Shown: positions 1 to 62,939, counted from the first letter of the whole stretch. The stretch: 62,939 bases of DNA, filler included, from Asterionella formosa (GCA_002256025.1; 11 parts of 11 records of this genome joined end to end with filler, not necessarily neighbours in it); one strand, 5' to 3'. Notes: generated from the letters alone by a model not told the origin. Numbers and translations are program-made.

Positions 1-530
1 TTGCGCCAATCGTTCTCATTTCATCACGTTTGCAGATCAAAAATCCGTTGTTGTTTCTGATCGTCATCTTATCATCGTCAAACATAACTTTATTTCCCTT
101 GTCAATAATTCTCGAAATGCTGATGAAGTTCTGCTTGATCTCCGGTGCATAGAGCACATTGGTGAGTCTCAACACTTTTCCTTTTTCTGTCGTCATATAG
201 ATCACTGTGCCTGATATGGTTGCAACAATTGCTGCGCCGTTTCCCACAAGTACTGTTTCACGCACTGCGCACTTGTCCTCCATGATTTGCTCATCATTGT
301 AGCCATATATGTATCATAGTGTCACCATTATCTAGTAGCCAACGGTCCTTATGCACATATGATTTACCTCTTCATTGTACCTTGCCTCAATACACGTCAC
401 CTCGAACATTCCTTGCGTAGTAGTGGTAGTGGTGTCTTCTCCCTTCTGTTTGATTGGGGCATTTTGTTGATTGTTGCACTCACTGGCACAGTGCCCCATC
501 TTCTGACAATTATAACACTTCACTTTCTCT
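1..530 (-). pseudogene. Ty1/copia gag-pol fragment (zinc knuckle plus region after the protease)
   Basis: CCHC knuckle CYNCQKMGHCASEC (332-523). Further down the minus strand: VLVGNGAAIVATISGTV...LTNVLYAPEIKQNFISIS, typical of copia pol after the protease. Frame is interrupted. Confidence 0.8.
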
Positions 531-569
531 TATTTCGTTGCTCGGGAGTAAATTCTCTCTTTTCTGTAG

Positions 570-1002
570 TATTGCTATTGATGTGGAAGCAGCATTCCTA
601 AATGCTGACGTCGATGAGGACATTTATATTGAGCCCCCTCAAGGTTTGATCAGAGTCGATCCCGATACACATGTTTGCAAGCTTGTGAAGGCTATGTACG
701 GGATAGTACAAGCTCCACGATGCTGGTCCAAGACGTTTGCGAAATGTGTCACCAATAAACCAGGTATGACGAAGAGCAAGGAACAAGGATGGAAAAATTG
801 ATGGTCTACTTGTTAATTACGTGGATGACGGTATTATATGTGGGACACCAAGTGCAGTGGAGTATATGAAAAACTTTATCATGGAAGATAATATTGCGGA
901 CATTATGACTAAGAACGTGAAGGAACAGATTCACACGACATTGTCAGAACCAGTTCAGAGTGGAAAGATGTTACAGCCTCTTGAGCATGGCAATGGGGAG
1001 GA
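570..1002 (+). pseudogene. Internally deleted Ty1/copia RT/RNase H remnant
   Basis: IDVEAAFLNADVDEDIYIEPPQG..KLVKAMYGIVQAPRCW, then YVDDG, joined almost directly to the RNase H C-terminal motif NIADIMTK. Followed by purine tract GGGGAGGA (995-1002). Confidence 0.85.
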
Positions 1003-1273
1003 TGTCAAGAATAATAGCCCAAGTCACAAGGATTGTGGACTCGATTGTAATCGAACGAGTCGAATATTGTATTGCCAAGTCAATCAGCTGTCTAACAAGA
1101 TCAAAGATTGAAGATTTCTATGGAAATGTTAAGTGCTGGAAACTCGAAGAGAGTCTTAGAAGGACTTTGCGGGAAGCAAAGATGCATGGAAAGGAAACAT
1201 TTAGATAGTTTAGCTTATAATTTTATTTGAGTTTAGATTCTTATCAACCGAGGAAACAGTGTGTTAATTGACA
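1003..1273 (+). mobile_element. Candidate 3' LTR of the copia remnant
   Basis: Begins TGTCAA immediately after the polypurine tract; TTGACA at 1268-1273 is the inverted terminus. Right boundary is uncertain. Confidence 0.55.
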
Positions 1274-1993
1274 GGAAGGTAAATTAGTCTATCTAGCAGG
1301 AAGGCTAGAAGCAGAGACAAGAGAGAAAGTAAGTGGTACTAGGTAGTACTACGAGCAAGTAAGAGTCAACGTGAAGAAAGACCCAGCCCATGGGAAGGAG
1401 TATGGACCATTTTAACATGAGAATACATGTAGCGACGCAGGAACTTACAATTTACGCTAAGTGACCTTCAAGTAAAAAAGCCTGGTTGATCTTGAATCGA
1501 TCACATACATTAGTTGAATACATGAAATAGCGTACTTGAATATATTAACTATAGTATCTGAATACATCGTGTTAATTATTAGATCAGAGTATCATGCATG
1601 CATTCTTAATCATACGTACTATATTACGCGATCATCTTCACAAAATTACATGAAATACTTCACGTAATTCTGTAATATTGTTCAAGGAATTTAGCAAGCA
1701 AAATTTAAAACACCCGTTGACACAATCACGATGATACCATATGCCGGGCGGACAGCGAGAAACTATTTACCAAATAATATTCTACTATTGTGTGCTCTAT
1801 AAATTTATTACCTGCCCTGTTAGAAATACTTACTGCTGGTAGAAGTTGGCAGCCTCCCATAAATCAATTCACTCATGTTTGGCCACATACGTACATATGG
1901 GTCATACGTGTCATCTCCATACTACTTTTCCTGTTCACCATTGAATGATGATACCAGAAGCATGCTTCAATATTCCTCTGCTAGAATTTATCA

Positions 1994-2190
1994 ATTCTAT
2001 TCACGTAATTCATTCATTTAGTTCACGTAATGTATTGATTCTAATCACGTAATTCATTAATTAAGTTAACGTAAGGTATTAGCATTCTATTCACGGAATT
2101 CATTAATTTAGTTCACGTAACATATTAATTCTGTTGACGTAATTCATAGATTTAGTTCACATTATGTATTTGTTATGTTCACGTAGTGTA
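1994..2190. repeat. Degenerate ~21-22 bp tandem repeat with (T)TCACGTAA core
   Basis: About nine units such as attcacgtaattcattcatttag / ttcacgtaatgtattgattct, alternating into a ~43-44 bp higher-order unit. Confidence 0.8.
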
Positions 2191-2193
2191 TCA

Positions 2194-2303
2194 GAAGGCG
2201 TTCAACAATTTATCTGGAGGTCGTTCAACTATTCATCTGAAAGTCAAGAAATATTTTACTTGAAGGTTGTTCAACTATTTTTCTGTAGGTCAATCAACTA
2301 ATT
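2194..2303. repeat. Second degenerate ~22-23 bp tandem repeat (GAAGGTYGTTCAACTATT core)
   Basis: gaaggcgttcaacaatttatct, ggaggtcgttcaactattcatct, gaaggttgttcaactatttt, gtaggtcaatcaactaattt. Confidence 0.7.
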
Positions 2304-3742
2304 TAAAGAGTTCTATCAACGCACGAAAGGCAGCTGTTCATTCAGAATGGCGTGGTCACCCCTGAAACGGGATTATTTCTGCTACTAATAGATAGTAATG
2401 CTAAAAGTTCGAGCCGCCATCATGAAGGAACCTCAATGTGATCTATGGATTGAAATAATGGTCCCTGAATGATTTCGCTTCTAGTAGCGCCAACCAGATG
2501 GATCTCAACGTACCCTCCTGGAACTCCGTGAAGACGTTCTACTGGAATTTTATGACTTGCAGGGATATCCCAACAACATCGATTCATATGTGATCGATGC
2601 AGTCGTCGTGAGACAACATGGTGCCCATGGCAGAAGATGTACAATGGTATGACGGGACGCCGAAAATCGTGGAGAATCAGCCACTCAAATGTGTTGAAAT
2701 TCTTGATATCTATGTCATCACAATCGACACAGCCTGCCTTTCTTGGCAAATCAGCAGCTTTCCGCAACGAGAAGTGTCCATATGGTGAACGCAATGTGAC
2801 TTGAATGGACCTTTGGCATATATGTGGCAAACAATAACATCCTCGTCAGCAGACATCATTCCCATGTTGATTTTGAGGAATAATAATTGCGTTGTGCACA
2901 CCAGCAACTGTAAATATATTCGATTGCCTACAGTTACCTACCGATAGTAACCTACAAGTAGCTAGCTATAGTCCAATATATTGTACATGGTGAACTTATA
3001 AAGTAATTACTTGTAACATCAAAAAATTCCATCTTGAATTCAATGTATGAATGCGAAGAATTAGATAATAACTGGGAAGAGTGAGCTTGTTTACCTGAAG
3101 AGCGTATGTTCTTTATGTGATGTGCACAACCGTGAAACTTCGATATTTCAAGGCATGAAATTAGATGCAACAGATATTGTTTCTCCTATTTTGTAAATGA
3201 AGGAGCTTGTTGTAAGCAACATAGAGCCTTATTGTTATAAGATTATAGAGGAGTTTTTCTGGTATAAAAGTACAAGATGAATGACTGTGAACAATCAGTA
3301 GATTTGGTTGTGCATTGACTTCTATTGAAGATTCACTGCAAGTAAACAATGTGTTCATACTTGGATTTCAAGGAACAGGAATTGGTGCAGTTTATGTGAA
3401 AATTGCTCTTCTGTTCTGCACCTAACTTGCTAGCTCCTTGTTCGTCCCAGATTCTGAACCATAACATGCAACTTCAGCCTTCTAGAAATACCACTACACA
3501 ATTCAAGTATTTCAAAATACTTAATCCTAAAGGAAATAAGCACTACTACTTTAAGTTGGTATAGCGGTTATGATTTTTCTATTATTTTCTTTCACTTTTT
3601 AAGGCTACCGGCCTATTTGCTCAGCGATATTATGTTTTCATGTGTCGTTGGTGTTGCCATCTTGGCAATTACACTAATGGAACTAGTTATGATTTGAGAG
3701 TTTTGGAGCACCCTGAACATACAATGGCAGTACCATGGGGTT

Positions 3743-4501
3743 TTATGGTTGTAATTCGTTCGATTCAGAATATACTATAATCTCGTTGCCAAGGAATGCA
3801 TAATCAAACTCCAGCTGTCTGGCACGTCGGTCCTCTCTGCGCCCCTTGCTACTCGTACCTTTTTTGTTGTAGTCCTTTTGTGTTTTCATATTCTTTGGCT
3901 TTAAAGTGTCACGAGTTGACGCCAGCGGTGTCCCTTTCCATGCTGCTTGGCCTGTTAGGGAGTACGCAGATTTGGAAAGAAGCGCAGAAAGGAGTCCAGT
4001 CAAGTCCGTTGTATTGCTGCAAATTGTTCGATCAGCTCGCATCTCTGTTTTCGACCTCTGCTGGGCTTCGATAAAGTCAGAGAGCGCTTGAGAATCATTC
4101 CGTTCTTGAAATACAACTCCTAGTGACGGCATATCGTGCTGATGATACCCTTTGTCTGGTAAATAGGAAGGTGACAATAGTTCTGATAGTAATCCTGACA
4201 AGTTAGAGGAAACTGTCACTATTGACTTGTTGTCACGCTCAATGTCAATGGGCTCGTGATTGCGTGATTTCGATTGTCCTGGAACAGATGTCAATGTTAT
4301 TGGCTTTCCATGACGGTTTGGAAACGTTCTGCTTCCAGTCTCGTGACGGTTATCGAGAATACAGGCAGTTTCGGAGCCTTTCTCGTCGGTAATCGTAGTC
4401 CTCATGCCTCTCTTTGCTTCACTTGAGTGGTCGCATGCGGACAAGAAACGACAAGGAGGGCCAACGTTAAAATATTTTCCCGTAGTAATTAATGTGTACA
4501 A
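3743..4501 (-). CDS. Hypothetical protein (252-aa ORF, true start uncertain)
   Basis: Long stop-free ORF in AT-rich surroundings with an internal repeat (LSGLLSELLS / LTGLLSALLS). No recognisable domain. Confidence 0.4.
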   Translation of the reverse strand: MYTLITTGKYFNVGPPCRFLSACDHSSEAKRGMRTTITDEKGSETACILDNRHETGSRTFPNRHGKPITLTSVPGQSKSRNHEPIDIERDNKSIVTVSSNLSGLLSELLSPSYLPDKGYHQHDMPSLGVVFQERNDSQALSDFIEAQQRSKTEMRADRTICSNTTDLTGLLSALLSKSAYSLTGQAAWKGTPLASTRDTLKPKNMKTQKDYNKKGTSSKGRREDRRARQLEFDYAFLGNEIIVYSESNELQP

Positions 4502-5072
4502 ATATTTTTGTGTTCAATGACCCATGAAACAAGAATAAAATAAAAAAACCCGATATAAATATTTTTTGGAGAGCACAAGGCAGGTTATATACCGGCATTG
4601 AAGTTATATTACACATCAGTTGCCGTCATTTTGCTGATTCACGTTAGCGGCTGACGGGCAGACACAGGAATTCAAAAAGAAATAAGCTCGAGCGTTAACG
4701 GTTAAATCAAAAACGCTTGGCGCAGACCCGTGAAATCGATGTTCGCCAAGAAATCAATTTGAGCGATATGTTTCGGTCCAAAATAAGTCATTTAGAAGAA
4801 TATTAGTGTAACACAGTTTAATGAATCAGAATTTAGGGTAAGAAATGTACAATTATTGTTTTAGGCAGATACAAATCGTTTCGGACATCAGTGAAATTGT
4901 TTCAGACGATTTCTTGTCAGACGATTCTCGCTCTTTGTAACTTTAAAAAGTATATGTGTATACCGTTGTGGTAAAGGAGTTGCTCGGATGCATCATCATC
5001 GAGGAGAAACCAAGGAACCCTGGTGGGCCTTGTCCATAATTATCTAGCAATTCTTTTCTATGTACCGGATTA

Positions 5073-5652
5073 AGGTTGCGGCCCCGGCTTAACCCTAGTT
5101 TGGAGAAAACGTCGCTAGGGTTGTAAAAACAGTACGGAACAAAGACGCTAGGGTTGTAAAAACAGTACGGAACAAAGAATTTGCTTTCCCATGATTCAAG
5201 TTTCCGTTGGAATATTCAATTCAATAGCAGGAATCAGCGCCAGATTGATAGAGTTCCATTTTAAACAAACAAAAATGGTATTTAAACATTAATACTATAT
5301 CTACGTTCCTGTTTGTAGACATGATTTTACTCCACGCCAAAACAAATGCATAAATCAGGAGTATGCCAACATGTATGCTCATGGTTAATGTTTATCCATT
5401 TACATTCAAACCAAACGTTGCTGGATGTAGCTTTAATATTACTCTGTGCCCAAAGGAATACTGTATATAAAATCAGTACCGGAGTACCGGTGTACCAAGA
5501 CTAGTACATAATCTTGTTTCATGATGATGGAAGACAGGATGAAACTAGTACTGGTACTGATTTTTCCCATTGGTATACAGTACATCTAAAACATGTGGTT
5601 CAAGTGTGGCTGGCGTGATTTGACAAGACGGAATACTTCAGCCAATCTGGAG
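5073..5652 (-). mobile_element. Harbinger-like MITE copy, truncated by contig end
   Basis: Starts TTA|AGGTTGCGGCCCCGG and is a diverged reverse complement of ~58048-58658. Contains a ~32-bp tandem duplication near 5113-5178. Confidence 0.8.
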
Positions 5653-5752
5653 NNNNNNNNNNNNNNNNNNNNNNNNNNNNNNNNNNNNNNNNNNNNTTAA
5701 TTAATTAANNNNNNNNNNNNNNNNNNNNNNNNNNNNNNNNNNNNNNNNNNNN
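5653..5752. other. Artificial scaffold spacer N/TTAATTAATTAA/N. Also at 11403-11502, 17153-17252, 22892-22991, 28621-28720, 34350-34449, 40077-40176, 45799-45898, 51520-51619, 57230-57329
   Basis: Identical 100-bp spacers with stop codons in all six frames; the segments between them never increase in length. Confidence 0.97.
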
Positions 5753-6048
5753 TGTTGATTAAGAAGTTCAGAAAGGAATTGGCCTTGAATAGCAAGTTGA
5801 GCCGCACCCCTCAGGAAATCGAAAATGAGCTTCCTCCCCAATTCTGGGAGTACAAGAAGAGCCAATGGTATTTTAAATTTACATTTAAAAAATTCGCAGG
5901 ACCCACAGTTGACATGCGATGTGGAGAGGTTTTTGGCGATGCAAGCAACATTCCACTATCTCGAACAGATTGAAAGCATGGAGATCAGAATCTTCTCCAG
6001 AAGAAGTTTAAAAATGAATCTAAGAGAATCAAGCATAAACATACATTG

Positions 6049-9006
6049 AGTAAACAAAGCATGTGGGCAAAAAAGTCGAGTTCTCTCATTATTGAGTTTT
6101 GGTACATTCTATGATTTAACCCTAACCCTATATGCATCTTTATTGATGCGCGGGATCGCTCACTCTCCCACACTGTGGGAAAACCTTTTACCTATGAAAA
6201 GGTTTGATTCGACAAAATTTTAATTTGCTCCGTAAAAGGCATAGTTTGTCAAAAGTGATTTTGCTATTGGCATGCATGTACTTTATTGACGATATTAGGA
6301 CCTCGTCCATGATCATTCAAAGTAATAGGATTATCCAAAAGGATTAAGATCTTGTCACCCATCACTTTGTAATCACAAGACCGACAATGGAAATTAGCAC
6401 AACGTAGACTTTTGTCAATTATCACTTGTCAACAGCTAGTGATATATTAATTAATCAAGGGAATATGGAAAAACCCATGTTCTTGGTGAAATACTCAATG
6501 AAATATGAATAGTAGCTCGAGCAGCATTTGATGTAGCTGCAAAACATGCATCCACAATGTTTTGAGCTTAAAATTCATTAATAGGAGGATGATCCTTAAA
6601 AACAACCCGTAGACTATTACTGATAGATTAACAAAAATGTTCACAGATAGGATTAGCTTGTGCATGATTCTTGTCTGTAGTTGTTACATCTTAAATTCCA
6701 TTCAACACTAACATGTGAAGAAATGGAATACAAGTAAATTCACCTCCACTATCATTTATAAAACGTTCTGGATGGGGATACTGCTGGTCCAACAAATCAT
6801 TTTGAAATTATAGTGCAATGAAATATTCTGATGTTTTATTGTTGATGCGTGAAATTTCTGCCAAATTGGCAACTGTATCAACACAAGTTAGAGCACGAAA
6901 TTCAACCCCTTGTACAGCCGATGTTCCTCCACCGTAAAACACATTGAGTGTGTAATTTATTATACATAAGATTACGATGATCAGTTTGAACAAGTAGAAC
7001 CGCACCCAATAGCATAGAGCGAAATTCTTTGAAAGTTTCTACGCCAGAAAATAACGGTGCTTTGTCAATTGTAGTGTCATTTTTCTTGGCAGCGAATAAT
7101 TTGCGAGAATAAGGAGCAACCGAGAGATCGGTTTGCATAATGAGTGACCCTAATTGATAATCAGAAGCATCAGGAAAAATACGCAAAGGAAATTTATGAT
7201 CAGGATAACGCATGAGTGTATCTGTTAACAATGCTTTCATTGCTTCAAAAGCTTGTTGATGTATAGGTAGCCAGACGAATTAAACAGTTTCAATTAAATC
7301 CCTTTTTAATCCTAAATACCACCAAGGTTTGAGGCCAGTTGAAGTTTATTGATATCCCAGCCAATGAGTCAGTTTCTTCAACAAATCATTTCATTTGGAA
7401 TTGTACTTCTTATTGGATAAAATAAATTTGTTTCAGCCACAACAGCAGCTTTCTGTACTATCCACATAATTAGCAGCTTGAATGTATTATAAAAATAGCA
7501 TCACTATTGTCACACATACTGCTGTTAAGTCGTTCTGTTCCGCACTCTGCTGGTTTTAGGCACAAAAGGCCACTAACTCACCAAAAGGAGAGTTTGTGAA
7601 ACACTGAAATTTCCTGGGCAGATTCATAAAAGTCGGCAGGTATGATAGCCCTTGGCATAGTACCCTAGCCATGCATCGTCATAGGTTTGACCTATGGACT
7701 TGTAGAAAGCATGCAAGCAAGTCAGCAGTATCATTATGATAAATCGCTTTGCATAGAATTGCCATGCAAGAGGAACAGAAACAGGGTTAGTAGTGTTAGT
7801 AATGTTAACTTGACAGGCCTTACTAGTAGTATGTTTGACTGTTGTTTTACTATCCCATTTGTGCATGACCAGCTGCATTAAAATTATATGTTCCCAGCCA
7901 ATACCACATAGTGTAAAATTATCGCATACAAATTGACATGCTTGTTTTATTGATGCATCACATGACTGCATTCAGCAATGAGAAGTCACGCTTGGTTTCC
8001 TCAGGCATTGTTAGATGATTGCCTTCAACTTCAACTAGCTATATAAAGACAATTATGTGTAAGAAAATTGATACCAGTCATGCGCATTCTCTTGACATCA
8101 GCGATGAGAAGACAATGTTGTGTTATGGTAGCACTCATGAATGAGAATGTGCTTGAGATGATCTTCGAATGATTGTGGACTCTTGAAGGAAGTCAAAACC
8201 AAGCAAATCATTTGTCTTATGTTCTTCTCATTATTCCATACAAACTCTTGCTGCCACACATCGGGAATAAATTAAATGGCAATAAACCTCCAATATTCCT
8301 TGGGCAAGACCTCCTGATCTTCTGGATGAGTCATCATGAGTTTGAGGAGCTTGCTTATTTAAGGTCTTGAGACAGGCAACAAAGTTCATCGTCACCAGCA
8401 TGATGAAATGTTTTATCGATTATTATCATATCATCCACTGATACTGACTCTCAAAGATTCCATTAGGAATATAGTCCTTCGGCCACATCACCATGATAAA
8501 TTTTTGTTGAGACTGTCAAGAGACTGAGCATCTGGGGGGTGTATTGCAGGCCAATGCTCATCCAGTCAGACAAGGCAATAATATCTGTGAGGCATCTTGT
8601 AGCAGTGGGAGAACAAACAAAATATCTGCTGGACTGAAGGTACATGTGTTAGCCATATCACAGGATGTACTGAAATCAATCAACAAGCTTCCTCTGAGTG
8701 TCCATTGATCATATCTTGGTTGAAAGGCTCCAAAAATCGACATCAACATTATTGATTCTAATTGGACTCTTTTTGAATTTAAAGTGAATTACAGTATATA
8801 ACTAGAAGTAGTAGTATTTGTCGAATATATGAGTTTCTTATTGAATCTTGATATGCAACTCATTCTCTACGTTGACTCCAAGTTTACGATAGGTGGCGTT
8901 AGCCGAGTTCTCGCATTATTGGCTGAGTTCTGAAACTGGTATACCGGTATATATATGATATAACCCTAGCCCTATCTACATCTGTTGTGATGCGCAGGAC
9001 AGCTCA
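6049..9006 (-). mobile_element. Decayed, internally deleted Ty3/gypsy LTR retrotransposon
   Basis: RNase H: FPDASDYQLGSLIMQ..YSRKL..ETFKEFRSMLLG..TDHRNL (6902-7240). Integrase downstream: EFRALTCVDTVANLAE..DSGGEF..QANPICE..RIKPF (gypsy domain order). PPT GTGTGGGAGAG at 6163-6173. Diverged LTR pair at ~6049-6162 and ~8881-9006. Confidence 0.85.
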
Positions 9007-10079
9007 CCAGGAACCAGAATACAACTATGATGCAGTACATTTTCACCAACCTTTGGTCATGACACATGTATACTTGCAGTAAATATTGAACTGTGTATGA
9101 GCGATGCAAATAATTAAGGCACTCGGACATAAACCGTTCTGAAAATTGGGGAAAATGATAAGTATTCATTCATTTAGACATCAACCATTGTTCACACATG
9201 TATGACTCAGTGGAATGCCTGTATCTCGATGGGCACAGCACAGCATAATGCCAAAAAATTAATCATGACCCCCAATACGTATCTCCTTTGTTTGAATGTC
9301 ATTTCAGCATCAGGAAATTTGTGATATGCGCGAACTGAAAAGCTTTTATCTCTTTTGCAAAACATCTAACGGTAAATAATGACCCCGGATGCAATTATTC
9401 TTTCTCAGACTGTCATTTCTGCATGAGCAATTTAGTATCAATGGTACCAAAAAATCAAGCCGCTTATATCTTTCATCCGTAAATTTATACTCATCCATTC
9501 TTGAATGTCAACATCACTATTTCTACACAATGCCAGTTGACAGAATATCGATCCATTTATGCCCATTGTGCCTCCAGTCAGTAATGACGCAAAAAACTAT
9601 GCGTGATTGAAACGGCATGAGCATATAATTAGCATCTGTTAGCTACGATCGAGCAGTACCGCTTTTTTCGTTTTTCCTGAGCGAATGGATGCATGCATAT
9701 CTATTCTTGAATACCGGCATCAATATTGATACCGGTATTTCCTCTCAATTCAGGTATCAATGTCACTTAAGAATGTATCTTTACATTTATGCCTGTAATG
9801 CCCCCCCAGTCCGCTATTATGCAAAACTCGGCTGTAATAATGTAATTAAATACCGCTTTGTATTCCTCAAAGATATAAAGGTCGTTGAAATGACCGAACT
9901 GGAACTTGACTTTTTCATGGCACAAAGATGGTGCATACTGGTACATATAGACAGGACAAAATTGAAAATTGGCCGGCCCGGTATTTTTATAAGCACAAGG
10001 TTGTGATTGACACCTTGTGCCATTATCCATGTTCCCATAAAAGCAACAGTAAAACGAACAACCACAAATCTCATGAACA

Positions 10080-10508
10080 ATGATTTCCTCAACAGTTTGC
10101 CCTACTGCTACTTCGACCCCTTCCGACGAGTCTCTTGTCCCTGAGCAACTTTTATCCCGTCTAGTCGACTCTCTCGAAGCCATGGAGGCCGTGCATAATC
10201 TGACCAGAGATGTGGGCACCTTTGTTCTCAAACATCGCGTCGACGCGAGCCGAAAGAGGTCGCAATCAGGTGATCTCATGCCACAGACACTCAAAAGAAA
10301 AAGAGCAGCGGAGGAAGCCTTTGGATCGTCTGAACCAGTGGCTCGATCATCAGAAACGTCCGTGAAGCGCATGCTTCTCGTTTACCAACATCTACAAAAG
10401 ACACATGCGCTATTTCAAATTGAAATCGCGAAGTTCATTGACGAGACCGAGGACACCTGCTTACTAGCGGAGGAATCACAAGACGTTTCTTCCATTTCCG
10501 CTGAGTAG
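10080..10508 (+). CDS. Hypothetical protein (142 aa, helical, basic KRKR patch)
   Basis: ATG-started ORF with higher GC than its flanks and protein-like composition. No recognised domain. Confidence 0.5.
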   Translation: MISSTVCPTATSTPSDESLVPEQLLSRLVDSLEAMEAVHNLTRDVGTFVLKHRVDASRKRSQSGDLMPQTLKRKRAAEEAFGSSEPVARSSETSVKRMLLVYQHLQKTHALFQIEIAKFIDETEDTCLLAEESQDVSSISAE

Positions 10509-10913
10509 ATTAAATGAGGTGGCATCAGCTCCATCAACAAGTGAAGCCACACCGCACTGCGCACATATTCAGGTAATACCCCTTTGGTCGTTGCTTCCTT
10601 TCTTGGCAGGTCATGACATCAAAGCCATTCTATTTATAATAAATATATTTCTCAACACGCGACTGGACATGACGATAGTAAACAATCTGCCTTGTATCTC
10701 AGTTCGTGAACTCGTTTTCACTTCGTGCAAGGCTGACGTGTTCTTTAGCGAATTCGCCGTTCACATTTATACTTAGGAATTTCCCACTACCAGTACCGGT
10801 ACATCAAGAGAAAGTTGTGTCCTCGTTTTTCCATTAGTAGGTCAGGGTTGTACTGGCTTCTACTTGGCTTGCCCCTACCGGCATGTATGTTGAGGAAGAT
10901 GCATCGTAAGAGT

Positions 10914-11080
10914 TGTTAATATCTGCATATGATGCTCCATACATGCGCCGTACGAACCATACCGGCGCAGCCACCAGATTAGGTACATGCATGAGTGCTA
11001 ACAACGATGTACTCGAAACAGCAATAGAATAGTCATAATATTGTAGTTTACCTTTATTCATGACAAGGTTCCCCTCAACA
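10914..11080 (+). mobile_element. 5' LTR (167 bp) of a CoDi-like Ty1/copia element
   Basis: TGTT...AACA termini; 7 differences from the 167-bp LTR at 13476-13642; followed by a leader and gag start. Confidence 0.9.
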
Positions 11081-11227
11081 GAACTACAATATCTGTTCTC
11101 TCTCTCTTGTCCGCACCTGTGACGTTGCGGCTCTTGTCCACAGTGCAAACCAGCAGTGGTCTCAACAATCAACCGTCCAGCACGGCTTGCCCATTTGCTG
11201 CCCCTGTCTCTCAGGCCTTCTTCCACC

Positions 11228-11402
11228 ATGATGACTCCAATCGCTTCCGCTGTTTTCCCATTCCCTCATCCGCTTTTGACGCCGATCGAGGGCAAACCTA
11301 CAGCCTTCACTGTAACCCGCCTTCGCAAGGAACTCTTTGCCAACGCTCGCTCTGTCCACTGTACCAGTGGTGGTGGTGCCAATGGTTTCCTTGGTATTGT
11401 CA
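11228..11402 (+). CDS. Copia gag N-terminus, truncated by contig end
   Basis: MMTPIASAVFPFPHPLLTPIEGKPTAFTVTRLRKELFANARSVHCTSGGGANGFLGIV, just downstream of the LTR; resembles diatom copia gag starts. Confidence 0.75.
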
Positions 11403-11502
11403 NNNNNNNNNNNNNNNNNNNNNNNNNNNNNNNNNNNNNNNNNNNNTTAATTAATTAANNNNNNNNNNNNNNNNNNNNNNNNNNNNNNNNNNNNNNNNNN
11501 NN

Positions 11503-12167
11503 GGTCGGATCGACCTCCCTCTGGAACTTGAAAACCATGAGGTATCTTCATGTACAATACGCACTTGGCGTCTGCCTGAGGTTACGCCAATGGAAAGTCG
11601 ATCTGACGGGTGCTCCATTCGTGCATCAATGATAGCGTCAAAAAGAAACATATAGGTGGCCATGAGAGAGTGGCCGCATAAGTCTCCCAATAATTTATAC
11701 CATATTCCTGCTTGCCACCATGCAAGTTAAGTTGTGCTGCCTTCCACTTGTACACCTCCCTAGTAGCATTATGACATTTTCTTTTCATAGCCCACACAAA
11801 AGGCAATATTTTCATACCCAGAGGGACCTCTGTCTTTGGTACGACCCGCCAATGTCCATTGTTGTGGTGTGCCATAACCTCATTCTCCATAGCCGCAATG
11901 AATTCCTTGTGGTCCGGCTCCCTTAAAGCTTGATCGGCTTGCATAGTGTCTGGGTCTGATGTTTTTGCAGCAAACGCGCAATAGGGTCCTCCATTTGAAC
12001 TTGCAATTGATATTCCTCATCCCCGACATGATCTTCTAGTAAGGAGGAACTGTACAAAGCCCCTGCTGAACACCCTCCTGTAGTCTCAGAGACGGCTTGA
12101 ACCGTTGGGACCAGCAAATCCCAATACCTAGTGTTGGATTGGCAACCTTGAGCTCCACAGGGGGATT
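11503..12167 (-). pseudogene. Ty1/copia integrase-RT linker and RT N-terminus
   Basis: EPDHKEFIAAMENEVMAH..WRVVP..VWAMKRK..VYKWKA..HGGKQEYGINYWETYA..TRQIDF, with frameshifts. Confidence 0.88.
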
Positions 12168-13475
12168 GGCCTGGCTATTGATGGGCACATCTATGCCGAA
12201 ATCCATCGTGGCATGTATGGGCTGCCTCAAGCTGGTAAACTTGCCGATGATCAACTTGCTCAGTTCTCGCTCCCACATCATTACCTCCCCTGCCCAGTCA
12301 CGGGGCCTATGGATGGATACCGCCAGTGATCTCATGTTTACGCTTGTTGTTGATGATTTTGGTGTACGTTACACCAAACGTAGTGATGTGGACCGTCTCC
12401 TAACCACTTTACATACCAAATACCGACTCACAACTGATTGGACTGGCTCTCGTTACATTGGTCTTACACTGACGTGGGACTACAAACATCGCACCGTCGA
12501 CCTCACTATGCCTGGTTACATTGTTCATGCTCTACAACGATTCACGCACTCCACCCCAACACACCCACAACTTGCCCCCCATGCCTGGACTGCACCTAGT
12601 TATGGCGCTCGCCAGCAATTTGTTGTTTCTGATGTCACTCCTGTCCTTGACCTCCATGATAAAACACGTGTGCAAGAGATTCTTGGTACTTTATTGTATT
12701 ATGCCCGTGCTATTGACTGTACTATGTTGCCGGCCCTTGGTACATTGGCTACATAACAAGCAACCCCCACTGTGGCTACCTTGACTTCAATTACTCACCT
12801 TCTCAATTATTGTGCCACTCATCCTGAGGCCACACTTCGCTTTACTGCCAGTGACATGGTCCTCCATGTTGAAAGCGATGCTTCCTATCTCTCTGAAACA
12901 CGTGGTCACTCCTGCGCTGTTGGCATTCACTTTCTCAGCTGTAAACCCTTGTCTCCGAATTAGCCTCACTACGTCCATCCCTCCTCTTAACGGTGCTATT
13001 TACGTACACTGTCAAATTCTTAAGGAGGTTTTATCAAGTGCTGCTGAGGACGAATTAGCTGCTTTGTTCCACAATCATGGCAAAGAGGCATATGCTATTC
13101 GCAACATTCTTGTTGAGCTTGGTCATCCCCAACCTTCTACCCGTATTGTCACCGATAATAGCACTGCCAGTGGCATTGCCAATTAAACCGTCCGCCAAAA
13201 ACACTCCAAAGCTATGGATATACGTTATTACTGGGTACGCGATCTGGTTCGCCAAAGCCAATTTCTTGTATACTGGAAAAAAGGTAGTTTGAATCATGCT
13301 GATTATTTCACTAAACATCATCCCGCTTCCCATCATATGTTGATGCGCCCACACTATCTCCATTGCCCTCCATCCCTCCCTAGTCCTCCTAACTATTATG
13401 CGTGCTTGGCTTCCGATGCTGATATCATCTCCACCTCAGCTCCTGTTCTTCTGCTTGAATCTGTTGGTGAGGGTG
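12168..13475 (+). pseudogene. Ty1/copia RT and RNase H, degenerate
   Basis: YAEIHRGMYGLPQAG, FTLVVDDFGVRY, QEILGTLLYYARAID, VESDASYLSE, SSAAEDELAALF, TDNSTA, MDIRYYWVRD, NHADYFTKHH, with stops and frameshifts. PPT GGTGAGGGTG at 13466-13475. Confidence 0.92.
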
Positions 13476-13642
13476 TGCTAATATCTGCATATGATGCTCC
13501 ATACATGCGCCGTACGAACCATACCGGCGCAAAAACCAGATTAGGTACATGCATGAGTGCTAACAACGATGTACTCGAAACAGCAATAGAATAGTCATAA
13601 TATTGTAGTTCACCTTTATTCACGACAAGGTTCCCCTTAACA
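13476..13642 (+). mobile_element. 3' LTR (167 bp), same family as 10914-11080
   Basis: Follows the PPT; TG...CA termini; about 96% identical to 10914-11080. Confidence 0.92.
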
Positions 13643-15594
13643 GTTAGTTCCGCTGGTGATTAAGGGGATTGTCACATGGTTAGTTATAATTGAAACGGGT
13701 GGGTTTCTTTCAAATGGGTTGTCCTGAACTGTGACACCAGCATATCGCAACTGATTTGGGTTGATCAATGAGTGTGTGACTTTATCACCATACCATAGAC
13801 CTTCATGAATGACCAGAATATAAACTTGGCCATCTTGCTGATCCATGTAAGATGTTGCTGCAGTTACAATGGTATGTCACGCTCAGGGTTATATGCTTTG
13901 GAGTTTTTTTGGGCCACATCACATACCTGACCAGTGTAGTGGAGCAGTACGAAATTTGATCAAAGTGCGCATGTGTCTGCATGGGAATCAAGTTCACGAC
14001 GAGCTGTCTGTATATAAGTGTGATGAAGAGACAAGATAGTTCGATGAATAGTATGTGTGGCCCGTCTCGTTGTTAATTGATATGCTGCCAACACACAAGA
14101 CAGAGCCGCAAGTCATTCTTTTTTCCTTTGTTTTGCGCTTTCCTTCCCTCCAAATGCTTTTCCTGCTTGATTAGCATTTGACTTCTTTGGTGTATCCTCT
14201 GCACCATTGTCTTCATTTGCCTTCTGAATTTAACTAATGGTTGCCGTTGTTAGCTGCTTTGTAGTCAAGTCAGATATGGTTCACTTGCTTCCACCTTGTT
14301 CTCCCTTCCTGTCGCGTTCTTTGCGAATTTTGTCACGCTCATCAAAAGATAGCTTCTCCCATTCCGCTGTAGAATGATATCCAGTACTGGTTTTCTCTTG
14401 ACTACTGCATCCGCCTCACCCGTTTTGTCCTTGTCCATTTCCTCTTCCTCCTCGTCCACTGTTTCGCCCGCCACGACCACCACCATGACCACCAGTAGTA
14501 AGTGCACTAATTTTTCAAGACAATTGATAATCCGGGGCCTGAGAAATCTCGGAGTCTAAATGGTTAGCAGCAAGAGTAAAAGTTTTCCCATCTGTATTCA
14601 ACTGATACCTTAGTTGTGCCACTGCTGCCGCTAATGCAGAGTTCTGCACTTTGGTAAGAAGCTCATCGACTTTGGCTCTCTCAGTTAATGGTTCATTTTC
14701 TTCCTCAAAAATGGTAAACATCCGCTGTAACGAATCTAGGAACTTGTTGAACGGTAAGGCTCGTTCAATTTAGTAGTGCAAGGTATTTTGGATCCGCTTT
14801 GCATCAGCTATTCTCCTAGTGGAGTTTCCTTCACCAGCATACTAGTGACGACGCAAAGCAATCATGTCACACCTGCCATCTTGGTACTTGGCAATGTTGC
14901 GTATCCAGTTCTCAGTGTTTTGTCCTTGCAAGAACCCCCTCAAGAACCCAATAATAAGATTGTGCACTCGCCTTGTATCGGCTATGTAATACTGCCCATT
15001 AAGCAATGCTCGATTAATCATCCTTTCAATGAATGTAGCATATTCTGTTCCTGGGGTGGGGTTCTCTATCTCTCGCACAATATATGACAATGGTATGCCA
15101 TTTACCCCAGGGACGACCGATAGGTAGTTAATGAACGCCTTCTCCAAGTCAGGCCATTTACGTTCATCCTTGAATTTTCCTGGATCAGCTGACTTTGAGT
15201 TGGTGGTAACCAATTCAATGTCGGATTTACGAATTTGAGCCAAACTGAGGACTGCATACATCATTTCTTCATCAAAATTTTCATGGTTTGGAATATCGCT
15301 TGCTCTATGACAGTCCTGTACCCAATGCATAACACCAGTCAGCTTCTTAGTGCGTCCTAGTCCAAAGACAATCTGTCCATTTGCCTGGGTACGCTTGCCA
15401 AACTCATCCGCCATATCACAGATATCCTTCTCCACAAGGTAACGGAAATCTTCGAATTGGCCTAACCCTGCCTGCATGATGCCGGCCCTTTCGGCTTCTG
15501 ATTCAAATCCAATCACCTGGAGTACTTTGTCAACGTCTATCAACATCATTGGTGAACCTTCATTCACAATCGGAGCAACTGCCACTTCGGCCAT
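13643..15594 (-). pseudogene. CoDi-like copia gag and protease, cut off by the adjacent element's LTR
   Basis: Gag ORF 14842-15594 (DPGKFKDERKWPD..GVNGIPLSYIVRE), continuing in broken frames. Protease ELDSHADT and HEGLWYGDKVTHSLINPNQLR..VQDNPF; ends abruptly at 13643. Confidence 0.88.
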
Positions 15595-15634
15595 CTTGTA
15601 GTTCTGTTCTGTTCTATTCTGTATATGAATATAA

Positions 15635-16042
15635 TGTTAGTACGTGAGGGGCTTCACGTTTCGCTAATGCCTGATGCGATGATCAGTCTCTCCTTGGCCA
15701 CTCGCTGCGCTAGGGATTGAGAAGGATTCCCTTCCTCTATCCGGTTGTCATGCTGTGCTTCCAGAGCCCACATCCAGCCGTTGCTGGTGTATCTGGAAAT
15801 ATCGACACTTTGACAACATCGCATTCAATATTCGATTCCTTTTTTTTCTTTCGCTTGCTTTATCCTTTTTCCGCTAGCATCGCTCTCGCTTTTTACAATA
15901 GGTCTTATAAACTAAATCATAATCGCTGTGTGAAGTCCGACATAGTGACTTACTTAGGTAAAGATGTATTAAAAGGATTAATTGTAAAAAGAGTGAGCAA
16001 GATCGAGCACTCACTTCTTGCTTTCGCTATCGCTAACTAACA
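15635..16042 (-). mobile_element. 5' LTR (~408 bp) of the minus-strand copia element
   Basis: Perfect 7-bp terminal inverted repeat TGTTAGT...ACTAACA, 40 bp upstream of the gag ATG. Confidence 0.75.
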
Positions 16043-17799
16043 GACACTTCCACTCTATCGCCAATGTCTGCGTGATATAACGACTAGTCACTGCTGTACC
16101 GTACTGCTACGTATCGCTAAGTACTTTGCGCCAACCTTAATTGATCACTTGTCCAATTCTTTGTTACCATCAATAGAGCAACAAGTGGGTGCGTCTCTTC
16201 ATTGCTGTTTGCTCCTGGAAAAGTTGGTGGTGTCCATGTCATACTCATAAATAGAGGGACAAGTGTCTTTCATCATTGCGGTTTGCCGCAGAAAAAATTG
16301 GTACCCGTGGTATCGTCATTTGCTCATTGGAACCACTGTCCGTTGCCTCCAACCTGATGAGCATGTGTGTATGTGCACTGTCAACTTGTTTACATTTCAG
16401 GAGTGACTTAGCTATTAAAGTGCGTGTTATAATATCACACTCCTTAGTACAATGCAGAATACTACAGTTCCCAATCATCTCATCATGATTCATAAGATGA
16501 TAATGTGATATCACGATAGGTTTACATTGATGCATACATCACCAAAGTATGATACGTAATATTGAATAAAGTATATCACATCGCTATGATGCATTGATCA
16601 TAGAAATGTGATGATTTCTTAAAATGTTTATGATATAATTTTGATCAAAATATGATCATGTTAAAATAATACAATGACAATAAAATGCGATAAAATATGT
16701 ATGCAAATGTTATTGATACATCACAGAAAACAAATAATTCAATCATAATGTATGTTACTTAATATATATATTCGACTTTTAATGTATACAGTAAAAGCCA
16801 AAAGTTAATATGATAGTATTATATGGTGGATAGGATCTAAGTACCCTATATAGTTGCGTTGATATGTACATCACTATAATATGATTTTTGATATGGATTG
16901 ATGCATATCACATACCAGTATCCTCAACTACTGGCCATCACGTTCATTGTTGTGTCAATTTTTCCTTGTTATAGCTGTATCTATGCCAGCATGTGTATTG
17001 TGTAAACACAACACTGGGGGAATGTGCATATTACACTGCTGTGCTCTGTTCAATAATTACTACACTCAGTTACCATCACACCAGCTGCACCTCCACAAGA
17101 GCCGCAAAAAGCTTGCTCTGTGTTTCCCTTCCACTGTTTTACATCATAGTCTNNNNNNNNNNNNNNNNNNNNNNNNNNNNNNNNNNNNNNNNNNNNTTAA
17201 TTAATTAANNNNNNNNNNNNNNNNNNNNNNNNNNNNNNNNNNNNNNNNNNNNCGAACTACCTTGTTAATGATTTCCCGTTCCATTCGGGATCGATGGCCA
17301 TCTTGAAGCTGTTGAAATAGTCCCATTGGGTCACTATTCTATCCCTATATTTATATGAAGAACTAGATATATTGCTGGTTGATGCTATAATTCGTTCAAG
17401 GCAAGGAACATTAAGTCTACAGATAGTGGTATTTGAGATAACTACCGGAATAAGATGATGTTGGTAATCAAATGACACCATATATCTATTACGCACACAC
17501 TGCTTAATCTGTTGATACTTTTACCGTGTTACCAGTAGACCTCAAGTTGAAACAGAACAGTCAAATGAATTTTGTTTGTATCTCCAAAATCTGCCCAGTC
17601 ATGAACTTTTTGAGGTTATCATGAACATGAATGAATCTTAAATCATATAGGAATCAATATTTTAAGTCTTGTCATGACCATGAGTCAATTTTCTCATCTA
17701 TGGCTTAATTTTTGTTTGTTTGTTTTGCTAAAAGTTGATTCTATAATCTCACTTTATTTGGAAATAGTACCAGTAGATTGATTTTTTCAACTACAAACA

Positions 17800-18990
17800 A
17801 TGGCTGCAAATCATACTGTGATTGCCATATTTACAAGCAATTATCATGGAGAACCCATCATTGACTCCAACATATACTGGAGTCAACAGCTCCATGATCT
17901 GACTGATCTTGGTTTGGAAATGCTGTTGGAGACTAACACCAGCAGATTGCCTGGATTCCGGCTACCAACAGATCGGGCAACACTTACATGTGTCAATCGA
18001 GAAAACGTAGTTGCTAGAGCCATAGTACGACACATTAATGCTGGGAATATTTACTTCTATTGATACAATGATAAATCACAATCATGGGGGATGCCAATTG
18101 AGGAGGAGGATGCAATTGTGCATGCCATTATTCCTCTTACTTTTAAAACTATGGAAGGGAGTGAAGCACATGTGAAGTAATGGAAAGATTACATTAAAAC
18201 TCATCAGGATATTGGCCTGATCACCGTGTTCTGGTTTCATAGAACACCAGCTCATGACAGGACCTTACCAGAGTATGCCAGAAATCACGTTTTAAGGATT
18301 TATGGTTTTTCGAAAATCGCCATGTTCCTTACTCTTGTCGTGCAGATCATGGTTCCGACTCTGGTGGTTATCAATGCTTGGGATGATTATGATCCTCTTT
18401 TCAATAATGGATTTTGTCTCAACCAAACCCTAATGGCAGAAGCAAGCACTATAGATAAAACACTCGCTTGTGCCGTGGCTGTCATTTTCTTCTCGAACAT
18501 GGTTTCGCTGTTCTTGCACCATCTCCAAGATAGAAAAGAAAAAGGCAACTGCCCACTGTACTCAACTGAAGATGGTGGAATCCTTCAGATCACTGTGATG
18601 CTTGACCAACAGATGTACTACACATATGAGCCTTTTGCTTGCTTACCAGGTCACTCTTTTCTGTATTTTCCTTCTGCAGGACACTTACAACATTATTTTT
18701 AGTGCTACAGCATTGTAATTTATATTTCTACTGGACAATGTGTTAAAAGAATGGTACATCCAAGCATTCCCACCAGCTATTGAAGTTTACATGGCTTTGA
18801 ATAATGAAGATCCTCCTCCATATACAACACAGGTACTCCGAAAAAGGCCAGTAAGCACAAAATGACATAAATTTTTCTCCTTCTTTGATGAATATTCCTT
18901 TCTTTTAATTTTTGTGTGATTATTGCTCTGTTAACTATTGTTTTCATTCCAATATGCAAGCCCAAATTTGACTTGTTTTGTGATTGGGTA
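17800..18990 (+). pseudogene. Decayed multi-pass membrane protein gene
   Basis: Successive ORF pieces (17800-18063, 18226-18702) with hydrophobic helices, separated by stops. A diverged copy of the 5' part lies at ~20836-21094. Confidence 0.5.
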
Positions 18991-19684
18991 AGCCGTCCTT
19001 GGCATTATTTGCGATGAATATGTTCTCAATAAGCCTAGCATAAAGATACATGCATTATTGTTGATATGGTTGCTATTCGTGGTTTCCATTATATTGAGGA
19101 AGTAAAGCAAGTGGCTACCGGTAACTCGTCAAGTGAATGCTCCTGTTGTACATATGAAGACTCCTATATTGATCATTTGTTCAACATTTTATGAAACCAG
19201 GGAATTCTTAATGGGTCAGCTTTCTAAGTTGCTTACTTTCCCAGGATATGGCACAGCTAACCAGTACAATCTTGACCTGGATGATGAAGAAGACTGCACA
19301 CTTCCTTGCTGTTTCACTGCTACTACGAAAATAGAACCAATTCATTCCTTTCCTAATTTTATTCTCTGCACCATTGCGCCACCAATCAGTTGTTGGTTGA
19401 AACAGTGACAGAATGGTAAGTAAAAGGAGACAGAATGTAAATGAATTTTTTCCTACTGTTTACATGCAAAGTAGGTAATAAACAGAACGAAAACCCATTT
19501 TATAGAGATGTGCTACTTCCCCCTTTGATGGGGGAGTGAGGAGGACAGTATTCCATGTGATATTTCAAGCCTGTTTTCGAAGGGAACCCAAACCAACCAA
19601 GTAGTAACTGTTGTAGTAAACCAAATGTACCGAGTTCGGATGCATCCACAACCCACCAGCATGAAATAGTTAGTTGCTTCAAGG

Positions 19685-19835
19685 TGGCTGTAGTAGTGTT
19701 TTCAGGCTCAATTATACTTATACTTTTGCCTGCTGGGTCCTAAAGGTGTAGTAGTCTTTTCAGGCACAAACTTATACTTTGCTTGGGTTCTAAAGGTGTC
19801 GTAATCTTTTCAGGCACAAACTTATACTTTTGCCG
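19685..19835. repeat. ~46-bp imperfect tandem repeat (about 3 copies)
   Basis: aaggtgtagtagtctttt-caggcacaaacttatactttgc recurs three times. Confidence 0.7.
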
Positions 19836-20835
19836 GATTCCACAACATGATGGACAACTCCAACAATCCGGATTATTTAGAATCTTTCTAAACTCATCTG
19901 CTTCGATTTCATAACCACATCTCTGGTTGTTAGACATTGCAGGTATGTAGAACATTGGTCATTGAGATTATGAAAGAGATCAACAGAAAGGACAAGATAT
20001 GCATTAGTGACAGCAGACAAAGCGATTGTAGGAAACTCGCTTTACTTCATGTGACGAACCTCGTCGTCACGCCGCATACTCATGCACTTGTACATGTCAG
20101 GTCCCGTCGCCTCCCGTTTAAATAATCTAAAATTTTCCATTCTTGAGTTCTTGCTTTGACAAGAAGAACGAAGAAATTGTGAAATTTTGTCGATGATGAA
20201 CAAAGAAATCCATCACAAAAAGAAAACGAGGAAGAAGATAATGAAAAGACATGAAATTGAAAGTACGACTGGTAAAACTGCAAGTACGGTGGGGTAAACG
20301 CACAGTACCGGTAGATCCAATGCATCATGTACCGAACTCAATCTAAGCAAGTACCGGTACAGTACCTGGTACAAACCATCAGAATCCGTCGTCCGTTTTA
20401 CAGAATACAAAAGTATTGAATGCAGCGAGTCATTATTAGGTTTTCCCGAACGTAAAATTCCAAGAAGTGAAAAGGAAGTTTAACACTGTCTATAGCCTTG
20501 TACCAACATTTGTCTGTAGGACGAGAAAATATTCTCAATCTTTTTCTGAAATCAAGGTGCGGAATAACCTAAAATGAACCTCAGGGGCAGTTAATTTGTT
20601 AACCTAAAATTCCCCATCTCTAACTAAATTCGATCCCACTTTCAGTCCCATAAGTCATTTCACGACTTGATTCATTAGACTCCCAACGTCACCTGGAGTC
20701 TTTATAACCTCCAACATACTCCCCCCCTATTTGCATTATAACTTCAATTTTACTCTTATTTAGCAAATACCGTTCCTTCATCGTTCACCTCCTTTTCGCC
20801 AAGAGCAAGACACCCCCAGGCTTTTTGTACTCTTT

Positions 20836-21094
20836 TCAACTACTAACAATGGCTGCGATTGCCCTTTTCACGAAAGATGGAGAAATAATGATGCACCCAC
20901 CATCATTGACTCCAACATATACTGGAGTAGAAAGCTCCGTGATTTGACTGATCTTGTTGGTTTGGAAACTTTGGAGACTAACAGCAGCAAATTGCCTAGA
21001 TTTCCGCTACCAACAGGCAGATTGGGCGACACTTACATATGACAAACGAGATAAGAGAGTTGCTACAGCCATAGTGCAAGAAATTAATGCTGGG
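20836..21094 (+). pseudogene. Truncated paralogous copy of 17787-18046
   Basis: Shared blocks caactac-aacaatggctgc, ccatcattgactccaacatatactggagt, ttggagactaaca, acacttacat, attaatgctggg. Confidence 0.75.
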
Positions 21095-22688
21095 GGTACT
21101 AGGTACTAGGTACTATATGGCTGATGGGTGCATGATGATCAAAGAACATGTACCAGTAGTATAGATCCTGTTGGCCTCGCACAAACTCAATTGTCCGTTT
21201 TGATCACGTGTTCCGCCGTTGTTTGTCATTACGCATAAAACCAATGTATATATTGATGACTTCTCTTTGAAGATATATTGTTGTTGATCATATTTGTTGA
21301 TTTGTATAGTCGTTGGTGACCATGATGTCAATATTGCCACAAAGCAATGCTTTTTTTAAATAATGCGCCTTTGCTACATTTCTACTATGAGTTTGTATCA
21401 CAAGCTACGTTAAAATATTCAGCTAGAGGGAGTCAATAGCGCTGGAGCTTCCTGGCAATCTCGATCAATCAGAACAGGCTGTTTGATGGGAGGAACGACT
21501 GTGGGCGGAAGGACTGCAAGCAACTTGGGTCACTACAGCGATGTTCATTGTTGTAGCAACCAGATCATCTACGCTAGGCTACATCACGATGCAGATTTCA
21601 ATTGGGCTGAGCCTTTTTCTTCTTTCCTGTTTCATTTTGCTCATCGATGGTGTGATGGAATTTTGCCTGTGTAAGTGCTACAATGCATATGTCTTGACTG
21701 AAACTACTATTTTTTACTGTATTTCTAACCCAAGACTATATTTTCTATTTTTCATTTGACACTACTTATTACATTGCATGTCATACTTTGGTTGCTCAAA
21801 ACATTCTTATGTGTGTGTTTCTTGTGTTACTATTTCTATATATATTACCGTTATTCTGGCTGCCATGCGAAAATCGGCAATTTTAATGCCGAAAAATTCT
21901 ATGTGCCCCATATCGCCCCTAAATAAAAATTACTTAAGAAATTACTTATAGCCTAAAAAATACTTTAAAAAAACCCGAATGGCAAAACGATAGCTGGAAC
22001 TGGAATTGCTGTAGGAGTAGGAGTCTAAAGCATCGAACTCTTTTATTTGCAGCATACGGGTAGTATGATATTACATTTTAAACACATCAGTTGGAATTAG
22101 GATGGTGTCTAATGTAGTAGTAATCGTTTCTCCGGATGAAGAAGTGGACTGGTACCAGGTGCTAGGTACTCTGTTGAGTTCACGGTTTCAGTTCAAAATG
22201 ATACTGAAGTACCGGTACCGGTATTCTGCTACGAAATAATAATGTCCTCCGTACATCGCAAAATGTCCCCATCACCACAGCAGTGACCTTTCTGGCAAAC
22301 TTGTATGCAGTAGGCCAGTTTTCCACCAGCAGTGAAGAAACGGCAATGGTACACCCTTAGTTGTGTATTCCCACTTTGATGATATCGGGACACTATTCAT
22401 ATGACCTTTTTATTGCAATACGCGCAGCAGGCGGGCTTCAGCAAATAAGACGCGTGGACCACAAGGTTTTCCTCGTCGGTACCTATTTCAAAAAAACTCA
22501 ATGAAGTGTGCTTTACGTACATTCCAATAGATGTAAACGAATGATTTGTAATATATACCGGTAGTCTATATTTGAATTGGTTACACTAAAAAACGTTTGT
22601 ACAGACGAGCAACAGCATAGTGTTGTCACGTCATTCGAGTGTTTACACGAATCGACTTGAATCGAGAGTAACAATTGTTCCCTCCAAA

Positions 22689-22891
22689 TCATGGTTGTTG
22701 TACCATTGCCAACTCCTTGGCCGAGAGGATACGAGAGTGTCGTACAATCTTTTCCTCTGCTTCTGCAACATCAATAAAGTGCCCCCATGTATCGGATGGA
22801 TCGTCGACTGTTTGTGAAAGGTACATCGACTTTCGTTTCGAAGGTGTATGGTCGGATTTTTCACTGTTTGAGAGTAAATCCAATTGGCGAC
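22689..22891 (-). CDS. 3' end of a hypothetical protein (DTWGHFIDV motif), 5' truncated
   Basis: Open to the contig edge. The WG-x-F-x-D motif resembles C-termini of small diatom hypothetical proteins (recollection, not a search). Confidence 0.5.
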
Positions 22892-22991
22892 NNNNNNNNN
22901 NNNNNNNNNNNNNNNNNNNNNNNNNNNNNNNNNNNTTAATTAATTAANNNNNNNNNNNNNNNNNNNNNNNNNNNNNNNNNNNNNNNNNNNN

Positions 22992-23326
22992 TGCTGTTGA
23001 TTTTGTTGGCTTGGAAAGGGCGGAGGCGGTGGCTCTCTCGGAGGAGGAGGACCTTGATGATATGATTGACCCTGATTTCCGTAACCCTGCTGAGGTAGTG
23101 TTGGTGGAGGTCCCGCCCCGTAATTTGGAAAATCTGGCGGATAGCCTGTCGATTGTTGCTTTTGCTGACTTTGTGGGATTTGTGACGAGGGATATGCGTC
23201 GCTAGGCAGCGGAGGGATTTCACCACTGGAGCCGCCTCGGCATTGAAGCGCTATTCGTCGGGGGAAAACAGAGCGTTCCGCTCGTATCAGGCAGGACGGA
23301 ATTATTAGCCATTGTTTAATCTTCAT
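22992..23326 (-). CDS. 5' end of a Pro/Gln-rich protein with a possible signal peptide, truncated
   Basis: MKIKQWLIIPSCLIRA..LQCRGG followed by PPP/QQ low-complexity sequence; open to the contig edge. Confidence 0.65.
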
Positions 23327-23657
23327 ACTTGGTCTGTATTTCTCTCTCGCCGAATCTATTCAAATTGGAAATGCAGTGTCCAGTCTGATCCCTCGTTTCC
23401 AACTGCTGAGTGCTGTCGTTTTGTATGTCCACCTACGGATGATTATTCGCGACAGTAACTGTAAGTAGAGTGATCAATGATGAGAAAGCCAAGGCGAAAC
23501 ACATCAGCTAATAGCAATACGTACGGTATAATTATCACAAGATGGAACGGCATGGATACTATTAGAATATCAAAATATGATATCGGTAGTCTAATATACT
23601 TCGCACGTTCTTGCTTATTTATTAAGCACGACAGCAAATCCAACCAAGCACCAATTT

Positions 23658-23900
23658 TGGTACCTGGATCCTGGTACCAGGTACTCCCTGGTACCAAGGG
23701 ACTGCAGGTAGTTTACCGGCGGTATAGTAATACTATGTCCTGGTGCCAGGTACCAAGTAACGCTAGGTAGACCACTACGGTACTGGTGGAACCTGGTATC
23801 TTTGCTCTTACCTTATGCTTACTGGTACCAGGGGGTACCTGGTACTACGTTTCGGACAGAGGAGGTCCAGTACCGCACGCTTGTTCGTACCGGTACTCTA
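23658..23900. repeat. GGTACC/CCWGG palindromic oligomer array
   Basis: tggtacctggatcctggtaccaggtactccctggtacc...actggtaccagggggtacctggtac. Confidence 0.85.
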
Positions 23901-24099
23901 GTATAACAGTGTGTAGGAGTCTACCGTTATTTCGTCTTCTTATGATACCGCAAGGCCGAGCGATTGAATTGCCGACGCGTGGAGAATAATCGCTTGGCTG
24001 TCTGCCTGTTCCTCTTTTTACTAGGTACCTCATAGTACTGCAAGTTGCAGTAATTGCTTCTTGCTTCGTGTAAACATTCCCAAAACATAGAGATACTCA

Positions 24100-24400
24100 A
24101 GGTTGCGGCCCCGCGGTTGCACATCGCGAGGTCTTTTCATCCAAAATATTTTTATGATGACCTTCATTCTATACAGTATGTACAACTAAATAAAATAGTT
24201 AAAGGAAAAATTAGCTTTCACCAATACTACCACTTTGCATATGCTTAGATACAGTCATTGCTTGACTTAAGGGCATGATCTATATTCAGATATGGTAAGG
24301 ACCTCATTTCTGGAGAGAAGTGGCAGTTTTCCCCCCAGGAATTGTAACTACCCCAAAAAGGGGCTACAAAGCTTAAAAAATCTATTGGGGATAACTGCCA
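24100..24400 (+). mobile_element. Left end of a Harbinger-like MITE
   Basis: TCA|AGGTTGCGGCCCCGC; colinear with 57710-57972. Confidence 0.75.
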
Positions 24401-24750
24401 CTTCTCTGCAGAAGTTAACTCCTGACGTTTTAGGGTACACAGCAATCTTTATCATTCTTCATGAAACCACGCAGATGTAGAGCAATCATCCTCCAAAAAG
24501 TCGACCCAATCGGCTTTTTCAACAGTCGCCAAAATATTGGAATCAGAATTTGTACGTGCAAACATGACCTATGGTACAGTATGTACCACGCTAGATATAC
24601 TACCGGTATATCATTAGATGGTATAGCTAAGTCCTATATAACGTTAACCTTATAGGCACTTCTATACAGACCATATACTTGTTTACTCTCACCACTGTAG
24701 AGATTGACAAAAATGCACTCCGTCTATGTATAGTACCACGTCAACCAAAA

Positions 24751-27700
24751 CGTCTGCAAATAAAAACCATTATATTCCTATGATGTATCATAGGATTATG
24801 ATCATCTGATCATAATTTTTCTTTATATCATCTAATAATTTTGATAAATGTCCTCGTAATTTAAATAGTAACCCTTTTGACTATGGAAATTTAATTATTA
24901 TATGCATTGTTTCTTTTAGGTTCCTTTATTTAAATTTCTTGGTAGGATAATGATGTACCAGTTAAAGTAATGTGGTTTGGCTCATCATCCTCGCCAGTCC
25001 TCACTCTGATTCTTGCAACAACGACAAAGTAGCCATGTCAAGAGGAACAAGTGTTTGTGATAAAATCTTCATTTGTCGTTCAAGTCATCATATGTCTTCG
25101 ATGAATCATCATCTACATTGCACAGTATGTTTGTACTATGCAATCTGTTAAGAGCTTGAAAAGAAATCCAATGAAAACGAAATGCACAATCTACTTCTCT
25201 GTAGTAACATCGTCTCTCGTTAGAACGAAATACATCTAGAATTGAAACGCAGCATAGCAGCAGGCGATATGCACAAAGAAGCATGAGACTGTCTAGTTAT
25301 AGTAACAGAGTGATTCTGGTTTCGTAATTTTCATGTCTCATCAGATTTTCTTTGTCATCGTACTAGTTCCTTACCTTGAAGACATGTATCTGGAATATTT
25401 CAATGGATGGCAGCAGTTGGATTTAGACACAAACCTCAACAAAAGCACTAGTACTTTGTAGATGTTCATGAAAAGCGAGACACTTTGCTTGGCCTATCGA
25501 CCACCAGTCTATTGCAAAAATACAAGAAGCACAAGTTGAATGCCCATTTATGGATTCAAGGTTCAGTAGTGCAACAATGTTAAATATTAGAAACCGGAAG
25601 TCAAATTTCATCTAATTACGGTTTTCAATTTTACTGTTTTTGATTGAGAGGAAGCAATGGTAGAATGGCTGCGAAACGGGCGGGGGTCCAAGACCCTTCT
25701 TGAATGTCTCTTGCCACAGAAAATGGAGAACAGCCTCCATGATCTGTTGATTGTTGCTGTATGGTGCCACTGACCAAAACCTCCAGAAATCTCAATGATT
25801 TGCTTATTTCTTGACTTGAATGCAACAGGGATCGAAACCAGTGGAAAAATCAAAAGGCAACTAAAAATGCTCTGCAAACATCAGGACAATTGTGAAAGAG
25901 AAATGAAGGTTCTTGGGAGGAGAAGTAAAGGGATAATTGCTTCTGGTCTTGCGGGGACAAGAATGGATTGACCCAAACAATCATGTTGACAAATAAGTAC
26001 CTACCCAAAAAGGAAGCAATGCTTTCGGCATAATTAATTTATACACAAGCCTGCGCCACCTGACGTCGTCAATATAGCCACCTCGACTTTAGTATCAATG
26101 AAGAAGTCGATGGGTGGAGCATGTGAGGAAAATCGGGGTTGAGGTTTTCTTGATGCCAACGTGGACCTGCTTGGCTGAACTCCTTGCAGATGAAGGCATT
26201 GAGTAACCTGGGCCTGTGCAGCCAAAGGATAAAGAAAAATCTATGACAAGGGTGGTGAGATAGTGTTTAGGAAGGGGGAGCAAAAGTTATCATAGCTGAA
26301 TGCATTCGAAAATTCGTACAGACAATAAATGATGGCATACCATGGCTGCTCTTGGCTGACAGTTGCTAAGTCGCTCAATGTACAAACACAACAAGCAAGG
26401 GTGCACAAAAGACATTCCCATTTTAATCGACTGGCTACTACATAGTTTTGAGACTCACCATTCTGCTGCAATGGGGTGGACTTTGATCATTGCTTCGTTC
26501 GAAGCACAATCAATTCGAATGCTGTCCAGTGAAACAGCCAATGAAAACAATTGTGGCGAAAAAGCGCAGAACAGATCAAGAGATTTCATAGAAATTAAAA
26601 TAACAGGGCATATATGATGCACTGCTCCTTTTGTAGACTATATTTGATCATTTCCATATTTCACATCATACAGGCGGTGCATGGATGACTCCTCCCGCCC
26701 TTTCATTAGATATACAGCCATGTTGCGATAATTATACAGGACCTATAGGATTGGTGGTAGTCTGGTGGTCATCATTTCCGCATTGTATACCAGTAGGAGT
26801 CATGTATGCATGCATGCTGCGATAATTCTTACAAGACATAAAGATTTGGTAGCTTGGGGGTTATCACTTCCATACTGTATACAGGGGGGAAGGGGTTGCA
26901 TGCATGAGCAACTACTCCGGTATAAACTATGATCTTTAATCAATAAAGTTTGATTTGTTTATCCTATACCTTTGATCATAACATATTGATCATATGATAA
27001 ATGGTGTCGTTGATGAGAAAATGAAAGATCAACATTTATTTTCAAGAATTAGGATCAATTGATCTTAAACATATGATCAAATGATCCTAAACACATGAGC
27101 ATATTCAGTTTTCCGCTGCACTATTGTGGTATTCCCATGATAGAAGTAATACCCAGCAAGTATACAGTGGTACTACCAGTAGGCCATATGAATTTTTCGA
27201 CTGTATATGGTCAATGTGTCTATATTCATAAATGTATTTGAAAAATTGGTGATGACTCCCGTTTATTAGGGGGCTTAATTAAATCAGCCACTGACTTGTA
27301 GGTGCAAGAATTGACACAAAACAAATTGAAAAATTCAACAGGTCGTGGAAAACTATGAACTCATCATGCATTGTATATATTTGAATTATGTATAATCAAA
27401 ATTGATTGTAGTACTATACACAGGATGTGCCATATAGTGAGCGTGTTTAAAAATATGCAAATGTTCAACTATATATTCATTTAAACTTACAAATCTTTAT
27501 ATATAGTATGTATACATGGCTGAAACATTTGAAATCATGTTTTCATGTTCCTTGTCATGCATACACTTTGTTCCTGAAATGAAGGATCATCACACATTAT
27601 GACGAGGAAAACGAAAGTGATAATACAGCACAATGATACTTGTGGCTTAGAAGAGAAGGGCGGAATCAATTGATGGTAAGTCAAGAGCAAATGCCTTTCA

Positions 27701-28490
27701 TATTCCTTGTCAAGCATGCACTTCCTGAAATGAAGTATCTCAAGCAACACATGCATAGTATTACGGTTTGTCAAGAGCAAATGCCAGGATGATCAATTGT
27801 TGGAATTAAAAATACGGAATGACTCGTCACCTTTCAGTGATTCAAAAGCTCCTTTTCGATTTGGTGGCTGGCCAACCATCAATGTGGACAAAAGAAGTCG
27901 GTAAGTGCTATCATCCACAACTGTTACACAACTACGACTACCATGGAACCCATACGTAGTACATATACATGTACTACATGGGACTGATCATGCATGATTA
28001 GTACGTGATGCTATATACATGGTAATCAGGATGTAGCTCATAGTACATATTGCATTATGTACCTGCAGCTATATGTTACTCCTACGTGATAACTATTGGT
28101 ACAGATGTACCTCCAGACGTACCAATGCTAGGCTAAAAGATGACACCTACTAGCAAGGACTCTTGACACCTACTAGCAAGGACTCTTGACACCTAGCTAG
28201 CTAGTAGTACGTACCCATCTCATCAAGGCCCTTGTGAGTCCCCTTAGACTAGGAGCTAATATAGATACATTAATCATTAAGCTCATAATTAACCAGAACC
28301 TACTTGTTTAATCCTGACAACTGTAGTAGGGCAGGAGAGGTCATGCCCTTAAATTAAGTATGTAGCCCAATTTGTTGTCATCATACTAGTAGTGGGCCAC
28401 CACAGACCCAAATAATTATTTTTTTAGAAGATCATTTGATTTGACTACCGTTTTTTCTGTCAGCTGTACCAATTATTAGCGTTGTAGATG
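24751..28490 (+). mobile_element. Putative non-autonomous DNA transposon with short CRTCTRCAA termini
   Basis: Left end CGTCTGCAAATAAAAA; right end ...GCGTTGTAGATG. 24751-~26997 is a reverse-complement copy of ~53263-55659, and the right end matches termini at 34816 and 50413. No clear TSD. Confidence 0.6.
27922..28319. mobile_element. Possible solo LTR
   Basis: TGTTA...TGACA, ~400 bp, ACAAC at both boundaries, internal 23-bp tandem duplication (tgacacctactagcaaggactct). Confidence 0.35.
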
Positions 28491-28933
28491 CACCATGACA
28501 AGATATGATGGGAGGACCAGGCCACCAATCTAAGAACAAGGCAATGACTACTGCGAAAAAATGCGAGGAGTTATCATTGATGGAGTGACAAACCAACAAG
28601 ATAAAATGGGAACACCACCANNNNNNNNNNNNNNNNNNNNNNNNNNNNNNNNNNNNNNNNNNNNTTAATTAATTAANNNNNNNNNNNNNNNNNNNNNNNN
28701 NNNNNNNNNNNNNNNNNNNNAGTATTTATAACATATATGTATGATATAGCGGTATATAGCCATGCTGCTTGCTTGGTTGCGCCTTTTTTTGTCTCGATGA
28801 TGACACTGCCGGATTCAGAGCCGTCGTTGACTCTAACAAACACAAACAAATCTTCTAAACATTGTTCATAGGCAACCACAGCAAAGAAATACACTGCATT
28901 AATTAAACAGTTACCCAAGATACAACAGCCACC

Positions 28934-29852
28934 ATGAGAGCGCCATTGAGATCAGGAATGCTTGGGCGAGGCCGAGGAGATGGAGGCCGTGGTGGTCGAG
29001 GCGGAGGAAGAGGCGATGGGGGACGCGGAGGGGGGAGAGGAGGAAGAGGAGGATTTAGAGATGAAGGACCCCCAGATCAGATTGTTGGTAAGATTTTGTT
29101 CACCATAGGAATGGATGCTGTCCAGATGCTTCAGCAAGGGAGGCTACGAGAAATTTACAATGGACCCCAACTAACCATCTCACTATCTTCCAAATACACA
29201 GAGGCAGGAAATGTTTTACATGAATGTGAGTCTGAACTTGTTTGCAAGTGGAGCGTAGAGAACAAAGTACCATACTTCAACGCTGGTGTTTATCTAGAAA
29301 ATAAACGCAAGATCGGAAAGATCGATGAAATATTGGGGAAAATATCAGAAGTATTTTTTACCGTCAAAATGGATCCGGGTGTAGTTGCCAAGTCTTTTCA
29401 GAAGGACGATGTCGTCTATATTGGTACAGATAAGCTATTGCCTCTAGCGAGATTCACAAATCCTCCGAAAGAAAGTGGCGGACGTGGAGGTCGAACAGGA
29501 CGAGGAGATGGACGAGGAGGTGGACGGTACGTTATATTTTGCCTCACTTTTGCCAAGTCGTACTGATTCTTATTTTTCAGCTGACAATAATTCGGTTTTT
29601 TTTGCAGTGGTGGGGGCAGAGGATTTTCTCCAAGTGGCCGTGGCGCGGCCAGAGGAGGAGGTCGAGGTGGTTCGTTCGGTCGTGGTGGCGGGGGCGGAAG
29701 GACGTTTTCTGGAGGAAGAAGTGCGGGGCGGTGAGTGCTCAAAGTGGACTTATTTGTTTTGATCTTTTGCTATGTACATTTCTCTACAATTACTTACTAG
29801 CTTGATTTTATTTTCTAGTGGTGGCGGTAGAGGTGGTCGGGGCAGATTCTAG
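28934..29852 (+). CDS. GAR1: H/ACA snoRNP subunit GAR1. Exons 28934-29087, 29202-29526, 29608-29730, 29819-29852
   Basis: RGG-rich N- and C-termini around the core [48 protein letters not shown] introns restore the frame, ending RGRF-stop. Confidence 0.96.
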
Positions 29853-30135
29853 GATACTGGACTTCCCGATTCGTCCTCATTACATACTGTCTTCGTAAAA
29901 CATATAAATCGACTGCACCTTCTTCACATTGCTGGAAAACAGCCACATAGTTTTTCTTACCACCCCAAACAACAACAATTGGGATTGTTAGTGACCATTA
30001 CATGCATGCTCCATAAGCATCAATGTCAGACTGAACAGGATACTGGAGCGAATACAAGGTGCAAAATTGAAAGCATTCTAACCCATTTCTATACTTCATA
30101 TCTTGCATTCTCTAGTAATTAGCGCGTGTTCCATG

Positions 30136-33100
30136 TCATTGTAGAGGCATGTCATCGGAATCGAAACAAGGCTCTGGGTATACTGACTCATCGGAATCGT
30201 CGTGGTTCACAACAGACCCCATTGGTGATGTGGAAGGTGACGCGGATGGACTGCCTACCACGGCCTTATCATCGATGTCCATACCGTCGTCTCGAGCGGT
30301 ATCGCCAACTTTACCAGTGCGTCCCATGACGACCGCAGGCAATGGACATTCCAAATCTTTCCCATCAAAGACGACATCCCGTCGCCTATAGTAAAGTACG
30401 TACGCCGCACTCGAAACTACTTCGCTGGGGTCGATGTTGGTTGTAACCCGACTGTCGTCGAAATGGCACCAAACTCCATCCGTGCTCATTGCATAGGCTG
30501 TGTAATGACCTCCTCCGAGGCCACCATAATGGTTGCTCACAGCATAACAGTCATAGATCGTTTTTTCGTTGTCTGTCCAATGCATAACCTCTTTTGTCAA
30601 ATCAAGTCCCTTTAAAGGGAATTCGATCAAGTAATCTATTTTGTCACGTCTATGAGTTGAGGCGGAGTAGTGGAATCGCTTGAGATGGATGATTAAAATA
30701 GGTGGGGCACGATACAGGTGGAACTGCTTCCATGCTCGAACGTGCTCCTTGCATTGACTGCAATACCACATTTCAGTCTCTTCAAGTTGTTCCATTTGAC
30801 AGTACTTCTCAATGCACTGTGCGACAGTGATGGTCTTCTGGCCCATTCTTGTCCTTGTTCCTTCAAGTGTGTATTCGTCTTCTTCAGTGTCTTCCCAACT
30901 TGCCTGGTCGAAGCACCGTTCGCTGAGATCATCGGGCCAATGAAGATAAATAGCTCCATCTGGGCCGACAGTGTCAGCGACGAATTCACTTTCTTTTGGG
31001 TCCGTGGGCGATGCAAGGGGAAAGAGGCGGCTTCCACTCGAGTCATTCGGCCTGTCGAGCATGCCCAGTTGGCTAGTGGACGAATACGACGATTGTTTGT
31101 AAGAATATGCCGACTTGCGTTCAAAAGTCATCGGAACTTGTCGCATGATCAGGACCTGAGGTGTTCCAAGACCTTCGATTGGAGTAGCATGGAGATTATC
31201 ATTAGGAAAAAGCACAAAATCCTGGTCGGGACTTCTACCTTCGCTGGCAGGTTCGGAGTGATCAGTGGACGACGCTGGCCGAGAATGTCCTTCGGCAGTT
31301 CGTTCCAAGGCGTTTGTCAGCAGCGGGAGCTGGCAAGCGAGCTCCTGACGGAAATCATAAACCGTCATATTGCCTGGTATTCTCAAACACAACGGAAAGG
31401 TGAAAGCGACGTCATTTGATCCTCCATTCAATCGCGAATTTCGTGCAGTTCGGGTTTTCAACACAATTTGAACAATGATTCCATCAGAATACTTTTTGCT
31501 ACGCATTTGTTGAAGAATGAGTAACCGAAGTTTCTTCGCGATAAATTCGAGCATGACAATATCTTCTTTCGTAGAAATGTTGCGAAACATCGGGGTGTTG
31601 TTGCAGACTTCCTGGATAGAAGGGAGATCGTCAGTGACGAAATCATCGTCGTCTTTTTTGGCATCATCTTTGTCGTCATCTTGATCCTGGAAATCCGAGG
31701 TCTCTATGCATTTGTCAAGAAAACTTTCGAGTTGGTTGTAGAAACGCAGTCGATCGTCAACCGAGCCACGGGTTGGATTTGTAAGTCTCGCCGCCGTGGT
31801 TGAATTTGCAAGCTTTGATTCCAAAATGTTGATCCATTTGTCATTTTGGTCGAGTCGATCACCAACAGTGGAGTCCATATCAAGGAAGGGCAAACGATTC
31901 TTCGTCCGTGTCTCGATTTCTATGTCGACTGATGTAGATACAGATGGTGATGGGTCTTCGTCTGCGGATGCAAATGTAGAAATCGGTCGGAGTTGATAAA
32001 CAAATGTCTTGTCATTTTCTCGAATTTTGTCGATTTCGCCGTCGGGTTTGTAAAAGGAATACACCTCGTTGTTCCATACATCTACTGCGACAAGATCATT
32101 AACGTCCACTTGGTCCTTTCCCGTTGCATTGATTTTCTCTGCCAATTTCTTCAGCATCGTAGTCATTGAAGCCATTTTCGAGATAGTGAGCGTCACATTC
32201 CGATGTGCTCCATTTATTGGTTTATATGTGACCTTTAAATTTCGATCAGTCGAGCCAGGGATGGGCACTGAAAGGTACATGAAAGGATCAAATGTTATTG
32301 ATACCCTACCACAACCTGGTTCAGGGCACTGAACTCTACTCTTTACTTGACCCATAAAGTTTTCCAGCACTTTGGAATCTTCTCGCTTTAAGTGCAAGTT
32401 CCACGCTTTTTCTGCGGCAATGTCGTCTGCCTCGTTCTCCCCTTGCTCTGGTTTTTCGACATATGGTTTCTTTGTGACACGGTTGGTATCTTCATGAAGC
32501 GCATCCAAAAGATAAGTAGCCAACTCTTGCGAGTCATGTTGATCATATCCAACAAACTGTTCAGCATGCTTGCCAAGACAGTACTTGAAGCTTCGAGGGT
32601 ATACGACGTTGTTGTACGTCGACGAGGCACTTATACCAAACATTTCACTCAACAATTCAGCAAATTGAGTTGCGAGTTCTCCTCCGGTGCCCAATGGATT
32701 TTCAAGGTTCAAATCGTTTTTATACTCTCCGGTCACGAAATATTTTCGCAAAGGCTCAGTATGCGCAAGACATTGCAACGTACTATTCATGAAACATGTA
32801 TTTCCTAGGTTTCCAAGTCCACTGCCAAATCGTTTTCGTTTCTTCAAATTTGCACTCATTCGTTCATCGTCATAGTCCATAGTGGAATCGTCAGTGTTTG
32901 ATGCGACTGTAGTTGCTGTTGGAGGTGGGGCTAGAATGATTCTATCTTCAATTGAAGCAGGAGCAATCTTTGAAAGTCCGGCGTCCGGAAACTACCATGG
33001 AGGAGAAAATGTTAGATCAAAGCATTCATAGAATATTTGTTTATAGCTTGCAAGGATAGAAACGAATGAAGCGCTCGCTGTGTTCAACCGGCTTACCAAG

Positions 33101-33579
33101 TCATTGAGACCTTCGTCGTCTGAAACAACATCTGTTGGCAGCACAACAAAGTCGAATCGTCCGGTAGCAGGAACGTTAACCATCTGATGTCCAAGTTGTA
33201 CAGCCAGGTTGGAATCTGTGCCAAGATCGGATACGTGTGGTACGACTTGGTAACGTCCCTCGATATCAAAGCCAAATTTGTTGCTCAAGAGAGTCCAAAC
33301 ATTTGATCCAACCAGAAAGAAATCTTGTGCAAACACAATGTCGCGTCTCAACGCTAGTTTCTGTGCTATCTTTCGCTGCACGTAGAAGTCGCTTTCGGCC
33401 TTTTCTTCGTCGTCTGAAACTTCTGTGGATATAAACAAAGAAGCATTCTGTATCTTTTGAGCTGGCTTCTGATCAGTATTCCCTTTCAAGAAGGGAAGAC
33501 ACGCTTCCATCCAAGAGCAAGGGACAATATAGATGGCAAGGGCAGCAGCTTGCGCTGGCTGAGACATTGCATTCATCAT
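30136..33579 (-). CDS. Ubiquitin-specific protease (peptidase C19, USP4/11/15-like). Exons 33579-33097 and 32991-30136, ~1112 aa
   Basis: Cys box GLGNLGNTCFMNSTLQCL, QHDSQE, HLKRF, His box AVSNHYGGLGGGHYTAY, FDDS, AYVLYY. DUSP-like N-terminal exon joined in frame through a GTAAG..TAG intron at 32992-33096. Confidence 0.95.
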
Positions 33580-34019
33580 GGAAAGGTTGTCTTCGTCCTA
33601 CCAACGAGACAGAGGGAAGAACGCTTACGTTAGCCGAGTCAAAGTAGACGCACGCCGGTTCCGCAGAAATACGATTCAGGGAGCTGGCTCCATCGTTGAG
33701 CACTTACCAACGCAGCCTGAAATGCCATGGCAATGGAAAAGGTCGAGACAGCCATGTAGCCAGGAAGAGAAGCGACGTTATCGCCGTTCGGGCTACGAAG
33801 CGTCATCTCTTTTTACAAGTACCGGTGGTTCTTAAGGGAAATGAAGGAACTGCCGCCGGCCAACAGGGTCATCGTCGTGTTGGCCGTGACGGTGGCGATT
33901 TTATTAACAGCAGGTTCGTTGGTTGATGGAGGTACAGGCAGCTGGTGTGGAGTGCCTCACCACAGCCATACATACGAACATACAGGTAGTAGAGCACATT
34001 CTCGTTTGGTGCAGCACAC

Positions 34020-34200
34020 GTACCAGGTACCTGGTACCCTGGTACCTGATACCGGCACCTGCATGCCTGCATGACCTGATAGACACTGGTACCAGGTACC
34101 TGGTACTCTGACCGGCCTCCAACAGGCGAGGTACCAGTACCAGTACCTGGTACAGCAACTACCTGGTACCAGGTACCGGTGACTGCAGTACCCTAGTACG
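34020..34200. repeat. GGTACC/CCWGG palindromic oligomer array upstream of the USP gene
   Basis: gtaccaggtacctggtaccctggtacctg...tggtaccaggtacctggtac...acctggtaccaggtaccggt. Confidence 0.9.
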
Positions 34201-34449
34201 CACCGCCATTTGTTGGGCGTGATAAAATATATGGAATCCAACAAATCGAGAATCAATATTCTTAGTAGTGATTAGAAACCAAGATCCAAAACATCTCGAC
34301 ATTTATTGACAAATGACTGGAGATGTTTACTTATTGACAAATGACTGGANNNNNNNNNNNNNNNNNNNNNNNNNNNNNNNNNNNNNNNNNNNNTTAATTA
34401 ATTAANNNNNNNNNNNNNNNNNNNNNNNNNNNNNNNNNNNNNNNNNNNN

Positions 34450-34816
34450 ACAGAATTAATGGTAGTCAGAGTGAAGAATATTTGTGAACGGAAATGTTGC
34501 GAATTGTCGAGAAAAGTACCGTATTATAGAGATTATTACTGAACAAATTTTTCTTCGTGTCGCAGGAAAATATTGTCAGTTGGCCCCAAAAATTATGTGG
34601 GTTTCTAAAATAATTATGGAAGTTGTCGAAACTATTTTAGTTCACTCCGTCCATATATATTGTATGATGCATCATATTTTTTTGTGATGTCATACCCTTA
34701 AATTATGTACTTAGCTAAATTCGTCATATTGGGCCACCCAAATAATTAATTTGGGTGATCATATTTGACTAGCGTTTTTTTTGTGGCGGCTGTACCAGTA
34801 ATCGGCGTTGTAGATG
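34450..34816 (-). mobile_element. DNA transposon end (CATCTACAACGCC terminus) abutting a copia element
   Basis: Near-identical reverse complement of 50413-50779; similarity stops sharply at ...GTTGTAGATG, where copia pol sequence begins. Confidence 0.8.
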
Positions 34817-37800
34817 ATCCGTGCTGGTACACGCTGTATTTCAATGGGCGAAAGTAAAGCAACACCAAGAGACAATGGTGTCCCTCTTTCTTGTGTCATA
34901 GTCACCTGCATTGGTGACCCCCTCTGAAGATAAGACGGCGTCTCATCTCTGTGTAGACCCATGGTGGGTAACACCTTAGCCTCCATATGACGTTTCTTGT
35001 CTAGGTAGGCATCATCGTTTTCGGTCCATTCCTCCTGTAAGGTAGTAGGCAAATCATGTTCATCAAAATACGCCTGAAAGCGTGATTTGTTGAAAATATT
35101 CTCCCTGTGTGCTGCGGGGTCATCTCCCTCTGGAATGGACATCACTGTAGAAAAGAAGTCATCGAACACCACATGAAATTGAGGTGATATACTTCCAGTC
35201 TTCAAGTTTAGTACCAGGGGCACGTTGCTACTGTGATTAGGGAACATTCCCACAAACAGAGCACGCCGAGATCTTGGTTCCCATCTGGGCAGTTTCATGC
35301 CATTTTGCATCTTTGGATCTAATACATAGGATGGACAGCCCCACACATGTAAATCCTTAAGACCATGCCTGGGTACTAGAGACCCAGTAAATATATCCAT
35401 TGGTGACTGACCTGTTCGTATGCCTGGGACATGGTTATAGACATGCGCAGCATAATCAACTGCCATAGGCCATAGTGTCGCATCAGCAGTTTCAGGCCAT
35501 CTTATAGATGCATGTAGCATCATGACTCGTGCCATATTGGATACAGTGCGTATGCTTCTTTCAGCAACACCGTTCTGGTGGTGTGCACCAACTCCACAGT
35601 ATTTTACTTGTTGTCCTCGCGCAATAATTGCGTCAACAAACTCCTTAGCGCCGAATGTTCCGTTATCAGTCATATAGAATGCAACAAGAACACCGTGATT
35701 GTAAGCCCAATTCTCGAATTGCTGCTTTCCAGTGAGTGTTTCGGTTGACGAAAATCCCACCTGATGGTGAACATAAAGAAGGCCTGATGCGTGATCCACA
35801 AAAATACAGCCCCCTTTATACATGCAAGAATCTTGTGATTTTCCTCGCGAAGAATATTGTCGTCCGAGGACACGGGATTGAAAATGGTCCACAGACACTC
35901 CTGAGCCTGGATATAGATCACCAGACTTACATTTCCCTCCCTCTCAGGCGAAGGAATGCTGATTGCGGCTTTTAAAGGTTTTCTATGGGCCTTACCGTAC
36001 TCACATGCTGCACACTTAGGTGCAGTGCAACGGGCAGCTGCTCGACTCTTGAGATTGTTACCAAATGACGGTTGTCGTAATAACCACTGAATTGTAGCAG
36101 AGCCCAAATGTCCCAGTTTGTAGTGCCAATGCAGATACTCCTTCTGTGCCTCTGTTAAATTCTGATTGCGGTCTTCGGTGACGCATAGATATACTAGGTA
36201 CTCCTCTCGTTGGCCTGCAGTAGCAGAACGAATTGCTCGACTTGTTGGCATTTCATTGACTGGGTCATTGTAAATAGTTAAAGGTGGTTTACCATCTATC
36301 AGTAGCTGGGCATAGTCATCCAGTGTGACAAACTGACCGGTAAAACCTTGTTCTTTAGAGAATATTTGTTGGGGTGATAGAAGACGCTGTGTACACTGAG
36401 GAACATAGTATGCATTCAGATGCAGGTGCAACAAACGTCCATCGTCAGATAGAAAAGTCCAGTGGACAGTGCCTATGCCTTCTACAGCAAGGCCTGAAGC
36501 AATCCCTCCCAGGCGTAATGGTGCCTTGGGAATTGATAACTCCCCAACAAAATCTCCCTTATATGCGCTTACGGGGCGTGTTGCCCCAGTATCCCAAATA
36601 ACGGAGAAATGTTCATCTTTGTTGTTGAACATGGTGTTTGAATCCATTTCATATGGTTTTATTTGTTCATTAGAACTTAATATATTTATTTCTGGTGCAT
36701 ATATTTCATGTAGTTTACTGTCAGTTTCATGTAAATGTGTAGGGCCAACAGTGACGCATCGCTGCTGGCAGGCAACTCAGAAGGTACTGGTGAACCATGT
36801 GTGATCATCGTGGTCCTCATTACCCGATTCATCATCGGAGTCACTTGCCTCACTAGTAGAGTAGTAAATGCGACCAGACAAGACTGCACGGAATAAGCTA
36901 ATCTGTTCCACTTCCATCATTTCTGTGGATTCATCATCATGGACATCTGATTCACAATCAAAGAACATGTCACAGTCTTCGTCTGTACTAGAGAGGTAGC
37001 CTGTGGGGAGGACAGTAGTCCTATTTGGGCCCAATGGTGGCGGAGTCACGCATGGGGATTTCAGACTGGCGTCAACTTGTTGAGCATGCAACAAATCACG
37101 GACAACATTTAACCATTCTACATTCTCTTCACTACTGGCAGCAACATATCCAAAAGGGGTAAAAGCAAGTGTGGCGTCCTCCTCTGGTGCATCATCCACG
37201 TTGAGGACTGCATGAGCTAGACCTGCTACTGCACCCTGGTTTTTAACTGGCTGGCTTCCTGTGTGGGTGGCTGTGGAGTTTGTAGTGGACCAACGGCCTT
37301 CCCAGCCACGACATTTAGCGCACCAATGCCATGTTTTTCCGTCCCTATTAATTGTATTAAGAGAACCATCAGTAGGAGGAACATCCTTTCTGGACCTGAG
37401 TCCTTCTTCTTGAATTCACCTCCAGGCACATCATTTTCTGGACAGTTAGGCTTAATATGCCCCTTTTTTCCACACTTATAACAAACAATGTCAGGAGAGT
37501 CTTTAATACTACCTAGATTCCTACGCAGCAGCTTTAATTCCTCAACAACTGCTGCTTGATAGGCATTGGGAAGGGCATCTGACTGCAACTTAGGTACTGT
37601 CTTCAGAGGTGGCCAGCGGTCATAATCAACTGGACGCTTAAAACTGGACATTGCCAACTCGCATAAGGACTTAACACCCAGAGAAGTACTCTGAAATGCC
37701 AGAATTGTCCCTACATCCTAACCAAGTAGGGAGCGCTCTTCATCATCTACCTGTACAGACTTTGAATAGAACGGGGTTCTGAACTCTTCTACACTGCAAC

Positions 37801-38600
37801 ATAGAAACTTTGCAATGACCACGCTTGAAATGGTAGCAGGCATGGCATTGCCATGCTGGTTCAGTAGATTATATGTTGCCTGAACGTCATTTACGAGCAA
37901 GCGGACATTTTCACCAGGATAGTTAGAAAGAGACAGATTACGAAATTGTTCTACTATACTATCCATGCATTGAGGTGAACCTGATGTCACCTCATCCATT
38001 AGTGCCATCCACAATAGTAGACCTGGACCCCAATCACCATATTCCTCCAGTCGCTCATATAAACCAGTAAGGATCTTGGGATCTACATGCGATTCAATTA
38101 ACCTCCACAGGTGTGCTGAATCTTCTCTTGCTTGATTATCCCATACCTTTGCCCGGTTATGATATGATTCTTCTGTCTCTATTTCTGGATCATAAGGTAG
38201 AAACACTGGGACAGGTTCCACTTCTAAGCATTTGTCAATGTAGAGTTTGACCTGTGCAAACTTGATCCTAGAGTGATTAGTGGCCATGTCCCACATCTCA
38301 CCCTCTGCATCAGGAGCATATAAAAAGGTGTCTACCCCCAGCATGGCTGCTTCCTTACGAATTACACGTTCCAATTCATACAAGGTATAGTCCTTAGTAG
38401 TATCCCCAGTGGGACCCTTATAGAGCTTACGCCTCTCTTTGGTACCTGGTACAGTAGTCGAATAGGCTACAAACTTCCTTGGTATCTCCTGTACGTAGCT
38501 GATACGGAGAAAACATTGGAGACATTTCAGTAATAAAATGACGATCCAAACTGCCCCCAGAGTAGCGAAGTCCTTCTGGGGTGACGTGTCCAAATTTAGT
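34817..38600 (-). pseudogene. Ty1/copia (CoDi-like) gag-protease-integrase, frameshifted, RT absent
   Basis: Gag (LSNYPGENV), knuckle CYKCGKKGHIKPNC, protease VIWDTGAT, HHCC motif HWHYKLGH..CAAC, integrase SVDH..TDNG..HHQNGVAERSIR, VWGCPSYVLDP, SISPQFHVVFDD. Confidence 0.93.
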
Positions 38601-38702
38601 TGCCTGCAACATGATGTTGTACCAGGTACCTTGCCGATGGTATGTGTAGGTACCAGGTACCCCGGTGCACTTGAAAGGTTTGTACTTGAAGGGCAACCTT
38701 AA

Positions 38703-40076
38703 GGGTCGTTCTTATCATTTTCGATTTGGTATCATTTCTTTTGAAAAAGTATCATGTAACGGCTACTCGATTTAAACCGAAAAAATCCATTCTCCACAAA
38801 AATAAAAATGAAATTGTATCACCCAAAAAGTATCACGAAATTCAACGGTTACGGGCTGGCTACAATCATGTGCATATCCCTCCAGACTTCCCTCCTGACT
38901 ATTTCGATACTTGACACAACCAAAGATGGTAGTAATATAGGAAATGACGTGACCCAACAAATTTGACAAAATCATCATGATTGCCTGATTGTTTGTTTTT
39001 TCGATAGGCAACTTGATAATGATGATAATGATGATTAATGTATATCCCATTACCAATGAAAAGTCTTTGGAAGTGAGGACATCATATTTTTTTGCGTATT
39101 CAGCATCAATTCCAACTTGGTCCCAGTATTCATCTTCGGGAAATGCTAGAATGATGCAGTCGTCATCCTCATCATCATTATATGTGACAACAAGTCGATC
39201 GAAAATGAACTTGTGTCGAAATCTTCTTGCATCAAGTTCAGCCAGAGTTGGTGGCTGACCTAGACGCAAAACATCACTGCGATGCTTGTTGCACATGTTG
39301 ACATTAATGACACGGAAGTATGTGTTTATGCAGGTCACAGCATCTGGAGGGGTTGACTTTGCCTGTGCCTTTTTCTTTTTCGCCTTTTTCACAGGAGGGT
39401 TCACTTCCTCTTGTTCAAACTGAGGATCGACCAAAGACTCATGTGGCTGCCCTGCTGTTGCCTCTTGAACTTTTTCGTTCCTTTCATCATTATCATCTTC
39501 GCAATCTTCATCGACTCTGAATTCCTCATCATTAATTGATGAATCTTCGTGATTATGATTATCACTATCCAATTCAATGTCTGATTCATTGACAATGAAA
39601 GATCTAGGGTATATCCTCTGTGACAAGCTTTCTCTCTTCAAAAGTCGAGCAATCAAAGCAACAGTGAAAGCCTTCTTCGCATTTTTGTATCCAGAAACTT
39701 TGTATCTGACGCAAATTTTTCGGAGAACCTTGACCGAGATCTGCTTCATTGCAACACCTTTGATGAAAATCACCTTTGTCCTTTCACTATCAAGCACAAA
39801 GTCATCAGGAAGTATGAGGGAGTCAACAAATCGATCGACTTCAGTATCTGTAGCAAGAGACTGCATTGTACTATCGTTGAAGGTGGTGGGTCGATCTTGA
39901 CATACAGTGGTCTCCACATCAACAGTTGTTGTTTGCGTTTGTGTGACTGGTTCCATACTATGCGGTTCCATTTGCCTTGCTTGTAGTATCTTCAGGGAGA
40001 TTCAAATGACTGATCTGTAGTAACAAATACACAAAAACACTTGGGAGTTATAAGATCGCCAAGTATAACTTTCTGT
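38703..40076 (-). mobile_element. Putative PIF/Harbinger-like element end carrying a frameshifted accessory-type ORF (38772-39971)
   Basis: Boundary TAA|GGGTCGTTC next to the copia leader. A small frameshift near 39043 restores YQVAYRKNKQSGNHDDFVKFVGSRHFLYYYHLWL, which resembles stramenopile Harbinger-associated ORFs (recollection). Confidence 0.5.
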
Positions 40077-40176
40077 NNNNNNNNNNNNNNNNNNNNNNNN
40101 NNNNNNNNNNNNNNNNNNNNTTAATTAATTAANNNNNNNNNNNNNNNNNNNNNNNNNNNNNNNNNNNNNNNNNNNN

Positions 40177-41197
40177 CAATTGTTGGAGGCTTGGAGGTTG
40201 GTTCATATCGAATCGTTGCAACTGTTGATTCCATTTGTTCATTGATCGCATTATTATAATCCATGTCTTGTGTAGATTTTTCGATTTGTTTTTCGGTCAT
40301 TGTCCTCCTTTCATTTTTGGTTGTTTTTGACTTTGAATTGTCAACAATACGATTTTGCTGCTCCATCACTTCAATGTCAATATCCTTTTTGAATGTTTTG
40401 TTAGGAATGACATCATGACTGGAAAGAATTCCAGAATAGGTCGTATCACTTTCTTCCTCTTCGAATTCATTTCCGAACGACAATACATTCAAGTCCTTTT
40501 TTCCCTTTCGTTTCTTTTTGTTTTTCTTCGTAGCTAGTATTTCTTGTTTCGTTGATGCTGCTGCTGCTTTCCACGGGACGATGGATGTTGATGATGGTAT
40601 CAATTCTGTCAACAATGGATGCTCCATAATTTTAACCCCCGTAATACATGGTGCATATTCCAAATCGATTGGTTCATGGTTGTCATTGCATTCCATATTT
40701 CCAATCCGTAATACATTGAATAATGTTGGTCCCACGACAGTACCAAACAACACATGTGTACCATTTAAATAGGGTGCTTCATCCAAGGTAATAAAAAATT
40801 GTGGTTGAAGCAACGGTTGACCAATGTTATTGTCATCCTCTTCTATACTCAAGGCCATGGCAACTTGACCACGATGATTAAAACGTAATCTAGACTGAAT
40901 TTCATATTTGCGTCGTTCCAATTGTTCCTTCGCCTGGACATGATTTTGATACTCCTTATTCTCAAAACCGGAGTGTTGGAATGGTTCCTTTCGAATAGCA
41001 CCAGTTTGTATGCACATATTCGGAACAATCCGATGAAAGATCATATTAGTAAAGTAACCATCCAAACATAATTGTAAAAATAATTTGGTTGTTAATGGAC
41101 ATTCTCGACACCATAATTGCAATTCAATTGGCCCATGCGTCGTTTCGAAAATGACTCGACCAGAAGTTGCAGGTTCTGTGGCGTAGACAGATGACAT
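40177..41197 (-). CDS. CWC27: Spliceosomal cyclophilin-type PPIase, CWC27-like, 3' truncated
   Basis: MSSVYATEPATSGRV..IELQLWCRECP..FLQLCLDGYF..FHRIV..RLRFNHRGQVAMA..QFFITL..HVLFG, followed by KKDLNVLSFG and SSHD motifs. Confidence 0.88.
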
Positions 41198-41749
41198 TGG
41201 TCGTATGGCAATGGGATGATGTGTGTGAGAAGGTCAAGATTAATAGTACAAGAAGTAGAGAATGGAAGAAGGATCTAATGTTGTTGCTGTTGCTGCTTTT
41301 CAGACAATGATCCGGCATGTAGGATTGGATCTTTTCTTGATTGTTGTGGTTGGCTTTGGAAAAACAGAATGTTTAATGGGGTTAGGGTTTGCATGGAAAC
41401 TGGCTCCTGCTGGCTTAGTGCTGAGGCGAAACTCGACGGCCGAGCCATGACGTCTGCCCGCCGTAAATCGGTACAGAAACATCAAACTTCCCTTGCTGTC
41501 GTCAACGACAGAAGTTCGTAAGAATGGATGCTCGCCAAGAATCATACTGCTACTGGTATCTACCGTTACATGATGAATTTTGTACCAGTATGTATCCTCA
41601 GATGAATCGATATTGTATATATACATAAATAAGGGTATTAATAAATGATGATATTAGGGTGGTATATTCTTGAAACTATTGTAATTTTCTGTCACATACA
41701 AATATCTATGGGTTGGCGTTGCGGTAATAGACGGTTTTTACTATAAGGG

Positions 41750-42154
41750 NNNNNNNNNNNNNNNNNNNNNNNNNNNNNNNNNNNNNNNNNNNNNNNNNNN
41801 NNNNNNNNNNNNNNNNNNNNNNNNNNNNNNNNNNNNNNNNNNNNNNNNNNNNNNNNNNNNNNNNNNNNNNNNNNNNNNNNNNNNNNNNNNNNNNNNNNNN
41901 NNNNNNNNNNNNNNNNNNNNNNNNNNNNNNNNNNNNNNNNNNNNNNNNNNNNNNNNNNNNNNNNNNNNNNNNNNNNNNNNNNNNNNNNNNNNNNNNNNNN
42001 NNNNNNNNNNNNNNNNNNNNNNNNNNNNNNNNNNNNNNNNNNNNNNNNNNNNNNNNNNNNNNNNNNNNNNNNNNNNNNNNNNNNNNNNNNNNNNNNNNNN
42101 NNNNNNNNNNNNNNNNNNNNNNNNNNNNNNNNNNNNNNNNNNNNNNNNNNNNNN
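41750..42154. other. Intra-scaffold gap (~405 N)
   Basis: Run of N without the spacer motif. Confidence 0.95.
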
Positions 42155-42440
42155 TATCATTAGTCGCTCACCTGATGCAGTTGCAAAGTGCTTACATGCA
42201 CCTGCATTTGCAATAATATTTCATTTCTTCGCGGTCGGCTTTCTAGATCTCTTGTCATTGTTTCTTTACAAGGAATCCACAAACATCAGAGAGACAGGAA
42301 GATAGCGGTAGTACATACCTGGTACACAACGAATCTCGTTTCTTATTGCTGAATAATTAGCTACCGGTACAGTCATTCATATTTTATGATACAGCGATTT
42401 TGCGGTTCTTACATCCAACAATCACTCTCGTTTCACAAAA

Positions 42441-44598
42441 ATGTCAGAACCTCAGCTACCAGAAGACAGTCCCACTGAACGATCCCCTCTCCTCCTTGCG
42501 GATCAATCTGACGATGAATCTACACTGTCTCAACGTGTCTTTAAGGAAGAAATGGAAGAACCATGGCCAGCTACCTTTGAACGATCGATTATGTTGTTGG
42601 CATCACCTATTATCACTGCCAAGGAAGTTGATTTTGTTACACATTCGCCCAAACCAGGCCTATCCATGACAGGAGCGGCAAAGTGGAGAGTAGGTTGTTT
42701 TGTGCTTTTTTCGTTAATGTTATTCTTCGTTATCTTTACCTCATCCAACCTCTCCACCTTTACTTTGATATTTATTTGTATACTCCTATTACACAAAACT
42801 CAGAATGCATACCGAGGTCTTGAACGACGCTTTGATACACCTGAAGCTCCTACCAAATCAGCACTATTAAGACCAGGGAGTAAAACAATGGATGACGAAT
42901 CGTTTGTGAAATTGAAAAAGGCTCAATCCTTGGATTGGTCTCCAGCGACTGTCATTCGTAAACAGCATCAACAGAAAACTGACGAAGCCAAGGCATATAG
43001 ACAGCAATTGTTGCTAAAAGCCAATAAGGGAGTCCAACAACATAAAAAGAACATTGTTGAAAAAGAAATTGAGACAAAAGCCACTTTTTCACAATGTGTC
43101 TTTAACATGGCAAATATTCTCATGGTACGTGTAGGGGAGAATGATGATGTTATGAATGGGGTATCTATTCTTTTGTAATGTGGTGCTGTTATAGTCATTG
43201 ATGCACATTTGATGGGCTTTGAGGACAGCGATGCTTACTCAAAAATATTGCATTTTTAATCTTATCTCTCATCATGGATATAATGATTTCCAGGGCGTTG
43301 GAATGTTGGGACTCCCATTCGTATTCAAATCGGCTGGATGGATTGGAGGCTTTTTTGTTTCTGTTGGACTTGGTTCCGTCACTTGGTATACGTCAATCTT
43401 GATTGGACGGCAATTGAATGGTGATCCGCGACCTGCAGCATTCTTTGATGATTCACCCTACAAATCTACTTTGATGCCTGGTTCGAGTTCTGAGGCTAGA
43501 ATGCGACCATTCATCACATCCTTTCCTCAAATTGCTCGTGAATCTTTTGGAGACCGAGGCAATATTCTCTTGAGTTCAGTATTGTACTTTGAGTTATTTA
43601 GCTGTTTGTGTATTTTTTTGGTCACGTTGGGCACACACTTAGAAAAGTTGTTTCCAACCGTGTCGAAAGAAATACACATGGCCATTATGGCTGGACTGCT
43701 GACCCTCCCGACAGCACTATTGCGCACACCTCGCCTTCTTTCTTATTTGAGTATGGTGGGAACCTTTGCTACAGTGTGTGTTGTCATGGCGGTATTGCTA
43801 TCTGCGCTCGTCGAAGGAGATATGTCAGCTCAAGTTGCAGAGAGTAATGGAGATAAAGAGTCGCCCCGTATGTTGTGGAGTACAACGGGTTTACCCCTTG
43901 CTCTTGGACTGATTGCTTACACGTTTTCAGGACATGCAATTGTTCCTTCCCTGTATGCATCCATGGAACGACCTCAGGATTTTGAGAGAATGATCAATTG
44001 CACGTTTGCGATTGTCATGTGTTGCTGCTTGGTTGTTGCCGTTTCTGGATACTACATGTTTGGAAATGAAGTGCAAGATCAAATCACTATTAGTTTGGAA
44101 GAAAGCAGCTCAGCAGTTTTGGCCATGGAGTGTTTGAGTACGTACTTTACAAATGTATGGTGGTTTCGTTTTCTGTTTTTTTCTCAATTCATGGATATCT
44201 AACTTGCTTGTCAAATCCTGATTGCATTTCCAGCCTGGCTCATGATTCTAACGGCCTTTTCTAAATTCACGCTAACCATGTTTCCACTTGCAATTGGAAT
44301 TGAGGAACTTGTCGCCCCCTTTCTCCCCCATGAACGAGCCATGGAATTAGCGTCCGGTCTGATCAAGCTGATGTTGATCCTAGCTTCCCTGGGGGTTGCC
44401 ATGTTTGTTCCCTCCTTTAGCTTCATTTGTGCCTTGGTTGGGTTGATTTGTACCATGATTGTATCTGTTATTTTCCCAGCAGCGGCACATTTGCAACTTT
44501 TTGGTGACACTTTGTCAGTATCCGAAATAATTATGAATTGGATTCTGATTTTCCTTGGAGGGTTTGTTGCTGTGGTTGGAACTATTGCGACGATTTAA
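42441..44598 (+). CDS. Amino-acid transporter (Aa_trans/AAAP, AVT1-like). Exons 42441-42689, 42804-43124, 43294-44137, 44234-44598
   Basis: ATFSQCVFNMANILM|GVGMLGLPFVFKSAGWIGG, YTFSGHAIVPSLYASM, SGYYMFG, KFTLTMFP, multiple TM helices. GT-AG introns keep the frame. Confidence 0.93.
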
Positions 44599-44917
44599 AT
44601 TTTTGATATAGAGGGTATTTTTACTGCCGTTTGTAGCAGAAATGCAATATATATAGATTTATTGGAAGCAAGTGTTTCTTAGAATCGACTGAACCGTGCA
44701 AGTCTGCAATACAAAAGGTGGAAGATTTTGTGATTGGAATCACTTTCTCTATACACAATGGAATGTTCATTGAAAATCGTACGCTTGGTCACACATGTCT
44801 ATATAATGGATCTAATTGATTTGTCATTGCAGATATCAATCCTCGTCCAGTGCATGTCGTCAGTCATACAAGTCACGAAACCAACAATAATAATTGATAG
44901 AAGAACGTGTTTATATT

Positions 44918-45745
44918 TTACGCAAGGCGTGACACTCCATACGCTTCGGTTAACTCCATCAACTCCTTTGTGAGCGTCGCGGCTTCTGGATCATCAAGAA
45001 AGGGAATAACATCATCCGAAAGGTCTAATTTGATCTCATCAATGGCAGCCCGAATGGAGGCATTGATCTTTTCTTGAATTACAGCTTCGGCCGAACGTTT
45101 CATGGAGGCCATCTCTTCCGCTTTGACTATTTCATTTTCAGCCATAAGTTCCGCTTTTTTGGTATCGATCTGGTTCTGAAACGTTTCCCAATTAGGAATC
45201 TCATCGGGAAGAACTGGGTCATACTTCGTTAGTCCAGCAACTCCTCCAGGAAATCTTGTTTCAATGTCCTGAGTGACATCGTTGAGGAACTCTTGAAATT
45301 CCAGGTCCAGTGCTGCTGGCTTCATCGGCAACACTCCTCTCAATTCAGTCTCCTTGGCAGTCAGCCCGGAAATCGCATGTTGCAATATTTCGGCAGCTTG
45401 TCCTTCCAAGGACGCAATAGCAGGTTGAAATTTTTGAAACAGTCGTCCCTTCTTTTCCCGCAGCGCTATTTCCAATTCGGCATTGCGATTGTCCACCAAA
45501 AGATCGGGTACTAGTATCTCGCGTCCCAAGTCCTTGGCAACTCGAGGTCGGTACTCTGCCATGAGCTCTTCAATTCGAGTATCTTCCAACACCGCGCATT
45601 CGTCAGAAGTGGGAGGGGTACCAAAGCCCTGGTACATACTGATCCATAGATCCATCGATTTGGACAAAACTCGAACTACCTTGTTAATGATTTCCCGTTC
45701 CATTCGGGATCGATGGCCATCTTGAAGCTGTTGAAATAGTCCCAT
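44918..45745 (-). CDS. Hypothetical helical/coiled-coil protein fragment
   Basis: 275-aa E/L/A-rich ORF. Its upstream region continues on the contig that starts at 17253. Resemblance to GBP-type helical regions is only a guess. Confidence 0.55.
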   Translation of the reverse strand: MGLFQQLQDGHRSRMEREIINKVVRVLSKSMDLWISMYQGFGTPPTSDECAVLEDTRIEELMAEYRPRVAKDLGREILVPDLLVDNRNAELEIALREKKGRLFQKFQPAIASLEGQAAEILQHAISGLTAKETELRGVLPMKPAALDLEFQEFLNDVTQDIETRFPGGVAGLTKYDPVLPDEIPNWETFQNQIDTKKAELMAENEIVKAEEMASMKRSAEAVIQEKINASIRAAIDEIKLDLSDDVIPFLDDPEAATLTKELMELTEAYGVSRLA

Positions 45746-46227
45746 TGGGTCACTATTCTATCCCTATATTTATATGAAGAACTAGATATATTGCTGGTNN
45801 NNNNNNNNNNNNNNNNNNNNNNNNNNNNNNNNNNNNNNNNNNTTAATTAATTAANNNNNNNNNNNNNNNNNNNNNNNNNNNNNNNNNNNNNNNNNNNNGA
45901 ATCCTTCATGATGTTGTCGCAACCTTGACCATGACGAAAATACGAATTATCTCCACGAAAATAGAGAACGACGCTTTGCTACTTGCTCCCTGTATTAAGA
46001 ACGACATGGAAAATACAATCGTAAAAGAAGTAAAGTAATAACACTAATAATGACAACGAAAATTGAGATCGCCGATAACAACATGAAGTCCCGTTTTTCT
46101 TGCGAGGTGAATAACTCTCTCATTTTTCACAAGACGAAAATAATTGTCATTTTAATACATCTTAGAAAAATGTGGGCTATCCTGTAGAACTAAAGAAATT
46201 TACTTAGGTCCATTAGAAGGGAAATCT

Positions 46228-46309
46228 CTTCATTGTCCTGGGCCCCCTTAAGTAAAATCAGTCAAATTCAGTCACGGCAGTGTACATTGGGGGGTCCAGG
46301 ACAATGAAG
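46228..46309. repeat. 82-bp mini inverted-repeat element (second copy 57112-57194, inverted)
   Basis: 20-bp arms CTTCATTGTCCTGGGCCCCC / GGGGGTCCAGGACAATGAAG with one mismatch; flanks are also shared between the copies. Confidence 0.8.
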
Positions 46310-46972
46310 TATACGGGTAGTCACATGGTACCGGTACCAGGGCACCTGGTACCAGGTACAACACTATTTTGGTTCTTTGTTGTAAGGAGAAGCAAATACT
46401 TCATACTGTGCAGTACATACCGGTACTACATTCTTTTTTATTTTAACTATTTCGTACTGTAACACAAATGTTATATAGGAACGTTCCTTTTGTCCCTGCT
46501 ATATCGGAACATTTCGGTATATTTATTAAATCAATGCGTAAGTATGTTTGCTTACATACCGGTAACTCACATCAATTTACCGGTATGTACAGTGGTTGTG
46601 ACGAGCTCAAATATCTTGTACTCCTTCTCTGGTACGGAGTAGTTCCTGGTATTGTACTAACTATGTAGAATCACCCTCTTATTCTCAACGTAAAGAGTTC
46701 GACCTATTTTACTGATATTTTTGTGTACGACCGGTATTGGTGAAACTCGAACGCGTTGTCTACTTATAAAAAGGATGCATGTGCAGAAATCATTTGTTTT
46801 CTCTCCGTTCCCCCTACGCTCAGCCATTTCAATATATTTTTGCGGCGAGGTGTTCATAAGGTTTCCACAAAACAAAGTACCGGTAATTGGATCAGCGAAT
46901 CCTTTACCCAGTAGTCACTAATCGACAAAAACCCAAAGTCTTGACTAGGCCTCTGCAAAGCGGACGATAACC

Positions 46973-47431
46973 ATGGTGTTGACCAAGAAAGCAGAACGGC
47001 AGAGGGTAAATGGACCCGCCAGCAAAGATAACGATAGAGGTTCTGCGTTCCTTCGATGCGCCATTTGGTTTGCGCTCGTGTCATTTTGTATCGAAGAAAT
47101 TTCGAAACAATTGCTTTTAAAGCATATAAAAGAGACCGGCCAAGGGGATGCCTCCAAAATTATTACATTTGAGACGGTCTTTAAAAAGATGCTTGATACA
47201 AGTGGGTATACAACAGAACCACCCAAGGTGGAGCCGCCACCACCTGCTGCAACTGAACCACCCAAGGTAGAACCGCCACCTCCTGCTGCAACCGAGCCAC
47301 CCAAGGTGGAGCCGCCACCCCCGGCTGCAACTGAACCACCCAAGGTGGAGCTACCACCCCCTGCTGCAACTGAACCACCCAAGGTGGAGCCTCCACCTCC
47401 TGCTGCTACTGAACCACCCAAGCTGGCGTAG
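46973..47431 (+). CDS. Type II membrane-anchored protein N-terminus with five TEPPKVEPPPPAA repeats
   Basis: Hydrophobic segment AFLRCAIWFALVSFCI, then 39-bp units at 47213-47407 that differ mostly at third codon positions. Confidence 0.7.
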   Translation: MVLTKKAERQRVNGPASKDNDRGSAFLRCAIWFALVSFCIEEISKQLLLKHIKETGQGDASKIITFETVFKKMLDTSGYTTEPPKVEPPPPAATEPPKVEPPPPAATEPPKVEPPPPAATEPPKVELPPPAATEPPKVEPPPPAATEPPKLA

Positions 47432-50412
47432 AGTATAGGTGACGAATGAAGATAAGGAGACTCGCTGTCAATCAGGGATTTGCCAATTTCAAAGCACAAG
47501 AAAAAAGAAAACCCAACCCCATACCTCAAAAAATTATGCCAATACTTTATGTTTTAATACAGCTGACTTACTCCAATAATGATTAGTTGATAATGGCAGC
47601 TTAAGATAATGAAAAGTTATAACTTTCGTAACTTCCTTGTTCCATTAATTTATTTTCAACAGCTACTATTTGATAGTTATCAGTCGGTTTGTCTCTGATT
47701 ACAGGAATCAAATGCCAGTCCATAACTATTATTACTGGGTGTTTCTTGCTGCAAATGGGACAATAGAATGAAAACTCAAGTGAAAATAAACTCTTTTAGG
47801 TACTCTACTTGAAAGATAAGTCGTAGATTAACCTGAAAGGAGTTCGACTTCTTGAAAATAGTATATGTATTGATATACGGTATATATTTAATCACTCAGC
47901 AGCCTAGTAGGTGCTAGGCAGTGGATGGTAGCATCACTGTGAGTTTAGGAGACTGGCGGTAGCTAAATAGATACGACTCTATCGGTATTTACAATTATAG
48001 TGAACTTGTATCAAGAAGAATTAATTTCAACAAACCCAACAGATATTGGCTTCGCCTTGCCCACTGATGGGAACATATGGAAGGCCACAGACACCTGGAA
48101 AGCTTCTGGGACAGAAAATCTTTTATGCACTCTTGCCGCTCATAGGCACAAGTGCAACTATATTTTAGCTTTTGCATACTTAAAATTAAATGTATCCTTC
48201 TATTACATACTAGTTGTGTGACCTCACGTAGGGACTATGTCATTTTTTTAATGAAAAATGTCTACTTTCATAGATTGTATTATCATGCCAGCCAGCACAC
48301 TATTCACAAAAGACTTCCTATAACCATACACTCACAACCTAACCCAAACCAAGCAATAAAATTCACAGTACATATCCTCTGTATATCTCAACACTTGTCC
48401 TCTATATACAGTATTGCACGGTGTTAACAACCACATATCTTCCCTCATGAATTCAACAATAATAATTTTTGAATAACAAAAATCGAAATCACCACTAGAA
48501 TCAATTTTCTCCATTTTGAAGATGCAACCAAAGCAGAGACATCATTGAGTCTGCGATGGCTCATTTGATAACTTATGCTAGATAATTATTTCTATCTACT
48601 GTACAAATAATGAGAAAACTTGAAAAACGCAATCTCAGAAATGGTAAAACAGCTCATGATGCAAGAAAATACCTTAACGTGGCTGTTTCTATCTACTGAC
48701 TTCTACTTATACACTTCTCCTCGTGGATGCTCCCAGGTATACTCTCCGCACTGGGGAGGCCCCAATTGAAGAAATTGCAAAGAAATAGAAGGGGGCGGGA
48801 TTGCTGTATACCAACTGGGATCAACTTTTCTATAAAATTGGTGGTGCATTGGTAATGGAACAGTGCTCTTCGAGTCATGCACTCAATTGTTCTTTCATCA
48901 GATTGTATATATTCCAAAAACAAGAAAGGAAGAATGTAGAATTCTTCATCCCATTCTTCATAGCTAGCTTTCTAGAGAGAAGACTTTCTAAGCATCAACA
49001 ATTTCAGCATGCCAATCACGCTTAAAATCAATCACAAAAACATGCCAAGCCTCAAGGAGGAGAATTTCATAGCATTTATCACTGGAGAAAGTGACTTGCA
49101 TGTTAGTAATCAACTCCTGGAATCTAATTGAATCCCAGAGACACGATTAAGTATGACTAGTAAACAAGCTTGAAAAAGATGCCATCCTTGTTCTTCTGAA
49201 AGGTGGTCACCTGACCACTTCTGCAAATAGAAAGTATCATATTAATAATATCATTGGTATTTTACAGCTTTAAGTGGCATAGAATGGTTTGCCACACGAT
49301 GATGGTACTGCTATTATTTGTATGATAATTGCAAATTGTAAAAATTATCATTTGATCATCCTTTCTTGAATTTTACTGAATTTCTCATGATCATTGAATA
49401 CAAATTGTTTCTATAACACCATCATCAATTTAAATTAATAAAATCCTATGTTGTGCATTCGTTCATCATACTATACCTCCATAAAAGCCATCGTACTTCT
49501 AATGAAAGTCACTGTTCCAAATAAGTAGAAACGGATTGAAATTATGATACAATTTTTAGAAATGATTCTATTTTGCTTTTAAATCTTGAGTCGCTGCAAA
49601 ATTTGTAACCCTTTTCTCCCATCTCACTGCTCGCTTTGTTCTCGTCTGCTTTCTTAATAACCCAGTTCTGACACTCGTATTGTAAGCTGCCTCTCGCCCT
49701 TCCCATGTACTCCGGTTATGAATTCTGACACCCTTACTGCTAGCTGTCTCTACCCGTTCCCTGTACTCCGATTCAAAATCAGCCTTTATTATTTTACAAT
49801 CATTGTTGATCCATTTTAATTGTCTTCACCATAGTAAGAAATGCCAAGAAAGGAATTACTTGATAGTCATATTTTGCTAATGCCACAGCATGTATTTCAA
49901 TTCTATCTTCACGTACCACAAACTGATGTAGTACTCTTTTCGCATATTTATGTAACATAATGTGACAGTCTTTCTTTTTTGTTTGTTGTCACTGTAGCGA
50001 AAAATGGGAAGCAACAAACAATATATGACAAATAAGGTTATGATAAGAGAACTGTCAAGAACACTGCAAATGCGCGTTTTCCAGCAAGCGCTACAACCAA
50101 ACAACGGAGCAGCAAACCCACTTGCTACTGTAACAACAACGCCAAATAAGACTACGATGAGCGAAATGTCAAGAACAACAAAGCAAACAATTGATATCCA
50201 GCCAGCGCTACAAATAAAGATTGGAACAGCAATCCCATTCAATTGATTCAAGCGGCTTTTCAAACCAGCAGGCGTGGAAAGGTCAAAACGATAGCAACGA
50301 AATAAAAAGGTTCATAAAAATGCGCTCCTAGCTAACAAAGGCAGAGACTAGAATACAAAAGGTAATCTGATGAGACATAATTTCATAAATCAGATACTCT
50401 CTATCACTACTA

Positions 50413-50779
50413 CATCTACAACGCCGATTACTGGTACAGCCGCCACAAAAAAAACGCCAGTCAAATATGATCACCCAAATTAATTATTTGGGTGGCCCAA
50501 TATGACGAATTTAGCTACGTACATAATTTAAGGGTATGACATCACAAAAAAAAATGATGCATCATACAATATATATGGACGGAGTGAACTAAAATAGTTT
50601 CGACAACTTCCATAATTTTTTTAGAAACCCACATAATTTTTGGGGCCAATTGACAGTATTTTCTTGCGACACGAAGAAAAATTTGTTCAGTAATAATCTC
50701 TATAATACGGTACTTTTCTCTACAATTCGCAACATTTCCGTTCACAAATATTCTTCACTCTGACTACCATTAATTCTGT
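50413..50779 (+). mobile_element. DNA transposon end (CATCTACAACGCC), probably extending further right
   Basis: Near-identical to the reverse complement of 34450-34816; related to ~28375-28490. Confidence 0.8.
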
Positions 50780-51619
50780 TAGTTTGCTCCCATTTTATCT
50801 TTACTTTGATCACATTAATACCTCAAGGTTAAACAAATATATATGCTAGTCAAACAAATAATTATGTGTAACCAATCAATGTTTCAATTAAATTCTAGCT
50901 ACAATCGCAAAATCAATCAAATTAATCACTTCGCTATATAGTTTATATTGATACTTTCTATAGAACGTGATTCCCAAACCAATACGACAAGCAATGGATG
51001 TTCATTCTTGCAGCTGGATGCTGTAACTAATCGCAAGATTGCTTGGCTACTCGTAGTACTTGCAGGAATCCATGTTACTACTACCGGTAGATCAATTCAT
51101 AGCAAATGAGCCGGCTGCTCATTCTCATTGCTCGGATTGATTATCTTTTGTAGAAAGAGGGAAACATTTGCAGAGTGAGTTGATGAGGAAAAAAAGTTAC
51201 GAAGCCATGATTTCGGTTCTGCTGTGCTCCTTACCATGTTCCCCAATGGCCAACCCAGCCCTGATCATATGATTGTCTGCAATCAGTGAACAACAATTGT
51301 AGAGTGAGTTCATGAACAAACAATCGTTACAAAGGCATCATTTTCGTTGTGCTTAGCTACCATGCCGCAGCCTGATTCCCAGCAAATCTCTCGCTCAACA
51401 GATTGATTGTCTGTAGACAAAGAACAGCGTTTGCAGAGTAAGTTCGTGATCAACAAGCAAGTAACAAGCACACAATCAAGCCCTTTTTATAATTCATTAC
51501 AAATAGCAATTCATGCGCTNNNNNNNNNNNNNNNNNNNNNNNNNNNNNNNNNNNNNNNNNNNNTTAATTAATTAANNNNNNNNNNNNNNNNNNNNNNNNN
51601 NNNNNNNNNNNNNNNNNNN

Positions 51620-51748
51620 AATCATCATAGATACAAGATACCTTGATCATATTTTTGATCCAAAAATTATCATATATACGAAAATCCTGTGCCACTTAGC
51701 GTACGATACCCTTGATCCTATATGCATGATACTTTTTATTTACAGATG
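51620..51748 (-). mobile_element. Transposon end CATCTGTAAATAAAAA, related to ends at 24751 and 55659
   Basis: ...tttttatttacagatg with GATC-rich subterminal sequence. Confidence 0.5.
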
Positions 51749-51944
51749 TAGTGTTTTATATGTACAAAGTAATCGCAATCGTAGCTAAATAGTTACATAT
51801 CAGTGCCTACAAGGGAAAAAAGATAACAGTATGTTACTTTGTCTATGTCTAGAAAATTATTGGGTGTTTGGTGCAACCACGAAAAAATGTAAGGGGGGGG
51901 GCAGCAACCTCAGGGGGAGGCCAGGACTCTGAATTATACGGTAT

Positions 51945-53150
51945 ACCATTCCAATACAAGGTTCACCTTGTATTGTAGAAAGGTCAGTATGTCAAGTCCA
52001 ATACAAGGTGAAAGTATATCCAGGTATCAGTCCAATTCAAGCAAGGTGTTCCTTTATTTGTTGTGAGAATACCATCCAACACAAGGTATTCCCTGTATTG
52101 GGCGGGCTCTGTTTAATTCCCAATACAAGGTGGTGACATTTTGCCATTCAAAGTTGCCCCTTTATTGGCGGGTTTTGGCTGAACTACGTCACATGCCAAT
52201 ACAAGGTCATGAGTTCCAATACAAGGTGATAATTTCTAATACAAGGTGACAATATATTCCAATTCAAGGTTTCCCCTGTATAGCATTTCGGCAATACTAC
52301 GTCTAATCCCAATACAAGGTCATAAATCCCAATACAAGGTGACAATATTTTGCAATTCAAGGTTGACTTTGTATTGGTTAATAGTGCTGGTAAAGTGTAC
52401 ATATGTTATCAGAGTATGATGTATATTGATAAAAACCGTTAATTTTTGATTTAAATGATCATTCAGAAATGAATAATTTCAAGATTTTCAAGAAAATTTT
52501 GGCAATGTGTCTGCAATGCTTATTGATCCTATAAAACCATTAATTTTTTCATATGATCATACAGGTATGTATACTTTCAAATTTTTTAATGTGTCTGGCT
52601 GGCATATGATATGTTCTTGCTCAAATTATTTTGTACTGACTGATGTGTATAATAGCATAGTATATATATACCAGGAAATCATCACTGAATCAACACTATT
52701 TATTGACATGACAAAATTATTACCTCCAAGTTATTTTTCTTATCCTTTACAATGATGTGTGGAAACCATTGTCTTACTTTTTCTCTCGCCACCAGCTGAA
52801 CAGGTAATGCTCATAATAATAGGTAAGCTACCATGCTTAAGGAATTGAAATTGTTTTACGGCATACTACTCATACCTGGTATTTTTAAAACCCCGGTCAT
52901 TTCAGCCAATACAAGGTGCACCTTGTATTGGACATTAACCCCTTTTTCGGAGAAACTATCCATACCTTGTATTGAAAAATATTCCGGTCATTTCGTGAAA
53001 AACCTTGTATTGAAAAAATACCCTATTTCCTTGTATTGGCGAATGCAAGGATTCGCAACGGTCACCCTAACGATGAAGCTATCCAATACAAGGTCAACCT
53101 TGATTTGGTAAATTACTGTTTCACCTTGTATAAGATTCCAATAGAAGGTA
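51945..53150. repeat. Two clusters of the CCAATACAAGGT motif in direct and inverted orientation
   Basis: More than 15 exact or near-exact copies in ~51950-52380 and ~52905-53150, including the perfect palindrome CCAATACAAGGTGCACCTTGTATTGG. Confidence 0.85.
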
Positions 53151-53262
53151 TTTTCGTTTCCTGTGTAATCATAGAATATTTTAAGTTTTCATGACACCCT
53201 CCTTTGATCATGGTGGAACCGCCGAAGTTGGTGGTACCACTGGTACCACCAACTACACCGTT

Positions 53263-55659
53263 CATCATATGATCAATATGTTATGATCAAAGTTATAGGA
53301 TAAACGAATAAAGAATCATCGATTAAAGATCATAGTTTATACCGGAGTAGTCGTTGCTCATGCATGCAACCCCTTCCTCCCCTGTATACAGTCCGGAAGT
53401 GATAACTCCCAAGCTACCAAATTTTTATGTCTTGTAAGAATTATCGCAGCATGCATGCATACATGACTCCTACTGGTATATACAATGCGGAAATGATGAC
53501 CACCAGACTACCAATCCTAGAGGTCCTGTAGAATTATCGCAACATGGCTGCATATCTAATGAAAGGGCGGGAGGAGTCATCCATGCACCTGTATAGTATG
53601 AAATATGGAAATGATCAAATATAGCTAGTCGACACAAGTAGCAGTGCATCACAGATGCCCTGCTGTTGTTATTTTAATTCCTATGAAATCTCTTGATCTG
53701 TTCTGCGCTTTTTCGCCACAATTGTTTTCATTGGCTGTTTCACTGGACAGCGTTCGAATTGATTGTGCTTTGAACGAAGCAATGATCAAAGTCCACCCCA
53801 TTGCAGAATGGTGAGTCTCACAACTAATTATCAGCCAGTCATGGACTGTCTTTTGTGCACCCTCGCTCGTTGTAATTGTACTTGACTTGGTAGCTGTCAG
53901 CCAAGCAAGAGCAGCCATGGTATTCCACCATTTATTGTCTATACAAGTTTCGAATGCATTCAGCTATGATATCTTTTGCTCCCCCCTACTAAACACTATC
54001 TCACCACCATTGTCGTAGATTTTTCTTTATCCTTTGGCCTCACAGGCCCAGGTTACTCAATGACTTCATCTGCAAGGAGTTCAGCCAAGCAGGTCCACGT
54101 TGGCGTCAAGAAAACGTCAAACCCGATTTTCCTCACATGCTCCACCCATTGACTTCTTCATTGATGAAGTCGAGGTAGCTATATTGACGACATCAGGTGG
54201 CGCAGGCTTGTGTATAGATTGATGATGCTGAAAGCATTGCTTCCTTTCCCATAGTAAACTAGGTGCCTATTTGTCAACATTGTTTGGGTCAATCTATTCT
54301 TGTTCCCGCAAGGAGTCCAGAAGCAATTATCCCTTTACTTCTCCTCCCAAGAACCTTCATTTCTCTTTCACAATTGTCCTGATGTTTGCAGAGCATTTTT
54401 AGTTTGATTTTGATTTTTCCACTGGTTTTGATCCTTTTGCATTCAAGTCAAGAAACAAGCAACTCATTGAGATTTCTGGAGGTCTCAGTCAGTGGCACCA
54501 TAAAGCAACAATCAACAGATCATGGCGGCTGTTCTACATTTTCTGTAGCAAGTGACATTCAAAAAGGGTCTGGGATCATTGGGGAGAAAAATTAGTAGGA
54601 TTCTCTGTGTTTTCCCCCGCCCGTTTGGCAGCCATTCTACCATTGCTTCCTCTCAATCAATACTAGCATAGCTAATGAAAACCGTAATTAGATGAAATGT
54701 GACTTCCGGTTTCTAATATTTTACATTGTTGCACTAATGAAACTTGAATTCATAAATGGTCATTCAACTTGTGCTTCTTGCATTTTTGCAGTATAGACTG
54801 GCTGGTGTTCGATAGGCCAAAGTGTCTCGCTTTTCATGAACATCTACAAGGTACTAGTGCTTTTGTCGAGGTTTGTGTCTAAATCCAACTGCTGCCATCC
54901 ATTGAATTATTCCAGATACATCAAAGAATAGCTACGCTCCTGTCTTTAAAGGTAAGGAACTAGAACGATGACAAAGAAAATCTAATGAGACATGAAAATT
55001 ACGAAACCAGAATCACTCTGTTACTATAAATAGACGGCACAGTCTCTTGCTTCTTTGTGCATATCGCCTGCTATGCTGCGTTTCAATTCTAGATGTTTAA
55101 CGTTCTTGTTAGAGAGACGATGTTACAGATAAGTAGATTGTGCTGTTCTATAATGGATGTTGCTTAGCTATGATTGAGGTTGTAACACTGATTGATGCTC
55201 TGGTGACAGACCGGCCGGAAATATTCGTCTTGTTTTATGAGCTATTTCGTTTTCATTGGATTTCTTTTCAAGCTCTTAACGGATTGCATAGTACGAACAT
55301 ACTGTGCAATGTAGATGATGATTCATCGAAGACATATGATGACTTGAACGACAAATGAAGATTTTATCACAAAATCTCGTTCCTTTCGACAAGGGTGGTT
55401 TGTCGTTGTTGCAAGAATCAGAGTGAGGACTGGCGAGGATGGTCCTGATGAGCCAAACCACATTACTCTAACTGGTACATTGCTTATCCTACCAAGAAAT
55501 TTAAATAAAGGAACCTAAAAGAAACAATACATATAATAATTAAATTTCCATAGTCAAAAGGGTTATCAAAATTATTAGATGATATAACGGAAAATTAAGA
55601 TCAGATGATCATAATCCTATGATGCATCATGGAAATATGATGGTTTTTATTTGCAGACG
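53263..55659 (-). mobile_element. Second copy of the 24751 element, inverted and partial
   Basis: Colinear reverse complement of 24751-~26997 with indels (e.g. ~100 extra bp near 55143-55243); ends TTTATTTGCAGACG. Confidence 0.85.
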
Positions 55660-56201
55660 CAGGTACCTGCTAACATCATGGTGACTTGCAAGGCAATTTG
55701 TTGCAACAACTTGATAGGTCCATGACGGCTGCTCTTGCTAATGATAACAACAATACAGCTACTGTTGTGAATCAAGGAGCAGTAGATGCATTGATTTACA
55801 CTTTAACGTTCATATTTGTCAATTCAATTTCTACGAACATAACATGGGGTGAAGTAAGGATAACTCTCAGGTTTTAGGTGTTTAGTAAAAGTTTTTGCTT
55901 GCACTAGTAGGTAGATGATCACTGCTGAAGATACTAAGATACGACCAAGGGTGGAGACTGCCTGCTAGCATTCTTATGTTCGAGGCTTGGGTTGACTGAA
56001 CGCTGCACCGCGAGAAGGTCAACCTGCGAAGGCCTCCCAAGTGGAGTACACAAGATTACGAGTAGGCAGACTCCTCCCGAGTAGGGTCTTAACTAGGAAA
56101 TTCACAAACTAGCTATCAGTGCGCTTTTCGCCACTACATGGCCTTTTCAGTTAACATTGAAAACCTATTTTAGATAGTTTGTATGTTGGATGAGAACTAG
56201 C

Positions 56202-56317
56202 CAATTGCCCTTCATATAAAATATAAATTGTATATTTCATATGTAGAGTTTTTGATTACCGGTACTCGATCCTGCAATTGCCCTTCATATGAAACATATT
56301 TTGGATATTTCATATGC
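56202..56317. repeat. Local direct duplication (~42 bp)
   Basis: caattgcccttcatat..atatttcatatg occurs twice. Confidence 0.7.
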
Positions 56318-57709
56318 TCCGTTTTTGGAATGCCAAACTACCTTCAATATTTTCTATAGCCCCTAGATTTTCCTGCCGAAATGGATTGCTGTTTATTTGT
56401 GGGAAATGGATTACTGACATCTATTGCCCCCCTATGGACTGCCGTTCACTTAAGGAAAATGGACTGCCGAAATTGGAAGGGAGGAGGATAAGTTACGTGA
56501 AGGCACGAAATGATGATTTTCTGTAAAGTGTCGATGGCAATTCCACTATTTACATCCCTGCTATCTTCCAGAATGCTCCGATGTATACAAAATCTGTTCA
56601 TTGATGTCTCATATACTGAATCTTGATCAAATGAATCTGGCTGGTTGTTGCATGATTCGACTTCTGGTGACACTTGTTTCATCACGGTGGCACCAAATTC
56701 GGTATTTTCATCAGACATGATTGCTCAGCCGTTAAATTTTAGCTATAATGCTTTGGTATATTTTCTACGTGTTCTACAGTATCGCAAATCAGATCATGGC
56801 AGCAAGTTCTAGTGCTCTATTGTTGGCTTTTCCGCTGTTCTATAATAGCATTGTATCTGTAGGTTATCTAATCACAATTATCTTTATTACTTCATTATTG
56901 TAAATCGACAATGACAACGCGAACCAGAAGCCACTTCTGGTACCCTAAAAGAGCTATCAGCTTGAGGTGAGAAACAACACCCAAGTGGACAATAGGAATC
57001 ATGAAATTGCGCCTCCTGTTGTCTTGTGGTTCATTAGGATATGTTCTGTTGATTGTTGTTTAGTCTCTTCCATGCAAACTACGGTAATGCCAATAATCAA
57101 ACTACCGTATACTTCATTGTCCTGGACCCCCCAATGTACACTGCCGTGACTGAATTTGACTGATTTTACTTAAGGGGGGCCCAGGACAATGAAGAGATTT
57201 CCCTTATAATGGACCTAAGTAAATTTCTTNNNNNNNNNNNNNNNNNNNNNNNNNNNNNNNNNNNNNNNNNNNNTTAATTAATTAANNNNNNNNNNNNNNN
57301 NNNNNNNNNNNNNNNNNNNNNNNNNNNNNAGGAAGTTGGATCTAGTACAAGGTACTTCACAGATTCGGCAAATTATTCTCGATGTTGTCACCAGCAACGG
57401 GTTTAGGCGACCTCTCGCAAATGTGTTGTGCCAACGGCGTGAACTGACTGAAATAGGATTAATGTAGCATACAACTACAACTGGAGGGAATTAGCTAGGT
57501 AATAACAAGAACTAAGTAGAGATGTAATGATTGTTAACCTAATTATGATTAGATGCCATTGCGCAAGTCATTTACAAGTGATGAAAAGCATTATTCCATG
57601 AGTATAGCTAGTGATAATAATATTCTTGCCATTAGAGATAAAAATGGTGTCTTTGTTGATTAATTAAATTACATGACATCTATTAAATTTATAAAATTAG
57701 TGTTGCTCA

Positions 57710-58658
57710 AGGTTGCGGCCCCGCAGTTTCACAATAGGAGGTCCGTTTTTTCCCAAAATAATTTTATGATGCACCATAAACGACACATTACGTACAAGTA
57801 AATAAAATAGTTACAGGTAAAATTAGCTTTCACTATTATGACCACTTTGGATATGACAAGGACCTCATTTCCGGAGAGAAACTGCAGTTATCCCTCTTGG
57901 AATCGTAACTATCCAAAAAATAGTGAAAAAAGGGGGCTATAAAGCTTTTTAAAAAGTCTACGAGGGATAACTTTATAGGGTACTCCAGGGTTAGTTGCCG
58001 CGTCATTGCACGTATTCTGATTGGTTAAATTGAATTTTCTCACCTGCTCCAGATTGGCTGAAGTATTCCGGTCTTGTAAAATCACGCCAGCCAAACTTGA
58101 ACCAAATGTATTAGATGTACTCCATACCGGTAGGTAAAATTAGTATTACCGGAACCTGATACCAGGGTATCGGTCGTTTCATCATCTCTTCTATCAACAT
58201 GAACGAAGATAATCTACTAGGCACCTGGTACCAGGTACCGGTGTACTGGGACTCTGGTACTCCGGTACCGGGAGCTGATTTTCATATATACCTTTGTACG
58301 TTTAGGTACATTTTACCTGCATTCAGCAACGTAGATTCAATATGACGTATAAACACGAACCATGAGCGTACATGTTGGTATACCAGTACTCTCTATTTGA
58401 AAAAACCGGTATGTATTTTGGCGTTTGGCAAAATCAAATCTACTTCCAGCAATGAGGATAAACATATAGCGTTTGAATATCATTTTTATTTGTTTGAAAT
58501 GGAACTCTATCAATCTGGCGCCGATTCCTATTTAATTCAAATATTCAAATCGATGCTCAAATCATGGGAATTCATAGTAGGAAACTCCCTGTTCCACGCC
58601 GTTTATACAACCCTAGCAACGTTTTCTCCAAACTAGGGTTAAGCCAGGGCCTCAACCT
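57710..58658 (+). mobile_element. Complete ~950-bp PIF/Harbinger-like MITE
   Basis: Imperfect TIRs AGGTTGCGGCCCCG / CAGGGCCTCAACCT; 3-bp flanks TCA and TAA; further copies at 5073 and 24100; no ORF. Confidence 0.8.
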
Positions 58659-58829
58659 TAACGCTGTATCTGCAGCGATACACACAGATACGCATTTCGG
58701 AGCAACACATTGCCCGGATATGTGAGATACAAAAAATTGGGCTGAGCAACATTTTTTTAATGATCTCTGTTAAGATTGGCCCTAAAAAGTAATACTCCAT
58801 TTATGCAGAGGGGAATTGGCTAAATTTGC

Positions 58830-59375
58830 TACCTGGTATCGGGTTACGGTACCAGGTACCAAAATGTAGTTGCCTCCATCACCACCGGCAAAGGAACTTT
58901 GGTAACGCACCAGGTACCGCTGGTACCCCTCTAGAGTCCAGAGTACCAGGGGGTATATTATACCATGAACTTGGTTTTTGGTACTACCAGGTACGTACAA
59001 ACTGTCTCGGCCGGTGGCGGCAGGATATCGGTATGTAGTATACCAGTTGCAATTTTGGTTTGGGTGTTCGACACAACGAATGTTTTCGTTCGGCCGCTGT
59101 TGCTGATGGGTGCTGGTGTACCGGTAGTGTCTAAAGTCATTCTCCGGGTTGTTTTGTTTTCACATGCCGCGTCATCGATGCAACGATACCTATGAAATAT
59201 GTCCTAATGATTTGAGGAGGAGGAATCATACATGCATAATAGATACTACGAAATACCTGGTATCTGGTACCTGGTACCACGGCTACTAAACCACCACCAG
59301 GTATACCTGGTACCAGGGTATCATTACTGGAGTATGCCGATATGATCTCACTCCCTACCAGGTACCAGGGTACCA
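58830..59375. repeat. GGTACC/CCWGG palindromic oligomer arrays upstream of the rubredoxin gene
   Basis: Dense blocks at ~58830-59070 and ~59254-59375 (tacctggtatctggtacctggtacc...taccaggtaccagggtacc). Confidence 0.88.
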
Positions 59376-59563
59376 AGGGCAAGTGATCTACACAACAGCC
59401 ACCTGCGTTGGCGTCAACAAAACAATCACTGAGCGAAAGCGCTGACCATGCACAGCACTAGTACCGGTAGTAGATCAGCGATAATCAAATCATTGCTCCA
59501 CTGCAGTAATACATAACCCAGACGACAAAATCAGAGCCAGCTACACAGTGCTAAGCGTTTGAA

Positions 59564-60094
59564 ATGAAGACTGCTACCTATGCCATCCTGTTCGCGTTAC
59601 TGGCGTTATCAATCAACGCCTTTACTGTCCCACAGGCCTTTCATGTCTCCAAGTTGGCCCTTCGAATGAGTGATCCGGTCGATCCCATGGCAGAAGCTGA
59701 AATCGACTCCGAAACCCTCTTGATGATGGAGAAAGCGAAACGAGCTGACGAGCTCCGTGCACAAGAAGTCTTCATGACAAAGTCAACTGGAAAGCACAAG
59801 TGCACAAACTGCGACTGGGAATTTGACCAAACGAAAGGAGACTCCATGATGATCGGAGGTATGATTAAACCGGGAACCTTATTTGAGGAGCTTCCTAGCA
59901 ATTGGCGCTGTCCTGTTTGCAGAGCGTCAAAGGATTCGTTCCAGGAGATTTCGATTGAAATTCCTGGATTTGCAGTGAACCAAGGATACGGATTGGGAAC
60001 GAATTCCATGACTGCTGGAGAAAAGACAGGGTGGATCTTTGGAGGCCTGGGATTCTTCTTTGTTCTGTTTCTATCTGGTTATGCCCTCAACTAA
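59564..60094 (+). CDS. Plastid-targeted membrane-anchored rubredoxin (RubA/RBD1-like)
   Basis: Signal peptide ending INA|FTVP (ASAFAP-like); CTNC...FEELPSNWRCPVC; GFAVNQGYGLG; C-terminal TM helix. Confidence 0.93.
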   Translation: MKTATYAILFALLALSINAFTVPQAFHVSKLALRMSDPVDPMAEAEIDSETLLMMEKAKRADELRAQEVFMTKSTGKHKCTNCDWEFDQTKGDSMMIGGMIKPGTLFEELPSNWRCPVCRASKDSFQEISIEIPGFAVNQGYGLGTNSMTAGEKTGWIFGGLGFFFVLFLSGYALN

Positions 60095-60259
60095 GTCAGC
60101 GTCAGAGCTCGAAGCCATGATAAATATTACAACTAGCGACAGTAGAGGAAATGAAATGCCGCGACAGGATATGAGGACCACAAGAAAACGGAAGTCAAGC
60201 TAAATACCGGACAAACTAAGTGACCATATACATGTTACTTCATTTAGCATCTGTCGGCA

Positions 60260-61441
60260 CTAGCTGTATTGTTTCCTTCGATTTTGCTCTGTATTTAAGG
60301 AATCCTTCTCTTGAGGGGACCCCGGTAGCTCCAAGGAAGAGGTTGACTGGGAACCGATTCCAGTTTCGCCTAGTTCGTAGACGAAGACACCAGTAACCAC
60401 CATGGCTGCCGCCAAATAAAAAGCTGTCCGTGGAGGATCTTGCTCGGCAACAACAGTGAATAGTATAGCCCACATGTTGCTGGTTTGTAGAGAAAGATTA
60501 AGCAGTGTCGCGTCACCCCTGATGTAGAAGAGCGATGATGCAATGTAGTAGAATATCAGTGAGACCACATACCATACCATCACCACAAAAACGGCGCATA
60601 AGCCGGAGGTTGGCGTATGAGCAAAGAGATCATAAACTTCTCGCCCTTCTAAAAGGGGAAGAGAAAGTCCCGACAAAATCGCTCCAAATAAGCCGAGCAT
60701 ACCCAAGTATTCGACTCTATCGATGTGCTTAATTGAGTATTCTCCTATTGTGTCACCGAGCCCATAAAGCATAGCAGCAGCTATCGCCAAAATATCACCG
60801 ATGTAAGAATGTGGGTGGTTTGGTTCCATTTCGCTTGATGTGTGTCCAATGTCCATCCAAATCGCCATGGTTCCCCCTCCCAAACACAAGAGCACACCGA
60901 CGAAATGAACAAGTCGAAACGTGCGTGCCATTATAAATCGACTTGCCAACATAGTTGCAGGGATCATTAGCGATCCCAACAAAGTTGAATTTGTCAGCGT
61001 GGTGTATCGAAACGAAAGTAGCGTCATATAGTTGGGAACCACGTCAAGGGTCGAAATGCCAAGATATATCCACCAGGGAACATTCAGTCTGAGACTTGAG
61101 AAGGGAAGCCTGTGGGTTCTCTCGTCCTCCTTAACTTCTTGCTCCTTTCTCAAGTACCATAAATGTGTGAAAAGGAGCAAATAGGTTATGCACATTAAAA
61201 ATATCGGGACAACTACGCCGAGATTGTACTCCAAAGTATATGAGGCGGCATTCATAGATGCAGCTCCGAGAGCAATAGCTTGCCCAAAGAGCAGTAACGT
61301 CCATTTCTGTGGAGATTCGTCACTTCTCTGTGTTGTGGCATCTCTTCTTGCTTGCAGCGCTCCCAGAAAAGTCATTTTTCCTTCCTCGCATGCATGTTCA
61401 TCGCTGGCATTGTAGCGAGGAGGCTCCAAGTCACAGGTCAT
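60260..61441 (-). CDS. SLC35F-family (DMT superfamily) transporter
   Basis: LLFGQAIAL, PWWIYLGISTLDVVPNY..FRYTTLTNSTLL, GDILAIAAAMLYG, EYLGMLGLFG, DATLLNLSLQTSNMW; about 10 TM helices. Confidence 0.92.
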   Translation of the reverse strand: MTCDLEPPRYNASDEHACEEGKMTFLGALQARRDATTQRSDESPQKWTLLLFGQAIALGAASMNAASYTLEYNLGVVVPIFLMCITYLLLFTHLWYLRKEQEVKEDERTHRLPFSSLRLNVPWWIYLGISTLDVVPNYMTLLSFRYTTLTNSTLLGSLMIPATMLASRFIMARTFRLVHFVGVLLCLGGGTMAIWMDIGHTSSEMEPNHPHSYIGDILAIAAAMLYGLGDTIGEYSIKHIDRVEYLGMLGLFGAILSGLSLPLLEGREVYDLFAHTPTSGLCAVFVVMVWYVVSLIFYYIASSLFYIRGDATLLNLSLQTSNMWAILFTVVAEQDPPRTAFYLAAAMVVTGVFVYELGETGIGSQSTSSLELPGSPQEKDSLNTEQNRRKQYS

Positions 61442-61664
61442 TCTTCAATCTCCAAACAGCTCTGATCGCCTCCTACTCTATCAAGTCTTCACAACTTTGT
61501 CACGCGGAGTGAGCGCTGTTTCGTGTCGGCTCTCAATAACCACCGTCGTATCACCATCATATATAGACGACCACAAAGCGGCGAGGTTCACTTTTCAAGA
61601 ATGAATCGAAGGAATGGGACACTGATGGCCATCAAGGTCGCAGAAGTGCAAACCATGTAGGTGC

Positions 61665-61860
61665 ATACCGGTACTTGTACATAGTCTACCCAGTAGTCCA
61701 TGTGCCAGGTACCAGGTACGGTACCCTGGTACCAGTACCGTTACCTCGGACCAGAAACTACCGGTACATATACCCCCGGTAAACCACCATAATGTCGTCA
61801 AGAATATAGCGCTAATCATAACGGTACCGGTAGGCTACCTGGTAGGAGTACCTGGTATTA
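61665..61860. repeat. GGTACC/CCWGG/CCGG palindromic oligomer array upstream of the SLC35F gene
   Basis: gccaggtaccaggtacggtaccctggtaccagtacc...cggtaccggtaggctacctggtaggagtacctggta. Confidence 0.88.
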
Positions 61861-62939
61861 TCTATGGTTATTATGAGTCACGAAAATTTTGGACTCGATT
61901 ATCTTGTCTGCTGAGGCCGTTGCTAACCGTTGACCCAAACCAAAACCCAAAAACTTATTTTTGGATTGGTTTTGGTTTTGGTCAACTGACGCAAAAACGA
62001 TGCTATCGGTTTTTGGGAAATCCTAAATGCTGTCAACCACCCATCTACTGTGATGTAGGATGACAAAACCATTATAAAAAAAGTAAAATATTTCCATTAG
62101 ACTACTTTTATAAATGAAATATTATAATTCCTATTTGGGAATTAGTTAGTTTTTCCCGTAATTTGAGCGATGCTGCTGTCTTGTTGTCATCCAACTACAC
62201 ACCAGTATGTATATATGTATAATATAGAGTCGTAAATATACTCCAAGTACATATAACCAGGTACACAACAACAACAAGAACATAACAACTTCTGTCGATT
62301 GCCAACAATCAGCATCCTCGATCATGGTGCCAGCACCCCTTCCAGCCAAGAGAGCTCTTTCTCCCTCTGCATGGCAAAAGGAGTTGCAACGAACTGTTGC
62401 TGTTGCTGTTGCTGTTGCTTGCTGTTCTGGACAAGGTATCAGGAGGGCCAACAATGACAATCAAAAATCTTCAGAATAAAATATATCTACTTTATCATGG
62501 CGATCCATCCGTGAAAGGAAGCATTGGATATTTGGAGTCTCTGCTGAGGGGAAGGGGTCAGTTCAAAGACCTTTGGAGTAGAGAGGAGCTGAATACCAAC
62601 CTCCCCAAAAGAAATGCAGATCGTGTTTCTGCCTTTGATTTGGTCTTAAAAGATTGCTATTCCAGTGATTATCAAAACAGATATGTTGTTGGCTCTCAAT
62701 TCACTACAAGATCTCTTGCAGGCACTGGAGTGAAAATATGTCCACTTTAATTGCTGGTCGAACTCTATTGAAGATGGCTCAGCATGCCCTGCTGAATTGG
62801 AAGAAGGCCTTACATCTAAGACGCGAAATACGCCACTTTTCGAAATTTCGTCTACGTATGAGTGTTAATTATGTGGTACTTCACATGCATTAATGCCACT
62901 CTTCACGTAAAAAAGATTACTTTTAACGGTTTCATGTGA

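Follow-up and report, generated by a model that had tools for sequence, protein, structure and literature searches.

Directly after the 5′ long terminal repeat (LTR) of a Ty1/copia retrotransposon family in the diatom Asterionella formosa lies a 12-nt putative primer-binding site (PBS) that is complementary to a segment inside the element's own LTR, and the same arrangement, with both arms changing in concert, recurs across related elements. Together, this suggests that the lineage as a whole probably primes its own reverse transcription as the yeast element Tf1 does. Predicted tRNA-independent self-priming is thus extended to a large clade of diatom Ty1/copia elements, and the covariation on which this prediction draws is very strong.

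Composition of the analysed sequence

The window (the whole stretch of DNA that was analysed, 62,939 nt) is made up of 11 contigs, sorted by descending length from 5652 to 5610 nt. They are joined by 100-nt spacers consisting of 44 N, TTAATTAATTAA and another 44 N (Table 1), and features across any spacer are not contiguous in the organism. This applies to the copia element itself: 10914-13643, which a first-pass annotation had taken for a single contiguous element, is no such thing, as a contig join falls within it. One contig (piece 2) contributes the 5′ LTR, the PBS and the start of gag, and the next (piece 3) the reverse transcriptase (RT)/RNase H region and the 3′ LTR. Because the 5-nt flanks of the two LTRs are unlike (AGAGT versus GTTAG), the two LTR-bearing pieces probably represent different copies of one family. 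Both match a single metagenome contig, L001, at ~96% identity, and no further copies of this copia family were found within the window.

Other repeats were seen elsewhere in the window. The first 127 nt of piece 4 (17253-17379) are identical to the last 127 nt of piece 8 (45672-45798), which suggests that the two adjoin each other as nodes in an assembly graph with k=127. Contig-end repeats are shared by pieces 7 and 9 (34450-34816 versus 50779-50413, 97.8%) and by pieces 9 and 10 (46193-46321 versus 57229-57101, 97.7%), and a stretch of ~2.3 kb on one contig recurs in inverted orientation on another (24751-27015 versus 55659-53247, 86–89% identity). Palindromic GGTACC/CCAGGTACC repeats cluster at 34020-34177, 59264-59368 and 23657-23756, where they build long inverted repeats that match perfectly over as many as 19 bp, and 47172-47465 holds six copies of a 39-nt tandem repeat (63–100% identity). 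On the minus strand of piece 3, an open reading frame (ORF) of 264 aa (14842-15636) is without a Pfam hit and belongs to a multicopy family (233 hits), whose named members are Fragilaria crotonensis proteins only; this family is probably another diatom repeat or mobile element. A second, different copia-type pol is found on the minus strand at 34759-37717, with hits to Pol_BBD, gag_pre-integrase and SH3_retrovirus; neither an LTR nor a self-primer hairpin was identified on its contig.

Organization and classification of the copia family

Table 1. Features of the copia family in the window, artificial joins, and priming-site features of three related elements with a target-site duplication (TSD).
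Feature	Position	Strand	Remarks
Spacers	5653-5752, 11403-11502, 17153-17252 and seven others		Artificial joins
5′ LTR (U3-R-U5)	10914-11080	+	167 nt, TG..CA; 96% direct repeat with 13476-13642
Initiator-like motif TCATA	11033-11037	+	Predicted transcription start T 11036
Putative self-primer arm ATATTGTAGTTT	11038-11049	+	Inside 5′ LTR; pairs with PBS
31-nt loop, rest of R + U5	11050-11080	+	Holds 5-bp stem 11050-11054/11065-11069
Putative PBS GAACTACAATAT	11081-11092	+	Begins at first base past LTR; no TGG
Leader, 147 nt	Between 5′ LTR and gag	+	Piece 2
gag start, 58 codons	11228-11402	+	Cut by contig end; matches gag ORF of L001
Artificial spacer	11403-11502	.	Inside 10914-13643; separates piece 2 from piece 3
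pol 3′ part (RT + RNase H)	11503-13465	+	Second, degenerate copy; frameshifts and stops
Polypurine tract GGTGAGGGTG	13466-13475	+	Directly before 3′ LTR
3′ LTR, second copy	13476-13642	+	Arm ATATTGTAGTTC at 13600-13611, perfect complement of PBS sequence
L017	Site 46 nt before LTR end		TSD CTCCT; 10 nt after 5′ LTR pair perfectly (GACGTTACTA)
L074	Site 25 nt before LTR end		TSD TAAAC; 13 nt after 5′ LTR pair perfectly (GTCTTAGATTAAT)
L037	Site 36 nt before LTR end		TSD ATAAG; 11 nt after 5′ LTR pair perfectly (GTTGTCTATTA)

The two LTRs of the window differ at seven of 167 positions. Their limits are independently supported, since sequencing-run contigs diverge into flanking sequence at the corresponding places of L001: loose contig ends with differing flanks occur at 4437/4438 and 4604, equivalent to 10914 and 11080 of the window. 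L001 itself represents a 5573-nt element, assembled in circularly permuted form, with gag at 315-1400 and pol at 1404-5522. Both lie in the same frame and are split by one stop codon (1401-1403), which suggests that Pol of this family may be expressed via stop-codon read-through. The pol part in the window is 96% identical to P0001, a protein retrieved as a relative, and 95.7% identical to 3141-4605 of L001. A GAGGGTG polypurine motif adjoins the LTR also in L001, L017, L037 and L074, and is thus kept across distant members; its translation, GEGV, belongs to the last part of the pol ORF, and this ORF continues into the LTR.

What kind of element is this? The original assignment to Ty1/copia stands. 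In P0001, which is 96% identical to the RT of the window, the SH3-like domain of the integrase (SH3_retrovirus, residues 367-423) precedes RVT_2 (840-957), which gives the PR-IN-RT-RH order of Ty1/copia, and in the window nothing but the polypurine tract separates RNase H from the 3′ LTR. On these domain profiles the lineage is a divergent copia, since RVT_2 (PF07727) scores are weak, with only P0012 (34.0 bits) over the curated cut-off of 31.6 and both P0001 (20.9) and P0014 (21.0) below it. The RT fragment of the window gave no Pfam hit at E ≤ 0.001; many relatives carry precomputed PF07727 annotation. As in copia elements, the LTR of the window has TG..CA ends, and target-site duplications—seen in L017, L074 and L037—measure 5 bp; the LTR of L074 begins with TC. 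The RT fragment (12070-12753) matches 180 longer proteins, P0001 being the best of them (96% identity). The relatives named among these matches are all diatoms, namely Cylindrotheca closterium, Fistulifera solaris and Fragilaria crotonensis; two additional matches with bacterial labels were taken as mislabelled contigs.

Complementarity between the PBS and the LTR

The starting observation, that the 12 nt following the 5′ LTR are the exact reverse complement of the LTR 12-mer at 13600-13611, is confirmed. Against 11038-11049 in the 5′ LTR, 11081-11092 forms 11 Watson–Crick pairs and one G–U pair, again as first described. At 11049 this copy alone has T, where the other copies have C, and 12 of 12 pairs form in L001 (the metagenome copy, 96% identical) as well as with the arm of the 3′ LTR. 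Without anchoring, inverted repeats of at least 10 bp abound (27 on the plus strand of the window), and what renders the arm/PBS match significant is that, unlike these, it is anchored at the LTR end: across 20,000 LTR shuffles, allowing G–U pairs and four offsets, an anchored match of at least 12 arose five times and one of at least 11 fourteen times.

The arm/PBS duplex is part of the minimum-free-energy structure in all seven RNAs that were folded, with −12.8 kcal/mol (z = −2.8) for the copy in the window and −15.2 kcal/mol (z = −4.4) for L001. The short ACCTT/AAGGT stem that had been pointed out between the two arms is present in the minimum-free-energy fold, stacked on the primer duplex, but is not conserved across the clade. 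ARAGORN predicted no tRNA genes in the window or in the 30 longest of the 80 related loci described below. As a separate candidate for a tRNA-type PBS we considered a TGG at ~11157, which was rejected: it lies 76 nt from the LTR, too far away, and is not conserved.

The same architecture in related elements

An alignment of 24 Pol proteins was used to retrieve 80 metagenome loci, with 35–99% identity to P0001. The pol end is recognisable in 78 of them, and in 66 at least 450 nt follow beyond pol. Many loci are circularly permuted assemblies, in the order pol, LTR, PBS, gag. We searched up to 930 nt past pol for the longest perfect hairpin with a loop of 20–90 nt, and one of at least 10 bp was found in 42 of the 66 loci. 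The corresponding counts are 0 of 63 for coding windows of equal size taken from these loci and two of 66 for dinucleotide shuffles. Where the 3′ LTR and host flank come next, no hairpin is seen past pol, as expected. Ten such loci carry a hairpin at the 5′ LTR instead, so that 52 of the 80 loci display the architecture; these ten were chosen by position and context, and hits of at least 10 bp elsewhere in the same loci are uncounted. Among the 28 loci without a hairpin of at least 10 bp, five hold 9-bp versions at the right place, and many are short contigs, possibly without the junction.

Three of these loci—L017, L074 and L037—have LTR pairs that are each 100% identical and accompanied by a 5-bp target-site duplication. 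Including the family of the window, the 3′ arm begins at the first post-LTR base in four of four families with independently defined LTR ends, and the arm sequences of these four families are unrelated to one another (Table 1).

The 52 loci and the window together provide 53 rows for comparison, three of which are doubtful (L066, which lies in a tandem repeat, and L039 and L070, with 84-nt loops). Arms measure 10–15 bp, with 12 bp in 21 rows, and loops 25–84 nt (median 37), falling between 25 and 48 nt in 48 of the 53. The dinucleotide preceding the PBS is CA in 37 rows, TA in 13, GA in two and AC in one, and the first PBS base is G in 50. The 53 rows contain 43 distinct 10-nt PBS cores, and none has a PBS with an initial TGG.

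Covariation of the two arms

Do LTR and PBS change together? One way of examining the first reading, as had been pointed out, is to look among relatives for compensatory changes that link the LTR 12-mer to the PBS, and the outcome is strongly positive in the covariation analysis, with RNAalifold and in sister pairs. In a MAFFT alignment of 37 sequences, 88.2% of cells across the 12 pairs are paired, a percentage that is inflated by rows having been picked for a perfect hairpin and deflated by about four rows that are misaligned by one column. Shuffling gives 54.1%, and none of 500 shuffles attains 88.2%. The covariation score amounts to 0.757, as compared to 0.185 after shuffling (0 of 500) and 0.097–0.126 when partners are slid by 1–3 columns, and all 12 pairs vary on both sides. 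For 10 clade members aligned with plain MAFFT, no structure being selected beforehand, RNAalifold predicts the primer–PBS helix alone, with compensatory changes at seven of the 12 pairs.

Closely related elements tell the same story. Eight sister pairs with unlike but still perfect arms are seen in a FastTree phylogeny that was built from the RNase H segment of 52 rows and has weak inner support. The end branches of one such pair, L072 and L079, measure 0 and 0.054, and their arms differ, each being perfect. Likewise, L024/L027 and L025/L026/L035/L036 are set apart by a C-to-A change in the arm, with a G-to-T change in the PBS to match. Across the rows, the only RNA that covaries with each element's PBS is that element's own LTR.

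TAGCTC or TAGTTC, with A as the next base, forms the end of many 5′ arms, whereas the arms of other subclades end in AATCAC, AGAAC, ACGTC or CCAA. TAGCTC/TAGTTC resembles tRNA positions 8–14, the start of the D arm. Such ends may reflect a cleavage-site preference or tRNA mimicry.

Predicted start of transcription

The sequence directly before the 5′ arm is itself conserved. In the 37 aligned rows, C and A of the motif are invariant and T, A and A each reach at least 90%. CATW lies 11–20 nt upstream of the arm's 3′ end in 48 of the 53 rows, with a spacing between the T of CAT and the arm end of 15 nt in 32 rows, 16 nt in nine and 14 nt in six. For diatoms, TCAH+1W has been proposed as an initiator-like motif with the start at H (Kadono et al. 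2015; PMC4686930). The strict TCAHW form occurs in only 30 of the 53 rows. From the initiator-like motif, a start at 11036 is predicted, i.e. two bases before the arm.

Part of 10914-11402 is contained in 13 of the 21 RNA-library runs listed. These runs exist as contigs; four of the runs were compared with 4000-5200 of L001, and their contigs break at variant sites and LTR borders. Loose contig ends at these borders are indicative of DNA carry-over or read-through, and we hence treat transcription as putative. Of 49 variant places, 40 were considered and none falls in either arm, with ~1.3 expected by chance, a difference to which we attach no weight. A- or T-rich ends and A runs of at least 12 were sought in the 80 loci, and none were found.

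Proposed self-priming and competing explanations

How might such an element prime its reverse transcription? In the scheme that we propose, transcription would begin within the LTR at the conserved CAT(A/T)A initiator-like motif (predicted 11036). RNA bases ~+3 to +14 (11038-11049) would then fold back over the 31-nt loop to pair with 11081-11092, and the element's RNase H would cut at the 3′ end of the 5′ arm, leaving a primer of ~14–16 nt, whose 3′ OH would lie opposite the first PBS base. Its extension across the loop by reverse transcriptase would give a very short minus-strand strong-stop DNA, which would be transferred to the same sequence in the 3′ LTR. Plus-strand synthesis would copy the primer into the PBS; the PBS would thereby be rewritten from the LTR in each cycle, and this rewriting would keep the arms perfectly complementary while their sequence drifts. 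In Tf1, the primer is copied back into the PBS. It is the 3′ end of the minus-strand primer that sets the LTR/internal boundary of an element, and the coincidence of the 3′ arm with that border therefore supports a role in priming.

Tf1-like self-priming would account for the geometry, the fixed primer length and the perfect pairing despite fast drift, and we consider it, with good though not complete confidence, the best explanation of the arm/PBS architecture. The earlier reading of tRNA-independent self-priming in a diatom Ty1/copia lineage is thus supported by covariation across relatives. A point against it is that, if the loop comprises all of the remaining R plus U5, the remainder of R spans at most 25–48 nt in most elements, which is short.

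Covariation proves a selected helix, not its function, and the structure might be an RNA or DNA element with another role—in packaging, dimerisation, as a poly(A)/termination signal or as a U5–leader stem—with the minus-strand primer being something else. Precedents for such helices exist: retroviral U5–leader and U5–IR stems adjoin the PBS, and in fungal GalEa copia elements the place of the PBS is taken by a conserved hairpin of unknown role (PMC5445492). Nevertheless, we deem this explanation unlikely. A helix serving another purpose would have to start at the very first post-LTR base in four of four border-defined families and to coexist with a lack of TGG-type sites after all 53 LTRs, and the spacing of 14–16 nt from CAT to the arm end is more readily reconciled with a measured primer than with a generic stem.

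Could the LTR-derived primer act in trans, being supplied as the arm of a second packaged genome or by a short LTR transcript? LTR retroelements package two genomes, and complementarity and covariation are equally compatible with pairing between molecules. That the loop is short and constrained (25–48 nt in 48 of the 53 rows) and that the fold-back is the minimum-free-energy structure in seven of seven RNAs both favour pairing in cis, and we rate a trans-acting primer as slightly more doubtful still.

Priming by a host tRNA, tRNA half or tRNA fragment, with the LTR match being secondary, appears highly improbable. The arm ends TAGCTC/TAGTTC, which resemble the start of a tRNA D arm, might hint at a tRNA origin, but such a segment would give no 3′ OH at the right place. 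Half-tRNA-primed copia lineages do exist (Neumann 2019; PMC6317226). Here, however, 53 elements have 43 distinct PBS cores, each matching its own LTR and none with an initial TGG, and near-identical sisters differ in both arms jointly, which the host tRNA pool, unable to track each element, would not explain. Finally, chance complementarity in an AT-rich LTR, for which the abundance of unanchored inverted repeats might be cited, has practically no probability left and is refuted by the frequency of hairpins over controls (52 of 80 loci with the architecture; post-pol controls 0/63 and 2/66), by the covariation and by the 5′-LTR hairpins, as well as by the rarity of anchored matches of at least 12 in shuffles (5/20,000).

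Comparison with known systems

Self-primed reverse transcription was shown experimentally for Tf1, which uses an 11-bp duplex (PMC7175516 and PMC10085805), whereas the diatom clade is known from sequence. The two are similar in that the PBS of Tf1/Tf2 from Schizosaccharomyces pombe abuts the 5′ LTR and is complementary to LTR sequence at or near the mRNA 5′ end, in duplex length (10–15 bp in the diatom clade), in the lack of tRNA complementarity (on the diatom side, of a TGG) and in a primer that, in the diatom elements, would likewise be released by cleavage where the 5′ arm reaches its 3′ end. They differ in that Tf1 needs two extra "pretzel" duplexes (PMC10085805 and PMC7175516), which are not conserved in the diatom clade (RNAalifold, 10 members); a 5-bp stem peculiar to the family of the window is stacked there on the primer duplex. 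The diatom loop (25–84 nt, median 37) is a further difference, and the diatom arm probably begins 2–4 nt past the predicted start, not at +1 as in Tf1. Moreover, Tf1/sushi elements are Ty3/gypsy chromoviruses, with the order RT-RH-IN and a C-terminal chromodomain, whereas in the diatom family integrase precedes RT and no chromodomain was found. The diatom element is hence predicted to work like Tf1 from outside the Tf1/sushi group.

Within Ty1/copia, Lin and Levin are said to have proposed Fourf as self-priming in 1997. The expectation that self-priming would be unusual for copia was overstated, as it has already been predicted for the plant TAR lineage, i.e. Fourf, Houba and Osr-1, with Fourf placed within TAR (Neumann et al. 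2019; PMC6317226). The diatom family resembles TAR in being a Ty1/copia lineage with a sequence-predicted self-primer in place of tRNA-Met; the hosts of TAR are land plants, and those of the present family are diatoms. The diatom clade adds to the predicted cases of copia self-priming and is not a first for the superfamily.

Copia-like elements from the same host group, the CoDi elements including Blackbeard and Surcouf, were described by Maumus et al. (2009, PMC2806351). Their LTRs are similarly short, with 163 bp in Blackbeard (PMC2806351) and 167 nt in the family of the window, and the terms "primer binding", "tRNA" and "priming" are absent from the main text of that paper. Our search of open-access papers and bioRxiv found no report of self-priming in diatom elements. 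Fungal GalEa copia elements also have, in place of a tRNA-type PBS, a conserved hairpin (Donnart et al. 2017; PMC5445492). Both the palindrome and the partner of this Conserved Hairpin Site are located at or after the LTR end, and no complementary U5 was found (PMC5445492). Unlike in GalEa, the diatom 5′ arm lies inside the LTR beside an initiator-like motif, which is the Tf1 geometry.

Implications

What does this mean for the elements and their hosts? The clade appears to represent a large, diatom-borne and minimal version of self-priming that makes do with a single hairpin, and its covariation is unusually clear. In the proposed mechanism, a ~15-nt primer measured from the initiator, one hairpin and an R–U5 of ~25–50 nt would suffice. 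Unlike yet perfectly paired arms in near-identical elements fit a PBS that is rewritten from the primer, and arm/PBS pairing would accordingly offer a natural marker of recent activity.

There is also a practical side. Annotation pipelines in which a PBS complementary to a tRNA serves to validate LTR elements would score the whole clade as PBS-less. For diatom genomes, a replacement rule can be given: CAT(A/T)A, an arm of ~12 nt, a loop of 25–50 nt ending in CA, and the complement beginning with G. Stress induces diatom copia elements, and Phaeodactylum offers a tractable experimental system for them (PMC2806351); if the copia elements of this species share the architecture, the mechanism could be tested there directly.

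A wider reading, that self-priming is standard, and perhaps ancestral, in a deep and species-rich copia clade of stramenopiles—maybe including the stress-activated CoDi elements—is speculative, and we give it a small but real chance of being correct. Benachenhou et al. (2013, PMC3601003) hypothesized that hairpin priming came before tRNA priming in LTR retroelements. If true, a self-priming stramenopile clade would, together with plant TAR, support this hairpin-first idea (PMC3601003).
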